Source: Candidatus Zixiibacteriota bacterium (GTDB lineage Bacteria > Zixibacteria > MSB-5A5 > SM1-73). From it: DNA of 64,000 nt. Below are positions 1 to 64,000 of the stretch, one piece after another; the stretch's first letter is position 1, and each line of letters begins with the position of its first letter. The DNA lies in the NCBI GenBank assembly GCA_049694315.1, contig JBAVQU010000008.1:17665-81664 (forward strand), in the 5' to 3' direction. The notes under the pieces are model-generated. The model was not told the DNA's origin, did no database searches, and was given only the letters and a program-made list of their open reading frames with translations. A program made the position numbers and the translations under genes.

Positions 1-1
1 C

Positions 2-943
2 GATAAGGGCGCCTGGGTGCTGCACATGTTGAGACACATGGTGGGGGATTCCACCTTCTTTCACATTTTCCGAAGCTACTATTCCGATCCGCGCTACGCC
101 AACGGAGTGGCGGAAACAGAGGATTTTCAAGGCATTTGTGAGGCGGTCTCGAGCAAAGACTTGGACTATTTCTTCCAGGAGTGGATTTACGGGACCTACT
201 ATCCACGGTATCAGTACTCCTATACTTTCCAGGCGGCCGGTGGAGGCTATTACGACGTCTTCATTCACTTGGACCAGACTCAAAGCACCAATCCCAACTT
301 CTTCACCATGCCGATCGACCTGCGGGTCGCCACAAGTTCCGGCAATACCACGGTGGTGGCATTCAACGATCCGCGGCACAAGGATTTTGTCGTGCGGGTG
401 CCTTCGGCCCCCACCAGTGTGAGCATAGATCCGGATGGCTGGATCCTAAAGTCTTCGTCTTCCGTCTCCTATGGAATGAACATAGTCACCACAGATTTGC
501 GGTCAGCCGCCCTGTCCTCCGCTTACGCCGAGACTCTTCTGGCCATGGGGGGAGTGCCTCCATACAAATGGAAAGTTCAAATCGACAGCTTGCCCAACGG
601 TCTGGTGCTGGACTCTCTGACCGGGATCATCTCCGGTGTCCCCACCGTTTTGGACAGCTTCGATTTCACCGTGAAGGTGACCGATTCCAGCTCCCCGGCC
701 AAAACTGACAATCAACAGCTTTACATCCTGGTGAACCAAACTTCATTCATCCACGGGGATGCCAATCACGATTCCCTGGTGGATGCGGGGGACGTCGTAT
801 ACCTGGTCGATTACCTCTTTCTGTCCGGCCCTGCACCCATTCCCCGGCAGGCCGGCGATGTGAATTGCGATGGGATTGTGAATACGTCCGACGTTATCTA
901 TCTGATTAACTACCTCTTCAAAGGAGGGCCGCCTCCGTGTTAG
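2..943 (+). CDS. M1-family aminopeptidase, C-terminal fragment (5' end outside the window) with a dockerin-like C-terminal module
   Basis: The frame is open from nt 2. DKGAWVLHMLRHMVGDSTFF...DLDYFFQEWIYG matches the region after the catalytic domain of M1 peptidases. The tail carries two GD(A/V)N-D-x(2)-(V/I)-x(2)-DV-x-YL-x-(N/D)YLF repeats. Confidence 0.75.
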   Translation, partial: DKGAWVLHMLRHMVGDSTFFHIFRSYYSDPRYANGVAETEDFQGICEAVSSKDLDYFFQEWIYGTYYPRYQYSYTFQAAGGGYYDVFIHLDQTQSTNPNFFTMPIDLRVATSSGNTTVVAFNDPRHKDFVVRVPSAPTSVSIDPDGWILKSSSSVSYGMNIVTTDLRSAALSSAYAETLLAMGGVPPYKWKVQIDSLPNGLVLDSLTGIISGVPTVLDSFDFTVKVTDSSSPAKTDNQQLYILVNQTSFIHGDANHDSLVDAGDVVYLVDYLFLSGPAPIPRQAGDVNCDGIVNTSDVIYLINYLFKGGPPPC

Positions 944-1080
944 AGAGGGACCTGTTCGCAAGCAGCGGAAGGGGCTAAGAAGGACGGACCGCGAACCGTC
1001 CATGGACTTTTTGGGGGTGGTGGATGGGACCAGAAATCACAAACTGCGAACCCTGAATTGAAAATAAGGGGGAGCATCCA

Positions 1081-1121
1081 GCCCCGATCCCGCGACTTGC
1101 GGGATCGGGGCCTCTTTTTTT
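1081..1121 (+). terminator. Rho-independent terminator after the peptidase gene
   Basis: Perfect GC-rich stem gccccgatcccgc/gcgggatcggggc with a 4-nt loop, followed by ctcttttttt. Confidence 0.8.
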
Positions 1122-1188
1122 CCCGCTCCTCTCATGTCATGAAGACCGGACAAGCGGTGGGGAAAGACCGATTATCCGAGTGCCGGTC

Positions 1189-3447
1189 CTAAAAGCTAAA
1201 CCAGTAGTCTGTTTTCACAAAAAACAGATCCTCTTTCCTTTTGGACAGCTCCACTTCTCCCGGATTCATAACCAAGTTCTCATTGTGGTTGTAAGCCAGA
1301 TATATGTAGCTTCCGGGCAAGTAGTTGTATTCCAACAAGAGGTTCAGATCGGTGGTCTGGTCCTTCCGATCATCCTGGTAAAATGCTTTGAAGGAAAGCT
1401 GGGGGATAATCAGAAGATGGGAGCGGGCCGAGACTATCCATTCACTGGATGAAGTGTCCGTAGCGCTCGACGACAAAAAGTCGAAATGAACGTTTTCTAA
1501 GGTGACGATCAGCTGCAGCCGGTCTATGGGTTTGATCTGTGAGGAAAAGGCCAGATGCCGATACGAGTTGTCCCAGGACTTCGGTCTCAGCTTGAAGTAC
1601 TTGTCACCGACTGCTACAAACTTGGTGGTTGACATTCCCGGAACATCAAAAAGATAGTACTGGGTTCCGATTCCGTAAGTGATGCTTCCCACCACACTTT
1701 TCCAGGTGTGCGTGCCCAGGTAAAGCTCCCAATAATCATAGGTGACAGAGAAATCGTAAGGCAACTGGTAAGGACGTCTGTACTTGGGGAATTTGAAGAG
1801 GTATTCATAACGCGTCAAGTAAACGTCGGTCATGTTGGTTAAGGTGCTTCCGAAGCCCAAATAAAAGTGCTGCTGTGTCTTCTTGTGGTCGTGGTTTTCG
1901 TAGTAGTCGTATGAACCATAGGGGTTCAAGTTGTAGAAACCGTGTTTTCTTACCCACCAGCTGTAACTCAGATAAGCAGAGCCTCCTTTAATGTCTGTGT
2001 AAGGGATATAGCTGGTGGAGGTCGTGCAGTTCTCGGCGATGTCCTGAAACTTGAGGTCGAACTGAAGAGGAGCGCTACCCAGCCTTTGGCAGGCCAGGTA
2101 ATAAGCCCATCGGTCTTTTTTGTCGTCGCCATGAGGATGATGGATGACAGATACAAGGGGATAAAGACCAAAATCCTTGCCCAAGGATAGATAAGAATCG
2201 AAAGCCAAGGCTCCGTCTATCCAGCGGGAGTCATTGAGACCGTCTCCCTTCAATTCGTGGGTGGAGGTGGCCAACAAGCCGATGGTGGAGGATTTGAGTA
2301 TGTCCTTCTGCAGCCGGAAAGCACTATAATCCTCCCGCGGAATCCCGTCGGCTCTGTCTGTGGCCACGTTCAATGCCCCCAGGGAGAGACCTGCGACTCT
2401 CCCCACCAGCTTGGCCCCACCCAGGATGTCGACCGGGTTTTGCCTTTCCCGCCGACTACCTATGGAGCGGGTATAGAGAAGCGTGATAGGGGTCTTGAAT
2501 AGCTCCAAACCTTCCAAGAAGAAGGGTCTTTTCTCCGGAATCAGTCTCTCTTGGGGAAGGAGATTGAAGGTATCCACATCCGCTTCAATCAAGGCAAATT
2601 CCGGATTCAGGGTCAGATTCAGGGTCAGAGCATTGGTCAAATCGCTCTTCACGTCCAACCCCGCTTGAAACTTGTCCTCTTTTTCCGCATACTTATCGTG
2701 ATTGAAGGCTAAGTACGGGAAAAGATTGACGTGGGTGCGGGCTTGAATCTGCTCCAGACCCACCAAGTTTCCATACTTGGATACGCCGGCAGGATTCATC
2801 CCGGTCTCAGACCAGTAACCGATCTGCCTTCCCTGCAAATCCACCAGGAAGTTTATCCCCCACCGGGGAGCCTTGGGATCGTACCGGAGGATCCGAAAAG
2901 GAATGGCAAATTCACAGGACCAGGCATGTAAGGAATAGCTGGTGGCCGACTGCCAGATCCCATCCCATTTTAAGTCCATCTTGGAGCCTTCCGCCTCTGC
3001 ATGGCCATCATACTGCGAGTTTAAGGCATTTACTCCGAAGAAGTAACAGCTTCTTCTGTCGTTCATGCAGTCCAAATAGATGAAGGCACAATCGTCATAG
3101 TTGACCTCGGCATCGTCCCTTTTTAAGGTCCGGGCGGTCACCTTCAATGACTCGGGGAGAATGGTTTCGAATGCGACATAGAGATTCTGATTGTCGTAGG
3201 CAATCCTTACCTTCGAGTGAAATGCAGGTTTTTCTCCTTGCACCGGATACATGGTGACAAAATCCGTGATCGGCTCCTGTTTTAGCCAGCAGACATCATC
3301 CAGTTTCCCGTCGATTTTGGGTGGCTCGGTCACATAGATTGCTTTCATCTTTTTCTCTTCCGTCTGTTCAGCTCCCAGGGATATGGAATTAATTGAAATA
3401 AGGGACCAGAGCATTAAAAGCAAAAAAACCTTAATCCTTTTGTTCAA
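1189..3447 (-). CDS. Secreted CBM9-like / DUF5916-family protein, probably outer-membrane associated
   Basis: 752 aa ORF with an N-terminal signal peptide (MNKRIKVFLLLMLWSLISINSISLGA). The N-terminal IDGKLDDVCW...YDNQNLYVAF motif is typical of CBM9/DOMON-like modules. The long C-terminal region is beta-rich and ends in an aromatic residue. Confidence 0.6.
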   Translation of the reverse strand: MNKRIKVFLLLMLWSLISINSISLGAEQTEEKKMKAIYVTEPPKIDGKLDDVCWLKQEPITDFVTMYPVQGEKPAFHSKVRIAYDNQNLYVAFETILPESLKVTARTLKRDDAEVNYDDCAFIYLDCMNDRRSCYFFGVNALNSQYDGHAEAEGSKMDLKWDGIWQSATSYSLHAWSCEFAIPFRILRYDPKAPRWGINFLVDLQGRQIGYWSETGMNPAGVSKYGNLVGLEQIQARTHVNLFPYLAFNHDKYAEKEDKFQAGLDVKSDLTNALTLNLTLNPEFALIEADVDTFNLLPQERLIPEKRPFFLEGLELFKTPITLLYTRSIGSRRERQNPVDILGGAKLVGRVAGLSLGALNVATDRADGIPREDYSAFRLQKDILKSSTIGLLATSTHELKGDGLNDSRWIDGALAFDSYLSLGKDFGLYPLVSVIHHPHGDDKKDRWAYYLACQRLGSAPLQFDLKFQDIAENCTTSTSYIPYTDIKGGSAYLSYSWWVRKHGFYNLNPYGSYDYYENHDHKKTQQHFYLGFGSTLTNMTDVYLTRYEYLFKFPKYRRPYQLPYDFSVTYDYWELYLGTHTWKSVVGSITYGIGTQYYLFDVPGMSTTKFVAVGDKYFKLRPKSWDNSYRHLAFSSQIKPIDRLQLIVTLENVHFDFLSSSATDTSSSEWIVSARSHLLIIPQLSFKAFYQDDRKDQTTDLNLLLEYNYLPGSYIYLAYNHNENLVMNPGEVELSKRKEDLFFVKTDYWFSF

Positions 3448-3571
3448 AATTCCTCCTTTGTGCTTTTGCGACTACTTATCTGTGCAAGTTCCCAGCCACT
3501 TTAGTGGCGTGAACTCCAAAATTCTTATGAATGCATGCACACCTGACTAAAGTCAGTTAGAACTATATAAG

Positions 3572-3715
3572 TTTTTACACTCCATTTTATAGTTTTTTAA
3601 TCCCCCTTTGATTCCCCCTTTATGAAAGGGGGAGAAGTGTTTTTGTGGTTTTCTTGACCTCTCCCCCTGTCCCCCTCTCCTTACTAAGGAGAGGAGGAAC
3701 AAAAGGGGGTGAGGT
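3572..3715. repeat. Composite intergenic repeat: module X (tttttacactccatttt...aatccccctttg...aaaggggga) plus module Y (GC-rich imperfect palindrome)
   Basis: Both modules recur at 4835-4969 in swapped order. Module Y is the palindrome ccccctgtccccctctcc/ggagaggagg...gggggtgaggt. Confidence 0.7.
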
Positions 3716-3915
3716 AAAAAACGCTTTTGTGTGACCACGAAAGGTGACCATACGCCCGACACAACTATCACTCGACAAAACAAGAACAGAACCACGTGCA
3801 TGCGGTGACATATCGTTACCCCAGAGAGTCTCTTAGGCAAGAACTAACAGGAATATGCTACTAAATAAAATAAGTTCGTTGGTATTCGTTTTCATTGATG
3901 GCTCCTATCCGATAA

Positions 3916-4812
3916 TTACGGTAATGGTTTTTCAATTACGTACTCGATGCGTGCACCATAAAAACAAAGATACACCGGGGCGACCTCTATTGTTAAGAAG
4001 TAAAAAAATTTACTGTTGTCAATCATAGCACTAGAAAACGAAGAAACTGTGGCAGAGTCCCAAGAGACCACATGCCGTTCCAATGGAACGATTCCCAATG
4101 TGTCAACTTGTTGGGGGAGATAATAATAGGTTGCACGCGAGACCCTAAAAGTGCCAGGGTTCCCTGGGGGGTTATAATCAGAGTTATAGTAGAGTACAAC
4201 TTTAGTTATAATTGCACCCTGCGGAAGGTGAATGGGCGCAGAAACCCCAATTTTGGGACCTGAGGATCCACTAAAGCAGGAACGCCACTCTTGGTGTTCA
4301 CTAAACTCTGCCATCCCATAAGCAGCGCTCTGGAGCAGGTCAAATGAAAAAGAAGGGATCGAGTAATATCTTGTTGTCGGGTCTATGTGAATACTGTTTA
4401 CGTATATTGTATCACCCATTGCCCCGTCGATGCTGCCCACGTGATAAGCATATGCCACGCTCACCATCGGCTTTCTGGGTGTTATCTCCGGGTCGTCGCC
4501 TACTTTGACCCCTAAATATCTTATTGAGCCATCAAAAACTGAATAGGGAATTGAGTTCACACTTCCTAAAAGAACATTAAACACTCCTTTCTCCACTACC
4601 ACTGCAGACCGCGTCTCAGTCCACAGAGGAGTACTGCCGTTTGAGTCTGCATAAATGGTGAAGACCATCTGGATAGTCGTATCCAGAGGCGCACCGGTTG
4701 TCTTGGTTAGCTTCCCCTGGTAGTTAATCATTTGGGGAACTTCAGCCGAAGCTTGGTTGTATAAGAACCAAGAGAGGACAACGAATACCGAAATCAGGTA
4801 TAGCTTTTTCAT
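3916..4812 (-). CDS. Secreted hypothetical protein
   Basis: 298 aa ORF with a signal peptide ending in ASA. The ATG is preceded by aaaggagtaag. Confidence 0.6.
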   Translation of the reverse strand: MKKLYLISVFVVLSWFLYNQASAEVPQMINYQGKLTKTTGAPLDTTIQMVFTIYADSNGSTPLWTETRSAVVVEKGVFNVLLGSVNSIPYSVFDGSIRYLGVKVGDDPEITPRKPMVSVAYAYHVGSIDGAMGDTIYVNSIHIDPTTRYYSIPSFSFDLLQSAAYGMAEFSEHQEWRSCFSGSSGPKIGVSAPIHLPQGAIITKVVLYYNSDYNPPGNPGTFRVSRATYYYLPQQVDTLGIVPLERHVVSWDSATVSSFSSAMIDNSKFFYFLTIEVAPVYLCFYGARIEYVIEKPLP

Positions 4813-4834
4813 TTCTTACTCCTTTCTTTACCAC

Positions 4835-4969
4835 ACCCCCTGTTTCCCCCGCTCTACATGTATGGAGAGGAGGAACATAGGGGGAGAGGTGGTTTTCTAC
4901 GTTTCTTGGTGATACAAATTTTTACACTCCATTTTGTCAACTTTTTAATCCCCCTTTGTGAAAGGGGGA
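4835..4969. repeat. Second copy of composite repeat modules Y and X
   Basis: ccccctgtttcccccgctct...ggagaggaggaacatagggggagaggtgg, then tttttacactccattttgtcaactttttaatccccctttgtgaaaggggga. Compare 3572-3715. Confidence 0.7.
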
Positions 4970-5071
4970 TTATGATTTTAGTCTAGGATGGGAGTTACAC
5001 CTCTATTCCTTTCCCTGGCAGGGGTGCACGGACGTGCCCGTCTGGCAACCCCTGTCCGATCTGGATTGTCC

Positions 5072-7576
5072 TTACGGAGTTGACAAAACCAAGCTTAATT
5101 GAGCTTTCCTTTTCCGGGAGCGGTTGATCAGATAGGCGGCCGTACCGTAGTAAGCGACGTGAATGAATATGAAGGTGGAGGCGTCAGCAATGTTTCTCCA
5201 CCCGACGGTTGCCGCTCCCAGGGTGAAAGCTCGGATTAGGGTGCCGAAAGCACCGACGTAGAGAGTCAAGAGAACCGGCAGCAGGTTGAAGATGAAGAAC
5301 CAAAGCATCACGCTGACCCCAAGGGCAAAGAACGGAGCATAGAAACGTATCACCTTCAGCTCGTGGGGGGAGGCCGTTAATCGGGTGTCTTTGGTTCTTT
5401 CTATCAGGGAATTCATCTTGTTTCTAAACGGGGCAATTCCCATGCCGGATACCCTCTTCAAGGCCGGGAGAATCACCCGCAAGTATATGAAGGTCTTGGT
5501 ATCCTCCATCAAATTTCGGCAATTTAGGCTGTGGGCAATGGCATAGTAAAAATCCGTGCGCATGTAAAACATGCACTGGAAGACTATCATGTAGAAGCTG
5601 GAAAAGATGAAAAGCTTGGCTAACTTGTCAAACCACGGATGGGACAGGAAGCCGTAAAGTGACCCGAGAACTCCCCCATTGGCCCCGGATGCCAGTCTCG
5701 CCAGCCAAGAGTGGCTAGAGCCGAGGTACAATAGGATGACTAATATCGATAGGGTTACGATATCGTTGAAGGCTCCGACCAGATAGACTATGAGCTTCTT
5801 TCTTTTGGGCAAAACCCAGGCATTGGAGACGTCCGTCTCCATTACCAACAGATACAGTCTGGTGCTTAGTCTGAAGGCGCTTTTCACCCCGTATTTTCTG
5901 GCGGCAAAGAAGTGAAACAACTCGTGTTTGGACGCTAAAATCGCTCCGGCGATGACCACGGCAAAGCCTGTCAGGGTGAAAAAGTTAGAGACGATCATGT
6001 AACGATAATGAGGCCGCAAAGCCGGATTTGAAATCATCAAGATCAGGGCGAGGGCCACGATGACCGAAGATATCACTGCCACCGGCCAGGACAGAATCCA
6101 CGAGAAGAGCTTGGGGTTGATTCGGTTGAAGACCGATTCAATCTTCCGGGTGGCCAGCTTTTCTCTGTCCAAGAGCATTCCGTTGACGCTTTTGACGAAT
6201 CCAGAGGAGAGCATGGATCTGATGAAATCTTGGATGTCGTAAGACTGCCTGGTTTCCTCATAGACTTTGTCCGTTACTTTTTTGACGTTCTTCTCTTGCT
6301 CCAACTGTTCTAAGATCCTAACCCCCACCTCCGGGAATTCTCCGTAGGTTCCGGTGTCCTCTTGTCCCACGATCCATCTTCCCTCGACCTTTGTCTTCAA
6401 CAGAGGGTTGAATTCCACCTCTTCTATTTCCGTCCCTTCAAGCTGGTTTACAACATCCGGTCTCTCCTTTTTGTCTTTGAGAGAAAGGTAGAGGCATTCT
6501 ATCAGCTTTCCTTCCCGGGTTCTTTGATGAATTGCCCCACCCTGGCAGAAATCCCAGGCGTCGCAGGCTTGGCAGTGAGCATCGTCTCTCAACCATTCCT
6601 TGTCTGTGAATCTCCTGAATTCGTTTTCCCAAACATCTTTGAATCTTTGTTTCAGAAGATCGCCCTGGATGGAAAGCTCTCGCGAGATTTCCAGGCACCC
6701 GCCCAGTTTTCCGTCATGGGTGATGGTGGCAGACTGAATCCCGGCGGTGCACAAGAAGAGGAAATCTCTTATTCTTCCCTCAAACTCTTCCCCACACCAG
6801 CCTTCGCAGGCCAGACTCACCTTCAGTTTACTCTTCTCCTGTCTGAATCTGTTGTTCAATGAGGAAATCCAAGATAGGAGCTGAAAGGTCTGCTCCTCTG
6901 AGATCTGCAAGTCCGGTCTGGTCTTGGCTCTTCCGATGGGAATGAGATGGCAGATCTTCCAGTCCCTTACGTCCAGTTGTACAAGAAGATCGTGTATTTG
7001 GGGCAGATCGGCAAAATTCAAAGAGGTGACCACAGTAGTGATTTGCAGGTATAGATCGGGATAACGCGTCCTGAGATACTTGATAGCTTTGACTACCTGC
7101 CCGAAGCTCCGTTTTTTCCTTTGCTTATTGTGGGACCCTTTGTTCCCGTCTATGGAAAGGGCCAAAGCTTCGGTCTTGGCTTTTATCAATTCGTCGATGA
7201 ACCCCAGGTTTTTCCCCAGGAAATATCCATTGGTGGATAAGGCGACTCTGAACCCCAAGGAGGACAGGAATCTGATTATCTCCATTAAGTCGGGGCGCAG
7301 GGTAAGCTCGCCGCCGGTGAGGGCAACCGTTAGCTTCTCCGGCTCGAAGTCCTCGGCAATCTCCTTGAAGATTCTTTTGGCTTGATCGGTGGTCAGATCG
7401 GGTCCCTCGTTTTCCTTCCATTCCTCCGGATTGCCGCAGTGCAGGCAATCCATGTCACACTCCTTGGTGATCTCCCAGCCGATCAGACGGAGATTTCGTT
7501 CTTGGATGGCCTCTCTGACTTTCTGAGGATGCTCTTGCAAGTATTTCTGACGGTCAACCAACTCTCGTGGGGACAT
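5072..7576 (-). CDS. Radical SAM/SPASM maturase fused to a PqqD-like RRE and a polytopic HExxH (M50-like) membrane domain
   Basis: CDMDCLHC (Cx3Cx2C) at aa 40-47. Cys-rich SPASM region at about aa 256-361 (CEGWC...C...C...HCQACDAWDFCQGG). PqqD-like segment at about aa 385-465 (...RILEQLEQEKNVKKVTDKVYEETRQSYDIQDFIRSMLSSGFV). This is followed by at least 8 hydrophobic helices, with HELFH at aa 551-555 and GAFND about 45 aa later. Confidence 0.8.
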   Translation of the reverse strand: MSPRELVDRQKYLQEHPQKVREAIQERNLRLIGWEITKECDMDCLHCGNPEEWKENEGPDLTTDQAKRIFKEIAEDFEPEKLTVALTGGELTLRPDLMEIIRFLSSLGFRVALSTNGYFLGKNLGFIDELIKAKTEALALSIDGNKGSHNKQRKKRSFGQVVKAIKYLRTRYPDLYLQITTVVTSLNFADLPQIHDLLVQLDVRDWKICHLIPIGRAKTRPDLQISEEQTFQLLSWISSLNNRFRQEKSKLKVSLACEGWCGEEFEGRIRDFLFLCTAGIQSATITHDGKLGGCLEISRELSIQGDLLKQRFKDVWENEFRRFTDKEWLRDDAHCQACDAWDFCQGGAIHQRTREGKLIECLYLSLKDKKERPDVVNQLEGTEIEEVEFNPLLKTKVEGRWIVGQEDTGTYGEFPEVGVRILEQLEQEKNVKKVTDKVYEETRQSYDIQDFIRSMLSSGFVKSVNGMLLDREKLATRKIESVFNRINPKLFSWILSWPVAVISSVIVALALILMISNPALRPHYRYMIVSNFFTLTGFAVVIAGAILASKHELFHFFAARKYGVKSAFRLSTRLYLLVMETDVSNAWVLPKRKKLIVYLVGAFNDIVTLSILVILLYLGSSHSWLARLASGANGGVLGSLYGFLSHPWFDKLAKLFIFSSFYMIVFQCMFYMRTDFYYAIAHSLNCRNLMEDTKTFIYLRVILPALKRVSGMGIAPFRNKMNSLIERTKDTRLTASPHELKVIRFYAPFFALGVSVMLWFFIFNLLPVLLTLYVGAFGTLIRAFTLGAATVGWRNIADASTFIFIHVAYYGTAAYLINRSRKRKAQLSLVLSTP

Positions 7577-7790
7577 GTCGTCGTCGCCTTCTCATTATTG
7601 GTGACTTGCTCCTTCCGTCCGATGTCGCGTTCGTCAACACAAACTCGTTTCCGGGTTGTGTTAGATACCAAGCTCATTCATCCAAGACCCTCGCCAGAGC
7701 CATGCTCCACCGCAAATGGAGTGCGGACACTGCCTGATAAGGGCAATGTCCACACACCGCAAAACCTCCCCACCTTTTTGTCATCCGCTG

Positions 7791-7874
7791 CTATCCCGGA
7801 GGCATGACCATGGGCTGCATTGTGGGAGGTCCGGTGGTGTCGATCCTCTCCAGCCAGTTGATGGTGATTTTCAT
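7791..7874 (-). CDS. Putative RiPP precursor peptide 1 (27 aa: MKITINWLERIDTTGPPTMQPMVMPPG)
   Basis: Too short for the ORF track. ATG at 7874 is preceded by aaggagg. It is a paralogue of 8017-8106, and the differences between them are mostly synonymous in this frame. Confidence 0.65.
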   Translation of the reverse strand: MKITINWLERIDTTGPPTMQPMVMPPG

Positions 7875-8016
7875 CTCTCTCTGCCTCCTTGCTCAAGGGA
7901 TTTAAGCTAGTGCCCCCCTGAACGGGACAAAACTGTAAGGTTTAACGCGAGAGCTTTCAAAGCGTGGACATCACCCCAGAGGGGCGATGTCCACAGGCTG
8001 TAACCGCCACCTTCTG

Positions 8017-8106
8017 CTAGACGCCACCGCCGACAACTATCATCGGCTGCATCACCGGTGGGTCAGTGGTGTTGATTCTCTCCAGCCAGTTGATGGTGAT
8101 CTTCAT
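8017..8106 (-). CDS. Putative RiPP precursor peptide 2 (29 aa: MKITINWLERINTTDPPVMQPMIVVGGGV)
   Basis: Too short for the ORF track. ATG at 8106 is preceded by ggaaggaggtga. The first 22 codons are conserved with peptide 1, and the C-terminus diverges. Confidence 0.65.
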   Translation of the reverse strand: MKITINWLERINTTDPPVMQPMIVVGGGV

Positions 8107-8419
8107 CCGTAATCACCTCCTTCCTTCGAAAGGATTGAAGAGCTTGCCTCGAAGAGACAAGACCCGGAAAGTCTATTCTTTGAAACACGACAAAGAAGCC
8201 GTAAGCCTTCCACCGATACCACCTAACACGTTAAGATCAAAGACCTTATTAGCTGATCGAATTGGGGAGGATGCGCTCTTCTTGCCCATCGGAGTCTGGA
8301 CAAAATTGGTTATGTCTCTCTACAGGTGTTTATCATAATCTACCACTCGCTCCCCTGATGTCAAGTGAAAAATTCGGGGCGCCAAAGATTTTTTGGTGGT
8401 TACCGGAGGCACGTCCGGC

Positions 8420-8450
8420 AAAAAAAAGCCCCTGCAAACCTGCAGGGGCT
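8420..8450 (-). terminator. Rho-independent terminator of the PPIase gene
   Basis: Stem gcccctgca/tgcaggggc with an A-run on the plus strand, which is a U-run on the minus-strand transcript. Confidence 0.8.
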
Positions 8451-8475
8451 TCCGACATAGACGAATCATTTCCTT

Positions 8476-9120
8476 CTACTGTTTCTTTTCGTAGACTTTG
8501 GTCATGATAACTTTCTCTGTGGGCATGTCATTTACGCCGGTTGGAACGTGAGCGATTTTGTCCACCACGTCCATACCTTTGATTACATGGGCGAAGACCG
8601 TGAAGCCCTGACTGTCCAAGTGCGCAGTGCTCTCTGTTGATAAGCAAATATAGAATTGGCTTCCGCTGTTACCTTCTGCCGATCTTGCCATGGCTATGGC
8701 GCCGCGCTCATGCTTTTTTACCGTAGGCTCGTCGGGCAGCTTGTAGCCCGGTCCACCGGTTCCATCGCCCAAAGGATCGCCGCCTTGAATGACAAAACCG
8801 GGTTTGACGCGATGAAAAGTCAGGCCATCATAGAATCCGCTGTTGACCAATCTCAAGAAATTCTGCGCCAGCTTGGGAGACTCCTTCCAGTAAAGCTCTA
8901 TCTCCATGGTGCCCATGTTGGTTTCCATCATCACGATAGGATTCTTGTCACGCACGATCGGCTCCTGGGAGATTGGTTTGGTCTCGGTCTGGGCCTCGGT
9001 CTTAGCTACTTGGGCCGGCTGTTCCTCTGTCTTTTGCGTTTTGACCTCCTCTTTCTTCCCGCAGCCGAAGAGGAAGAAAATCAATAAAGCCGATAGAGTT
9101 AATACTAATGCCTTGTTCAT
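8476..9120 (-). CDS. ppiB: Cyclophilin-type peptidyl-prolyl cis-trans isomerase, lipoprotein
   Basis: Lipobox LFGCG. FHRVKPGFVIQGGDP...GGPGY...GAIAMARS...NSGSQFYI is the cyclophilin signature region. Confidence 0.85.
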   Translation of the reverse strand: MNKALVLTLSALLIFFLFGCGKKEEVKTQKTEEQPAQVAKTEAQTETKPISQEPIVRDKNPIVMMETNMGTMEIELYWKESPKLAQNFLRLVNSGFYDGLTFHRVKPGFVIQGGDPLGDGTGGPGYKLPDEPTVKKHERGAIAMARSAEGNSGSQFYICLSTESTAHLDSQGFTVFAHVIKGMDVVDKIAHVPTGVNDMPTEKVIMTKVYEKKQ

Positions 9121-9452
9121 CCCGGCTCCTTTGCTTAAGAAGTTTGGGAACTCTTTTCACCATCTCCTGCTTAAGAATTGCAGATCGTTCCCCGAGCGAA
9201 AATACCAAAGCGGGCACTTCCTGTCAAGACCTAATGTGGGATTCGGCGAAGAAAGATGGTTCCGGTGAAATCTGGAGGAGACGGTCTTGAGACTCGAAGG
9301 GGTAGGAGAATTCCCACCCCCTCGCCCACGGTGTTATCTGGTGTTGTCGTTACGGAAGCATCAGATTTCGGGAGTTGGTGGTCAGGAAGCCGATGTGGGG
9401 TTATGAAGTTGAGCCTATCCCAAAAATCCCCCGTTCCGAGGTTTGGCCTCCG

Positions 9453-10715
9453 TCACGGGAAAATCCCGCGTCGGTGGTATATTTTCTCCAGTCGCTCCAG
9501 CGCGGCAGCGTAAGCCGCCTTGCGCCAGTCGATCTTCTTCTCCGCGGCTTTCGTGTTTATCAAATTGAATGCATCCACTATCCTGCTGCGCAGTTTGGAA
9601 TCCACCTCATCTAAATCCCAGAATTCGCTGCGTTTGTTCTGAAGCCACTCGAAATAGCTCACGATCAATCCGCCGGAGTTACACAAAAGATCCGGGAGGA
9701 TGTCGATGCCTCTCTGCCGCAGAATCCGGTCACCGTCCGGATCGGTAGGGCCATTGGCTCCCTCCGCCACCAGCTTGACCTTGAGAAGCGGAGCCGTATT
9801 GCCCGTGATCTGATTCTCCAGCGCCGCCGGAATGAAAATGTCGGCCTGCGTCTGAAGAAAGGTAACATGATCCATCGGTTTAGCCTGGGGATACCCCTTG
9901 ATTCCGCCATTCTTTCTGACGTAAGCGGTCAAATCGTCCGGGTCTATCCCCTGAGGATCAAGGATGGCGCCGGTGAAATCCTCAGCCGCCACCAGTTTCG
10001 CTCCATGCGGTTTCAAAAGCCGGGCGGCCCAGGATCCGACCTTTCCGAATCCTTGAACCAGGTAAGTGGCCCCGGACAGGTCGAAACCTTTGAGCTTCGC
10101 CCACTCCTCCACTAAGAAAACCATCCCCTGACCGGTGGCTTTGTCACGACCCAGGCTCCCTCCCGATTTGACCGGCTTGCCGGTCACCACGTGTTTACAC
10201 GCCTGCCGTTTGTGCGGAGGAACGGTGGACAGATAAGTATCCAATATCCAAGCCATGATCTGAGCACCGGTGCTCAAGTCCGGGGAAAGGATGTCATACT
10301 CTGGTCCTATGTTGTTCCCTAAAGCGAAGGTGAACCTCCGGGTAATTCGCTCCAGCTCGTTGAATGTGAATTCAGACGGGTTGAACCTGATTCCGCCGTT
10401 GGCACCTCCCATGGGGATATTGGCGATGGCCGCCTTCCAGGTCGTGCAAGTGGCTAAGGCACGCACTTCTTCCAGCTCCAGTGCAGGATGATAGCGTAAT
10501 CCGCCCTGAAACGGCCCCATCACATTGTTGTGCTGCACCCTGAAGCCGGTAAACATCTCCACCCGACCATCGTCCATCTTCACCGGGAAATTGACCACAA
10601 TCTCGTTGGCAGTTTTAGCCAGCATTCCGCGGACGTCGGGATCTAACCCAATCATTTTGGCCGCGTCATCCACATGCTCGATCACGGTATCGCAGAAACT
10701 CTTTTGTTTTGCCAT
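9453..10715 (-). CDS. gdh: Glu/Leu/Phe/Val-family dehydrogenase (glutamate dehydrogenase, about 420-aa type), paralogue 1
   Basis: WKAAIANIPMGGANGGI, the GTGAQIMAW-type region, VQGFGKVGSW (Rossmann) and EGANGPT are all present. Confidence 0.85.
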   Translation of the reverse strand: MAKQKSFCDTVIEHVDDAAKMIGLDPDVRGMLAKTANEIVVNFPVKMDDGRVEMFTGFRVQHNNVMGPFQGGLRYHPALELEEVRALATCTTWKAAIANIPMGGANGGIRFNPSEFTFNELERITRRFTFALGNNIGPEYDILSPDLSTGAQIMAWILDTYLSTVPPHKRQACKHVVTGKPVKSGGSLGRDKATGQGMVFLVEEWAKLKGFDLSGATYLVQGFGKVGSWAARLLKPHGAKLVAAEDFTGAILDPQGIDPDDLTAYVRKNGGIKGYPQAKPMDHVTFLQTQADIFIPAALENQITGNTAPLLKVKLVAEGANGPTDPDGDRILRQRGIDILPDLLCNSGGLIVSYFEWLQNKRSEFWDLDEVDSKLRSRIVDAFNLINTKAAEKKIDWRKAAYAAALERLEKIYHRRGIFP

Positions 10716-10747
10716 GGTTTCTTCTTGAGCTTGAGATTGTTAAGACA

Positions 10748-12028
10748 TCATGGGAAAATCCCACGTTCTCGGTAAACCGTCTCTAAGCGAGACAGGGCTA
10801 CGATGTAAGCTGCGGTACGCCAATCGGTCCGATACTCCTTGGCGGTATCTCGCACGTGCTCATAGGCACTCACGATCTTCCGGTATAGTTTGCTGTCCAC
10901 CTCGGCTAAATCCCAGAATTCGCTGCGCTTGTTTTGCAGCCACTCGAAATAGCTGACCACCACTCCGCCGGCGTTGCACAGGATGTCGGGAATCAAATCG
11001 ATTCCTTTTTGCTGGAGTACCCTGTCACCATCGGGATCCGTGGGGCCGTTAGCTCCCTCCGCCACCAACTTGACGTTTAGGAGCGGGGCGGTTTCTCCGG
11101 TGATTTGGTTCTCCAAGGCGGCGGGAACGAAGATGTCGGCCGGGGTACGAAGCAGGGTCTTCCGATCGATCGGCTTGGAGCTTGGATAGCCGACGATAAG
11201 GCCCTTGTTCTTCTTGGCGTAAACCACCAGGTCTTCCGGATCGATCCCGTCGGAGCTGGCGATGGCTCCGCTGGCATCCTCTGCGGCGATCAGCTTCGCC
11301 CCGTGTGGTTTTAGAAGCAGAGCAGTCCAGGAACCAACGTTTCCGAATCCCTGCACCGTGTAGGTGGCGCCTTTTAGGTTAAAACCTTTGTCCTTGGCCC
11401 AGTGTTCGATAGTGTAGACCACCCCTTGACCGGTAGCCTTGTCGCGCCCCAAGCTTCCGCCCGACTCAATCGGCTTGCCGGTTACCACATGGATGCAGGC
11501 CTGTCTCTCGTGCGGCGGCATGGTGGAAAGAAAAGTATCCAAAATCCAAGCCATGATCTGGGAGTTGGTATTAACGTCCGGTGCGGGGATGTCGTACTCC
11601 GGTCCGATATTGTTCCCCAAAGCGAAGGTGAACCGACGGGTTATTCGCTCCAACTCGCTGGCCGAATACTTGAAAGGATCGCATTGAATCCCTCCCTTGG
11701 CCCCTCCAAACGGTATGTTGGTCAATGCTCCTTTCCAGGTCATCCAGGTAGCCAATGCCCGGACTTCGTCAATGTCTACCGCAGGGTGAAAACGAAGCCC
11801 ACCTTTGTAGGGACCTAAGGCATTGTTATGCTGGACCCGATAGCCGGTCAACATCTCAATACGACCATCGTCCATCTTGACCGGAAAGTTGACGACGATC
11901 TCGTTGTTGGTCTTGCCCAAGATCTTGCGCATGTCCAGGTCCAGCTTCATCAAGTCTGCTGCCTTGTTGAATTGCCAGACCACGTTGTCATACACGCTGG
12001 TTCTTCTTCCCCCGGATGCGTCTGTCAT
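10748..12028 (-). CDS. gdh: Glutamate dehydrogenase, paralogue 2, in tandem with 9453-10715
   Basis: Colinear and highly similar to the neighbouring gene (FPVKMDDGR.EM.TG.RVQHNN..GP.KGGLR.HP; VQGFGNVGSW; EGANGPTDPDGD). SD aaaggagg. Only 32 nt separate the two genes. Confidence 0.85.
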   Translation of the reverse strand: MTDASGGRRTSVYDNVVWQFNKAADLMKLDLDMRKILGKTNNEIVVNFPVKMDDGRIEMLTGYRVQHNNALGPYKGGLRFHPAVDIDEVRALATWMTWKGALTNIPFGGAKGGIQCDPFKYSASELERITRRFTFALGNNIGPEYDIPAPDVNTNSQIMAWILDTFLSTMPPHERQACIHVVTGKPIESGGSLGRDKATGQGVVYTIEHWAKDKGFNLKGATYTVQGFGNVGSWTALLLKPHGAKLIAAEDASGAIASSDGIDPEDLVVYAKKNKGLIVGYPSSKPIDRKTLLRTPADIFVPAALENQITGETAPLLNVKLVAEGANGPTDPDGDRVLQQKGIDLIPDILCNAGGVVVSYFEWLQNKRSEFWDLAEVDSKLYRKIVSAYEHVRDTAKEYRTDWRTAAYIVALSRLETVYRERGIFP

Positions 12029-12063
12029 CTTTACCTCCTTTGAGTCTGGTGTCTGCCTGACTC

Positions 12064-12117
12064 TAAAAACAGTGCCAGACGGGGACGTTAAGGGTTTGAT
12101 TCCACGTCACCCGTCTG
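12064..12117 (-). terminator. Hairpin plus U-run between the Cys-motif gene and gdh; possible terminator or attenuator
   Basis: Minus strand: cagacgggtgacgt...acgtccccgtctg, followed by gcactgttttt. Confidence 0.45.
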
Positions 12118-12172
12118 ACGCTGAAGTCGAATTGCTTATCTACGGCCGAAGAAAACGTTTCGTTGGCGACTT

Positions 12173-12520
12173 CTATTCGTATTCCTCGCACCGCCAGACA
12201 CCGTCTTCCGGCCTAGGGAAGGTGCAGGTCTTGCGATTCTCACAATTCAGGCACAGCCCTTTGAACTGGCCCTTGCTATTTTCGGCCACCACGGATTCTC
12301 TTCTGGCATGGGCGGCCGCCAGAAAACTCTCGACCGTGGTTCGGTCCACCGGTGCGTCGATGGCTTCGAACTCTTCGCACTGCCATACCGGTTGATCCGG
12401 ATTTCTAGGATAACTGCAGCTGCGAACGTGGTCGCAGGTGAGACATAATCCACCATATTCCGGCTTTCTCAGGACCTCGGCTATGGTCGTCTCAGCGGTC
12501 TTAGTTGATGGATTCTTCAT
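12173..12520 (-). CDS. Small protein with a duplicated 4-Cys motif (unknown family)
   Basis: 115 aa. It contains two copies of GLCL(T/N)C-x5-C-x(11-12)-VW-x-CEE(F/Y)E, one of them at the extreme C-terminus. SD aaaggaggtag. A sigma-54 promoter lies upstream. Confidence 0.7.
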   Translation of the reverse strand: MKNPSTKTAETTIAEVLRKPEYGGLCLTCDHVRSCSYPRNPDQPVWQCEEFEAIDAPVDRTTVESFLAAAHARRESVVAENSKGQFKGLCLNCENRKTCTFPRPEDGVWRCEEYE

Positions 12521-12573
12521 TTCAACTACCTCCTTTGTGAGTTTATCATTTCCACCGGCCCCCCTTATTTATA

Positions 12574-12588
12574 GCAATGGCCGTGCCA
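12574..12588 (-). promoter_or_regulatory. Sigma-54 (-24/-12) promoter
   Basis: The minus strand reads TGGCACggccaTTGCt, matching the TGGCAC-N5-TTGC consensus. It lies about 54 nt upstream of the ATG at 12520 and directly downstream of an NtrC-family activator gene. Confidence 0.75.
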
Positions 12589-12790
12589 AGCCTCCAAGAC
12601 GGGAGATTCGAGGCTTTTCATCTCCTGAAATTCATTTGTTTGTGACCTGTAACCACGCTAAAACCAATGAGTTACAGTGACATAGTTATTCTGTCAAAGA
12701 AAGGGAAGAGATAAAGGCAAGCTCTTTTAAGGATAAATGATTATCGGACAGATTTGAATCACCGGGGAGAATTTCCCCGAATTGATCGAG

Positions 12791-14161
12791 TTAACTCGTG
12801 GAATTTTCGGAGGGAGTCGGTTTCTGTAATTTCTCGCGCAGGGTCTTTCGATCGATGCCCAAGATCTGTGCCGCCTTGGTCTTGTTTCCTTTCACGCTCG
12901 ATAGAACGTTGCGGATGTACTCCACCTCGACTTCTGCCAAAGTCCGGTTCAGTCCGATTTCTCTTTGCGCCGTGAACCGCATTAAGGACGGAAGGTCCGG
13001 AACGTCGATCGATTCCCCATCGGTCATCACTACCAGACGCTGGATGACGTTTTCCAGCTCACGGACATTGCCGGGCCAATCATAATGCTTCAGCGCCTCC
13101 AGCGCATTCTCGGAGAAACGGGGGCTGGGTTTGCCGAACTCCTCGGCGTATTTGGTGGCAAAGTGGTTGGTCAAAAGCACTATGTCCTCCCACCTTTCTC
13201 GCAGGGGAGGAATGGCAATATTGATTACGTTGAGCCGGAAATACAAATCCTCCCGGAAGAGCTGTTTGTTGACCAGGCTGAGCAGATCTTTGTTGGTGGC
13301 GGCCAGAATCCTGACGTCGACCTTGCGGGGACGAGTTGTGCCTACCATGTAGACCTCTGTGTCCTGAAGTACCCGGAGCAGCTTTACCTGCATGGACAGG
13401 GAGGTTTCGCTGATCTCATCCAAGAAGATCGTGCCGCCGTCGGCGGTTTGAAAAAAGCCGGCTCGGGATTCGATGGCTCCGGTGAACGACCCTTTGACAT
13501 GGCCAAACAGCTCACTTTCCAGGAGCCCCTCCGGTATTCCGCCGCAGTTCACCGGCACGAAGGGAGCGGAGGCACGCGGACTGCCGTAGTGAATGGCTCG
13601 CGCCACCAGCTCCTTGCCGGTTCCGCTCTCTCCGGTGATGAGCACGGTGGCGGAGGTGGAGGCTGCCTTAGTGATCGCTTCGAAAACCTTGAGCATCGCT
13701 TCCGATTCTCCGATCAAACCACCCGGCGCCTTGGTGGCTCGAGGAGTGAGATTTCGTCCCGCTCGCCGTGCCTGCAGCTTGTCCAAGACCTTTCGCACGG
13801 CGAAGAATAGCTCCTGGTCAGTAAAAGGCTTGGGCAGGTACTCCTCCGCCCCGATCTTGATGGCCTTGACCGCCCCTTCGATGGTGGCGTAGCCGGTGAT
13901 CATGATCACTTCGGTATCCTTTAGGTTTTCCCGAATGTGTCGCACCATGTCCAGCCCGCTCACTTTGGGCATCTTCAGATCGGTGATGACCAGATCCACC
14001 GTGGTCCCTTCGAGAATCTTGATCGCCTCCGCCACGTCCGAGGCGGTGAAGACCTGGTACCCCTGGGAGGTTAAGTTTCTTTGAAGCACCTCCAGGGTGT
14101 TGGGAGCGTCGTCAACCACCAGAATTCGCTCTGTATCGACTGCGGCCGACATGCTATTCAC
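12791..14161 (-). CDS. Sigma-54-dependent response regulator (NtrC family)
   Basis: Receiver domain (DLVITDLKMP), AAA+ domain (GESGTGKE, GSFTGA, ESELFGH) and a C-terminal Fis-type HTH (GNKTKAAQILGIDRKTLREKL). Confidence 0.9.
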   Translation of the reverse strand: MNSMSAAVDTERILVVDDAPNTLEVLQRNLTSQGYQVFTASDVAEAIKILEGTTVDLVITDLKMPKVSGLDMVRHIRENLKDTEVIMITGYATIEGAVKAIKIGAEEYLPKPFTDQELFFAVRKVLDKLQARRAGRNLTPRATKAPGGLIGESEAMLKVFEAITKAASTSATVLITGESGTGKELVARAIHYGSPRASAPFVPVNCGGIPEGLLESELFGHVKGSFTGAIESRAGFFQTADGGTIFLDEISETSLSMQVKLLRVLQDTEVYMVGTTRPRKVDVRILAATNKDLLSLVNKQLFREDLYFRLNVINIAIPPLRERWEDIVLLTNHFATKYAEEFGKPSPRFSENALEALKHYDWPGNVRELENVIQRLVVMTDGESIDVPDLPSLMRFTAQREIGLNRTLAEVEVEYIRNVLSSVKGNKTKAAQILGIDRKTLREKLQKPTPSENSTS

Positions 14162-15875
14162 TCTCCTCTTCCTCTGATAGCCTGCTCACGGGAAGCCGTA
14201 TCTCAAACCGGGTGCCGACACCTTCTTTGCTTTTGACCTCGATTTGGCCTCGATGGGAGCTGACGATCCCATGCACCACGGAAAGACCTAATCCGGTCCC
14301 CTCTCCTACTTCCTTGGTAGTAAAGAACGGTACGAATATCTGTTCTTGCACTTCTTGGGCCATTCCCAGTCCGGTATCCTCCACCACTAACGCCACGTAG
14401 TCACCTGCGGCCAGGGTTTGAATGGTAAGCCTGCCGCCCTTGGGCATGGCCTGAATGGAATTGACCACCAGATTAACCAGGACCTGTTGCACTTGAGCTG
14501 CATCCGCTATCATCCCGGGCAGGTTCGGGGAGAGAAGACGCACCAGCTCAATCCCTTCCTTGGCACAACGGGACTCAAAGAAGTACAGTCCCTCTTCTAC
14601 TATCTGGTTCAAATTCACCTCAGTCTTCTTGGTCGGCATCTGGCGGGCGAAGATCAAAAGCTTTTTCACCACCTCCCGCGCATGTAGGGAGGCATTCACG
14701 ATCTTCTCAATGTCCTGCAGCGCCTGCGTGGGGAGCTGTGGGCATTTGGTGGCCAGCTGAGCGAAGCCTAAGATGTTGCCCAGAGGCTCGTTTAGCTCGT
14801 GAGCCACTCCGGCGGCAAGCTGCCCGATGGTGGCTAGGCGGTCGGCATGCATGAGCTGGTTCTGGAGCTGTGCTTTCTCCTCCTCCGCCTGCCTGCGCTC
14901 GATCTTCAACGCCACTTCTCTGGCCACTGCATCGATTAGGCTTCTCTCCTCCTTAAGATACGGGCCTTCATCCAGCTCCGGCTTTTCTTCGAGGTAGACC
15001 ACCTCCACCACCCCTCTTCTCTTGCTACTCACCACAATGTCCGCAATCTGTATGTGTCTCCCCTCCCGGAAATCAGGCATCGAGTAGGAGTGCCCGTCCA
15101 AGACGATTCTGGCGGTGGCGATCTCAGGGTACAGCCAGGCAGGGGGAAGAAGCTCAACGATGCCCTCCAGCATTTTGTCTAAGGACAGGTCCGGGCGTGC
15201 CACCAGTCTGGCAATCCCGTAAAGGCAGGTCAACTCTTTGACCCGCTCGCGCAAAGCCACCTGAGCACTGCGGTGAACAAAAGCCACCCCCAGGGTTTGC
15301 GCCAAACCTTCATAGAAATCTATCTCTTCTTTGGAGAAGAAATCGGTGCGCTTGCTTCTCAGATGCAGAAGCCCAATATTGTCCTGGTCCACCACCAAAG
15401 GAAAAACCGCTAGGGATTTCCACTGGCTTGACTGGGATAGGTCGTAGGGAAGGAGGGGATTTTCCAAATCATTCGTCCAGAAACTCCCCTTTTTTGTGAA
15501 ATGGGATAGTGCCGGATCAAACTTCCTCAGCAGAACTTCCCGGCAGAGCCTCTCCAGGCCATCGACCTCCGAGGAACAAGGGATCATCCGATGGTCTTCA
15601 GTATGCAGGCAGGGGAGATACTCCAAATGAAATGAGGTCTCAGCATTTTTGATCATCTCGCAGCGATAGTATTTTTGGCGTCTTTTCAACCGGAGCTCCA
15701 CCCCATCGCATCCGGAGAACTCGATCAGCTTTCTCAATACCTCTCGCACAAAATCAATCCGAGGAAGGCCTCGATTGGAATAGAGGAGTATTTCGTGAGA
15801 GAGCGCCAAAAAGGCTTCAGCCATGTTTTGGCCGGAGGAATTCGCTTCGCCTTGTTTTGGATTACGGTTCATCAT
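14154..15875 (-). CDS. Sensor histidine kinase with GAF-like N-terminal regions
   Basis: H-box AAGVAHELNEPL. N/G boxes (LVNLVVNSIQAM, DTGLGM, GTGLGLS). Overlaps the regulator gene by 8 nt. Confidence 0.85.
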   Translation of the reverse strand: MMNRNPKQGEANSSGQNMAEAFLALSHEILLYSNRGLPRIDFVREVLRKLIEFSGCDGVELRLKRRQKYYRCEMIKNAETSFHLEYLPCLHTEDHRMIPCSSEVDGLERLCREVLLRKFDPALSHFTKKGSFWTNDLENPLLPYDLSQSSQWKSLAVFPLVVDQDNIGLLHLRSKRTDFFSKEEIDFYEGLAQTLGVAFVHRSAQVALRERVKELTCLYGIARLVARPDLSLDKMLEGIVELLPPAWLYPEIATARIVLDGHSYSMPDFREGRHIQIADIVVSSKRRGVVEVVYLEEKPELDEGPYLKEERSLIDAVAREVALKIERRQAEEEKAQLQNQLMHADRLATIGQLAAGVAHELNEPLGNILGFAQLATKCPQLPTQALQDIEKIVNASLHAREVVKKLLIFARQMPTKKTEVNLNQIVEEGLYFFESRCAKEGIELVRLLSPNLPGMIADAAQVQQVLVNLVVNSIQAMPKGGRLTIQTLAAGDYVALVVEDTGLGMAQEVQEQIFVPFFTTKEVGEGTGLGLSVVHGIVSSHRGQIEVKSKEGVGTRFEIRLPVSRLSEEEESE

Positions 15876-16016
15876 GGGTGGCCTACTCTTTAGCCGTATG
15901 TATGACAGTATCGGGAAGCTGACGGTCTCTCCAAGCGTTAGCGCGCCCGAAACCTGGAGATTCGACTGACCCAGGAGTAAATCCCGTAGAAGAGCTTCTT
16001 AGTTGGCTGGTTCTGC

Positions 16017-16054
16017 AAGAAGAGGTGCCGGATCAGCTGCCGGCACCTCTTCTT
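16017..16054 (-). terminator. Long perfect hairpin downstream of gdhA; possibly a bidirectional terminator
   Basis: Stem agaggtgccgg/ccggcacctct, extendable to about 15 bp. The T-run is clear only on the plus strand. Confidence 0.4.
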
Positions 16055-16069
16055 TTTCGCAAAATCCGG

Positions 16070-17440
<1,371 letters not shown>

Positions 17441-18147
17441 TTAGAGTAATTATCCAGCAACTCTGCTAACATCCAAAAAGCTCTCCTGCTTGAAAGCTTT
17501 CCTGGTCAAGGATGTCTTTCAAGTTACCATTTTGTCCTCCTTCTTTCAGTGTCCGTTCCGTCCGATAGTGAATCTCCCGTTGACCAACTCTCCTCCAGCC
17601 GAGATGCTGGATAATAGATTGCACTGTTCTGTGGGACGCAACCACCTTAGCGTCTTCCTTGTTCCGAACAGAGCTACAACTCCGTGCTGGCGATCTCCTT
17701 TCTCAAGTCAATTCCTCGAAACCTCTCAATCGGAGAGGTCAGCATGAGAATTTATTAGTATACAAAACCCTTCTCATTTGTCAAGAAGAAAACGAGGAAT
17801 TTCTCCCACTTTTTCGGATGGGTGTGGAAATCTGGGGAGAATCTCCTTGTTCTTGCTTATTTCAATCCAAGTAATGCCTTCTGTTCCTGCATAATCTGGC
17901 AAAATTCCCACTAATTGGGTAAAAAGACCCCATTCGAAGGGAGCATCCCGCTATGGGATAGGGTGAGAAGTCAAGCCGTGAACTTCAAGTGAGAAACAAG
18001 CGAAACCTGGATCTTTGATGGCAAACCGCCAAATGCGACGGTTCGAATGTCGGGTTTTTTGAATATGGGTAGGAAGCAGATTCCGTTATTCTGGACGTTT
18101 GGGTTGCGTCCTCAACCTTTACGATTCGTCTTCAAGATGTTCTGATT

Positions 18148-18522
18148 CTACCCCGTGTTCAAGTGGTTCTGCCGTTCAATGAATTCCTTTAATTCGCTGC
18201 GCACCGACTGCAGTTCCTTCTTAATGATCAAAAGATCGTTCTTAAGCTCGTCGTCGTAATCCTCCTCTTCAGACGCACCTTCCTGCAAGTCGGCCAGCCT
18301 GGTCTCAGTTCGAGAGATTACGGTCTCAACTCCTTTCACCGCCTCCTGGGTCTTCATCATCTCTGCTTTCAGTTGAAGCAGAACTTCTTCTTTGGTTTGA
18401 GCAATGGATTGGTGAAGCTGCCCCAGACGTTCATTGATCGCCTCAAGCTCCTCCTCCACCATGTTCCCCAATGCCTCCACTGCTTCTCCCACCTCTTCAA
18501 TGTCGCTTCTTTCCAGGACCAT
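18148..18522 (-). CDS. Acidic coiled-coil hypothetical protein
   Basis: 124 aa ORF, E/L/K-rich with a heptad-like pattern. No motif recognised. Confidence 0.5.
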   Translation of the reverse strand: MVLERSDIEEVGEAVEALGNMVEEELEAINERLGQLHQSIAQTKEEVLLQLKAEMMKTQEAVKGVETVISRTETRLADLQEGASEEEDYDDELKNDLLIIKKELQSVRSELKEFIERQNHLNTG

Positions 18523-18555
18523 TCCAGTTGCCTCAAGATCTGAACCTGCGGTAAA

Positions 18556-19530
18556 TCAACCTCCGGTTCCCGTCTTCTCTTGGACTTCCGACTTTTCCTC
18601 TTCGACGGGGGACGCGCAGGAGCGGGTGCACCATTCCACTATGGATTTCATCTCTCTAAATCTGGCTGCGCTGGAGGGTGCACCCAGAACCACGGCCAAG
18701 ATTTCCTCTCCATCTTTGCCTTCAACCAAGGTGCCCAAACAGAACCCGGACGCACCATTATAACCCGTCTTTCCTCCCTTCACGTTCAGGGAGCCACAGA
18801 GGAGCTTATTGGTACTCCTGATCTGGTGGGGTCTCCTCCGCTTGCCTACCGAGCAGAACTGATAGGTGGATTTTCCCGTGATGGCAGCGATTGTGCTCTC
18901 CTTTTGGGCAAAGTACAGGAGCCGGGCGCAGTCTAAGGCTGTGGACCGGTTATTGGTATCCAGTCCGGTTGGTTCAAAGAAGACGGTGTTTTGCAGGCCG
19001 ATCTTCTTCGCCTTCTGATTCATCCGGGCCACGAACTCCCCTGACGAAAGACCGCACGAGCGGGCCAAGGTCCTGGTAGCCCGATTGTTTGAGCTCATCA
19101 AGCTAGCGTGAAGGAGGTCATTCAAGGTGAAAATCTCTTTGATTTTCAGCTGAGACCATCCTGCCCCTTCGGCATCTGCCACGTTTATGCTGGCGGTGTC
19201 ATTCAAGTTCGGGTTGGTTTCCAGAAACACCAATGCAGTCATGAGCTTGCTGAGGCTGGCGATAGGAAGAGCCTTCTCCATGTTCTTCTCAAAAAGGACT
19301 TCGCCCTTGGTAGCGTCCAGCACCACGGCGGCTTCCGACTTTATGCGAAGCTTATAGCTCTCCAAAGCCGCTTGGCTTTTGTGAACGGTCCGAAGGGGCA
19401 CCTCCGCCTTCCAGAGCGAACTCACGGCCCCCAGTCTGTCGTAAGCCCAAAACCAGCTCTCGCCGGTAATTTTTGAAATCGCCAAGATCATGGAAAGGGG
19501 GATAATAATAAGTATTAGCTTTCTTCTCAT
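18556..19530 (-). CDS. dacA: D-alanyl-D-alanine carboxypeptidase (S11, PBP5/6-like)
   Basis: SLSK (SxxK), SSNN (SxN) and GGKTGY (KTG), plus a signal peptide. Confidence 0.8.
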   Translation of the reverse strand: MRRKLILIIIPLSMILAISKITGESWFWAYDRLGAVSSLWKAEVPLRTVHKSQAALESYKLRIKSEAAVVLDATKGEVLFEKNMEKALPIASLSKLMTALVFLETNPNLNDTASINVADAEGAGWSQLKIKEIFTLNDLLHASLMSSNNRATRTLARSCGLSSGEFVARMNQKAKKIGLQNTVFFEPTGLDTNNRSTALDCARLLYFAQKESTIAAITGKSTYQFCSVGKRRRPHQIRSTNKLLCGSLNVKGGKTGYNGASGFCLGTLVEGKDGEEILAVVLGAPSSAARFREMKSIVEWCTRSCASPVEEEKSEVQEKTGTGG

Positions 19531-19752
19531 CGGTCTCTTCTCCTCAATTCATAGCTGGACACGTTCCCATTTTCTTATCGGGAAGTATCGGCTGACTATT
19601 CAGTCCACTCTACTCTTTGGCTTCCCCATTGCCTGAAACCTCGCTCTTCCACACCGGGGGCAGATCCACTTCCTCTGTTTGTGAAAAGCTCTTCTTATCT
19701 CCTTCATCTTTATCTTACACTTTCGGCAATGCATGAGTTCGCGATGGGTGTG

Positions 19753-20796
19753 TCATTTTTTCAGGAATTCCAATGCATCCATCAGCTTCCCACATCCCAA
19801 TCTCACCGGATCGACCGTGGGGAGTCCGGTTTCCCTTTCGGTTTTGTCGATCTCCCTTCTTGCCTCCGGTTCGGTCAAGCTCTGGGTATTTAAGGAGATC
19901 CCGATTACCTTGCAGGGCTTTACCGGCGCGGCGACTCCCTCATGCAGCCTAGCCAGCTCGGAAAGAGGCGGAATCCTCACTTGATAGTTCTTTATCTTTT
20001 CCCTCCCGGGGTAATGACACAATACCATGGCATCTGGAAGACTGCCATGAACTAAAGCCAAGGAAACTCCAGAGTAGCCCGGATGGATAATGGTTCCCTG
20101 TCCCTCGACACATAATAAATCATAAGAGCTCGATTTTGCAATAAGAAATTCTTCTATGGCCCCCGACATGAAGTCCCCGATCACCGAGTCGATGGGCACC
20201 CCTTCATCGGCAATCACCATGCCGGTCTGACCGGTGGCAACGAATAACGAATTCCAACCGTGCTTCTTCGCCTCCCTGGTCATCTCAAGAGAGGTGACCA
20301 TCTTCCCGGTTTTGCAGTCTGTTCCCACGGTCAGAACTACCTTGGCTTTGATCAGACAAGGATCGCCGGAGGAGACTCGGTTATACTGTCTGGACTCACG
20401 CAAATCATGAATCTTAGTCCCGTTCGATGAAGCCAGCCGGGATAGTTCGGCGTCCTGGTTCAACATGTCGTGCAGCCCGCTGATCACCTCCAGCCGATTC
20501 TCCAGGGCCTGTTTCACTATGCCTCTCCATGCTAAGGGCAGCTTGCCGCCTCTGGGGGCAATTCCAATTAGAAGTGCATTCGGAGCATGTCTGAATGAAT
20601 CCGCCAGAACGGCAACAATGGGAATATCTCCCCCGAATCCTAGAACCTGTTGAACCGTTTTTCCCGCTTTGGTGGAATCGAGTATGGCCACCACTTCTTC
20701 GGGTTTATACATTATCAAGCCGGAGGCGGTCTTGGCCTCCAGGTCTCCAAAGTATCCTTCGGTTAGAACCACTATGCGTCTTTTTCTTACTGTCAT
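19753..20796 (-). CDS. DUF1611-family protein
   Basis: VGTDCKTGKMVTSLEM...ATGQTG...EGQG..HPGYSG resembles DUF1611. I start it at the ATG at 20796 (MTVRKRR) rather than at the upstream non-ATG start used in the ORF track. Confidence 0.65.
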   Translation of the reverse strand: MTVRKRRIVVLTEGYFGDLEAKTASGLIMYKPEEVVAILDSTKAGKTVQQVLGFGGDIPIVAVLADSFRHAPNALLIGIAPRGGKLPLAWRGIVKQALENRLEVISGLHDMLNQDAELSRLASSNGTKIHDLRESRQYNRVSSGDPCLIKAKVVLTVGTDCKTGKMVTSLEMTREAKKHGWNSLFVATGQTGMVIADEGVPIDSVIGDFMSGAIEEFLIAKSSSYDLLCVEGQGTIIHPGYSGVSLALVHGSLPDAMVLCHYPGREKIKNYQVRIPPLSELARLHEGVAAPVKPCKVIGISLNTQSLTEPEARREIDKTERETGLPTVDPVRLGCGKLMDALEFLKK

Positions 20797-20869
20797 GATT
20801 TTCTGTTCGTCACCCGCTCCTGTAATGGGACGGGGTACGGTGTAATATAAGAGATTAAGAGTCAAAATG

Positions 20870-21060
20870 AAAAGTTCAAAATTACGATTCGAAAATCAAA
20901 ACTTACTGCAACCAGATTCTGCTCCCTCTGATTTTGAATTTTGCTCTTTCATTCTTGCGTTTCGTGTTCACCGTTTCCCTGACCCTCGACTTCACTCAGG
21001 GCAAACCCTCTCCCCTCCCGGAGAGGGAAGATCGTGATTTAACCCCCGTCCCCATCCGAA
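20870..21060. repeat. Composite intergenic repeat: AT-rich ttcaaaat module plus GC-rich palindromic module
   Basis: aaagttcaaaattacgattcgaaaatcaaaac ... ctcgacttcactcagggcaaaccctctcccctcccggagaggg. Related to 32688-32850. Confidence 0.55.
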
Positions 21061-21079
21061 CAAAGATTCATAAGAAGTT

Positions 21080-21107
21080 GTAGGGGCGGTTCATGAACCG
21101 CCCCTAC
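21080..21107 (-). terminator. Perfect palindrome just downstream of the SBBP gene stop; probable terminator hairpin
   Basis: gtaggggcggttcatgaaccgcccctac. A related hairpin, gggcgacc-ataaa-ggtcgccc followed by ctac, is at 31038-31058. Confidence 0.5.
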
Positions 21108-21125
21108 AATACCAAACGGAAGAGG

Positions 21126-22814
21126 TCATTTCAAAAGGACCATCTTGTTAGCTAGAATCTGGTCTCCTACTTTCAATTGATAAAAGTAGACTCCACTGAC
21201 TGATCGCTCTCCCTTATCATTCTTCCCATCCCATTGGACAGAATAACTTCCTGGATGTTTGTTCTCATTTACCAAGGTCCTGACCACCTCCCCCAAGACA
21301 TTATAGATTCTAAGGGTGGTCGGGACGGGGCTGCGGGCCGTGGATTGCGGACGGTGGACGGTGTAGTGGATGGTGGTGGAGGGGTTGAACGGATTGGGGT
21401 AGTTCTGGGAAAGAGTGAATTCCGAGGGGCTTCCAGAGCTTTCGGCCTCATCCTTCACCGCGCTTGGTTTTTTGACATACTTTATAGTAGTATAGTCCGT
21501 GTAAGTCAAAGCATTGTAGCTAGTTCCGGTTACGTAAACATTGCCCGAATCATCTACAGCTATGGCAGAAGCCGCATCCGAATTGTTAGCTGGGCTGTTG
21601 TATCTTATAATCCAAGCAGTGTCTCCGTTAGGATGATACTTTATAGTGGCAAAATCATTGTCCGTCCCGATGCCACCGTAACTTCCTCCAGTCACATAGA
21701 TATTGTCAGAATCGTCTACGGCTATGGCACGAGCCACATCATCGCTGTTTCCCGGTCCCTCGTATAATCTCGCCCAGAGACTGTCCCCCTCGGAATTATA
21801 CTTTATCGTGGCATAGTCGGTGTTGTCATCACCGGTGTAACTGCTTCCGGTTACGTAGATATTATCCGAATGATCTAAGACCATAGCATAAGCGTTATCA
21901 GTGGAGTTATACAGTCCATTGTATCTTCTCACCCAGGCAGTGTCCCCATTCGGATAGTATTTTATGACGGCATAGTCGTCTTCGGTTACATCGCCATAAC
22001 TATATCCACACACATAGACATCTTTAGAACCATCGATGGCTATAGCATTGGGATAATCATCGCTATTCCCTGGTCCGTTGTATCTTCTTACCCAGACGGT
22101 ATCTCCCCCAGGGGTATATTTGATGGTGGTATAGTCGTAGCGTGTCCCACTGCCCTCGCTATATCCGGTCACATACACATAGCCGGAATCATCCACGGCC
22201 AGGGCAGAAGCATTATCATAAGAGTTTCCCGGTCCATTGTATCTTCTAACCCAGACTGTGTCGCCATTGGGATAATACTTTATGGTTGCATAGTCCCAAT
22301 CTGTCTCGCTGACTTTGCTACTTCCGGTCACATAGACATAGCTGGAATCATCCACCGCTATGGCAATAGCATCATCATCTGAGTTTGCCGGTCCGTTGTA
22401 TCTTTGAACCCAAGCAACATCTCCATTGGGAAAATACCTGATTGTAGCATAATCATAAGAAGTTCCAAGGCCGTAACTCGCTCCGGTCACGTAGACATTG
22501 TCAGAACCATCTACCGATAGACCATAGGCCGCATCATCGATGTTCCCCGGTCCATTATATCTTCTCACCCAGGCGGTATCCCCGTTGGAGTAATACTTGA
22601 TGGTGGCATAGTCATAATCTGTGCCGCTGCCTTTGCCATATCCGGTCACATAAACATTACCTGAGCCATCTACTTCGATGGCTGAAGCATGGTCTTCGTT
22701 ATTTCCCGGTCCATTGTACATTCTCACCCAGGCGGTGTCAACCGACTCGGCAAATGATGGAGATGCACACAACAACAGCACTATCCCCAAAACCATCTTT
22801 AGAGCTTTTAGCAT
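21126..22814 (-). CDS. SBBP (beta-propeller) repeat protein with a T9SS-type C-terminal sorting domain
   Basis: At least 8 repeats of DTAWVRRYNGPGN..D.A.AIAVDDSGNVYVTG.S.G.GT..DY.TIKY. C-terminal NYPNPFNPSTTI...GVYFYQL.......KMVLLK. ATG at 22814 with SD aaggagg, followed by a signal peptide. Confidence 0.8.
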   Translation of the reverse strand: MLKALKMVLGIVLLLCASPSFAESVDTAWVRMYNGPGNNEDHASAIEVDGSGNVYVTGYGKGSGTDYDYATIKYYSNGDTAWVRRYNGPGNIDDAAYGLSVDGSDNVYVTGASYGLGTSYDYATIRYFPNGDVAWVQRYNGPANSDDDAIAIAVDDSSYVYVTGSSKVSETDWDYATIKYYPNGDTVWVRRYNGPGNSYDNASALAVDDSGYVYVTGYSEGSGTRYDYTTIKYTPGGDTVWVRRYNGPGNSDDYPNAIAIDGSKDVYVCGYSYGDVTEDDYAVIKYYPNGDTAWVRRYNGLYNSTDNAYAMVLDHSDNIYVTGSSYTGDDNTDYATIKYNSEGDSLWARLYEGPGNSDDVARAIAVDDSDNIYVTGGSYGGIGTDNDFATIKYHPNGDTAWIIRYNSPANNSDAASAIAVDDSGNVYVTGTSYNALTYTDYTTIKYVKKPSAVKDEAESSGSPSEFTLSQNYPNPFNPSTTIHYTVHRPQSTARSPVPTTLRIYNVLGEVVRTLVNENKHPGSYSVQWDGKNDKGERSVSGVYFYQLKVGDQILANKMVLLK

Positions 22815-22850
22815 GATATACCTCCTTGTTTTTGACCTGTTTGCTTTTGT

Positions 22851-22987
22851 CACCCTCTCCCTACCCCCTCCCATTGAGGGAGGGGGAAAGAAAAACCTTC
22901 CCCCTTGATGGAGGAGGAAACATCTTTAACCCCAGCCCCTCGTTCCCGCTCTCCGTAAAATGGACAGGGGGACCAAGGGTGAGAGGT
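22851..22987. repeat. GC-rich imperfect palindromic intergenic element
   Basis: caccctctccctaccccctccc-attga-gggaggggg ... cccgctctcc...gggggaccaagggtgagaggt. Same family as 3658-3715, 4835-4892, 28111-28163, 29490-29600 and 32727-32850. Confidence 0.6.
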
Positions 22988-23583
22988 CACTTAATTACAT
23001 GCAAGAAATCTCCTAACAAAAACTGCATTCTTCCGATCAGAAGTGAAATTCGGGACATGACCGTATAGCCGAAAGTGGCTCCGAAGAAGATCATCAAAAA
23101 CCAGGTGCCCATTTTTGCGGTTGCGCCAAACCAGCCTTTATGCTCCTTGGAGAAAAAGAAATAAGCCAAGATGGTAGCGATGCCCAAGAATATGATGATT
23201 CCATCCACAGTGGCAAAATCGGTCATGGAGGCCTGCATCTGGCTGAAGAGCCTTGCCTGTATGGTGGCGGGTATGGCCACTCCGGCACCTGCTCCGATGA
23301 TCAGGGCAATGGATATCCGAGAAAGCCAAGCATATCTCGGCACCAATCTTAGCAACATGAAAATGCCCAGGACGCCGGGTATAATATAAACAAATTCTCC
23401 CCGTCTGAAAACAGGATTTATCAATTTCGGCATGAGGGTGGTGTTCAAAGCTATAACCAGAACATAGCCCACCGAGATGCCGACCAGAAGATGTTCAGCG
23501 AACCTGTAAAAGGGATTATCCTTATACAGGAAGGAAAAAATGCACAGGGTTAGGAAAGTCGCAATTAGAGTTTCAATATTCAT
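22987..23583 (-). CDS. Polytopic membrane protein, unknown function
   Basis: 198 aa with about 6 hydrophobic helices. Confidence 0.55.
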   Translation of the reverse strand: MNIETLIATFLTLCIFSFLYKDNPFYRFAEHLLVGISVGYVLVIALNTTLMPKLINPVFRRGEFVYIIPGVLGIFMLLRLVPRYAWLSRISIALIIGAGAGVAIPATIQARLFSQMQASMTDFATVDGIIIFLGIATILAYFFFSKEHKGWFGATAKMGTWFLMIFFGATFGYTVMSRISLLIGRMQFLLGDFLHVIK

Positions 23584-23667
23584 AGTTTATTTCGTCCGTA
23601 GTCCGCTGTCCGTCGACCGTCGCAAACGCTTTTTAGGGTTTTGCGACCGACGGCGGACGATTTTATT

Positions 23668-25317
23668 TCAATTCAATCCCGATATATTTCCGTTCTCATC
23701 CAAATCGAAGTTGAATGCGGCCGGTAGAGTAGGCAAGCCGGGCATGGTGGTGATCTCACCGGCTAAGGCATATAGATATCCGGCTCCTGCGGCAGGTCGA
23801 ACGTCCTTTATGGGGAAGCGAAAATTCTCCGGCCTTCCTTTAAGCTTGGGATCATGCGATAACGAATTAGGCGTCTTGGCTATACAGACCGGGAGATTGT
23901 CCAATCCCCAGGAATTGAAAAGATCGATTCTCTTCTCCGCGAGAGGAGAATAGGTAACCTCACCTGCCCCGTAGATTTTCTTGGCGATCGTCTCAATCTT
24001 CTCCTTTGTCCCTCCTCCCGCATACAGAAATTCAAAAGAGCTTCCCTTATCGGCTAATCTTACGACCTTTTCCGCCAACTCTACTCCGCCCTCCCCACCC
24101 CGGCCAAACATCTCTGCCACAGCCACCTCATCCGCGCCAGCTTGGATCGACTTTTCTCTTAGCAAGGAAAGCTCGTTCTCGGTATCCTCCGAGAAACGAT
24201 TTATGGCTACTATTACCCGAAGCCCAAAAAGCTTAAGATTCTCTATATGTTTCTGCAAGTTCTGGCAACCTTTTTCCAAGATCGAGAGATTCTCTTGGCC
24301 GACAGCTTTTTTGTCATAGATTCCGATTCCGTGCATCATCAGGCTTCTCACTGTGGCGACCAAAACCGCCAAATCCGGTCTCAACCCGCTCTCCCGACAT
24401 TTTATGTTCATCAGCTTCTCCGCCCCGCAGTCCGCACCGAAGCCGGACTCAGTTATGAGGTAATCGGTAAGCTTCAGGGCGATAAGATCGGCTATGACGG
24501 AGCTATTTCCGTGCGAGATATTAGCAAAAGGACCGGTATGGATGAAGGCCGGAGCGTTCTCGGAGGTCTGAACTAAGTTGGGGTTGAAGGCTTTCTTCAA
24601 GACCACCGCCATGGCTCCGGTAGAATTCAGATCCCCGGAGGTTATCATCTTCTTGTTTTGATCCATTCCCACAATTATCTTCGAGAGCCTGTTCTTGAGA
24701 TCTTTTAAGTCGTTGGATAAGGACAAGATCGACATGACCTCACTGGCCGGAGTAATGTCGAAAGTTGACTCCCTGGGTATGCCGTTCGATTTACCTCCTA
24801 AGCCTACAATGATATTCCTTAAGGCCCGATCATTTATGTCCACCACCCTGGACCAGAAGATCCCTGAAATATCGAGACCCAATTTATTTCCCTTTTGCAG
24901 ATGCGTATCCAAAATGGCTGAAAGGAGATTGTGCGCATAACCGATGGCGTGAAAGTCCCCCGTGAAATGCAGGTCTATCTCCTCCTTGGGCAAGACCTGT
25001 GCTTTTCCTCCCCCGGTGGCACCACCTTTAATTCCGAACAAAGGACCCATGGAGGGTTGCCTTAGAGTGCACATGGATTTCTTGCCGATTCTGTTTAAGG
25101 CTTCGGAGAGGCCGATGGCGGTCACGGTTTTTCCTTCGCCCAAAGGAGTAGGGGTGATGGCGGTCACAAAAACGTATTTGCCCGATTTTCGACTCTTTAG
25201 CCTCTCCAGAGCCTTGAAAGAGACCTTGGCGATGTATGATCCGTAGAGTTCTAACTCATCCTCTTTCAAACCGAGCTTTTCAGCTATTTCCAGGATTGGC
25301 TTGATCTTCTCAGACAT
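23668..25317 (-). CDS. fhs: Formate--tetrahydrofolate ligase
   Basis: ITPTPLGEGKTVTAIGL, LRQPSMGPLFGIKGGATGGG and DLHFTGDFHAI are present. I start it at ATG 25317 (MSEKIKPILEIAEKLGL). Confidence 0.9.
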   Translation of the reverse strand: MSEKIKPILEIAEKLGLKEDELELYGSYIAKVSFKALERLKSRKSGKYVFVTAITPTPLGEGKTVTAIGLSEALNRIGKKSMCTLRQPSMGPLFGIKGGATGGGKAQVLPKEEIDLHFTGDFHAIGYAHNLLSAILDTHLQKGNKLGLDISGIFWSRVVDINDRALRNIIVGLGGKSNGIPRESTFDITPASEVMSILSLSNDLKDLKNRLSKIIVGMDQNKKMITSGDLNSTGAMAVVLKKAFNPNLVQTSENAPAFIHTGPFANISHGNSSVIADLIALKLTDYLITESGFGADCGAEKLMNIKCRESGLRPDLAVLVATVRSLMMHGIGIYDKKAVGQENLSILEKGCQNLQKHIENLKLFGLRVIVAINRFSEDTENELSLLREKSIQAGADEVAVAEMFGRGGEGGVELAEKVVRLADKGSSFEFLYAGGGTKEKIETIAKKIYGAGEVTYSPLAEKRIDLFNSWGLDNLPVCIAKTPNSLSHDPKLKGRPENFRFPIKDVRPAAGAGYLYALAGEITTMPGLPTLPAAFNFDLDENGNISGLN

Positions 25318-25359
25318 TTCAAATCCCTTCCTCTTACGTCCACAGTCCACTGTCCACAG

Positions 25360-26187
25360 CTAAAGCGGTTTTGCGGTGGGCTGTCGACTGTGGACTGTGG
25401 ACTGGCTATTCAAGAAGTAGGCTACATTACCCCAAATCACCAACAAGATTATCACCAAATGACACGCCGACTGCGCATCCATGCCTTTCTGTCCCATTCC
25501 CGGCTTCTTGATCAACATCTCATACTCTGCCGCCCCTTTGAGACCGCCCACCAGACCGACCAATTGACCGGAGGAGAGAAAGGGATAGAAGCTGGTGGCC
25601 ATCACCGCGGTGGTAGCACAGGCGAGCTTCTTGTGATAGCGGGAGACTGCATAATCCACCCACGAAACCGGCATGTCACCATCTGCCACTGAGATGATCA
25701 ATTCGACATCATCATAATTTTTGATGTCTCTCATCATCGGAATTTGTTCCAAAGATGTGTTATTGTAATCCTGCGGAAAGACTCTTTTTATCTCCTCTCC
25801 CATTCCCAAAATAGCCGACTGAGATTGCGGCCTGAATCCCAAGAACACATAATCTTCTCCATACTTGGCGTGACATTGATTTGCGGTCTCTCTTAAGATC
25901 TGGTCTCCGATAGCAGTCCCCTCGGCCATGAGAGCTAATCCCACCACCTTGAGTTTCTTCGCAAAGCAATGGTATAGAATCGCCTGAGCCATCGGCTTCA
26001 CTTCCGGCAGAGAGGAGGCTTCATGATCGAATGAAACCATCACTACCGATCCGGAATCCAATCGGTCTATGCTTTCGTACACATTTCTCACCTCGGAGGT
26101 GACCTGGTTGGGCAATCCGATTTTGATCACCAGAGGAATGGCAACGGAGAAGGCAATTAAAATAAATATCAATCTTCGGGACATCAT
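25360..26187 (-). CDS. Membrane-anchored hypothetical protein
   Basis: 275 aa with an N-terminal TM helix and a C-terminal TM helix. Confidence 0.5.
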   Translation of the reverse strand: MMSRRLIFILIAFSVAIPLVIKIGLPNQVTSEVRNVYESIDRLDSGSVVMVSFDHEASSLPEVKPMAQAILYHCFAKKLKVVGLALMAEGTAIGDQILRETANQCHAKYGEDYVFLGFRPQSQSAILGMGEEIKRVFPQDYNNTSLEQIPMMRDIKNYDDVELIISVADGDMPVSWVDYAVSRYHKKLACATTAVMATSFYPFLSSGQLVGLVGGLKGAAEYEMLIKKPGMGQKGMDAQSACHLVIILLVIWGNVAYFLNSQSTVHSRQPTAKPL

Positions 26188-26241
26188 AGAGAATAAAAAT
26201 TCAAACTAAAAATTGAAAATTAAGATTTAAACTTCAAACCT

Positions 26242-27423
26242 TCATCTTTTTCTCTTTAGCAAGATCATAGCTATGTCATCTGTTTGCAGTATTCCTTTTG
26301 TAGACTTCTCCACTTCTTTGATAATGGATTCAACGATGGAATCCGTGCTTTTCTCTCGAAATCTGATTAGGAGTTCTATCACGTTCTCCTCACCCATAGC
26401 TTCGATTTCTGGAAGACCAGCTTCGGTCAAGCCATCCGTATATAACAAAAGAAGGTCTCCGGGTTTGAGAACGACAGAATCAGTTTCGAATTCGGAATCC
26501 GAACTGATACCCAAAACCATCCCTCCCTGGGTGAGTCTCATAAAGGTACCGTCCTGCCGAACAACCACCGGAGGGTTGTGGCCTGCATTTATATAAGTAA
26601 ATTCACCAGTTAGATTATTTAGCTTTCCGATGAAAAAAGTAACGAACAAGTGCGAGGGGGTATCCTTGAATAGACCTCGATTGATTCTGGTCACCGCCTC
26701 AACGGTGCAGCAATCGTCTGCCAAAGTATGTAGGGTGGCATGGAGGTTGGCCGCGACCAAGGCGGCAGGTACGCCCTTGCCCGAGACATCCGCGATGACC
26801 ACCGCCACGCCGCTTTTCAGGGGAATAACATCGAAGTAGTCTCCCCCCACCTCTTTGGCCGGTCTGAAAAAGGTGGACACCTCAAAGCCTTCGATTCGGA
26901 TCGGACCCCGGGGCAGAAACCCGGCCTGTACCTGGCGGGCCACCTGCAGTTCCTTCTCCAGAAGCTCCTTCTCTCTTATCTTCTCGTAGCTCTTCTCCAG
27001 TTCCGTTTTGAGATGCTGGTATAGCGTCATAAGCAGGGTCACTAACATCCCTATTCCGCCCGCGATCAGCAAGAAAGTAAACAGCAGTTTGGTGGAGAAG
27101 CCAGGCATGACTCCGAATTGAACCATAAGGAAGAAAAAGAGCGTGGCAGCTCCCAGGGCCACGACGAAAAACGTAAGGACTTGGCTCACCATTCTGAATG
27201 GCTGGGGAAGCGACTCCAGTCTTTCGGAAATCGGAATTCCCACCAAGGCGCAAGCAAATCCAATCATGTTTCCGATAAGCGGACCCAGGATGACCGAACT
27301 TAGCACCAGATTCCAGGAGAGAACCCTGGCGAAGAACAGGCTTATTAGGAGGTAGCTGACAAAACCGGGTACGGTAGAAACCAGAAAGATCGTGATGTAG
27401 TCTTTATCCTTTGGTTTTTTCAT
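26242..27423 (-). CDS. PP2C/SpoIIE-family serine phosphatase with an N-terminal membrane domain
   Basis: GGDYFDVIPL, ADVSGKGVPAAL, NAGHNPP, LLLYTDGLTE and TDDIAMILL are present, preceded by about 5 TM helices. Confidence 0.8.
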   Translation of the reverse strand: MKKPKDKDYITIFLVSTVPGFVSYLLISLFFARVLSWNLVLSSVILGPLIGNMIGFACALVGIPISERLESLPQPFRMVSQVLTFFVVALGAATLFFFLMVQFGVMPGFSTKLLFTFLLIAGGIGMLVTLLMTLYQHLKTELEKSYEKIREKELLEKELQVARQVQAGFLPRGPIRIEGFEVSTFFRPAKEVGGDYFDVIPLKSGVAVVIADVSGKGVPAALVAANLHATLHTLADDCCTVEAVTRINRGLFKDTPSHLFVTFFIGKLNNLTGEFTYINAGHNPPVVVRQDGTFMRLTQGGMVLGISSDSEFETDSVVLKPGDLLLLYTDGLTEAGLPEIEAMGEENVIELLIRFREKSTDSIVESIIKEVEKSTKGILQTDDIAMILLKRKR

Positions 27424-27475
27424 GCTCGTTCCTCACTTTCTGTTTGACTCAAGTGGCGGCTCTCTATCGGGCGCG

Positions 27476-28096
27476 CTATCTGCCCCCCAGATACGTTCTT
27501 TCGATCCCCAGGATGATTCTCAAGGAGGTGGAGATGGTTCCCAGTCCGATTCCGATATAAAGTCCTCTTTTAGCGGCCATGCTGGGAACGCGTAAAATCC
27601 AGTTAGCAGAGTCCGGAATCCAATGGGAGGTGTAACTGCCCAGCGGGACACGACCTAACATGACGATGATAGCGACCAAGAGAAGCAGGCCCGCTTCCCA
27701 GCTTCGGGCACGAAATCCGCGGTAGGCTGCGGATGCGACAAAGAAAGCCAGAAGCGAGAACATGGTGGATTGCATCGGGGCTTGCATGGTATTGAACATC
27801 CAGAGGAATGGCGTTTTCTCTCCGGTTCCCTGCCACAATCCAAAGATTACCATCACCACCAGTCCCGCCAAGCCGATCAGATTATATCCCCAGCCGGATT
27901 GTATCTGGGTTATCTTTTTCGCATTTAGATTTATGTAGCTGACCACCCCGATCAGCAGGGTGAAGACGAAGATGATCTGCATCCAGTCCAAGACCATCTG
28001 ATAGGCGGAAATGGATGCTCGATGCGGGACGAAGAACTGCACCAGCATGAAGGCACCGAAGATGAAACAGACGATGATGGGAATGGTTCTTTGCAC
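27476..28096 (-). CDS. Polytopic membrane protein, unknown function
   Basis: 206 aa with about 6 hydrophobic helices. Confidence 0.5.
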   Translation of the reverse strand: MQRTIPIIVCFIFGAFMLVQFFVPHRASISAYQMVLDWMQIIFVFTLLIGVVSYINLNAKKITQIQSGWGYNLIGLAGLVVMVIFGLWQGTGEKTPFLWMFNTMQAPMQSTMFSLLAFFVASAAYRGFRARSWEAGLLLLVAIIVMLGRVPLGSYTSHWIPDSANWILRVPSMAAKRGLYIGIGLGTISTSLRIILGIERTYLGGR

Positions 28097-28110
28097 GTTC
28101 TTCCAATGAT

Positions 28111-28163
28111 CCCCTCACCCTTTTTCCTTCTCCCCAGAGGGGAGAGGGCTAGGGTGAGGGGGA
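28111..28163. repeat. GC-rich palindromic intergenic element
   Basis: cccctcaccctttttccttctcccc-agag-gggagagggctagggtgaggggg. Confidence 0.65.
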
Positions 28164-28167
28164 ATCG

Positions 28168-29295
28168 CTAGTACGTCGAAAATAGTCTGATGAACCAACT
28201 TAGCCCAAGGACCCCTGCAATCCCTCCAATCAATATTAGCAAAACAATAACCGCCTTTAACCAATCCTGACCCTTGATGCTTCCTAAGACCTGCTTATCC
28301 TGGGTCAAATATCCGCTGGCAACGAAAAGCTCTTCACCCATCAAAGTATAATCGCATGCCACTATGAAGAAAGACAACTGGATGGTGGAATCGGTCCCGG
28401 CAATCTGAAAAGCTCCGATTGAGTTGCCGGTTTCCGCCAGAATCAACGCTTCCGCTTCGAAAGTTCCCAAAAACAGATTAGTAGCAGGAAGCTGGCGGGT
28501 CATGATCCCGTCCACTGCGGCCGCATAACCAAACTGGCTTTGGGTGACAAAAAATATGTTGTCGGGATGGTATGCGTCGGGATGACCTGCCCGGGAGCAT
28601 GCTTCTTTTACCACCTCTTGAGCCGTGGTCATCACCACCGGGTCGTAGTTGGGGAATATCAGGGGAGTGTTGTATTCCGCAGTCTTCTCCGCCACACTGG
28701 ATAGGATATTCATGGATGCCATGGTGGCCACTCGATCCATCTTGCCCAAACCCGCGGAATAAAGTATCGGCTTACCCATCTCCGTGGCTCGACCGATGGC
28801 ATCGTCTATGGCCTGCAATCCTGCAATCGGCCGGATATAGAGTCTTCTGCCTGATTTGGCATATAGAATAAATCCCAGGATAAACATAAAAGAGATAATC
28901 GTACCGAAAAGAATGTTGGTCCTTTGAGTGTTGAACCATTGGCCTTTCGAAACCACAGGTCCAGTGACTGCCGAAAACAAAGTATCGTTGCCCTTGGTCC
29001 CTTTTAGAAAATAAGAGTATCTGACTCCATCTTTGACATGTGTGTCAACAAATTGGGTGTCTGTGGATGAAATCTTCCCGGCCAACTCGAAACCTTCATC
29101 ATGCTCTGCCGATCTCCAGATTTCATATTCGGTTTTGCTGGTGTCCTGGGGCAACCCTTCAAAGGTCAGGGTAATACTCTCCCCTCTGTCGTTGGGGGTG
29201 TCCACAGCTTTCAGTTTGACCCGAAGTTGCGCCGAAACGATGCAAGGAAGAAGGAAAAGTGGAAAAAGGAAGATGAGGAATTTTGATTTCAGCAT
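28168..29295 (-). CDS. Signal-peptide and TM-helix hypothetical protein
   Basis: 375 aa with a signal peptide, a beta-rich N-terminal module, an internal TM helix and a C-terminal TM helix. Confidence 0.5.
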   Translation of the reverse strand: MLKSKFLIFLFPLFLLPCIVSAQLRVKLKAVDTPNDRGESITLTFEGLPQDTSKTEYEIWRSAEHDEGFELAGKISSTDTQFVDTHVKDGVRYSYFLKGTKGNDTLFSAVTGPVVSKGQWFNTQRTNILFGTIISFMFILGFILYAKSGRRLYIRPIAGLQAIDDAIGRATEMGKPILYSAGLGKMDRVATMASMNILSSVAEKTAEYNTPLIFPNYDPVVMTTAQEVVKEACSRAGHPDAYHPDNIFFVTQSQFGYAAAVDGIMTRQLPATNLFLGTFEAEALILAETGNSIGAFQIAGTDSTIQLSFFIVACDYTLMGEELFVASGYLTQDKQVLGSIKGQDWLKAVIVLLILIGGIAGVLGLSWFIRLFSTY

Positions 29296-29378
29296 CCTGG
29301 ACTTAGCTGATCCTATGAGTCTGAACTCGAGCCATCAAGTTTTTTCTCACAAGCTAAGGGATCGATGTGGCTTGTCAA

Positions 29379-29486
29379 GGTAAAACTTCCCGGAGAACGC
29401 TGGTTCAGGGTGCCCCTACCCTGAACGATTAGTGTTGCAGGATAATGATACACCCCTACGATAGGTAAGGTAAACTTCCCGGAAAC
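29379..29486. mobile_element. MITE-like element of about 70 bp, flanked by an 18-20 bp direct repeat
   Basis: ggtaaaacttcccggagaac (29379-29398) and ggtaaacttcccggaaac (29469-29486) bracket ggttcagggtgcccctaccctgaac...cacccctacgatag. The core recurs at 30950-31015. Confidence 0.45.
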
Positions 29487-29763
29487 CTCACCCCCATCTT
29501 ACGGCTCTTCTATTTCCCCCTCTCCATTTCTCGGTTTGACTTCCTCACCATTCTGAACCTGTAGAAGGATGGAGAGGGGGATTAAGGGAAAGAGGTAATC
29601 TTATGCTGGTCTGATGAACCCTCTTTCTACTGCACATTTGCTCGATTTAACCAGAACTTACAAGCCAATGCAAAAAGTAGTGAGACTAAAGAAATTTTTG
29701 TTGTATTATTGAATAATATTCATTATTTAATAGACACCCATTAGGTTAAGGAGGTGAGGTTTT

Positions 29764-30393
29764 ATGATTCTGGGTCGAAAGGATTATTCACTAATAGCAC
29801 TTTTCGTATTTTTTTGTTCTCTTACTGGATGGGCTCAAAGCCAAAACATTACACCCCAGAGTAATCATGATTGGGAGATAAGCATAGGCGGGGGATATTT
29901 TTCGCCTGCCCGGGAGGGTTTTAGAGAATGCGATGGAAGCAATCTGAAATATCAGATCGGGGTGGCAAGCAAAATCTCCCGACTGACAAGTCTGGCAATC
30001 GATTTGTCGTATACCCGTCTGTCTAAATCAGTATATCCTGTCAGATATGCAGAGATCTCTATTGTACCATCGATCAGAGTACTTTGGCCCAAAGCCCTGT
30101 TTCCATATTGGGGAGGAGGGTTAGGATTCTATAGCGGCTCCATTGGTTTCAAAGAAGATGAAAATTACTTCAGTCAAGAAACCGGCTCCTATGTAGACGC
30201 CAAAGAAAAAAAGTTTTCGGAAACCGGCCTCGGATTTGAATTGTACAGCGGTATCAGGGGTGCAATCAACTCGAGAATGTTTTTGGGCTTAGAATTGAGA
30301 TACTCTCACACCTTTCTGGGTGATCCCCATAAGGGGCAGCATGGAGATATTGGTGGATTTTACATATTGCTGAAGTTGGGAGGGCTTCTTTGA
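29764..30393 (+). CDS. Putative outer-membrane beta-barrel protein
   Basis: SD aaggaggtgaggtttt, a signal peptide, and alternating aromatic/Gly-rich beta-strand pattern. The region is visibly AT-richer than its flanks. Confidence 0.5.
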   Translation: MILGRKDYSLIALFVFFCSLTGWAQSQNITPQSNHDWEISIGGGYFSPAREGFRECDGSNLKYQIGVASKISRLTSLAIDLSYTRLSKSVYPVRYAEISIVPSIRVLWPKALFPYWGGGLGFYSGSIGFKEDENYFSQETGSYVDAKEKKFSETGLGFELYSGIRGAINSRMFLGLELRYSHTFLGDPHKGQHGDIGGFYILLKLGGLL

Positions 30394-30857
30394 GCGTAAG
30401 AGGAGATAATATGAATGTAAAAGCTATGGTATTCATTTTTTGGGGATTATTGTTCTTGGGCTGTTCTCACCAGCCAACCAGCCCTCAAAAAGAGAACGAT
30501 CTCGCATTTACGGTGGTGGCTTGTGAACAAGCGGATGAGTTCTTCCAAAATCAAGATAATTTTCTAGCCAATCCTTCCGGATATTATGCCTGTTTTTGTC
30601 CGAGTAAGACGAATACCGCAGAGATGGTGATTCCTTTTACCCTCCCCGAACCTATGAGGGTAAAGGTTGTGATCATGAGCGGAACCGGTTATACTCTTAA
30701 AACTTATGACCAGGTGTTTCCAGTAGGTTTATCTGAATTATATTGGGATGAGACGGGTCCCGGGGGAAAGCCAGTGGAGCCGGGACTCTACATTGTGTCT
30801 ATATTAGCTGAAATTGGGTACCGTGCCAAGATGTTTACTATATTACAAAAAGAGTAA
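30390..30857 (+). CDS. Lipoprotein with an Ig-like (FlgD-Ig/T9SS-like) C-terminal module
   Basis: Lipobox LFLGCS. 4-nt overlap with the upstream gene. C-terminal GLYIVSILAE... Confidence 0.45.
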   Translation: MSVRGDNMNVKAMVFIFWGLLFLGCSHQPTSPQKENDLAFTVVACEQADEFFQNQDNFLANPSGYYACFCPSKTNTAEMVIPFTLPEPMRVKVVIMSGTGYTLKTYDQVFPVGLSELYWDETGPGGKPVEPGLYIVSILAEIGYRAKMFTILQKE

Positions 30858-30949
30858 CGATTTCCTCCTGTTGCTTAAAAGAGACCGACAACGCTCAAGA
30901 AGTAACGTTTACCTGGATTAAGGCGTTGCTTGAGATACGACTCAGAATC

Positions 30950-31015
30950 GGTTCGGGGTGCCCCTACCTTGAACCTTTCGTGTTGCGGGGTAAGAACATC
31001 ACATACCAACTATAA
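30950..31015. repeat. Second copy of the ggttcRgggtgcccctaccYtgaac...gtgttgcRgg element
   Basis: About 45 nt align with 29402-29446, with only a few substitutions. Confidence 0.55.
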
Positions 31016-31213
31016 GATGAAAATTCTCCTACATAACGGGCGACCATAAAGGTCGCCCCTACGCTATTCACATCTACGTTTTTCTTGACACCCCCCAGGT
31101 GCCATCTTATATTGCGTTTTGACTGAACACCTCTCGCAGACTGAAGTCTGCGGCTGCAAAATCCTCCCGGTTGTCAATCTGTAGCCGCAATCTTTGGATT
31201 GCGCCAATTGAAT

Positions 31214-32689
31214 ATGGAGAATCCTATGGAAGAAACCAGCGAAATCCTGCAACATAGAATAGACAAGCTGAAGAAGCTGAAAGAGAAAAACGTCAATCCG
31301 TATCCATACGCCTTTAAAAAAACCCATACTGCGTCTGAGACAGTCCAGGGTTTTGAGAAACTTGAAAGCGATCAAACGGAAGTCAAGGTGGCTGGACGAA
31401 TGGTCTCCTTACGCCTACACGGCAAGAGTCTGTTTGCCCACATTCAGGACGGCTCTGGAAGAATCCAGATCTATGTCAAATCCGATGAGGTCGGGGGGGA
31501 GAAATTCGAGCTTTTTGACCTGTTCGACATTGGGGATTTTCTGGGAGTAACCGGAAAAGTGTTTAAGACCAGAACCGGCGAGATCACCATCCGGGTGACC
31601 GATTTCGTCCTCCTCTCCAAATCCATGCTCCCCCTTCCGGAGAAATGGCACGGGTTGCAGGATAAGGAACTGAGATACCGGCAAAGGTATGTCGATCTTA
31701 TTGTGAACGAAGATGTGAAGAAAATTTTCATCTTCCGCACCGAACTGATAAAATCCCTCCGGAGATTTTTGGACGACTCAGGCTTCGTGGAGGTGGAGAC
31801 TCCTATTCTTCAACCGCTTTATGGTGGCGCCTTTGCCCGGCCATTTACTACTCATCATAACGCTTTGGATATAAACCTTTATCTCCGGATTGCGGATGAA
31901 CTGTACCTGAAAAGATTGATCGTGGGGGGATTTGAAAAAGTCTACGAGATTTCCAAAAGCTTCCGCAACGAGGGGATGGACCGGAATCACAATCCTGAGT
32001 TCACCATGCTTGAATTGTATCAAGCCTATGCAGACTACGATGACATCATGGAGCTTTATGAGAACCTCTTGAACGACGTGGCCTCGAAGGTTATCGGTTC
32101 CAACAAGTTTGAATTCGAAGGCAACCAGATCGAGCTGACTCCCCCCTTCAGAAGGATTCCACTATTAGAGTCAATCAAAGAGCGTACCGGAGCGGACTTA
32201 GCCGACAAGAGCGAAGAAGAGACCAGAAAGATCGCTTCACAGTTGAATGTGAAAGAAAACTTGAAGCGGCCCAAAGGAAAGCTGATCGAAGCCATATTTG
32301 AAACGCAGGTTCAGCCGCATCTGATTCAGCCCACCTTTATAACGGATTTTCCGGTGGAGATGTCTCCTTTAGCCAAACACCACAGGGAAAAACCCGGCTT
32401 GACCGAAAGATTCGAGCTTTTCATCGGCGGATGTGAAATGGGAAATGCTTTTTCTGAGCTGAATGATCCGCAAGACCAAAGGGAGAGATTCCTGCAGCAG
32501 GCGGAATTAGCCAAAAGAGGTGACGAGGAGGCGCAGGTGCTGGATGAGGATTTCATTCGGGCTTTGGAGTACGGCATGCCCCCCACCGGCGGGCTTGGGT
32601 TTGGCGTGGATAGGCTGGTGATGGTGCTGACCAATACCCATTCCATCCGGGACGTGATTTTCTTCCCGCAGATGAGGCCGGAGGAATAA
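31214..32689 (+). CDS. lysS: Lysine--tRNA ligase, class II
   Basis: OB-fold N-terminus (VAGRMVSLRLHGKSLFAHIQD), RQRYVDL, FRNEG, and motif 3 GGLGFGVDRLVM. Confidence 0.9.
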   Translation: MENPMEETSEILQHRIDKLKKLKEKNVNPYPYAFKKTHTASETVQGFEKLESDQTEVKVAGRMVSLRLHGKSLFAHIQDGSGRIQIYVKSDEVGGEKFELFDLFDIGDFLGVTGKVFKTRTGEITIRVTDFVLLSKSMLPLPEKWHGLQDKELRYRQRYVDLIVNEDVKKIFIFRTELIKSLRRFLDDSGFVEVETPILQPLYGGAFARPFTTHHNALDINLYLRIADELYLKRLIVGGFEKVYEISKSFRNEGMDRNHNPEFTMLELYQAYADYDDIMELYENLLNDVASKVIGSNKFEFEGNQIELTPPFRRIPLLESIKERTGADLADKSEEETRKIASQLNVKENLKRPKGKLIEAIFETQVQPHLIQPTFITDFPVEMSPLAKHHREKPGLTERFELFIGGCEMGNAFSELNDPQDQRERFLQQAELAKRGDEEAQVLDEDFIRALEYGMPPTGGLGFGVDRLVMVLTNTHSIRDVIFFPQMRPEE

Positions 32690-32850
32690 AAGTTCAAAAT
32701 TCAAAGTGCAAAATTCGAAATTACAAACCCCCTTCCTCTCCCCTTTGGCGGTTTGGCTTTGCTCACCGCCCTGAGCATGTGCTTCGACTTCGCTCAGCAC
32801 CCGGAGTTTTTCGAAGGGGCGAAGGGGAAGAGGATTAAGGTTAGGGGAAA
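32688..32850. repeat. Composite intergenic repeat: AT-rich ttcaaaat/gtgcaaaat module plus GC-rich palindromic module
   Basis: aaagttcaaaattcaaagtgcaaaattcgaaattacaaa, then cccccttcctctcccc...cttcgacttcgctcagcac...ggggaagagg. Confidence 0.6.
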
Positions 32851-32953
32851 CAAGAAAGACATATCAATGTCCTGAGCCTCCCGAAGAAAGGTGTCCTGAA
32901 CCAACAATGGAAAGCTGAAGCTTTCCGCTACATTTGCAATCAGTAAACTTAAA

Positions 32954-33967
32954 ATGAATTTGCACTTATTACTAAAATACCAACGTGCTTTTATTTCATA
33001 CTGGTCTGGCAAAACCAACCTGAAATACCCCCCGCTTTTTTATTCCATAGAGGTTACCAATATCTGCAACTATCGTTGTGGCTATTGTCCACAGAGCAAT
33101 TTGGATAATCACATTATCAAAAAAGGTCAGATGAGCATTGGCCTGTTTGAGGATATTCTAGAGAAGATCGCGAAGCTAAAACCGGTGACACAAATTTATC
33201 TCACCGGAAGTGGTGAACCGCTGATGCATCCTGAGCTGGAGAAGTTCATCTCTTTGTCCAATCAATATGGTTTCATCCCCAGTTTTTCTTCGAACGGTTC
33301 TTTGTTTACCGAAGAGAGGATTGAAAGTCTCATGAATTCCGGAAAATTCTCTTTGACCGTCGATTTTTCACCCCACCGGGAGATTTATGAAACCAATAGA
33401 GCAGGAGGTAACTGGGAATCGGTTTATAAGAATCTAAAGAATCTGCTGAATGCCAAAAGAAAGTTGGGAGGGAATTATCCCAAAGTTGAAATCCGCGACA
33501 TGTCTACCATGGCTTTAAGTTCTTTGAAGGAAAGAGAAAGGTCTCTGTCTGATTTGAAAGGCATGTTTGACGGTCTTCCGGTGGACAGATACTCACAGCT
33601 CAAAGTTCATGGCTGGACCGGTAATGTTGACCGGAGAATCTCCGCCGGTGCCCGAAATAAGAATAAATATCGGCTTTGCACCCATCCCTGGTCGATTTTC
33701 GTAATAACTTGGAGTGGCCAAGTAATCCCCTGTTGTCGGGATTTTGGGTCGGAGTACGTATTAGGAAAGATAGATGGCGAAAATGGCACTACAGGCATCT
33801 GGAACAACGAGAAAACCATATCCTTAAGAAAAGCATTAAAGGAGAAAAAGCCGCAGGAAATCAACATATGCAGAAATTGTGACCGTCCCTGGACCGGAGG
33901 AAGTGTCGCTCGATCCAAGCCGCAGATGATCAAGAGGATTCTGTGGGAAAAAGTTATAAGTAACTAA
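32954..33967 (+). CDS. Radical SAM/SPASM domain protein (stand-alone)
   Basis: CNYRCGYC (Cx3Cx2C) near the N-terminus. C-terminal Cys cluster CTHPW...IPCCRDF...ICRNCDRPW. Confidence 0.75.
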   Translation: MNLHLLLKYQRAFISYWSGKTNLKYPPLFYSIEVTNICNYRCGYCPQSNLDNHIIKKGQMSIGLFEDILEKIAKLKPVTQIYLTGSGEPLMHPELEKFISLSNQYGFIPSFSSNGSLFTEERIESLMNSGKFSLTVDFSPHREIYETNRAGGNWESVYKNLKNLLNAKRKLGGNYPKVEIRDMSTMALSSLKERERSLSDLKGMFDGLPVDRYSQLKVHGWTGNVDRRISAGARNKNKYRLCTHPWSIFVITWSGQVIPCCRDFGSEYVLGKIDGENGTTGIWNNEKTISLRKALKEKKPQEINICRNCDRPWTGGSVARSKPQMIKRILWEKVISN

Positions 33968-34062
33968 TAATTGAAGAATGCAAATTACAGATTGCAAAGT
34001 GCAAAATAGAACTTATCTTATTGTTATCCGTTCAATCCGTTGACAATTTTTGAATTTTATCT

Positions 34063-35292
34063 ATGTCATTCGAATTCTTCATAGCCAAGAGGTATCTTAA
34101 ATCGAAGCGAAAGACCAAGTTCGTCTCCGTCATCACTTTGATTTCGGTGGGGGGCGTTTTGATCGGGGTGACGGCACTGGACTTCATACTGTCCATGATG
34201 AATGGATTCGAAAGAGAGGTGCGCTCGCGCATCATCGGCACCACCGCGCACATCAGCGTGTACTCCGCCTACAGCGAAGGCATAGACAACTACCAAGACC
34301 TCCTTCCTCAAGTCAAAGAAATAAAACACGTGGTGGACGTGGCCCCATACATCTATTACAAGGCCGCCATCGCCACCAAGACCGGCAGCGACGGCATAGT
34401 GGTACGGGGAATCGAGGCGGAGAAGGAGACACTGGTCACCGATCTTCGAAGAAACCTGAAGATTGGGGACCTTAGGCTGGAGCCGGAGGGGGATGAGCCT
34501 CCCGGAATCCTTCTTGGCGCCACTCTGGCTGATCGGCTGGGAGCAAAGCTGGGCGACCCCGTAGTTCTGTTCAGTTTAAAAGAAGGCTCTTTGACCAGCG
34601 GCTGGACCGCGCCCAAAGCCTCCAAGCTGAAAGTGAAGGGGATATTCGAAACCGGAATGTATGAATACGACGCCTCTTTGGCTTATATCTCGCTATCCAC
34701 AGCTCAGAAGCTTTTCAATCTGGGCAGCAGGATAACCGGGCTTCAGATCAAGTTGGATAATCTATACCAAGCGGGGAAGGTGTCCAAGGAACTGGAAGGA
34801 AAACTAGGTCCTCATTACTATGCCTTAGACTGGATGCACATGCACAAAAATCTATTCTCCTGGATGACGCTGGAGAAATACGCCATGTTCATCGTGTTGA
34901 GCTTGATCGTAGCCGTGGCCGCCTTCAACATCATCAGCACCTTAATCATGGTGGTGATAGAGAAAAGAAAGGATATCGGCATCTTAAAATCCATGGGATG
35001 CACCAACCCCAGCATAATGAAAATCTTCATGTTTGAGGGCCTGGTGGTAGGGGGAATTGGAATCGTCTTGGGAAGCGCTTTCGGATACATTCTGTGCTGG
35101 ATTCAAAAGACCTTCAACTTGGTCTCCCTCCCTCCGGAAATCTACTTCATCAATTCCCTTCCGGTGGAGATGCGGCCGGTCGATTTCATCATGGTGGCTT
35201 CTGCCGCCATGGTTCTGACGTTTTTGGCCACCGTTTATCCCGCCCGCAGAGCCTCCCAGCTTTCGCCGGTGGAGGCGATCCGCTACGAGTAA
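34063..35292 (+). CDS. lolE: Lipoprotein-releasing ABC transporter permease (LolC/E, FtsX family)
   Basis: FIAKRYLKSKRK...ISVGGVLIGVTAL..ILSMMNGFE, plus a C-terminal FtsX 4-TM region. Confidence 0.8.
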   Translation: MSFEFFIAKRYLKSKRKTKFVSVITLISVGGVLIGVTALDFILSMMNGFEREVRSRIIGTTAHISVYSAYSEGIDNYQDLLPQVKEIKHVVDVAPYIYYKAAIATKTGSDGIVVRGIEAEKETLVTDLRRNLKIGDLRLEPEGDEPPGILLGATLADRLGAKLGDPVVLFSLKEGSLTSGWTAPKASKLKVKGIFETGMYEYDASLAYISLSTAQKLFNLGSRITGLQIKLDNLYQAGKVSKELEGKLGPHYYALDWMHMHKNLFSWMTLEKYAMFIVLSLIVAVAAFNIISTLIMVVIEKRKDIGILKSMGCTNPSIMKIFMFEGLVVGGIGIVLGSAFGYILCWIQKTFNLVSLPPEIYFINSLPVEMRPVDFIMVASAAMVLTFLATVYPARRASQLSPVEAIRYE

Positions 35293-35577
35293 GGATCGTA
35301 GCGGTTCGATTCATCGAACCAACGCGCGGCCATATAAATGCGACAGCCACACAAATCCAATAATTTTATACATCTTTACGATTGACAAAATCAAGATTAC
35401 TTTCTAAATTGTGCATGGCCTTATATCAATTATGTTACATGCCACAGACACCTGAAGGATTCCGATTTTTCATGTCCGGGGCGCAGGGCTCCTGACTTAC
35501 CCAGCTAGGGTGGCGGGAGACAAATGGTGTGGGGGTAAATTTAAGAAGATATTAAACTCTAATTCAAGAGGCGAAAA

Positions 35578-36690
35578 ATGGCAATTAGTGAGGAATTAAA
35601 ATATGCTGACTTAGAGGAACTCTATATCGACCCACTGAATCCGCGACTTGGTAGAGGTGATGTAGCTGAAGATATAAGCCAAGCTAAGGTGCTTGAGCTA
35701 ATGAAGGATTGGACTCTCGACGAACTGGCGGTGTCATTTCTTGAGAGTGGGGGTTTCTGGACACAAGAGGCTTTACTTGTAACCAAAGAAAAACTGAAAG
35801 GTAAAGAACGTTTGGTGGTAATAGAAGGCAACCGAAGACTCGCTGCGCTGAAATACCTGAAAGATGCACTAGAAGGAAATCCAGCATCTCCTAGATGGAA
35901 AGAAATTGCACGCGGAGCAAAACCGCCAAAAGATCTCTTTACAAGAATTCCATACATACTAGTTGATTCACGTAAAGATATTGAATCGTTCTTAGGCTTT
36001 AGGCATGTAACCGGAATAAAGGAATGGAAACCAGCGGAGAAAGCTGAGTTCATCGCGCGTTTGATTGATGACCGAGGTTTTTCTTATGAAGAAGTTAGAC
36101 GTAAAATCGGTAGTAAGACACCTACGGTTCGTCAGAACTATATCTCGTACCGAATGTTATTACAGATCAAGGACTCAGATCAACAAATCCCTAAAGAGAA
36201 TTTCGAAGAGCGTTTTAGTGTGATGTTCCTTTCCCTAAGAGAAAAAGGTGTTCAGAAATTCCTTCAGATCGCCATAATGGCTGAACCAAAAAAGGCTCAA
36301 AAACCAGTACCAAGGACGCATCTTAAGGCTCTGGGTAACTTCGCCTTGTGGTTATTTGGTGATGAAAATCGGGAACCTCTTTTTACAGATTCGCGTCAAG
36401 TAACTAAGTTCGGGCGCATACTAGAGAGTAGGGATGCTCTTGAATACCTCGAGAGAACCGAGAACCCTAACTTTGAAGTTGCTCACCAACTCGCAGGTGG
36501 AGATGAACCTGAAATAGCAAAACAACTTGAGAAAGCTGCAGATAACATTGAGGTTTCATTGACTCGTGTGCATCTATACAAGAAATCAAAAGACATTCGA
36601 AAAGCAGTAAGTAGATTAGTAGCTGATTCGATGCAGCTATTTGAAATCTTCCCTGATATCAAAACCCAGGTCGAGAAGGATCGCATGTAA
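35578..36690 (+). CDS. ParB/sulfiredoxin N-terminal-domain-like protein
   Basis: IDPLNPR at the N-terminus and VIEGNRRLAAL (ParB-N-type (D/E)GNRR box). SD agaggcgaaaa. Lies in an AT-rich island. Confidence 0.6.
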   Translation: MAISEELKYADLEELYIDPLNPRLGRGDVAEDISQAKVLELMKDWTLDELAVSFLESGGFWTQEALLVTKEKLKGKERLVVIEGNRRLAALKYLKDALEGNPASPRWKEIARGAKPPKDLFTRIPYILVDSRKDIESFLGFRHVTGIKEWKPAEKAEFIARLIDDRGFSYEEVRRKIGSKTPTVRQNYISYRMLLQIKDSDQQIPKENFEERFSVMFLSLREKGVQKFLQIAIMAEPKKAQKPVPRTHLKALGNFALWLFGDENREPLFTDSRQVTKFGRILESRDALEYLERTENPNFEVAHQLAGGDEPEIAKQLEKAADNIEVSLTRVHLYKKSKDIRKAVSRLVADSMQLFEIFPDIKTQVEKDRM

Positions 36691-37628
36691 TGTTTCAATT
36701 GCCGACGAATGGCATTGCTCGTTCAATAAACGAGCATAATTCCAGATTAGATGTCTTTAGTGATTGGCTAGAGGCTTCTGTTCTTTTCAGCGATAGTGAG
36801 CTTTCACGAACGGATGTTGTTGATGCTTTGATCGAACATAGAATCTACGATCAGCAAGACTTCGCTGATCAGTGGGTCACTAACGCATGGGGGGAAATAG
36901 AGCGACGACAAAAGTGCATAGGTAATGGATCGCCGTACGATATTACACCACAAAGAATTTCCAGAAAGTCATCTTGGGAAGATGTCTCTGCATATAGTTT
37001 TTGTTTGCTACTTTCTTTAGTAAACAACTACTCTGGTTTAAATGGACAATGGCAAGAGAAATTTCGAACTGGTTACATCGAACAAGGTGAGCTATTTGAG
37101 CTACTTACTAAGGAATCTTTGGAAAAACAATTCCCTGACTGGAGAATGTATCATACTGGCTGGTCAAGATCATCTCCAAGTAAGTTGATAAAAATTGTTG
37201 ATGAAATTGCGGCACAGCTTGGTGAAACCAAGGGTAATCTTGAACTATGGACATCACCTGATGCACATGAAGCTGGGTTGGATTTGCTTTTTTACAGACC
37301 TTTTGAGGATAACCGAGTCGGTATTCCTCTTTATTTGTTGCAATGTGCAAGCGGGGGTAATTGGACAGACAAACTCCATACTCCATGCTTGAAGACATGG
37401 ACTAAAGTCATTCAATTTGCAGCAACACCACGTAAAGCTTTCGCTACGCCATTTGCACTTGAAGATGGCGTTTTTTGTGGGTATTGCAATCTTGTCGACG
37501 GTCTTTTTCTTGATCGATATCGACTACTTAGCCCTTCTCATGAAGATAAAAACTGGCTTTCAACACAATTGAATAACCGGATTAAAAAGTGGCTCAGACC
37601 CAGAATTAAAACCTTTCCAGCTTATTAA
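36690..37628 (+). CDS. Hypothetical protein, translationally coupled to the ParB-like gene; possible PD-(D/E)xK nuclease
   Basis: TAATG overlap with the upstream stop. GELFELL...EAGLDLLFY...LLQCASGGNWTDK is reminiscent of the Mrr_cat layout; this is weak by-eye evidence. Confidence 0.5.
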   Translation: MFQLPTNGIARSINEHNSRLDVFSDWLEASVLFSDSELSRTDVVDALIEHRIYDQQDFADQWVTNAWGEIERRQKCIGNGSPYDITPQRISRKSSWEDVSAYSFCLLLSLVNNYSGLNGQWQEKFRTGYIEQGELFELLTKESLEKQFPDWRMYHTGWSRSSPSKLIKIVDEIAAQLGETKGNLELWTSPDAHEAGLDLLFYRPFEDNRVGIPLYLLQCASGGNWTDKLHTPCLKTWTKVIQFAATPRKAFATPFALEDGVFCGYCNLVDGLFLDRYRLLSPSHEDKNWLSTQLNNRIKKWLRPRIKTFPAY

Positions 37629-37653
37629 AACGATATACGAATTGAGTGGAAGA

Positions 37654-38958
37654 ATGAAATTCATAGACCTCTTCGCGGGACTCGGTGGTTTTCATTTAGC
37701 ACTCAGACGCTTGGGACATGAATGTGTTTTTGCATCTGAGCTGGATGAACAATTAAGAGAAGTCTACCAACAGAATTTTGATTTGAGGCCGGAAGGTGAT
37801 ATTCGTCAAATCAGTCCTAATAGAATTCCTGCTCATGATATTCTTTGTGCTGGATTTCCCTGCCAGCCATTTTCAAAAGCAGGCGAGCAGGAAGGTTTTG
37901 GGTGCCCCAAATGGGGTGATCTTTTTGATTATGTTCTTTCTGTTCTTGAACACCATCGTCCTTCCTATGCTCTCTTGGAGAATGTTCCGAATCTTCTTTA
38001 CCATAATAATGGTAAAACATGGAAATCTATTCTCTTAAAGCTACATTCTTTAAACTACCATATTGATCACAAGAAACTCTCGCCACATAAGTTTGGTATT
38101 CCCCAAATTAGAGAAAGAATCTTCATAGTTGCTAGCCAATCGCCATTAAACGGTTTCTCGTGGCCAATACCGCCAATTCAATGTGAGCCACATATTAAAT
38201 CAATTTTGGATGAGCATCCCAAGAATGCTAAACCTATAACACCTACAGTCCAGATGTGCTTGGATACATGGCAGAAATTCCTTGACTTATTTCCTAAAGA
38301 CGAAACACTCCCTTCATTCCCGATTTGGGCGATGGAGTTCGGAGCCACATATCCATACATAAAGATAACTCCTTATTCTATAGGTAACTACCGCTTGCGA
38401 CAATTCAGAGGCTCATTTGGCCAATCCCTTGACAAAACAGAACCCTCGAAACGATTAATGTTTTTACCTCCATATGCACGAGTTAAAGAACACTCATTTC
38501 CTGCTTGGAAGGTGGAGTTCATTACAAAGAACCGCAATCTTTTTGAGAAGAACAAGAAGTGGATAAAACTATGGCTGCCAGAAATAAGAAAATTCCCAGC
38601 AAGTTTGCAAAAGCTTGAATGGAATTGTGGCTCGGAGCCACGTAATGTCTATAATTATGTCATCCAGTTTAGAGCTTCTGGTGTGCGCATCAAGAGACCT
38701 TCAACATCCCCCTCCCTTATAGCGATGACCACAACACAAGTTCCCATAATCGCATGGGAAAAACGTTACATGACGCTGCATGAATGTGCGCACTTGCAAT
38801 CGATGGATGAATTAAAGTATCTCCCCTCTTCTGAAACCCGTGCTTACAAAGCACTTGGAAATGCTGTCAATGTCAACTTGGTTATGATGATTGCGAAGAA
38901 TTTACTATCTTCCTCTGATAGAAAAAAGATCTCTCAATTGGAAAGCAAGGTAATTTAG
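37654..38958 (+). CDS. dcm: DNA (cytosine-5)-methyltransferase
   Basis: Motif I DLFAGLGG, motif IV GFPCQPFS, motif VI ENVPNL, motif VIII QIRERIFIV, motif X LGNAVNV. An alternative TTG start lies at 37642. Confidence 0.9.
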   Translation: MKFIDLFAGLGGFHLALRRLGHECVFASELDEQLREVYQQNFDLRPEGDIRQISPNRIPAHDILCAGFPCQPFSKAGEQEGFGCPKWGDLFDYVLSVLEHHRPSYALLENVPNLLYHNNGKTWKSILLKLHSLNYHIDHKKLSPHKFGIPQIRERIFIVASQSPLNGFSWPIPPIQCEPHIKSILDEHPKNAKPITPTVQMCLDTWQKFLDLFPKDETLPSFPIWAMEFGATYPYIKITPYSIGNYRLRQFRGSFGQSLDKTEPSKRLMFLPPYARVKEHSFPAWKVEFITKNRNLFEKNKKWIKLWLPEIRKFPASLQKLEWNCGSEPRNVYNYVIQFRASGVRIKRPSTSPSLIAMTTTQVPIIAWEKRYMTLHECAHLQSMDELKYLPSSETRAYKALGNAVNVNLVMMIAKNLLSSSDRKKISQLESKVI

Positions 38959-39026
38959 CACAGTTTTTCAAGTTCTCACTAACGCTCACTCTTATATTTA
39001 TTTTTCATATCCGTCCGTTTCCAAAT

Positions 39027-39590
39027 ATGAATAATCGCTACCCTTCATACCGTAGCTTTCAACCATCTAATGCGATTTCCTCCGCCAATAAGAAGATGGT
39101 GAAATCAGCTAATACAAGAGCTGAAATTATTCTCCGTCGCTCATTAAGAAAGGCAGGTATGCACTTTCGCATTAACGACCTAAGCATTCCGGGCAAACCC
39201 GATCTTACCTTTCCTCGTTATAAGGTAGCTATTTTTTGTGATGGTGATTTTTGGCACGGCAGAGATTGGCGTCAACTTCGGAAAAAGTTAATGAATCGTG
39301 CTAATTCCTCTTATTGGATCGCTAAGATAATTGCTAATCGTAAACGTGATAGAGCAGTGAATCATCTCTTGTCAAAAATGGGATGGATTGTTGTCCGTAT
39401 CTGGGAAACCGATATTTTATCAGATATCGATAGAGTTTCAAGTTCTCTTTTGCTTCTTTTACATAAAGGTAAGCTCGTCAAAACCTCGTGCCGCGGCGCC
39501 GCTTCTGCAGCCGACACAAGAAAGGGTAACGGGGCACTGCGAAAAAAGAGAAAGAGCCTCACCTATCGTCCCCGCGACAACACGACTTAG
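39027..39590 (+). CDS. vsr: Very short patch repair endonuclease (Vsr) with a C-terminal basic tail
   Basis: SAN...EI.LRR.L...G..FR.N....PGKPDL.F......IFCDGDFWHG, followed by IVVRIWE. Confidence 0.85.
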   Translation: MNNRYPSYRSFQPSNAISSANKKMVKSANTRAEIILRRSLRKAGMHFRINDLSIPGKPDLTFPRYKVAIFCDGDFWHGRDWRQLRKKLMNRANSSYWIAKIIANRKRDRAVNHLLSKMGWIVVRIWETDILSDIDRVSSSLLLLLHKGKLVKTSCRGAASAADTRKGNGALRKKRKSLTYRPRDNTT

Positions 39591-39743
39591 GTGCAGCCGC
39601 TCATTTTATCGAACACCTCAGTTCGGCAGAATGCGACCCCGACCTTCTCCTTTGTTTGAGCAGAACATCCGAAATTGGGCATGCCCAGAAACTCACAGGG
39701 CGAGCAAAAGATCTTGCTCGCCCCAGTGACATTTGTCCTCATC

Positions 39744-39926
39744 TTAACCGAATTTACAGCAGGCGCACCAGCAATAGATCGGCGGCTCGAGGGTGCAGTA
39801 CATGCACCAGGCTGTGCACCTATTGGCACTGGCGTGGTTGGGAGCATAGAACGCGGTGAATCCAAAAACCAGGGCCACAACCGCGAAGATCAGCACGAGG
39901 ACTCTGAGCTTCCTTAAGGCTTTCAT
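39744..39926 (-). CDS. Cys-rich small protein B (signal/anchor helix plus 7-Cys C-terminus)
   Basis: ATG at 39926 preceded by ggaggtga. MKALRKLRVLVLIFAVVALVFGFTAFYA, then ...CTAWCMYCTLEPPIYCWCACCKFG. Paralogue of 40034-40255. Confidence 0.6.
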   Translation of the reverse strand: MKALRKLRVLVLIFAVVALVFGFTAFYAPNHASANRCTAWCMYCTLEPPIYCWCACCKFG

Positions 39927-40033
39927 CTGTCATCACCTCCTCTCTTGGTCTTTGATCTTGAACCGATTTTGCGACATCAGGCTGAATTGGCACTAGATGG
40001 TTTATTGAAAACGTCCCATCCAAGCTTGTCGGA

Positions 40034-40255
40034 CTATCGAGCCGGGGAAGTCGGACAAAGACGACACTGTTCCCAGCAGACGATGGGAGGATCCATGGTG
40101 CAGGAAAGAACCCAACAGCAGTGCCCGGGATCACCTGCGCCTGGAGCGCTGAGCACGTTCAGTCCCAAGACCAATGCCAGCATCGCGATGAGTAACACGA
40201 ATATCCTAACTTGCCTGAGAAGCGTTCCCAACTTAACTCCCTTTCGAAAACTCAA
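40034..40255 (-). CDS. Cys-rich small protein A (signal/anchor helix plus 6-Cys C-terminus)
   Basis: TTG at 40255 overlaps the thioredoxin gene stop. An alternative TTG at 40231 follows aaaggga. Core CCWVLSCTMDPPIVCWEQCRLC. Confidence 0.55.
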   Translation of the reverse strand: MSFRKGVKLGTLLRQVRIFVLLIAMLALVLGLNVLSAPGAGDPGHCCWVLSCTMDPPIVCWEQCRLCPTSPAR

Positions 40256-40842
40256 GGAGACGAGGAGAGCATCTCTTCGATCTCCTTTTTGTAACTGTCC
40301 GAAAGAGGTCCGGGCCAGACTTTGAGAACAACACCATTGGCGTCGATGAGCATGGTCTGGGGAATCACCTCTACTTTATACTTCTCCAATAGCGATTGAT
40401 CAGAGACCATCACGATGGGAAACTCTAACTGAAATTTCTTGGCGAATTCATCTGTCTCTTTGGCTTCAGAATTGGTCGCCCCGAAAAATCTAAACTTTGC
40501 GGAGTTGTATTTTCGACAAACCTCTTTCCAAAACTCCAGATTATGCTCGCATGACGGGCAACCAACAGAAAACCAGAAGAGAACCGTTTTTTGGGAGGAA
40601 GGGTATTCTACCTTGACTTCTTTGCCACTCAGATCGATGCCTGCAAAAGGAGGAACTCTCTCTGCAGGATTGAGGATCTTGAAGGGACCTCGGGGTGCGC
40701 TCAATGCTGCGAGCAGCTTTCGATTCTCCTTAACCAAAAGGAAGATCTCAATGGCCATTGCCAGGACTACAATGAGAAGAACTATCGACCACAACTGGGC
40801 TTTCCAAGAACCGGATTTTTCGGTCATAGCGCATGTCTCCAT
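40252..40842 (-). CDS. TlpA/ResA-like membrane-anchored thiol-disulfide oxidoreductase
   Basis: N-terminal TM helix. WFSVGCPSCEHN (CxxC) within a thioredoxin-fold pattern. Confidence 0.8.
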   Translation of the reverse strand: METCAMTEKSGSWKAQLWSIVLLIVVLAMAIEIFLLVKENRKLLAALSAPRGPFKILNPAERVPPFAGIDLSGKEVKVEYPSSQKTVLFWFSVGCPSCEHNLEFWKEVCRKYNSAKFRFFGATNSEAKETDEFAKKFQLEFPIVMVSDQSLLEKYKVEVIPQTMLIDANGVVLKVWPGPLSDSYKKEIEEMLSSSP

Positions 40843-41635
40843 TTTGAGCTTTGGTCCACAGCGGCATTCTCAATGCCCGTCTGCGGGCTTTTGTTTGGCA
40901 TGGTCACGGTATGGTCTCAATGAGGCCCCCGAAAGAGTGGAAAAGAGCCGCCGGAGGTGCCCGAACCGAGAAACATAGGCACTCTTTGGCAGCGGTAGAG
41001 CGGCCACAAATGACGCCCAGAAGGCCTCAGTTCCAATACTTGTCAAAGAAAAGCGCAAGTCCCGGTGACAAATAAAAATAGGGCGAAAGAATCGAATCTG
41101 TTTTCCGACTCGCGTTGTCTGATTTTTTGGAACATACCTGCTTTCCCCGCCGCTTGTCAAGCAAAAAGTTTTAATTCTTTTCCCGGGTATTTCGACACGG
41201 TGAGACCGAAGGGTTCTTTCTTGGGGTTCTGTAAGTCGTTGTGGAACAATGGGGGTAAGGTTGGGGCGTGCGGACTACAGCCATTACGACGATTTGATTA
41301 GAAAGAAAATACGATTAGGGCAAAAGTTTCCCTTGACTTCTACCATTGGTATACTATGATTGACTCGACCGAACACACTTCAATAGACGGGATTCGGGTC
41401 TTCTTAGACCCCAAGGCTGGAACAAACAGGGTTGCAGGCCACCGGCTCGGCTAAACTAGTGAAGCTCATACTCGTGTGTCCGGTGAAAGCATCTGCGAAA
41501 CAGAAACGCAATTGAGTGGTTCATACCAGCAAAAAGAGTTGTGATGAGTTGATGTAATCCCATTCCGGGAGCAGGTCCGAGCCTTTCGGACACAAACAAT
41601 TCATCTGCCAACGTGGGCAGAGAAAGGAGAGAAGT

Positions 41636-41920
41636 ATGTCATATCACACCGTATTGGAATTTACGTTCATAGAATTTGACAAGAACTGGTCGAGAGCTGG
41701 CACAGTTCAACTTCAATACACTGCTAATAACACGGCGCAGTTATTAGTGGTGGCAGAAGGAAAAACGGGAGTCAAGACCACTTATTTGTTCCAGATGGAA
41801 AGGGGCGAAATTGTTCTGGTCTCGTATGACGTGAATCTGGTTTACATACCTTCAAAATGTATTCAGCGAAAAGCGGGTGACGCTACCAAATGCCTGAAGA
41901 CAGAGAAAGACAAGTCTTAG
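41636..41920 (+). CDS. Hypothetical protein
   Basis: 94 aa ORF with SD gaaaggagagaagt before the ATG. Confidence 0.45.
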   Translation: MSYHTVLEFTFIEFDKNWSRAGTVQLQYTANNTAQLLVVAEGKTGVKTTYLFQMERGEIVLVSYDVNLVYIPSKCIQRKAGDATKCLKTEKDKS

Positions 41921-42107
41921 TCATCCATCCAAGAGAAACACCCGCAAAGACGCATAACCAGGTGTTTTGGGAAGGCTGATTCTCTCGACGCGGGCTTCAC
42001 AAACACCAGAATCGTCGTCTGCTTGTTGCGGTCAGGGAAGGAATCGAGAAGAATAGAAGAATGGGAATAGAGTTCTTAGGATTCTTCTGCTTGAAGGGAA
42101 AGAATCC

Positions 42108-42839
42108 TTGATTGAGAAAGGAACAAATATGATGTCGGATATGGATGAGACTGAGTTCAAACAGAGAGCACCTGAGCTGTTCAAGGAATTGAAAGAAAGG
42201 GCTGAGGGTCTGAAAGACATCGAGGCTGTCGTCGATGAAATGGTGAAGCTCATCAGCGAGGCAGAGTCGTTTTTCAATAAAGAGAATGTGACGGCATCCC
42301 AAGATAAATATCGTGAAGCTCTGAGAAGAATAGAAAGGGCAGAGATGAGTCTGCGGTCAGACTCCCTTGCCTGGAGACTGCTTTGGTTGGAGCTAGGTTA
42401 TTTGGTTTCACTCCTACTTTTGGGATACCTCACATATAGGTGGCCCCTGTTTCGTTTGTGGAACGGCCTGATCAATCTGAGCATTCAAACCGCTTGGTTT
42501 GGAGCACTGGGTGGAGTAACCATCGCCATTTATGGAATATATAATCACATCCAGACCAGGGATTTCGATCCAAAATACAAATTATGGTACATCTGCAAAC
42601 CCATAATGGGAGGCATCTTCGGGTGGTTTGTATATTTGATATATTTCATCGGCTTAATATCGGTTCAGGGCATTCAAAACGTTGAAATCCACACTCCGGA
42701 ATTTCCCTTTGCCATCGCTTTTTTGGCGGGCTTCAGTGAGAGATTTACAATCAGAATGATTGACAAGCTAATGGCGGTTCTGACCACCTGGGAAGAAAAG
42801 CCAGCGGATGGCGCTTTCAAAGCGAATGCCCCAAAGTAG
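42108..42839 (+). CDS. Membrane protein with an N-terminal coiled-coil region
   Basis: 243 aa with about 4 TM helices in the C-terminal half. The start is uncertain (ATG candidates at 42129/42132). Confidence 0.5.
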   Translation: MIEKGTNMMSDMDETEFKQRAPELFKELKERAEGLKDIEAVVDEMVKLISEAESFFNKENVTASQDKYREALRRIERAEMSLRSDSLAWRLLWLELGYLVSLLLLGYLTYRWPLFRLWNGLINLSIQTAWFGALGGVTIAIYGIYNHIQTRDFDPKYKLWYICKPIMGGIFGWFVYLIYFIGLISVQGIQNVEIHTPEFPFAIAFLAGFSERFTIRMIDKLMAVLTTWEEKPADGAFKANAPK

Positions 42840-43120
42840 ATTTGTTAGAATGAACTTTGAAGGGAATCTCGTCTAAAGAAAGTCAATCGAGAAAAACGAT
42901 GACCGGTTCTACCTTGAGAATGTATTAAACGGTGCCGGACGTAAAGCTCTACGTAATGGGGGTCACACCACGCAAGCTACACACCTTAAGTTTTCCGGGA
43001 GCCCACAAAAGGCTACCGTGTGTCGCTCACGCTTGGAAACAATAAAGGGCGGGTGTAACCCCGCTCTTACAAAGACAAAAATCAATTGGCCAAGGTTCCC
43101 GCAAGAGAGCGGGGTCCAAT

Positions 43121-44782
43121 TCATAAGATTGCCGGGCTTGTGATCTCAGAGCCTTCTTTGACTTCCGTCTCGGTTGCGCCCGAAGCTGGGAGGGTGATGG
43201 TGAAAGTGGTGCCTTCCCCAGGCTCACTTTCCACAGTTATCTCTCCGTTGTGTCGGGAGATGATCCCATAAGCCACGCTCAGACCCAAACCGTTGCCCTT
43301 TTCGTTCTTGGTGGTAAAGAACGGTTCAAATACCCGGCTCTTTATCTCCTCGATCATCCCCATACCATTGTCGCTGACTTTGATCTCCACTCGATCTTCG
43401 CGCATTCTGGTGGCGATTCTTATCCTGCCTCCATCCGGCAGAGCGTCAATGGAGTTGAATATCATGTTGGTCAAAACCTCTCTTAGCTCCGACGGATTGC
43501 CCATGGGACTGGAAAGCTCTCCCGGTTCGGTATCGACCTCAATGCGAATTCCTTTCAGCTCCGCCTCATCTTTCCATTTGGGTTTGGTGATTTCCGTCGC
43601 TTCTTTCACGATCGAATTTATGTCCAGCCTGGCGAACTCTCTTTCTGAGGTGGCTTGATGGGTCCGGGCAAACTTCTGGATGCGTTTCACCGTCTCTGCT
43701 CCGTCGTTAGTCAGTTGCTCGACCACCTTCAGCCATTTCAACAGCTTTTCTTTAGTATGATCCGAAATCGTGGCCTCCCCCACTTCCCGTAAAAGCAACT
43801 GTGTTCGGCCCAGGATGGCCGCCAGGATGTTGTTGAAGTCATGCGACATTCCACCGGCCAGATTCCCCAGGGCCCTTATCTTCTCCGACTGGATGAGTCT
43901 GTTCTGGGTGGCCTTCAGCTCATCAATGGTGTTTTTCAAGGTCTCGGTCTGTTTCTTCAGTCTTTCGTAAAGCTCCGCCTTCTCTATGGAGACGGCGGCA
44001 TTTTCCGCAAATATCGAGACCAGCTTTAAGTCGGCTTCGGTGAAACTTCTTTTACTGTCGAAAAGGCTGATGTTCAAAACTCCTTTAGCCTTGTTCTTCA
44101 CCATCAGGGGAACGCACAGGCTGTGGGCGATTTTCTTCTCCTTCTTAATGAAATCCGGAAAACGATCCTCATTCAGATCCTCCCCCAAGTGGAGGGGCTT
44201 TCCGTGCTGCATTACCCACCCGGCCACACTTTTTCCTATCTCCACCTCTGCATTCTTTACCAGATCGCTTTGCGGTCCCCATACCGAAACGCAGCGCAGC
44301 TTGCCTATCTGGGGATCAAAGAGGAAAAGCGAAGACTGATCGCCGCCTAAGGTTCTCAGCGCCTTGCTGGATATGGTGTCAAGAATCCCGGAGAGCACCA
44401 TCTCGGAGTTGACCAGGGTGACGACCTCGAAGACGGCCTGGAGCTCGGTCAGGCGCCGCTCCAACACCTGGGCGGCAATTCTCTGCTCCACCAAGTCCCG
44501 CTGAAGCTTCTTGACCGCTATCTCTTTAATAACCACGTAAGCGATGAAGAGCAGCGAGAGAGCGACAAATCCCAGGAGCAGGGAATTGAACATCTGGGCG
44601 TCGATTTGCTCTTCATAAAGCTGCTGGATGTCGGAGTAAAAGACCACCAGGACGATGAAGGCCGAGAGGATCAGAAACACCGCAAGCACCAATGTCCACA
44701 TCTGCCAATCGCGCCTTTCTGCCTTTCTAAGCTCTTTCTTCAACCGATCCATCTTTTTGCTCCTAAAGATGAATTGACCCAT
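43121..44782 (-). CDS. Sensor histidine kinase with TM anchor and GAF domain
   Basis: H-box LAGGMSHDFNNIL. N/G boxes NMIFNSIDA, DNGMGM, GNGLGLS. Confidence 0.85.
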   Translation of the reverse strand: MGQFIFRSKKMDRLKKELRKAERRDWQMWTLVLAVFLILSAFIVLVVFYSDIQQLYEEQIDAQMFNSLLLGFVALSLLFIAYVVIKEIAVKKLQRDLVEQRIAAQVLERRLTELQAVFEVVTLVNSEMVLSGILDTISSKALRTLGGDQSSLFLFDPQIGKLRCVSVWGPQSDLVKNAEVEIGKSVAGWVMQHGKPLHLGEDLNEDRFPDFIKKEKKIAHSLCVPLMVKNKAKGVLNISLFDSKRSFTEADLKLVSIFAENAAVSIEKAELYERLKKQTETLKNTIDELKATQNRLIQSEKIRALGNLAGGMSHDFNNILAAILGRTQLLLREVGEATISDHTKEKLLKWLKVVEQLTNDGAETVKRIQKFARTHQATSEREFARLDINSIVKEATEITKPKWKDEAELKGIRIEVDTEPGELSSPMGNPSELREVLTNMIFNSIDALPDGGRIRIATRMREDRVEIKVSDNGMGMIEEIKSRVFEPFFTTKNEKGNGLGLSVAYGIISRHNGEITVESEPGEGTTFTITLPASGATETEVKEGSEITSPAIL

Positions 44783-44938
44783 TAGTCAAAATCGGCAGAA
44801 AGCCGTCGAACTTGACTGGGATTCCAATCTCCGGTCAGGGAAATAGGATGGTGCACCTGGAGGGGGAAATAGAGAAACGCTCTTTTCCTTGACCAGCTCT
44901 GCCGGGAGGCGGCAGATGAAGTCAAAGAGACTTAGGCG

Positions 44939-45442
44939 CTATTTCTTTTTTGCGCGGATGGCTTCCATCAAGAGGGGAATCAAAACAAGTTGGAGGGCTA
45001 TTCCAGGTAACCCGGTGATCACCGAGACCTTGAGGAATGCCTTTGGCCCATAAGGGAGGAATAGGAACAGCCCGAACACAAAAAGCCCTAAGGCAAAAGC
45101 CAGCCGCCCCAAAATCATGGCCAAAACCAGCGACAGCATGGGAGACTTTATCATTCTTATCAGTATCCCGATGGAGACGCCGTAAATCATCAGCTCCAGG
45201 CTCATCAGAGGAACGGCATATGGAGGAGGCATGCCGGTGAGCAGAAAACTCAAGCCCGGGCAGACCAGCCCCACGATCAAGCCCCCGATCGGACCTACGA
45301 AAATGCCTGCCAAGAAAACGGGAATATGCATGGGCAGAAAGATTCTGCCCGACAGAGCTACCTGATGGAAAACGATGGGAACAACTATCCCTAAGGTTAT
45401 GAAAAGTGCGGTTAGGGTTATGTCTTTGGTGGTTAGTTTCAT
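44939..45442 (-). CDS. ECF-transporter S-component-like membrane protein
   Basis: 167 aa with 5-6 TM helices. LPMHIPVFLAGIFVGPIGG...GMPPPY pattern. Confidence 0.55.
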   Translation of the reverse strand: MKLTTKDITLTALFITLGIVVPIVFHQVALSGRIFLPMHIPVFLAGIFVGPIGGLIVGLVCPGLSFLLTGMPPPYAVPLMSLELMIYGVSIGILIRMIKSPMLSLVLAMILGRLAFALGLFVFGLFLFLPYGPKAFLKVSVITGLPGIALQLVLIPLLMEAIRAKKK

Positions 45443-45484
45443 CCTGGTAGTACCACTCCATGGTCATTCGTCAGCCAGGGGCCG

Positions 45485-46084
45485 TCACTTTCTGGCGCTG
45501 GCCAGATAAAGATCCGGTTGATCAATGATCTTAATGTCCTGTAACCCGGAGTTCCTCATCATCTTCGTCATCTCGGAGTCTGGAGGCAAGACGTCGTGCT
45601 CGACTGCCCCTCCGGCCCTTTGGTGGTGCTCAGCCAACTCCTTCTTGCCCAGAAGGTGGGCTATGTAGACTCTTCCACCTTTCTTCAAGACTCTTCCAAT
45701 TTCCCGCATCGCCTCCGTTTGAGCACACACATGGGCAAATGCGGCCAGACAGGTGATGCAATCGATGGTACCATCTTTGAGGGGTAGGGAATCCGCAGAC
45801 CCATTGACAAAACGGATATTCGCCCTATGCTTACTCATCTGGGCTTGTGATATCATCTTCCAGGAAAAATCCAGCGATAGAATTTTTCCTTTGTCTCCGG
45901 CTCTGGCGGAAAGATGCGGAAGGAGTACCCCGTTACCTGTCCCGACATCCAGAACCCAATCTCCGGGTCTTAACTCGAACTCCTCCGCCAACTTCTCAAT
46001 CTGTTGTCTGTCGTCCGGGTGATTTCGGTCGTCCCACCCCGGGGCCTTCTGGTCAAAGAAGTGCCTTTTCGAAAGATCCTTCAT
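45485..46084 (-). CDS. Class I SAM-dependent methyltransferase
   Basis: Motif I VLDVGTGNG, with a post-I acidic residue (SLDFS). Confidence 0.75.
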   Translation of the reverse strand: MKDLSKRHFFDQKAPGWDDRNHPDDRQQIEKLAEEFELRPGDWVLDVGTGNGVLLPHLSARAGDKGKILSLDFSWKMISQAQMSKHRANIRFVNGSADSLPLKDGTIDCITCLAAFAHVCAQTEAMREIGRVLKKGGRVYIAHLLGKKELAEHHQRAGGAVEHDVLPPDSEMTKMMRNSGLQDIKIIDQPDLYLASARK

Positions 46085-46416
46085 ATGGTAACCACCCCGT
46101 TAGCCTCAGTCAGCACCTTAACGATCTCAGACATGTTGCTTACTCTCCCGGCCTCCATCTGGTCGACTAAACCATAGAAGTTGACGCAGGTGCCACAGGA
46201 AATTATCTCCACACCCAAGTTTTCCAAGGAGTGCAGACTCTCCAGGACGGGTGAGCCTCTGGCGGCCAGCTTCACGCCGGCGTTGTAAAGCACCAAAATA
46301 GCAGGTCTCTTGTCGGCTCCCGGTAAAGTCTTGAGAAAGTTGGCCAAAAGGCGACTCCCCAGCTCATCATTCCCCTCTCCCATCTTATCGCTATTCATAA
46401 CCACAATGTCGGACAT
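46081..46416 (-). CDS. DsrE/YedF-C-terminal-like sulfur-relay family protein
   Basis: 111 aa. GEGNDELG..L...FL..L........ILVLYNAGVKL...GS.....L..LE..GVEI..CGTC. 4-nt overlap with the methyltransferase gene. Confidence 0.55.
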   Translation of the reverse strand: MSDIVVMNSDKMGEGNDELGSRLLANFLKTLPGADKRPAILVLYNAGVKLAARGSPVLESLHSLENLGVEIISCGTCVNFYGLVDQMEAGRVSNMSEIVKVLTEANGVVTI

Positions 46417-46553
46417 TAAAGTCCTCCTTGGCTGTCAGTCACCTGGCGCAAACCCATAGATTCTTGCCAAGTATAGTAATCCGTTTTGCTTTTGTAAAGC
46501 AATTAAAAAGAATCCCTCCCCCGGGCGGTGGGAGGGATTCGAGAGAGATCAAA

Positions 46554-48089
46554 TCAGCAGGAGGCGGGAGGGGCGGGACCTTCTTTGTACAGATAGTTAA
46601 TCAGGAAAACCAGGTCCTCTGCGGTGATGGTTCCGTCGCAGGTGACGTCGCCGGCTCCCAGCGGATTAGGCGAAACGTCTCCCCTGAAAAGATAATTCAC
46701 CACGAATATCACATCCGAGGCATCGATCACTCCATCCCGGTTGGCATCGCCGGTCCTGTAACCGACCGATCGGGCTACCGTGATCAGGGTGGCCAGACAC
46801 ATCTTGGTCACTTCCGTCATGTAGGGGAAGTTCAGGCTGTCGACGACATCATAGTTCTTATGCCAGCCGCCGTAGAAGAAATCACCTTCCTCCGCACAAA
46901 GCGCTTGGTATCCCTGTTGGTAGAACGAGTAATGGTCGCTGCCTGAAGTTTGACCCGAATAGTAAGGGTGCAAAGAAGTATAAGTATTGGCCATGTCGAT
47001 CATGAGGTCGACGTAATCCATGGCGCCTGCATCTGCGTAAATGGCCACGTCCGGATCGGCATCGACGCTGTGACCGATCATATCGGAGTTAATCATCAGG
47101 GGAAGATCCGTCCTGAGCGCATGAAGATATTGGGCAAAGTAGCTGCTCCCCACCAATCCCTGTTCTTCCTGAGCAAAGGGAACAAACATCACCGTGACCG
47201 GCAGAGGATGTTGGGCAACGATTCGAGCCATTTCCAGGGTAGCCACCGTGCCGCTGCCGTTGTCATCTGCCCCCGGGGCCCAGATCAAAGGGCTGCCACT
47301 CCCGTACACCACCGAATCATAATGCCCACCCACCACTATTACCTGGTCGGGCTGTACCGTCCCGATCACGGTCGCCACCACGTTCCACTGATGGGAATCG
47401 TGGTAGTAGTGATGAAGCCATACGCTGTCTATGCCAAAGCTTACGAACTCATTATAGAGCCAATCCCTGGCTCTGATGATAGAATCAGAATAGGAATACC
47501 TGGTCTGGAAGTTTTGCAGTCTTAAATCCCAGGCGTAGAGCGAATCTTGAGATATCAAGGAGAGGAGACTGTCGATGCCGGAGTCACGAGCATAATACTT
47601 AGGCAACCTCACCCGTGGGGGTGGGTATTTCAATGGCAGAGGATGGCGAAAGACCTTGACAATTAGGTAACCTTTCTCAGCCAGGGCTCTTGCCTTTTCA
47701 TCGGCGATCTTCATGAAATGGAACCGCTCAGCGCTCGCCAGGACTTGGCCATACTCGGATAGGCCAACTCCCTCCGTTCCTTCATCTTCGGAGATCAGGT
47801 AGTAGCTTTCGGTCCATGGCTCTTCATCGATGATTTCGAAGGTCAAACCGGCGCTGCCCAAAGCACTCAGGTTGGACCTCTCAAATTCGGCTATCACCAG
47901 GTTCCCGCCTGGCAGGCCTTCAGGGAATTTGTGATAAACGACTAAGTTGAGCTGGTCGGCCTTTTGATAGTCCGCCTCTCCTGTCAGCCTCAGTTTCACC
48001 AAGACCGGTGAGCCATCTGCCGGTCCCGATCCGCCGGCAGTCATGGCGGCGATAGTCAAAAGGAAAAGAATCATTCTGCCTGTTCTCAT
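46554..48089 (-). CDS. M28-family metallopeptidase with a dockerin-like C-terminal module
   Basis: GADDNGSGTVATLEMARI. ATG at 48089 after gaggag, followed by a signal peptide. The tail is GDANRDGVIDASDVIFVVNYLF...GDVTCDGTITAEDLVFLINYLY. Confidence 0.8.
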   Translation of the reverse strand: MRTGRMILFLLTIAAMTAGGSGPADGSPVLVKLRLTGEADYQKADQLNLVVYHKFPEGLPGGNLVIAEFERSNLSALGSAGLTFEIIDEEPWTESYYLISEDEGTEGVGLSEYGQVLASAERFHFMKIADEKARALAEKGYLIVKVFRHPLPLKYPPPRVRLPKYYARDSGIDSLLSLISQDSLYAWDLRLQNFQTRYSYSDSIIRARDWLYNEFVSFGIDSVWLHHYYHDSHQWNVVATVIGTVQPDQVIVVGGHYDSVVYGSGSPLIWAPGADDNGSGTVATLEMARIVAQHPLPVTVMFVPFAQEEQGLVGSSYFAQYLHALRTDLPLMINSDMIGHSVDADPDVAIYADAGAMDYVDLMIDMANTYTSLHPYYSGQTSGSDHYSFYQQGYQALCAEEGDFFYGGWHKNYDVVDSLNFPYMTEVTKMCLATLITVARSVGYRTGDANRDGVIDASDVIFVVNYLFRGDVSPNPLGAGDVTCDGTITAEDLVFLINYLYKEGPAPPASC

Positions 48090-48335
48090 GGAATCTCCTC
48101 GAAAAACCTCAGAGGTTGAAGTACAATGTTCTTTCACGCCAGAACCTTTGACCGGCGAGACTAACCCCTTTTGCCCAAAAGGGTTATGATGCTCGACTTT
48201 CCTCTTGGGCAAACCACGTTTCCGAACCTAATATAGTCCAAAATCCAGATTTGTCAATGGTCAAACGGAGCCTTGAGGGCTTCCTGAACATGCCTCTTTC
48301 TGTGCATTCCGAGTGGGAGAACCAAGAGAAGCTGG

Positions 48336-49613
48336 TTAAGTCTTTCTTTCCTTCTTTTTGGCAGCAGGAAAGAGGACGTTATTCAGTATGAGTCGATACC
48401 CGGGAGAGTTCTTGTGTAGGTTCAGATCGGTAGGCGGATCTCCAACCATATGCTGATAGTCCTCCGGATCGTGTCCCCCGTAGAAAGTCCAGGTGCCCCT
48501 CCCGATATTACCGTGGATGTACTTTACCTCGTCTCTTCCCTCGGTCTCTCCCAGGATGGTGACGTACTTCTTCAAGAGGCTTTTTCTGAAGGCGGTGGTC
48601 TGGCCCATGAATCCCTGCACCACGTTGACGTGATCCTGCACCAGCATGGTCGGCACCGGATCCAGCTTGGCCGAGAAATCAAAAAGCGTAAAATAGTCCG
48701 ACTCCGGGCCTATCCGGGCGGCGGTCTTGTCGGGTCCCGTATCTATGTTCGAATGCTCATACTTGTAGGCGTCGGTGGAGACCTGAAAATCCGTAAAGGC
48801 CAAGGTCTTGGAGTAATCGAGCTTGTTCTGGCAGTCGGGATCTGTTGGATCGCCATCCAGTTCTTCGGGGACGATATCTACGTTCTCCGCTGCCAGTGCT
48901 ATGTCCATGGTCTCGGTGGCGGAGCACATGGCGAAGACGAATCCACCCCGGACGGCATAGTCCTTGATCGCCCGGGCGACCAGTTTCTTCTCATCCGGCA
49001 CTTTCGCGAAACCCAGCTTCTTGGCCATCAGCTCGGACACCGCCACCTCTTGCTTGTACCAGAGCGCATTTCTGTAGGAACCGTAGAATTTTCCATACTG
49101 ACCGGTAAAATCCTCATGATGCAGGTGCAGCCAGTCATATTTCTCCAGTTCGCCTCTTACCACCTCTTCATCCCATAGCGTCGTGTATGGTATTTCCGCA
49201 TAGGTCAGGGCCAGAGTGACGGCATCGTCCCAGGGCTCCTTGTTGGGAGGAGTGTAGATGGCGATGGCCGGCGCTTTCTCCAAAAGCACCACCTCCATGT
49301 TGTTCTGCTCGATCTCCTTATAGATGGACGCCGCGGAGCTTAAATCGATCTCACTGAATGACACTCCTCTCAACCTGCAGATATCCGCCATGTCCTCGCG
49401 GAAATCGGTCATAAACGATCCGCCGCGGTAGTTCAGCAACCATTCCACATTGTAACCATGCTCTAAGGCCCAGTAGGCCACCCCGTATGCCTTTAGGTGA
49501 TCGGTCTGGGCCAGATCCATATAGATCAGAATCTTGTTGGCAGAGGAGCAGCCGAACAGAAGAGAGAAAAAAACGGGAAGAATAATGACGGCCCTAAGCA
49601 GTTTTCTAACCAT
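48336..49613 (-). CDS. Conserved lipoprotein of unknown function
   Basis: 425 aa with lipobox LLFGCS. No catalytic motif recognised. Confidence 0.55.
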   Translation of the reverse strand: MVRKLLRAVIILPVFFSLLFGCSSANKILIYMDLAQTDHLKAYGVAYWALEHGYNVEWLLNYRGGSFMTDFREDMADICRLRGVSFSEIDLSSAASIYKEIEQNNMEVVLLEKAPAIAIYTPPNKEPWDDAVTLALTYAEIPYTTLWDEEVVRGELEKYDWLHLHHEDFTGQYGKFYGSYRNALWYKQEVAVSELMAKKLGFAKVPDEKKLVARAIKDYAVRGGFVFAMCSATETMDIALAAENVDIVPEELDGDPTDPDCQNKLDYSKTLAFTDFQVSTDAYKYEHSNIDTGPDKTAARIGPESDYFTLFDFSAKLDPVPTMLVQDHVNVVQGFMGQTTAFRKSLLKKYVTILGETEGRDEVKYIHGNIGRGTWTFYGGHDPEDYQHMVGDPPTDLNLHKNSPGYRLILNNVLFPAAKKKERKT

Positions 49614-49967
49614 AGTAGTCTCCGGAGTCTTTCAGGTCCTTGGTGCTGGTTGTCGGCAGGCAATGCTCTGTCCGTTACTACAAAAGGTCGCCGCACCCTT
49701 AAGGGTGCGGGAAGATGCGCCCCGCCTTCAGGCAGGACCGCTACCGGGAAACTGGCGAGCCAAGAAGTCTCCTCGCTTGTAATTGAGAATACGTAGGGAG
49801 GCTCTCCTCAAATAGGATAAATCAGCACGGAATGGAGGATGACGGATGGCGGATTGCTCGACCCTAAGGAATGCCAATCTCTCCGCCGGTAGAATGGGGA
49901 GCAGTACGGAGCAAAGCGTTTGGGTTTGGCCCGGTTCTAAATCGGCGGTGAGCGAAGTCATGACATC

Positions 49968-51674
49968 TTATGCAGATTCTTCTGGCGACGACAAGGTGGG
50001 TCGGTGCAAGCCTTTGTGTTTGAAATAGTATGTCTCCGCTAAGGACAGGATATTGAATACGGTCCAGTAGAGGGTCAGTCCGGCGGGAAACTTGAAAAAG
50101 AAGAAGAAAAAGAGAATGGGCATGAAATAAACCATCATCGCCTGCTTAGGGTCTTTGATGGTGATCTTCTGCTGCCAGAACATAGTAGCAGCCATGATGA
50201 CGGGAAGAACGTAGTACGAGTCCATCTGGGAAAGGTCTTTGAGCCAGAAGACGAACTTTGCTCCCCTGAGTTCTATGGTGCTCCGGAATACCACAAACAG
50301 GCCATAGAAGACCGGCATTTGAAAGAGGAGAGGAAGACATCCGGAAAACGGATTTACTCCTGCCTGCTTATACAGCTTCATGGTCTCTTGATTCAAACGA
50401 GCAGGGTCCTTTTTGTATCTCTCCTTCAATTGAGCCAGCTTGGGTCCAAGCTCCTGCATCTTCCAGCTGGTGTGGGTGCTTTTGCGAGTGAGGGGATGGA
50501 AAACCACTTTCATCAATATGGTAAAGAAGATGATCACCAGCCCGTAGTTGGGGAAGATCTTGTGCAAGTTCACAAATAGCCACAAAACCGCTATGGAAAA
50601 CGGACGAATGATCTTCCAGCCCAAGTTGACCATGCGGTCCAAGTCCATGCCGTAGCTTCTGAGAAGGTGATAATCTATAGGTCCCACGTAGATCATGAAC
50701 TGATCCTTCAGCCCGAGCGTCCGCTCCAGGGGCATCTCCAGAGTCACGCCAATCCTTCTGGTTTCAACTTGCTCCTGTCCCCTAAGGGTGAGACTTCTTC
50801 TGCCCCAGGCAGAAAATCCCGCTCCCTTCTGGGATAGGGGGACGATGGCCGCGGCAAAGTACTTGGAGCGGGTGGCCACCCACTTAGTTTCTCCTGAGGC
50901 CGCCTCCTGCAGAGTCCCGATCTCAGCCCCTTTGGGTTGATTGAATTTCTTTATCTCCGACAACTCGGTTCCCATCATAGAATAAGCCGAGAAGTAGTTG
51001 AAATCCTCGGTTCTGTTCTTCTCGGTAGAGTTAAGTCCCGATGCCCAACCCAGAAGGTACTTTCGACCCAAATCGAGTTGACCTGATCCGCTGACTTCAA
51101 GCTCCAGACCAAAGTCGTACCGCCCGTTGACAAAAGTGTATCTCTTGGTGATCTGAGTCCCTGACTGCGAAGGAAGCACAAAATTGATGGCTCCCGCCGT
51201 CGCGGTTTTCCCCAGAACCAGCTCCTCCTTATCCGCCTGGAAGTTGTAAGAGTCCAGATTGACGTTGCTGTCGGGAAAGGTCAGGTTTAGGGGAGGAGAG
51301 GACTCGTCCAAAGGAATAAGCTGTATGTTTTTACCATCGGAGTCGACGTATTTTTTCAGAGTGAAGCTTTTCAGCACTGCCCCGCGGGTGGAAAACTCAG
51401 CCGTGTAAAGCTCGGTTTCCACCTTCACGATTCTTTCCTTAAGGAGAGTATCAGCCGGAGCCAGGCCCCGGGCTTTGGATTCCACCTGTGCCGGAGAAAT
51501 CTCCTTCAACTCTGACGCAGAAGGCAAAAGCTTTCCGGTGGAATCAGTCGTCGTTTGAGGCTCAACCGGAGTTCTTTGAGCCTTCTTCCCTCCGGTAATC
51601 CATTCCATGTACAACGGGTAGAGAATGATGATCACCAGGATCAAGACGAAACCGATGATACTCTTTTTGTCCAC
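49968..51674 (-). CDS. yidC: Membrane protein insertase YidC
   Basis: Large periplasmic P1 region, then the conserved C-terminal core (NYGLVIIFFTILMKVVFHPLT...KLYKQAGVNPFSGCLP.L.Q.PVF). Synteny with yidD-rnpA-rpmH. Confidence 0.9.
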   Translation of the reverse strand: MDKKSIIGFVLILVIIILYPLYMEWITGGKKAQRTPVEPQTTTDSTGKLLPSASELKEISPAQVESKARGLAPADTLLKERIVKVETELYTAEFSTRGAVLKSFTLKKYVDSDGKNIQLIPLDESSPPLNLTFPDSNVNLDSYNFQADKEELVLGKTATAGAINFVLPSQSGTQITKRYTFVNGRYDFGLELEVSGSGQLDLGRKYLLGWASGLNSTEKNRTEDFNYFSAYSMMGTELSEIKKFNQPKGAEIGTLQEAASGETKWVATRSKYFAAAIVPLSQKGAGFSAWGRRSLTLRGQEQVETRRIGVTLEMPLERTLGLKDQFMIYVGPIDYHLLRSYGMDLDRMVNLGWKIIRPFSIAVLWLFVNLHKIFPNYGLVIIFFTILMKVVFHPLTRKSTHTSWKMQELGPKLAQLKERYKKDPARLNQETMKLYKQAGVNPFSGCLPLLFQMPVFYGLFVVFRSTIELRGAKFVFWLKDLSQMDSYYVLPVIMAATMFWQQKITIKDPKQAMMVYFMPILFFFFFFKFPAGLTLYWTVFNILSLAETYYFKHKGLHRPTLSSPEESA

Positions 51675-51710
51675 GAAGGTCTCCTAAGGCATGAATTCGC
51701 CGGCTTACAG

Positions 51711-51932
51711 CTACGGCAGGGGATCGAATCCTCCCGGGTTAAACGGATGGCAACGGACAAGCCTTTTCACCGAAAGCCACGCTCCTTTGATTATTCCAAA
51801 CTTCCGGAAAGCCTCTATGGCATACTCAGAACAGGAAGGATGGAACCGGCAAGAAGGGGGAAACGCAAGTCCCAACGTGTTCTGGTAGATCCTGATAAGA
51901 AAAATCGGGATGCGATTGATAGTTTGTTCCAT
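51711..51932 (-). CDS. yidD: Membrane protein insertion efficiency factor YidD
   Basis: CRFHPSCSEYAIEAFRKFG...RL.RCHPF..GG.DP. I start it at ATG 51932; the ORF track extends to 51977. Confidence 0.85.
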   Translation of the reverse strand: MEQTINRIPIFLIRIYQNTLGLAFPPSCRFHPSCSEYAIEAFRKFGIIKGAWLSVKRLVRCHPFNPGGFDPLP

Positions 51933-52130
51933 CTCATCACCCGCCGGGGTCAAGCTGATACTGTCAGGCTGGGACATTCTCGACCGGCTGTGTCCTCATG
52001 TTTGGCAGAAAAAATCTTCTCACTTCGCTTTACTAAACCGGGACATCGTGCGGACTGAGGTCCGAACCAAGCGCGATCAAGTGAATCAGATCATCTTCGC
52101 TGGGGTGCACGTCCGGTGAGTTCCCGTTGG

Positions 52131-52466
52131 TCAACGGATCAAACTCACCATCTCTGCTTTCAACTCGCGGACGTCCTTCTCTGCGGCAGCAGACCGGCAG
52201 AGCACTACCACCTGTTCATCCCTGCCGAATCTATCCTTGTTCCTCCTCAGAAATTCCCGGATCATTCTCTTGAGTCTGTTTCTTGAAGCCGCCTTTTTGA
52301 TCCCCCGGGCGACTTTGATGCCGAACTTTTGTCCCTCATGGTGATCGGCCCGCAGCCGGAATACGACTAAGCTCGCCCCTCCTCTCCTGGCGCCGTGTTC
52401 CAGGATTCGCTTGAACTCAAATTCCTTTTTGACAACTAAGGTTTTGGGGAATCCTTCGTTTTTCAA
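52131..52466 (-). CDS. rnpA: Ribonuclease P protein component
   Basis: 111 aa basic protein between rpmH and yidD. K.A..RNRLKR..RE motif. Confidence 0.85.
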   Translation of the reverse strand: MKNEGFPKTLVVKKEFEFKRILEHGARRGGASLVVFRLRADHHEGQKFGIKVARGIKKAASRNRLKRMIREFLRRNKDRFGRDEQVVVLCRSAAAEKDVRELKAEMVSLIR

Positions 52467-52491
52467 ATAAGGTCACTCTGTGCCGGAGAGG

Positions 52492-52638
52492 TTACTTGGG
52501 AACCCGAACAGTCAATCGGGCTCGACCTTTGGCCCGACGTCTTTTCAGAGTCTTTCTGCCGCCCTTGGTGGACATTCGTTTCCGAAAACCGTGCTCCCTG
52601 GCCTTTTTCACGTTAGAGGGCTGAAAAGTTCTTTTCAT
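52492..52638 (-). CDS. rpmH: 50S ribosomal protein L34
   Basis: Not in the ORF track. Minus-strand translation is [48 protein letters not shown] (48 aa), preceded by SD aaaggagac. Confidence 0.95.
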
Positions 52639-52782
52639 GCTGTCTCCTTTTTATGCTCGCCACGCCATTAGCGTTCCAATATACGCGCCGATCCCATGTC
52701 CGTCAAGAAAAAAGTGCCGCTCGCCGCTGCGGCTGCTGAATAAAAAATCTTGACTTTTCATTCTCTGTAGGTTAATTAAATA

Positions 52783-52811
52783 TTGACGGCGGAGAATAAT
52801 CCAAATAAAAT
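52783..52811 (+). promoter_or_regulatory. Candidate sigma-70 promoter of the DCD / GNAT-ASCH operon
   Basis: TTGACG, 17-nt spacer, TAAAAT, about 40 nt upstream of the ATG at 52853. Confidence 0.4.
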
Positions 52812-52852
52812 TTCATATTTCTTAACTATAAGGGTAATCAACATATCAACAA

Positions 52853-53974
52853 ATGAGCAAAGAAGACTATAAAGAGTTTAGACCTGGTGTTCTAAATCAA
52901 GAGCAGGTTCTTAATCTAGACGGAGCAGTGATTCACAATTTAAAAAACGAAGCTGTTGATCTTTCTGCCTTTGACCTACATATATCTCAACAAGGCTGGG
53001 AAATGAAAGGAAGTATAAAAGCTTCACAAAATACAAATATAGACAAGATAATTAGAGAATTCAGTGAGCACGCCTTGTCAAACGGTGGACCATGGATACT
53101 TAAAACCGGTAAAACCTATATTTTTGCATTACGAGAATATCTCACACTCCCGAATAACAGCAAGCTCTTTGGCCAAGCTACCGGTAAGAGCTCGATAGGG
53201 AGATTGGATGTACTTACGAGATTAATGGTAAATAACTGCCCCTCTTTTGATACAATAAAAGATGATGGCTATAAGGGGAGTCTTTATTTAGAGGTCACCC
53301 CGATCACTTTCCCAATACAAGTTCAGGAGGGCAATGCTCTTTGCCAATTGAGACTTTTTAGGGGTTTACCTGAATGGAGTGAAATCAAAGAAGAGGAACT
53401 ACAACTGTTTGGTCCAATGATTTTAAAAGAGGATGGAGAACCGAAAATAGTAGATGTGAAAGAACTTACTGTAAACCTAATGCCCGATGAAAAAGGGATT
53501 TCTGTATTTGGGACTAAAGAAAAGAAAGAAATTGAGGAGAAGAATATAGTCGTGGATTTAACCAAAGGAACGGAGTTCCACAACCCCAAAGAGTTTTGGG
53601 AAGATATTAAGTTGAAAAAAGACTTTACATTGGAAATAACACCAGAAAGATTTTATATTCTCAGATCAAAAGAAAGATTTAAATTACCTCTTAATGTAGC
53701 TGTTTCTTGTCAGGCTGTTTCTGAGACCTTAGGAGAGTTAAGAATTCACTATGCTGGTTTTGTTCATCCGGGTTTTGGTTTTGACCGAGAGAAAGGGACT
53801 CCAATAATATTTGAGGTGAGAGGACATAATGTCACGACATTTCTACGTGATGGTGAGACGCTTGCCCACTTCAAATATTATTGGATGTCGGAACGTTGTA
53901 AAGAACAGAAAAAAAGTGGTTACGAAGAACAGGAACTGAAACTTTCACGATACTTCAAGGAATGGACTAAATGA
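52853..53974 (+). CDS. Long-form 2'-deoxycytidine 5'-triphosphate deaminase (DCD, dUTPase-fold) family protein
   Basis: GKSSIGRLDVLTRLM....FD.....GY.G.LYLEV.PITFPI.V..G..L.QLR...G in the first half. FYILRSKE...LP.......QAVSETLGELRIHYAGFVHPGFGF......TPIIFEVRGH and C-terminal LKLSRYF in the second half. This matches my recollection of the about 360-aa DCD family. Confidence 0.7.
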   Translation: MSKEDYKEFRPGVLNQEQVLNLDGAVIHNLKNEAVDLSAFDLHISQQGWEMKGSIKASQNTNIDKIIREFSEHALSNGGPWILKTGKTYIFALREYLTLPNNSKLFGQATGKSSIGRLDVLTRLMVNNCPSFDTIKDDGYKGSLYLEVTPITFPIQVQEGNALCQLRLFRGLPEWSEIKEEELQLFGPMILKEDGEPKIVDVKELTVNLMPDEKGISVFGTKEKKEIEEKNIVVDLTKGTEFHNPKEFWEDIKLKKDFTLEITPERFYILRSKERFKLPLNVAVSCQAVSETLGELRIHYAGFVHPGFGFDREKGTPIIFEVRGHNVTTFLRDGETLAHFKYYWMSERCKEQKKSGYEEQELKLSRYFKEWTK

Positions 53975-54999
53975 AAGCAGAAGGTAACCTATTTACAGAA
54001 CTAAGTGTAAACCGAAATCTGAAAGTGATCAAGTTTGGTGGAGATTTCGTGCCTCCTCCCGATTCCTTGAGACATTTAGAACAGTTGGTGGAGGAATGCG
54101 AGGATCTTTATCCAGGCATAGATATTTGGTTCAAGAAGAAAGTTATGCCTGATCTACAAGAAAAGAACAGGGTTGCCTTTTTGGTTTACAACGATTCTCG
54201 TCCTATCGGTGCGGCAGTAGCTCGAAAAGGAGATGACACCAAACTATGTAGCCTTAGGGTTCTTCCGGAAGAACAGAAGAAGGGACTTGGGCATCTTTTA
54301 ATTGCTCTAATAGCAAACGAGGTCAGAAATACAGCTTCACATGTTCATTTTACCGCTCCTTCCAGGTTATGGTTTGAATTGGAACAATTCTTTAAAAGTT
54401 ATGGATTTGTAAATAATGGACTCGCCGGAGTTCAATATCGACTTTTTGATGAAGAATTATCTTGTAGCGCAGATTATAAGGATATCTGGAGTGGTGTGGT
54501 CAACAAACTTCCTGCTATTATTGAGAATTTCACCTTAAATGGAAACAGATCACACTGCGATTTAGTACTTAGTATCCAACCAGATTTTGCAAAAAGAATA
54601 ATTCAGGGAAGAAAAAGGGTAGAAATTAGACGAAGATTTTCAGAAAGATGGAAAGGTGCTTCCACTCTAATTTATGCTTCTTCTCCTGATAGGCATTTCG
54701 TTGGAGAGGCGATAATAGATGATGTCATAACAACTTCGCCTGAAAGGATTTGGTCAAATTGGAAAGATGAAATCGGGTGTACTTATGTTGAATTTGCTTC
54801 ATATTGCAAGGGTGCTTCAGAAGTTAGTGCCATAATATTCAAGGAAGTCAAACCATTTAAGGACCCTATACCACAGATACAGATGGAACAGCTATTACAA
54901 AAGGATTTAAAAGCACCTCAGTCATATTTAGAAGTAAAAAAACAGACGGTATGGCCTACCGCACTGTCCCTCAGTTGTCTTCTTCGCACGAATGTTTAG
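53971..54999 (+). CDS. GNAT acetyltransferase - ASCH domain fusion protein
   Basis: ATGA overlap with the upstream gene. GNAT motif A region LCSLRVLPEEQKKGLGHLLIA. The C-terminal half (LVLSIQPDFAKRIIQGRKRVEIRRRF...LIYASSP.RHFVGEAIIDDV) has an ASCH/PUA-like pattern. Confidence 0.6.
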   Translation: MKAEGNLFTELSVNRNLKVIKFGGDFVPPPDSLRHLEQLVEECEDLYPGIDIWFKKKVMPDLQEKNRVAFLVYNDSRPIGAAVARKGDDTKLCSLRVLPEEQKKGLGHLLIALIANEVRNTASHVHFTAPSRLWFELEQFFKSYGFVNNGLAGVQYRLFDEELSCSADYKDIWSGVVNKLPAIIENFTLNGNRSHCDLVLSIQPDFAKRIIQGRKRVEIRRRFSERWKGASTLIYASSPDRHFVGEAIIDDVITTSPERIWSNWKDEIGCTYVEFASYCKGASEVSAIIFKEVKPFKDPIPQIQMEQLLQKDLKAPQSYLEVKKQTVWPTALSLSCLLRTNV

Positions 55000-55497
55000 A
55001 GTGGCCTTTTGATTTAATCTCCCACCGCCAGGATCTGAAAAGGAACATCTCCTTGGTCGTGGAATATCTTGCTTAGTCTATATCCTGATCTGTGCCCGCC
55101 GAAACTAACTGAATGCCATGACAATACAGATAAATTACATTCCTCGCACAGGCAATTCACTATTGTCTTCATTTCAAACATTCCAAAACCTTAGCAACCA
55201 AGCTAAATTTGTGCTTCCCTAAAGAGGGAAATAGGGAGTTGTCAATCATCACCAACGCCAAAGAATCGGACCGCTCTTCGATCGACCAACCGCAACTCGA
55301 ATTCTCAGGATTGCTCCACCCGATGAGAACAGTTGATCGGCGTAATGATATGACAAAAAATAGAATAGCCAGTCCGCTCGCGGAAAACATGAGTCGAATT
55401 CAAAATCAGAGACGGCAGGAACCCCCTCCAGAACTCCCTTCTAAGAAAGTCAGGTCATGCAACTTATAAGTTTTCTTCGGTCACCCCATAAAAAGCC

Positions 55498-55526
55498 TTG
55501 ACAAGGAAATCCAAGAGGGTTATTTT
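55498..55526 (+). promoter_or_regulatory. Candidate sigma-70 promoter upstream of dnaA
   Basis: TTGACA, 17-nt spacer, TATTTT, located just upstream of the DnaA boxes. Confidence 0.35.
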
Positions 55527-55565
55527 GAAGGACGTGAACCCATAAGTGATTATCTGTTAACAAGA

Positions 55566-55715
55566 TGTGGATAATCTGTGACAATTTCGCAAGTCTATAC
55601 GAATGATAAGCTAACGGGGGTTCCAGTTTCCTCCTTGATTGTGGATAACATTCTTTCCTTGGACATGGAAGCATCCATAAACACCCACCATTCACAAAGA
55701 TAGAGTTTTTCCACA
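55566..55715. promoter_or_regulatory. DnaA-box cluster upstream of dnaA
   Basis: Perfect TGTGGATAA at 55566-55574 and 55640-55648. TTTTCCACA (1 mismatch, opposite orientation) at 55707-55715. Confidence 0.7.
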
Positions 55716-55817
55716 AGTGTTGGTAACTTGTTGCTGGTTACTCGCACCCGATTGAGCCGGATACCAAGCGAGAGAGACTTTGTATTTGTACTGGAAAACA
55801 CAAGAGGGCGATTCCAT

Positions 55818-57170
55818 ATGGAAACGGATGGCGCGAGACTCTGGGAAGACTGTCTATCGCATTTGAGAAAAAGAATAAGACAGCAAAGCTTCTGCACCTG
55901 GCTGAGAGCCACACGGGGGCTTCCATCTCCCGAAGGGTCAATCCGGGTGGCCGTACCCAACAAGTTTGTGGCGGATTGGCTGGAGGAGCACTATCTGAGC
56001 CTGATCAAGGAGAGCCTAAAGGAAGTGGCTCAGGGCGAGTTGTCTTTAAGCTTTCACCTATCCAAGGACTCACAGAATTATCACCCTCAGATGAGCATGA
56101 ATTTCGATCAACCGCCCGCCAGAAAGTCTGCTGCGCAGCTTGCTCCCGAGAAAGGGCTAAATCCGAAGTACACTTTTGAAGCCTTCGTGGTGGGAGAGAG
56201 CAATCAGTTTGCTCACGCCGCCGCCATGGCAGTGGCCGAGGCTCCAGGCAAAACGAAGTACAACCCGCTGTACGTTTACGGCGGAGTCGGCCTGGGCAAG
56301 ACTCACTTGGCTCAAGCCATCGGTCACTTCGCTCTGGATGCCTACGAAGGCATAAAGATACTCTACGTGACCAGCGAGAAATTCACCAATGATTTCATCA
56401 GCTCCATCACCTCCAACACCACCCAGGAGTTCACCAGTCTCTATCGAAACGTAGACATCCTGCTTTTGGACGACATTCAATTCTTCACCGGCAAAGAGAG
56501 CACTCAAGTTCAATTCTTTCATACCTTCAACGTGCTTTACCAGAATGGAAAGCAAATCGTTTTGACCTCGGATCGTCCCCCCCGGGAGATAAGAGGAATA
56601 GAGGAGAGGCTTCTGTCGCGCTTCCAGCAAGGACTGGTCACCGACATTCAGCCGCCGGACTTGGAGACCCGCATAGCCATCCTCAACAAGAAAACCGAGT
56701 CCGACAATATCTCCATTCCGATCGAGGTAGCCACCTTTATCGCAGACAACATAACCTCCAACATTCGCGAGCTGGAGGGATCATTGATTCGCCTCTTGGC
56801 TTACGCCTCTCTGAATTCCAAAGAGATCACCGTGGATTTGGCCAAGGAGGTTCTGAAAGATACCATAAGAAATGGAACTAGGGAGGTTACCATAGACCAG
56901 ATCCAAAGAAAAGTGGCTGCCGCCTATAGTCTTTCTCCGGAGAGCCTATGCTCCAAGAGGAAAACCCAGGAGATCGCGTTGGCTCGCCAGGTGGCGATGT
57001 ACTTGTCCCGCAGCCTCACTAATGGCTCTTTGAAAGCCATCGGCTTGCATTTTGGCGGAAGGGATCATTCAACTGTGATCTACGCTTGCAGTTTGGTGGC
57101 TGAAAACCTAAAACTGGATCACGCTTTTAAGTTAAAGGTTGATTTAATCATCAACTCTCTTTATGTTTAA
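55818..57170 (+). CDS. dnaA: Chromosomal replication initiator protein DnaA
   Basis: NPLYVYGGVGLGKTHL (Walker A), LLLDDIQF (Walker B), SNIRELEG, and C-terminal HFGGRDHSTVIYA. I start it at ATG 55818 (METDGARLWEDC). Confidence 0.95.
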   Translation: METDGARLWEDCLSHLRKRIRQQSFCTWLRATRGLPSPEGSIRVAVPNKFVADWLEEHYLSLIKESLKEVAQGELSLSFHLSKDSQNYHPQMSMNFDQPPARKSAAQLAPEKGLNPKYTFEAFVVGESNQFAHAAAMAVAEAPGKTKYNPLYVYGGVGLGKTHLAQAIGHFALDAYEGIKILYVTSEKFTNDFISSITSNTTQEFTSLYRNVDILLLDDIQFFTGKESTQVQFFHTFNVLYQNGKQIVLTSDRPPREIRGIEERLLSRFQQGLVTDIQPPDLETRIAILNKKTESDNISIPIEVATFIADNITSNIRELEGSLIRLLAYASLNSKEITVDLAKEVLKDTIRNGTREVTIDQIQRKVAAAYSLSPESLCSKRKTQEIALARQVAMYLSRSLTNGSLKAIGLHFGGRDHSTVIYACSLVAENLKLDHAFKLKVDLIINSLYV

Positions 57171-57418
57171 ATGATGTTACTTTCTTCTGGTTAACTGGTG
57201 GAAAACAACACCTTTGGATTGGCTGGATCATGGAGTAAACTCCCTTACACATATTAGTTAACAGACGTCAAAATAATCAGATATACATAACTTAAACCAA
57301 GACAATCTTATACACCAACTATTTAAGATGTATTAACATTTCAACACCATTATTCATTATTATTTAAATTTGATGTCTTTAATATGAATTCTAAAGAAAA
57401 CTTAAAGGAGAGTGTTCT
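57171..57418. other. AT-rich dnaA-dnaN spacer; candidate DNA-unwinding part of oriC
   Basis: Very AT-rich, for example cattattcattattatttaaatttgatgtctttaatatgaattc. Only degenerate DnaA-box-like sites are present (gtggaaaac, ttatacacc). Confidence 0.4.
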
Positions 57419-58534
57419 ATGAAATTTTCACTGCCCAAAAGCAAGATATTTTCTTGTGTTCAAACGGTCATGAATGCCGTTCCTACGCGCACCACCCTGC
57501 CGGTTTTGTCCAATATTCTCCTAGAGGTCTCCGATTCAAAACTCAAGATAGCTGCGACCGATCTCGATCTATCGGTGATCACCACCATCCCGGTCGCATC
57601 CACCAAAAAGGAAGCGATAACCATTCCGGCTAAGACCTTCTATGACATATTAAGAGAGCTTCCCGAATCGGAGGTAGACATCCATGCGGCTGAGAATCGC
57701 ATGGAGTTGAAGGCTGAAAGGGGAACCTATAAGTTGTCGGGAATCCCGGCTGAGGAGTATCCCAAACTGCCGACGGTGAATCTTGCCAAAGAAATAAAAA
57801 TCCCAGGTATCGACTTGGTTAGGATGATTAAGAGAACCATCTTTGCCGTCTCCACCGACGAGACCCGACCGGCCCTGAATGGAGTCTTATGGCAGACATC
57901 CGGCCACAACATGCAGATGGTAGCCACGGATGGTCATCGGTTAGCCAAGATGTCTTCAAAGAATAGCAAACTCAAAGGTTTGCACGAGGACGTCATCATA
58001 CCTCCTAAGGTGCTAAACCTCTTAATAAAACTGACAGGAGAGGATGAAGCGCAGGTCGGGGTGATCTTCGCCGAAAACAGCATTATCTTTAATTTGGGTG
58101 ACACCATCTTAAGTTCACGTTTGATCGAGGGACCCTACCCCAATTTCGACCAAGTGATCCCCAAACACAATGGCAAAAAGCTGGTAGTCAACAAGGAATT
58201 CTTGGCCAGTGCGGTCCGAAGAATGTCGATTTTGGCCAACACCCTGACTCATCAGGTGAAGTTCTCCTTAAAAAAAGACACCATAGAGCTTTCCTCCGCC
58301 AATTTTGACTTAGGCGGCGAAGCCAAAGAAACTGTGCCTTGCGATTATACCGGTGAGCCGATGGAAGTCGGATACAACGCCAGTTATGTCTTGGACATCC
58401 TCAGGCAGATGGACGGGGACGACGTGGTCTTTGAGTTGGGGACCCCGGTGTCAGCCGGCAAGGTGTATTCCACTGAATGCAAGGAGGGGGAGGATTATCT
58501 TTGTCTCTTGATGCCTCTTCGTTTAGCAGAGTGA
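57419..58534 (+). CDS. dnaN: DNA polymerase III beta subunit (sliding clamp)
   Basis: 371 aa. LSNILLE...LKI.ATDL, TRPALNGVL, ATDGHRLA, EG.YPNF..VIP, and C-terminal LLMPLRL. Confidence 0.95.
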   Translation: MKFSLPKSKIFSCVQTVMNAVPTRTTLPVLSNILLEVSDSKLKIAATDLDLSVITTIPVASTKKEAITIPAKTFYDILRELPESEVDIHAAENRMELKAERGTYKLSGIPAEEYPKLPTVNLAKEIKIPGIDLVRMIKRTIFAVSTDETRPALNGVLWQTSGHNMQMVATDGHRLAKMSSKNSKLKGLHEDVIIPPKVLNLLIKLTGEDEAQVGVIFAENSIIFNLGDTILSSRLIEGPYPNFDQVIPKHNGKKLVVNKEFLASAVRRMSILANTLTHQVKFSLKKDTIELSSANFDLGGEAKETVPCDYTGEPMEVGYNASYVLDILRQMDGDDVVFELGTPVSAGKVYSTECKEGEDYLCLLMPLRLAE

Positions 58535-58842
58535 AGACGGCGTGACACGTATTCTCCATTAAGTTAGCGAAAATGGTAGAAGTGCGGGGAGGACCATAAG
58601 TCCGATAGACGAGGGTTTCTCCCCGTTTTGTTTTCGAGGCCAGACTCTTTTTGCGGAAATCGAAGAGCGGGTTCAAACCGTTGATGGTAGATTCTTTGGT
58701 GCGGCGGAAGCATCCCCCCTTGACCCTCAAGTGTTCGCCTGCCTTCTCTGACCAGACCCGGCAAGAAAAATTCTTGAAAATGTGATTTCCCTTCCCTATA
58801 TTAAAGCAGAAGAAGCACGAACTGACGAAACAGGAGTCGTAG

Positions 58843-59421
58843 TTGGAGAAACTCTGGGCGCCGTGGCGCGAAAAATTCGTCCTATGTGAGAAACACCCCG
58901 GCTGTTTCCTTTGCAGGACAGCCAAAGAGAAGCAGGACCGGAAGAATCTGATTCTCTTAAGGGGACAGAAGTGTTTCGTGATCCTCAATCGCTACCCATA
59001 CAATAACGGTCATGTGATGGTGGCTCCGTTTCGCCACGTGGGTAATTTAGAGGACTTAAAAGATAATGAGTCAAGCGAGCTTCTTAAGATCTCTCAGCTT
59101 TGCATAGGAGCCATCAAATCGGGCCTGAAGTCGCAGGCAATCAACTTGGGGATGAATCTGGGGAAGGTTTCCGGAGCCGGAGTGGAAGACCATCTCCATT
59201 TGCATATCGTCCCCCGCTGGCTGGGGGATACCAATTTTATGCCCATTATTGGGGAAACTAAGATCATCTCCGTGGGGCTTTCCAGTACTTACCGGGTTTT
59301 GAAGGAGGAACTGGAGAAACTGTGCAACCAAGACTTGTCAGCGGTCGGTTGTCCGTCCAGACGGACATCCCCGGGCAAAAATCCCAGGCCAAGGCTCAAG
59401 AGACAGGAGCGGCGGACGTGA
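58843..59421 (+). CDS. HIT-family nucleotide hydrolase/phosphorylase
   Basis: NRYPYNNGHVMV and the histidine triad HLHLHIVPRW. Confidence 0.8.
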   Translation: MEKLWAPWREKFVLCEKHPGCFLCRTAKEKQDRKNLILLRGQKCFVILNRYPYNNGHVMVAPFRHVGNLEDLKDNESSELLKISQLCIGAIKSGLKSQAINLGMNLGKVSGAGVEDHLHLHIVPRWLGDTNFMPIIGETKIISVGLSSTYRVLKEELEKLCNQDLSAVGCPSRRTSPGKNPRPRLKRQERRT

Positions 59422-59422
59422 A

Positions 59423-61051
59423 ATGAAGATTCCAAGGAAAAAGGAGCTCCTGAAGCTCCAGGCACAATATCGAACCGATAAGAAGATTGGCGAAGCGTTG
59501 GGTGGAGTGCCGGAGTATTTAGTGGCCTACTGGAGAAGGAAGAAGAAGATCGGGCAGTACTCCAGCCTCAAATACTCCTTCAGGGAGATCAACGACCTGT
59601 GGGAAACCTACGGTAATGACCGGAAGGCCGGCGACAAGCTGGGCATCTCCAAGGCTGGATTCTATAAGTGGCGCAAGAAATACGACCTTTTGGAGAAGCC
59701 CAAAGTACTCAGGTTTCAGCAGCTGGAGTTCTCCTTAGCTGGACAGCGCGGTTCTTCGGAAGGTCAAGACATGCTGCTTAAGCGGAATTCAGGAAATCTC
59801 TCCATAGCCCAGAAGCTTCTGGCTAAAAAGACGGGGAAACCCGAAACCGTAGTGGGAGAAATCGTGAATGTGGAACCGGACCTGGCCATGAGCCACGATA
59901 ACGCCGGTCTGGTGATAAAGCAATTCAAGCAGATCGGCCAGGCCCGGGTGTGGAATCCGGACAAGATCGTCATCCCCCTGGATCATCGCGCTCCGGCGGA
60001 ATCAGAAAAAACCGCCACCGCGCATAAGTCCATCCGGCAGTTTGTCAAAGAGCAAGGAATCAAGAACTTCTACGACATACGGGAGGGAATCTGTCATCAG
60101 GTGGTGTTAGAGAAGGCTCACATTCTGCCGGGGGAATTGGCTCTGGGAACCGACTCACATACCACCTCTTACGGCTGTGTAGGCGCCTTGTCCACGGGCA
60201 TAGGCGCTACGGAGATGGCGGCAGTCTGGGCCACCGGGAAAATCTGGCTGAGAGTGCCGGAGTCGATGAAGATAGTCATCCAAGGAAAAATGCCCAAAGG
60301 GGTTTATGCCAAAGACGTGATACTCTATATCATAGGTCAACTTACAGTGGAAGGCGCAAATTATAAGTCAGTGGAATTTTATGGTGAGACCGTGACCAGA
60401 ATGTCCGTCTCCGAAAGGTTCACTGTGTGCAACCTCTCCATGGAGATGGGGGCAAAATTCGCCGTGGTCCCGTTTGACCGGGTTACCGAGAGATACTTGT
60501 CGGCCATAACCAGTCAAAGATACCAGCCGATCTTTTCGGATGCCGAAGCCATTTTTGAGAAGGAATATGCGTTTGAAGTAGGTGGCTTAGAGCCTCAGGT
60601 CGCCTGTCCCCACAACGTGGATAACGTTAAACCGATAAGCCAAGTGAAGGGCATAAAGATCGATCAGGTGGTGTTGGGTTCCTGCACCAACGGCAGATTG
60701 GACGATCTGGAGATCGCAGCCCGAATTCTCAAAGGGAAGAAAGTCAGCCCGGAGACCAGGATGCTGGTGTTGCCTGCGACCAGAACGGTGTACCTGCAAG
60801 CCATGAACAAAGGCTATCTCAAAGCCTTTGTGGATGCCGGGGCGGTGATACTAAACCCCGGATGTGGGCCTTGCCTGGGGGCGCACGAGGGAATCTTAGC
60901 CGCAGGAGAAAAGTGTCTGGCTACGACCAATCGCAATTTTAAGGGGAGAATGGGATCGCCGGATTCCGAAGTCTACTTAGGCAGCCCCGCCCTGGCGGCC
61001 GCCACGGCCATCAAAGGAGAAATCGCGGATCCGAGGGAGTTCTTGAAATGA
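59423..61051 (+). CDS. leuC: 3-isopropylmalate dehydratase/homoaconitase-family large subunit with an N-terminal extension of about 116 aa
   Basis: Aconitase core from LSIAQKLL (DHRAP, GTDSHT, GSCTNGR, GCGPCLG, NRNFKGR). The in-frame upstream 116 codons are basic and HTH-like. An internal ATG at 59771 would give a canonical 426-aa protein. Confidence 0.8.
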   Translation: MKIPRKKELLKLQAQYRTDKKIGEALGGVPEYLVAYWRRKKKIGQYSSLKYSFREINDLWETYGNDRKAGDKLGISKAGFYKWRKKYDLLEKPKVLRFQQLEFSLAGQRGSSEGQDMLLKRNSGNLSIAQKLLAKKTGKPETVVGEIVNVEPDLAMSHDNAGLVIKQFKQIGQARVWNPDKIVIPLDHRAPAESEKTATAHKSIRQFVKEQGIKNFYDIREGICHQVVLEKAHILPGELALGTDSHTTSYGCVGALSTGIGATEMAAVWATGKIWLRVPESMKIVIQGKMPKGVYAKDVILYIIGQLTVEGANYKSVEFYGETVTRMSVSERFTVCNLSMEMGAKFAVVPFDRVTERYLSAITSQRYQPIFSDAEAIFEKEYAFEVGGLEPQVACPHNVDNVKPISQVKGIKIDQVVLGSCTNGRLDDLEIAARILKGKKVSPETRMLVLPATRTVYLQAMNKGYLKAFVDAGAVILNPGCGPCLGAHEGILAAGEKCLATTNRNFKGRMGSPDSEVYLGSPALAAATAIKGEIADPREFLK

Positions 61052-61104
61052 TAACCACCCAAACAACCGGGGGGAACCTTTGGAACCTCTTTTGAAAACG
61101 TGAG

Positions 61105-61332
61105 GTGATGAGATTGGAGATCGTTTTCAGCCGACATGCAAGAAGGCAGATGAGATGGAGAGATATCAGCGAACAAGAAGTCAAACAGACCCGGTCTGAT
61201 TACGATAGAATAGAAGACTCCGTTAGGACAAGAAAAAACGCTTTGAAGAAAATCGGGAAAAGGTTGATAAAAGTGACCTTCAGGGAAGAGGACGACAAAA
61301 TCCTTGTAATAACGGCCTTGGTAAGAAAATAG
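61105..61332 (+). CDS. DUF4258-family protein (putative toxin)
   Basis: 75 aa. FSRHARRQMRWRDISEQEV is the typical DUF4258 N-terminus. Confidence 0.65.
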   Translation: MMRLEIVFSRHARRQMRWRDISEQEVKQTRSDYDRIEDSVRTRKNALKKIGKRLIKVTFREEDDKILVITALVRK

Positions 61333-61352
61333 GCTAGAAGCGGGGAGTTCTT

Positions 61353-61568
61353 ATGAAAATAGAATACGATAAACAGGTTGATGCGCTCTATATCAGGATT
61401 CAAGAGAAGAAGGTTGCTCAAACCAAAGAAGTGGCCGACGGTGTGAATCTGGATTTGGACGAGACTGGTAAACTGATCGGTCTTGAGATATTGGGGGCGA
61501 CCGAGAGATATTCTCTGTCGGACATCTTCAATTTGTCTTCGGAAAACCTGATATTGGAAAAACAGTAA
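61353..61568 (+). CDS. DUF2283-family protein (putative antitoxin partner)
   Basis: 71 aa. YDKQVDALYIRI......E....V.LD.DETGKLIGLEIL.A is the typical DUF2283 pattern. Confidence 0.65.
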   Translation: MKIEYDKQVDALYIRIQEKKVAQTKEVADGVNLDLDETGKLIGLEILGATERYSLSDIFNLSSENLILEKQ

Positions 61569-61733
61569 AACTCTCGCGAGATGAAACCGAAAAGAAGGGA
61601 ATATTTCCCTAATCACTTAGTGTTGTCCGGGCGAGTGTTTAACCTCAGCCCGATCCGGGAGACAAAGCAGAGCCGAGAGGCAACTTCTATCGATCCGCTT
61701 AATCGGGTGTGAGACTGTAACGATTCCACGCAT

Positions 61734-62237
61734 GTGATTACCATGGAACAAATAACTGGTCGGGTATGGAAATTGGGGGATAACGTCGATACGGATGTGA
61801 TCTATCCGGGGAAATATCTTCCCATAATCGACGCTCCGGAGATGGCTTTGCATGCCCTGGAAGGCTTGGACATTGAATTCCCCAAGAAGATTCAAAAGGG
61901 TGACATAATAGTAGCAGGGTCGAACTTTGGTTGCGGAAGCTCCCGCGAACAGGCCGCTACTTCTCTCAAATATGCAGGGATCGCTTGCGTCGTGGCAAAA
62001 TCTTTTTCCCGCATATTTTTCCGGAACGCCATCAATCAGGGATTAGCTTTGGCTCAATCCAAAGAGGCGCCGGATCAGATTCAGGCGGGCGAGAATGTTA
62101 CCATCAATTTTGCCGGTGGGGAGATCATTACTTCGCAAAACCACGAATTCTCCTTCCCTCCCCTACCTGAGTTCCTGATGGGAATCCTGGAAGACGGTGG
62201 GCTAATCCCGCATGTGAAAAAGAGTCTGGGAACTTGA
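61734..62237 (+). CDS. leuD: 3-isopropylmalate dehydratase/homoaconitase-family small subunit
   Basis: GRVWKLGDNVDTDVIYPGKYL and GSNFGCGSSREQA. The start is either GTG 61734 or ATG 61743. Confidence 0.85.
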   Translation: MITMEQITGRVWKLGDNVDTDVIYPGKYLPIIDAPEMALHALEGLDIEFPKKIQKGDIIVAGSNFGCGSSREQAATSLKYAGIACVVAKSFSRIFFRNAINQGLALAQSKEAPDQIQAGENVTINFAGGEIITSQNHEFSFPPLPEFLMGILEDGGLIPHVKKSLGT

Positions 62238-62317
62238 TTTCCATTTGTCAAATGCTGAAACAAGAGGCGGGATGAATTCCCGCCTCTATGTGTTAAGCTT
62301 GTCACATCTTCATAGAG

Positions 62318-62343
62318 CAGGGCATTTAGCCCTGCGTTTTGTT
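62318..62343 (+). terminator. Rho-independent terminator after leuD
   Basis: gcagggc-attta-gccctgc followed by gttttgtt. Confidence 0.6.
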
Positions 62344-62345
62344 CG

Positions 62346-62378
62346 AAGAAAAGAATCGCCGAGGCAAGGTGCCTCGGC
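62346..62378 (-). terminator. Rho-independent terminator after pmbA
   Basis: Minus strand: gccgaggc-acctt-gcctcggc followed by gattcttttctt. Confidence 0.6.
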
Positions 62379-62398
62379 TACGAACTCTATAATCCCCA

Positions 62399-63718
62399 CT
62401 AATTCTTGGTAGCAACACTGACGTTATCGCATAATATCGCCGGCACCCAGGCCCCCCAAGCGGAAGGATGAAGTGCATCGCCGACCTCTATGACGTCTTT
62501 TAACGTTTCGTAAACATTACCCGCCACCATCGCGTCTTTCACCCGGCCCACGATTTCGCCGTTTTCAACATATAATCCGGGATTAACACCCACCGAATAA
62601 TCTCCATTAGGTATATTCCCGCTGTGAGGTCCCAGTGCGCCGTCGATGATCATGCCCCGGTCAATTGCCTTCACCAGTTGGGAAAAGGATTTGTTCCCGG
62701 GTTGGATACGCATGTGGGTGAGCACTGGTCCTGGTTTCTGGGTAACGGGATCCGTTGCCCCAAAACTGATGATGGTCCTATACCCATGTCCGGTCGATTT
62801 GGCCTTCAGTTTGCTGGCATAATCCAGATCATAATAGAAACTCTTCAGGACGCCCTTTTCGACAATAGTGAGTGGTTTGCAGGCGACACCTTCGTCGTCA
62901 AAGGATCGCGCTCCGGGACGTCGGTCATCCAGCGGATCATCGTAGATGGTGACATTCTCACCGAATATTCTTTCCCCCACTTTGCCGGCAACAGGCGACA
63001 CTCTTTCGTAAACATTCTTAGAGCTGGTCCCACTCAAGATTCTCCAGCTAAGAGTGAGCATGCTATTGGGCATAAACAGAACCTTCATCCTTCCGCCCTT
63101 AGGCTCCACGACACGCGAGGACGTCTTATAAAGCTCTATCATTTCATTAACCATGGTATCCGGCATCCTTTCAAAGCTTTTGTTTTGGAAAACCCGCCAG
63201 ATAGCAGAGCCGGATCCGGGAAATATGACGCCTCCGGACGCCCCATATTCTCCACCCATGATCGACACATCCGTGCCCTCGCTGTTAATGATGCGTGTTT
63301 CAGTAAGCTGGGCAGACGCACCGAAGAGTATTTCACCGTCGGTTCTCGATTTCAAAAGATCACATACTCTGGTACACTCATCCACCATTTGCTTGGAGGA
63401 AACGCTTTGTAAAGAAGGGTCAAAGGTGTCGAGTTGGCGAAGCTCGGTGGTAAGCGGGAAGTCATAACTGGCCTCTACTTTCCCTTCCAGGGAGGCGAGT
63501 GCATTCTCTAAGATCTCTTCGCGATCTATCAGGTTTCTGGTGTAAGCAAATCCCAGCTTGCCGTCCTTGATTATCCTTAAAGCCACCCCCGATTGGAGTG
63601 TACCGTCTATGTCGTGAAGCTGGGCATTTTCAAAGGAAACGGAATTATAGGTACTCTCCTGAGAATAGACCTCCACCTTGTCGCAGAGTTTTTTTGCCAT
63701 TTGCAGTAGCTTTTCCAT
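62399..63718 (-). CDS. pmbA: TldD/PmbA-family metalloprotease (PmbA-like)
   Basis: About 440 aa with the C-terminal GxxxGxxxNG-type region (VENGEIVGRVKDAMVAGNVYE.L). ATG at 63718 overlaps the upstream stop (TAATG). Confidence 0.8.
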   Translation of the reverse strand: MEKLLQMAKKLCDKVEVYSQESTYNSVSFENAQLHDIDGTLQSGVALRIIKDGKLGFAYTRNLIDREEILENALASLEGKVEASYDFPLTTELRQLDTFDPSLQSVSSKQMVDECTRVCDLLKSRTDGEILFGASAQLTETRIINSEGTDVSIMGGEYGASGGVIFPGSGSAIWRVFQNKSFERMPDTMVNEMIELYKTSSRVVEPKGGRMKVLFMPNSMLTLSWRILSGTSSKNVYERVSPVAGKVGERIFGENVTIYDDPLDDRRPGARSFDDEGVACKPLTIVEKGVLKSFYYDLDYASKLKAKSTGHGYRTIISFGATDPVTQKPGPVLTHMRIQPGNKSFSQLVKAIDRGMIIDGALGPHSGNIPNGDYSVGVNPGLYVENGEIVGRVKDAMVAGNVYETLKDVIEVGDALHPSAWGAWVPAILCDNVSVATKN

Positions 63719-64000
63719 TATACGCCTCCTATAACCAGATTCCTCACCAATACATGTGGAGCACCGAAACACGAACGGATATTCGCCTGCCCCTTTCCAC
63801 ATCCCCCGACTTGAGACAACGCCAGATCGTTTCCCACCCTCTCGATGTCCATCAGCGTTTTGTACAGATTGCCCGAGATATTTATGTCCCGAACCATTTC
63901 TCCCAACTTTCCGCCTTTCACCACATACCCGTACTGGGCACCGAACGTAAAATTCTCTCCGGAAGTTTCTCCGCCTTTTGTATCCACGAGGTACAAACCG
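63718..64000 (-). CDS. tldD: TldD-like protease, C-terminal fragment (5' end outside the window)
   Basis: ...GENFTFGAQYGYVVKGGKLGEMVRDINISGNLYKTLMDIERVGND...GGCGKGQ is the TldD C-terminal signature. The frame is open to the window edge. Confidence 0.8.
   Translation of the reverse strand, partial: GLYLVDTKGGETSGENFTFGAQYGYVVKGGKLGEMVRDINISGNLYKTLMDIERVGNDLALSQVGGCGKGQANIRSCFGAPHVLVRNLVIGGV

Follow-up and report, generated by a model that had tools for sequence, protein, structure and literature searches.

The rpmH–dnaA spacer of this Candidatus Zixiibacteriota contig carries an inserted two-gene cassette, in which a long dCTP-deaminase-like protein (DCD) is paired with a GNAT–ASCH fusion protein. 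The genes occur as an obligate pair that is mobile between genomes, and this pair may be a conflict module akin to a candidate phage-defence system.

Insertion between rpmH and dnaA

Within the window (the whole stretch of 64 kb of DNA that was analysed), yidC, yidD, rnpA and rpmH lie to the left of the cassette on the − strand, and dnaA and dnaN lie to the right on the + strand. The features of the region are:

52492–52710, − strand: native left flank, comprising rpmH (52492–52638) and a conserved promoter block (TTGACG-17-TATATT, 52706–52678)
52742–52852, + strand: cassette leader, with a sigma-70-like TTGACG-17-TAAAAT at 52783–52811
52853–53974, + strand: ORF1, 373 aa, predicted long two-domain dUTPase-fold dCTP-deaminase-like protein (DCD)
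53971–54999, + strand: ORF2, 342 aa, GNAT–ASCH fusion
54058–54480, + strand: ORF2 GNAT domain (~aa 30–170; Pfam Acetyltransf_10, _7, _1)
54553–54960, + strand: ORF2 ASCH domain of the ZmASCH/GevA type (~aa 195–330; Pfam ASCH, PDC-M11B, 5GUQ)
55005–55077, + strand: accD 3′-terminal fragment by homology to full-length accD, 24 codons, ending …WPFDLISHRQDLKRNISLVVEYLA and stop
55440–57170, + strand: native right flank, the dnaA control region followed by dnaA

The earlier note had described an AT-rich, translationally coupled two-gene operon with its own promoter. Both ORFs and the ATGA overlap of the ORF1 stop with the ORF2 start are present (...ACT AAA TGA / ATG AAA GCA at 53965–53979), and the composition agrees: the GC content of the DCD + GNAT–ASCH module (0.385) is the lowest of any 2.1 kb in the window (mean 0.494, sd 0.033, minimum 0.401 for other 2147-nt segments; z = −3.3), and GC3 is 0.33 and 0.31 for the cassette genes, whereas 34 other ORFs average 0.59. 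Some of this GC deficit could reflect the genes themselves and not recent transfer. The proposed promoter is present and agrees with 10 of 12 consensus positions in a promoter scan, but as a consensus match only, in an AT-rich region where 18 such matches occur and 7.1 would be expected.

Native sequence borders the insert on both sides. The rpmH promoter block is common to four relatives (L025, L030, L031 and L067); BLAST similarity to the rpmH side of relatives stops at ~52650, the alignment still covers the promoter block up to ~52710, and the left insert end is at ~52742. The right end lies between 55078 and ~55335: similarity to the native spacer of relatives is back by ~55340 in the alignment and by 55440–55460 in BLAST, and from the latter point on the sequence is 72–80% identical to the dnaA upstream regions of relatives. 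The dnaA control region contains DnaA boxes at 55566–55574, 55640–55648 and 55707–55715, and it holds both of the perfect TTATCCACA boxes that exist in the whole 64 kb; dnaA probably starts at ATG 55818. The rpmH–dnaA gap is 3180 bp here; ten of the closest relatives have 678–706 bp, and L029 has 1134 bp.

Neither cassette gene is present at the dnaA locus of any of 80 relatives (DnaA 47–85% identical), so the pair is not a conserved core neighbor of dnaA. The segment 52742–52860 is 80% identical to positions 6760–6878 of L001, just upstream of the L001 DCD gene; the genomic context of L001 differs from the rpmH–dnaA site, yet the cassette leader is conserved. The accD scrap shares 76–77% identity with the 3′ end of the full-length gene in the closest cassette relatives (L001, L002, and L006), in all of which that gene lies directly upstream of the cassette. 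Compared with L001 and L006, the order of scrap and cassette here is circularly permuted, and a full accD was not found anywhere in the window. Absence from the dnaA loci of relatives, the scrap of a former neighbor, and the shifting neighborhoods and low GC described below all support the earlier proposal of horizontal acquisition.

The two encoded proteins

Profile searches upheld the domain assignments previously made for both genes. ORF1 matches Pfam DCD_N (8e-34), DCD_C (1e-35) and DCD (8e-36) as well as PDB 2R9Q (E 2e-42), and its AF2 model (pLDDT 86.8) gives Foldseek TM scores of 0.78–0.89 to 2R9Q. The catalytic set of its N-domain (S113/R117/E147) is invariant in the alignment, and aligns with S111/R115/E138 of E. 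coli Dcd and with the M. tuberculosis enzyme. As judged from these residues, the Ser/Arg/Glu deaminase catalytic set of this long DCD is intact, and ORF1 is a predicted deaminase. It has no match to any PADLOC model, and scores under the NCBIfam equivalog cut-off (231 vs 283 bits). Partner-linked DCDs fall into clades separate from the stand-alone housekeeping type, with a diagnostic Asp-to-His change (an invariant His in F[VA]HPxFG, in place of the Asp of the stand-alone type). The gene for the stand-alone alpha-proteobacterial long DCD is solitary, amid housekeeping genes, and its product looks like a housekeeping enzyme.

For ORF2, Acetyltransf_10, _7 and _1 and ASCH are each matched over the curated Pfam cut-off. 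Against PADLOC, the ASCH domain matches PDC-M11B (1e-25; 126/142 model positions), a family that also takes in ZmASCH-type proteins, and the GNAT domain matches PDC-M11A (8e-7); the GNAT domain is also related to that of a PIN-GNAT-EVE protein (hhalign 95.9%). The ASCH comparison in the earlier note, with the N4-acetylcytidine (ac4C) amidohydrolase YqfB, has to be replaced: the best solved-structure match of residues 189–323 is ZmASCH (PDB 5GUQ; 1e-23), which Foldseek also retrieves with the AF2 model (pLDDT 86.4; TMt 0.80–0.86), along with generic GNATs. K215, E218, R220, Y235 and S318 are invariant in the ASCH domain; the last two are the counterparts of ZmASCH Y47 and S128, residues that were mutated in the ZmASCH study and have a part in binding nucleic acid. 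The canonical tyrosine position of GNAT motif B is an invariant Phe in the ORF2 family, and the acetyltransferase competence of ORF2 is thus not certain.

Pairing and distribution of the cassette

The cassette is carried by many uncultured bacteria, and DCD is located directly upstream of GNAT–ASCH at every locus with readable upstream DNA. Of 19 pairs, 18 have an intergenic distance of −14 to +21 nt (the outlier reflects start-codon choice), the pairwise-identity matrices of the two proteins are correlated (r = 0.91; Mantel test, 0/2000), and there is one example of a natural DCD–GNAT–ASCH fusion (724 aa). Translational coupling, co-divergence, and this three-domain fusion suggest that both proteins act as one complex. 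One further homologue, P0407, is an AAA_17 kinase fused to DCD, which echoes the AAA_17 gene present in Gev operons (see below) and the kinase-plus-deaminase layout that the known defensive dCTP deaminases reportedly have.

A single peptide pattern, used as query, gave at least 16 hits among 185,579 species-representative genomes, so this count of carriers is a lower bound. The neighborhood is different at nearly every locus examined, and cassette GC is below that of the flanks at all 29 loci measured. Most neighborhoods consist of ordinary housekeeping genes and do not resemble defence islands, and only a minority include toxin–antitoxin, abortive-infection, restriction-modification, insertion-sequence, or prophage genes. 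Thus, L112 has insertion sequences on its flanks and adjoining AbiEi, AbiEii and WYL genes; L110 is at a host–prophage border with an adjoining terminase gene; L114 has a HigBA-like toxin–antitoxin pair downstream; L005 is near HNH, DNA-methyltransferase, DUF559, and HepT-MNT genes; and P0407 adjoins Multi_ubiq, ThiF-E1 and BubE genes and an M78 peptidase with an XRE regulator. L005 and L024 encode a PNP_UDP_1 nucleoside phosphorylase close to the cassette, and L113 has MazG upstream of it. None of the loci examined has the cassette embedded in a restriction-modification or BREX system. The pair occurs on only one of 2.9 million IMG/VR contigs, itself a prophage border, and a DCD homologue was found in none of 50,697 phage genomes; the cassette is cellular rather than viral.

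Candidate function and relation to known systems

Operons for (PIN)-GNAT-EVE + ASCH have been reported as predicted toxin–antitoxin systems (Bell et al., 2020; PMC7641849), and correspond to the PADLOC candidate PDC-M11 and to GevT/GevA of PV340567.1 (GevT to PDC-M11A, 2e-133; GevA to PDC-M11B, 7e-52). GevT and GevA occupy the rexAB slot of lambdoid phage PhiR47_2 (PV340567.1), and are annotated “GevT toxin” and “GevA antitoxin”; these labels are the depositor's annotation, and our literature search found no paper behind them. PDC systems are defined as embedded in restriction-modification, BREX, and similar systems. By sequence, ORF2 combines a Gev/PDC-M11-type GNAT with a GevA/ZmASCH-type ASCH, and the GNAT + ASCH half of the cassette therefore already has described kin. 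Of the undescribed combination suggested previously, what stands is the DCD partner, given that the long DCD is absent from the PDC-M11/Gev operons inspected and that Bell et al. make no mention of it. Because half of the cassette is akin to a candidate phage-defence or toxin–antitoxin system, the whole is probably a DCD-linked form of such a system.

Our preferred reading, held tentatively and at a little under an even chance, is that the cassette is a horizontally mobile two-gene conflict module of the Gev/PDC-M11 kind with a DCD, with a predicted anti-phage or abortive-infection role. ORF1 would be the nucleotide-pool effector, converting dCTP to dUTP, such that replication is starved of dCTP and dUTP is raised, a role that would parallel that of unrelated zinc-dependent anti-phage dCTP deaminases. 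ORF2 would be an acetyltransferase directed at nucleic acid, and its ASCH domain would correspond, within the same chain, to the free-standing “GevA antitoxin”. ASCH, acting as a reader or eraser, may bind RNA or DNA, possibly at modified or N4-acetylated cytosine, and may silence the GNAT and/or DCD until infection, the two proteins being held in one putative complex. Points that weigh against this reading are the housekeeping character of most neighborhoods, the lack of a PADLOC match for ORF1, the housekeeping look of the stand-alone alpha-proteobacterial long DCD, the Phe in GNAT motif B, and the inactivity of ZmASCH on ac4C.

An accessory metabolic or RNA-modification operon, mobile and beneficial to ordinary physiology (e.g., in cold, anoxic sediments), is unlikely. 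ORF1 would then feed thymidylate synthesis with dUTP/dUMP, the presumed role of the alpha-proteobacterial long DCD, and ORF2 would be a tRNA/rRNA acetyltransferase with its substrate bound by the PUA-like ASCH domain. The catalytic residues of ORF1 are those of housekeeping Dcd enzymes, its fold matches 2R9Q, flanking genes are mostly housekeeping (with PNP_UDP_1 or MazG near some cassettes), and ASCH/PUA domains classically go with RNA-modifying enzymes. However, the pair is missing at the dnaA locus of all 80 close and distant relatives, the single-pattern search returned few carriers, the cassette rarely occupies the same site twice, and its flanks are always richer in GC. The separate clades of partner-linked DCDs with their Asp-to-His change and the sub-threshold equivalog score of ORF1 argue in the same direction, as do the kin of ORF2, which are PDC-M11/Gev rather than known RNA acetyltransferases; ORF2 also lacks a TmcA/NAT10-type helicase domain.

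Somewhat less likely again is a selfish, toxin–antitoxin-like addiction module with no anti-phage role, which would persist because cells that lose the pair die. Its toxin would be either DCD (by dCTP depletion and dUTP flooding) or the GNAT (by acetylation of RNA or aminoacyl-tRNA), and its antidote either ASCH, reversing or blocking the GNAT in the manner of GevA in the GevT annotation, or the GNAT itself, acetylating and silencing DCD. The annotation of GevT/GevA (PDC-M11A/PDC-M11B), the prediction of Bell et al., strict pairing, gene overlap, low GC, lone insertions amid housekeeping genes, and the HigBA-like pair or AbiE system adjoining some copies are all consistent with addiction, but DCD is without precedent as toxin or antitoxin, and ORF2 unites the presumed toxin and antitoxin in a single stable polypeptide, which removes the differential-stability logic of classical toxin–antitoxin systems. 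Many toxin–antitoxin systems prove to be defence systems, so addiction overlaps with the conflict module that we prefer. Improbable, finally, is a nucleic-acid marking system (a self/non-self label or phage-type hypermodification pathway), in which the GNAT places an acetyl mark such as N4-acetylcytosine either on the cell's own nucleic acids (DNA or RNA) or on dCTP yet to be incorporated; ASCH would read or edit this mark, with DCD clearing unmodified dCTP. dCTP-removing enzymes accompany phage base-replacement pathways, modified bases are read by ASCH and other PUA-like domains, BapA, an ASCH-like protein, acts in defence as a 5hmC DNA glycosylase, and GNAT-EVE proteins have been proposed to acetylate a DNA base (Iyer et al., 2013, as cited in Bell et al.). 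Against marking, there are two genes only, with no polymerase, nuclease, or restriction partner, the pair is nearly absent from viral contigs and its DCD from phage genomes, and genome-wide replacement of C is implausible for a cellular genome.

Compared with the alpha-proteobacterial long DCD (PF06559/PF22569; PRK07559; 2R9Q, Agrobacterium tumefaciens), ORF1 has the same two-domain dUTPase-like fold, KSSxGRxD and LxxE catalytic motifs, and YxxQxLKLSK C-terminal tail, but is only ~30% identical. Anti-phage dCTP deaminases such as AvcD reportedly defend by nucleotide depletion, and are said to have a kinase-plus-deaminase layout. The predicted substrate and outcome of ORF1 are the same (dCTP removed, deoxyuridine nucleotides up), and a P-loop kinase-like domain occurs in some cassette relatives (P0407); however, those systems are single-gene with a zinc-dependent cytidine-deaminase fold, whereas ORF1 has a dUTPase-like beta-barrel and the cassette requires a GNAT–ASCH partner. 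CapRel-SJ46 is a fused toxin–antitoxin phage sensor, and ORF2 would likewise join a toxin-type enzyme domain and an antidote-type domain in a single chain if the GevT/GevA annotation is correct; CapRel has no homology to ORF2, belongs to another enzyme class, and acts alone, whereas ORF2 always has its DCD partner.

ZmASCH (Zymomonas mobilis; PDB 5GUQ, 5GUS, 5Y6B, 5Y6C) is a nucleic-acid binder and reported Mg-dependent ssRNA nuclease, inactive on free ac4C, and tRNA ac4C was not lowered in vivo. Its GxKxxExR motif is kept in ORF2, but ZmASCH is a stand-alone protein of 147 aa and the ORF2 ASCH is the C-terminal domain of a predicted acetyltransferase. With YqfB-type N4-acetylcytidine amidohydrolases (PMC6972931) and ASCH “erasers” of tRNA ac4C, in which Lys and Glu are essential for removal (bioRxiv 10.64898/2026.02.27.708502), ORF2 shares the ASCH fold and a Lys/Glu/Arg octapeptide (GKER type); YqfB has Thr in place of the Glu, and the ORF2 ASCH belongs to a larger ZmASCH/TRIP4-like type that has a nucleic-acid cleft. 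The closest parallel is PDC-M11/Gev. The cassette lacks EVE and PIN, has GNAT and ASCH in one chain rather than two genes, and has an obligate long DCD partner, but the ORF2 ASCH clearly belongs to the PDC-M11B/GevA family, the family-specific YPxxDxW…K and KxC motifs are common to the ORF2 and PIN-GNAT-EVE GNATs, both sets of genes are small, overlapping, AT-rich, and mobile, and both have a link to an AAA_17 kinase, which Gev operons encode as a gene of its own and P0407 as a fusion to DCD.

Insertion of the cassette between rpmH and dnaA

The interval between rpmH and dnaA holds a two-gene cassette, encoding a long DCD-family protein (ORF1) and a GNAT-ASCH protein (ORF2). The genes of this region, taken from the ORF list, are as follows:

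up to 52638, minus strand: yidC, yidD, rnpA and rpmH
52853-53974, plus strand: ORF1, 373 aa
53971-54999, plus strand: ORF2, 342 aa
right of the cassette, plus strand: dnaA (probable start 55818) and dnaN

The cassette comprises 2.15 kb of coding sequence, in which the ORF1 stop and the ORF2 start overlap as ATGA, and the pair forms the lowest-GC 2.1 kb within the 64-kb window (GC 0.385 vs. a mean of 0.494, sd 0.033, minimum 0.401, for equal-size windows). GC3 is 0.33 in ORF1 and 0.31 in ORF2 vs. 0.59 across 34 other ORFs. A promoter-like TTGACG-17-TAAAAT match lies at 52783-52811; this is a consensus match only, within AT-rich DNA. The earlier note had described an AT-rich two-gene insert with these ORFs, the ATGA overlap and this promoter-like match, and all of its particulars, including the compositional contrast with the flanks, were confirmed.

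The ORF1-ORF2 pair is an insertion. For comparison, 80 dnaA loci from metagenomic relatives were used (DnaA 47-85% identical to that of the window), and a relative of ORF1 or ORF2 was present in none of the 80, which rules against the pair being a conserved core-genome neighbor of dnaA in these relatives. The rpmH-dnaA gap is 3180 bp in the window vs. 678-706 bp in ten loci and 1134 bp in one locus among the closest relatives in which rpmH is present. At the left edge, nucleotide similarity to relatives spans rpmH and a conserved minus-strand promoter block, and the stretch from 52742 to the ORF1 start is 80% identical to that directly upstream of the DCD gene in L001 (a cassette-bearing locus of a relative) despite the different genomic context; thus, the cassette carries its own leader. 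At the right edge, the last 24 AccD codons, with the stop in register, lie at 55005-55077, immediately after the ORF2 stop. This scrap is 76-77% identical to the 3' end of full-length accD in L001 and two other cassette loci (L002 and L006), in all of which full-length accD is directly upstream of the cassette; there is no complete accD in the window.

L001 and L006 have the elements arranged as accD end, leader, DCD, GNAT-ASCH, and the window has leader, DCD, GNAT-ASCH, accD end, a circular permutation of the former. This permuted order suggests transfer from an accD-linked copy via a circular or tandem intermediate, and no recombinase was found with the insert. Similarity of the native spacer to relatives is back by about 55340, and clearly so at 55440-55460, and the right insert edge is bracketed between 55078 and about 55335. 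No equivalent of the 55000-55440 tail is conserved on the downstream side of other cassettes, the accD scrap being its sole match. A search of the insert ends for target-site duplications and terminal inverted repeats found only short, chance-level repeats. Neither L001 nor L006 has another accD-like (attR-type) copy on the downstream side of its cassette, the window contains no tRNA gene, and 52400-55900 has no Rfam match at E <= 1.

Only two perfect DnaA boxes are present in the 64 kb (55566-55574 and 55640-55648), and a third box has one mismatch (55707-55715). All three are intact, downstream of the insert and clustered upstream of dnaA; thus, the cassette landed beside the replication origin. 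With a GC of about 0.34, the dnaA-dnaN spacer (57170-57419) is highly AT-rich, and it is a possible unwinding element of oriC. The insertion is clean and datable, adjoins dnaA/oriC and retains a scrap of a former neighbor gene, all of which would be valuable even if a defense reading of the cassette fails, and the locus is a useful example of promoter-bearing gene cassettes moving without a recognizable recombinase.

Two other compositional anomalies were observed in the window. A second AT-rich islet at 35578-39590 (GC 0.41-0.42, GC3 0.32-0.38) encodes an ORF matching the PADLOC models PDC-M38A (2e-17) and PD-Lambda-5_A (4e-13), an unknown 312-aa ORF, a C5 cytosine DNA methyltransferase (PF00145, 5e-67) and a Vsr endonuclease (7e-17); this is probably a 5mC restriction-modification or defense islet, 14 kb from the cassette. 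A GC dip (0.42-0.44) with strong positive GC and AT skew lies at 61000-61600, just after an aconitase-family gene.

Domain content and catalytic residues of ORF1 and ORF2

ORF1 is a member of the long DCD fold family, which has two tandem dUTPase-like domains, with gathering scores exceeded for Pfam DCD_N (PF06559; 117 bits, cut-off 21.4), DCD_C (PF22569; 123 bits, cut-off 22) and DCD (124 bits, cut-off 27), at E about 1e-34 to 1e-36. Together with the three GNAT families and ASCH in ORF2, which likewise score over their cut-offs, these profile matches agree with the domains named in the earlier note. The Agrobacterium structure 2R9Q matches ORF1 at E 2e-42, and the AlphaFold model of ORF1 (pLDDT 86.8) aligns with it in Foldseek (TMq 0.77-0.81, TMt 0.87-0.89), each half of the model superposing on ordinary Dcd and dUTPase enzymes. 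Residues S113, R117 and E147, which do not vary among 18-20 family members or in five additional loci, align with the Mycobacterium tuberculosis and Escherichia coli enzymes, and we take them to be the equivalents of Ser111, Arg115 and Glu138 of E. coli Dcd. Judged from this alignment, the deaminase catalytic set of ORF1 is intact, and the dUTPase-fold assignment that the earlier note had given to the first gene is upheld at its catalytic residues. We know of no biochemical characterization of any long DCD, and our literature search found nothing relevant on PF06559 or 2R9Q.

The NCBIfam PRK07559 equivalog model scores ORF1 at 231.3 bits, below its cut-off of 283; thus, ORF1 is a member of the fold family but not an equivalog of the alpha-proteobacterial enzyme. 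The alpha-proteobacterial long DCDs are only about 30% identical to ORF1, and their genes, unlike ORF1, stand alone among housekeeping genes. The C-domain motif F[VA]HPxFG has an invariant His (ORF1 residue 305, window about 53765-53767) in the partner-linked DCDs of both clades encountered, whereas the stand-alone alpha-proteobacterial DCDs and 2R9Q have Asp at this position (FFDPGFG); this His could be used to recognize the partner-linked DCD subfamily from sequence. Within the DCD, variation is greatest in the inter-domain region (about aa 175-265). Divergence among close relatives is faster for the DCD than for GNAT-ASCH (mean 67% vs. 82% identity), and at long range the identities of both plateau near 40%.

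For ORF2, an AF2 model (pLDDT 86.4) shows a GNAT and an ASCH domain joined by a helix, and no other domain. The GNAT part exceeds the Pfam cut-offs of Acetyltransf_10, _7 and _1, matches many GNAT structures in Foldseek (E 1e-8 to 1e-6), and has the acetyl-CoA pyrophosphate-binding motif A (Q/RxxGxG/A) as Q102-K-K-G-L-G107, in which G107 is invariant. The general acid/base of GNATs is commonly a Tyr of motif B (YxxxGF), although GNATs vary at this site. In ORF2, the position is an invariant Phe (F141), so that the GNAT is likely, but not certain, to be catalytically competent; one of the other invariant residues (K91, C93, H126, Y156 or R157) could substitute for the Tyr. No TmcA/NAT10 helicase/ATPase (DUF1726 plus Helicase_RecD) or tRNA-binding domain was detected in the Pfam scan of ORF2, and there is no TmcA or NAT10 structure among its top 50 structural matches. 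Membership of the TmcA-type RNA acetyltransferases, as well as of the TacT/AtaT-type GNAT toxins, is therefore unsupported by domain content or by these top 50 matches.

The ASCH domain (PF04266) scores 24.9 bits (cut-off 21.2), has a PUA-like beta-barrel and carries the GxKxxExR octapeptide as G-R-K215-R-V-E218-I-R220, in which K, E and R do not vary. Among solved structures, its best relative is ZmASCH (5GUQ; E 1e-23, Foldseek TMt 0.80-0.86), and the invariant Y235 and S318 of ORF2 are equivalent to the ZmASCH cleft residues Tyr47 and Ser128; PPQS, the motif containing Ser128, was found in all members checked. ZmASCH is a nucleic-acid binder that is reported to cut ssRNA. In a 2026 preprint, it was inactive on free N4-acetylcytidine (ac4C) and in vivo (bioRxiv 10.64898/2026.02.27.708502). 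The authors of that preprint state that all of the ASCH proteins they tested remove tRNA ac4C in vitro (bioRxiv 10.64898/2026.02.27.708502). We reject YqfB, an ac4C nucleoside hydrolase cited in the earlier note, as the model for this domain, because its closest relatives are the GevA-type proteins and ZmASCH, the latter having no activity on free ac4C.

The GevA-type relatives belong to a theme known from candidate systems. The PADLOC model PDC-M11B matches the ORF2 ASCH domain at E 9.7e-26 (88 bits, model positions 7-132 of 142; the GevA protein of phage PhiR47_2 matches at 7e-52, for comparison), and PDC-M11A matches the GNAT part only (E 8e-7, model positions 164-286 of 486), compared with 1e-120 to 1e-136 for true PDC-M11A members and 2e-133 for GevT. 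By hhalign, the GNAT of ORF2 aligns with that of PIN-GNAT-EVE proteins at 95.9% probability, and the YPxxDxW…K and KxC motifs are common to both. Neither the Pfam scan nor the AF2 model of ORF2 showed an EVE or a PIN domain. ORF2 is thus related to both Gev components, on one chain and lacking EVE and PIN, and is homologous to both components of a candidate toxin-antitoxin/defense pair.

The PDC systems were put forward as candidates on the strength of their embedding in restriction-modification, BREX, DISARM or Hma loci. Plasmid and phage relatives of the ASCH domain occur in two kinds of operon: GNAT(-EVE), ASCH and an AAA_17 kinase on a Vibrio plasmid, and HTH-ASCH, PIN-GNAT(-EVE) and AAA_17 on a Rhizobium plasmid; these are the GNAT-EVE/ASCH operons of Bell et al. 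(2020; PMC7641849), following Iyer et al. (2013). In the lambdoid phage PhiR47_2, the GevT and GevA genes are located between cI and kil (the rexAB slot) and are annotated as 'GevT toxin' and 'GevA antitoxin' (PV340567.1). The toxin-antitoxin/defense label of PDC-M11/Gev comes only from this annotation and from guilt-by-embedding prediction, and our literature search found no publication on GevT/GevA.

Pairing and fusion of the DCD and GNAT-ASCH genes

Outside the window, the two genes co-occur almost without exception. A DCD gene is directly upstream on the same strand in 23 of the 24 loci that have a GNAT-ASCH or DCD relative (34-81% identical), four of the 23 having a DCD partly cut by the contig end; in the 24th, the contig ends inside GNAT-ASCH. 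The 24 loci, which include two duplicates (L002 of L001, and L019 of L005), are from Zixibacteria, Calditrichota, LCP-89, WOR-3, Stahlbacteria, Bacteroidota, Aminicenantes and others. Judging by the names that homologs carry, the host of the window is presumably a Zixibacteria-like member of the FCB group. The same DCD-upstream pairing is found in a second large clade that includes Planctomycetota and Acidobacteriota records; the two genes named in the earlier note thus co-occur elsewhere. In 18 of 19 independent pairs the genes are spaced by -14 to +21 nt, the exception (-68) arising from start-codon choice, and the pairwise-identity matrices of DCD and GNAT-ASCH are correlated (r = 0.91; Mantel test, 0/2000). 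Cassette GC is below that of the flanks in all 29 loci compared (29/29), by 0.01 to 0.24. DCD and GNAT-ASCH form an operon that is mobile, strictly paired and co-diverging. Its family is small: at E <= 1e-30, 1.84 billion representatives yield 172 clusters.

Natural fusions also occur. P0261 is a single-chain DCD-GNAT-ASCH protein of 724 aa (L111, 6001-8175, on a 21-kb contig) that retains the KSSxGRxD, LYLEI, YPxIxxW, GxKxxExR and PPQS motifs. In P0407 (597 aa; JGI 3300071358, 3300071325), an AAA_17 P-loop kinase is fused to the N-terminus of a long DCD, and a 362-aa ORF begins 4 nt after it.

Genomic setting, possible function and known systems

Our preferred reading, to which we give slightly less than an even chance, is that the DCD would act as a nucleotide-pool effector (dCTP to dUTP) and GNAT-ASCH as a nucleic-acid-directed acetyltransferase, the ASCH domain acting in cis as reader, eraser or antidote, and that both proteins would form one complex unleashed on infection. 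This proposal draws on the Gev/PDC-M11 kinship, the kinase-DCD fusion, the three-domain fusion and the mobility of the cassette. The kinase-DCD fusion counts as support because it parallels both the AAA_17 gene of the Gev operons and the kinase-plus-deaminase arrangement of zinc-dependent dCTP deaminases with a known role in defense.

The neighborhoods bear on this reading and on its rivals. Most cassettes sit among housekeeping genes: accD with a LuxR regulator; Lon, HSP20 and dTDP-sugar genes; AlaRS; an ECF sigma factor; or genes for aminotransferases. An accessory metabolic or RNA-modification operon is an alternative that we regard as unlikely. Flanks of mobile or defense type are found at a minority of loci. 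At L112 (1400-13200), insertion-sequence transposase genes lie on both sides of the pair, which hhalign assigns to the family at 100%, and WYL, AbiEii and AbiEi genes adjoin; the P0407 locus adjoins genes for Multi_ubiq, DUF6791-ThiF (E1) and BubE, and an M78 peptidase with an XRE regulator; a HigBA-like toxin-antitoxin pair is downstream of the cassette in L114; and HNH, DNA-methyltransferase, DUF559 and HepT-MNT genes are near that in L005. The association of the cassette with defense islands is weak and qualitative. A purely selfish toxin-antitoxin cassette seems to us distinctly unlikely. A phage-borne hypermodification pathway was rejected as the main reading: there is no DCD homolog in 50,697 phage genomes, and four IMG/VR scans (2.9 million contigs) found the pair on one contig (IMGVR_UViG_3300009873_002608, L110/L115, 8001-10351). 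There, host genes (BlaI, BlaR1 and peptidase S51) lie on one side and a prophage block (terminase GpA, lambda-type portal and S49 protease) on the other, and the cassette has a GC of 0.51 vs. 0.62 on either side.

More specifically, the cassette might encode a dUTPase-fold dCTP deaminase that is an anti-phage nucleotide-pool effector, in one machine with a fused 'toxin-antitoxin' GNAT-ASCH protein that would write an ac4C-type cytosine mark in nucleic acid and read or erase it. We rate this specific machine as rather unlikely, and a nucleic-acid marking system as improbable. If true, the ac4C-writing machine would tie the acetylation of nucleic acids directly to immunity by nucleotide depletion, dCTP-deaminase defense would have arisen a second time by convergence, and the long DCD family and the Gev/PDC-M11-type GNAT/ASCH proteins would gain a first function.

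Genes of nucleotide metabolism precede the pair at some loci. In L113 (5345-9263), MazG and a small extra GNAT are encoded directly upstream on the same strand, and a PNP_UDP_1 nucleoside phosphorylase is upstream in L005 (4016-4861) and L024 (5098-5928). Compared with the otherwise syntenic L003, L004 (3184-4725) has an extra gene for a 513-aa N6/N4-methyltransferase-Mrr/NA-iREase fusion, inserted in the dTDP-sugar operon 2 kb downstream of the cassette.

If the preferred reading of a defense or abortive-infection cassette is correct, a structurally unrelated, dUTPase-fold dCTP deaminase would join the nucleotide-depletion arsenal, ASCH domains, which recent work found to remove ac4C and, in one instance, to excise 5hmC, would appear to contribute to immunity alongside an acetyl 'writer', and there would be a testable handle on the long DCDs and the GNAT/ASCH 'Gev'/PDC-M11 proteins, which are families without an established role. 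The cassette is easy to clone and test, because it is compact and includes its own leader.

The GNAT plus ASCH theme is already known as a prediction, from Iyer et al. (2013) and Bell et al. (2020; PMC7641849), from PDC-M11 and from the Gev annotation; this half of the combination, which the earlier note did not know to have been described, is therefore not new. The single-chain GNAT-ASCH protein, the loss of EVE and PIN and, above all, the obligatory long-DCD partner appear undescribed in the literature searched, where no paper linking ASCH with a dCTP deaminase in one system was found. In PDC-M11/GevAT, GNAT and ASCH are encoded by two adjacent genes, and the GNAT protein is of the GNAT-EVE or PIN-GNAT-EVE type, whereas all members of the ORF2 family have both domains on a single chain (342 aa in ORF2), and ORF2 lacks EVE and PIN. 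ORF1 matches no PADLOC family at E up to 1. The anti-phage dCTP deaminases of the PADLOC/DefenseFinder type have a zinc-dependent cytidine/dCMP-deaminase fold, in contrast to the dUTPase-like fold of ORF1; thus, ORF1 is not a member of these systems, and by analogy it may work like them.
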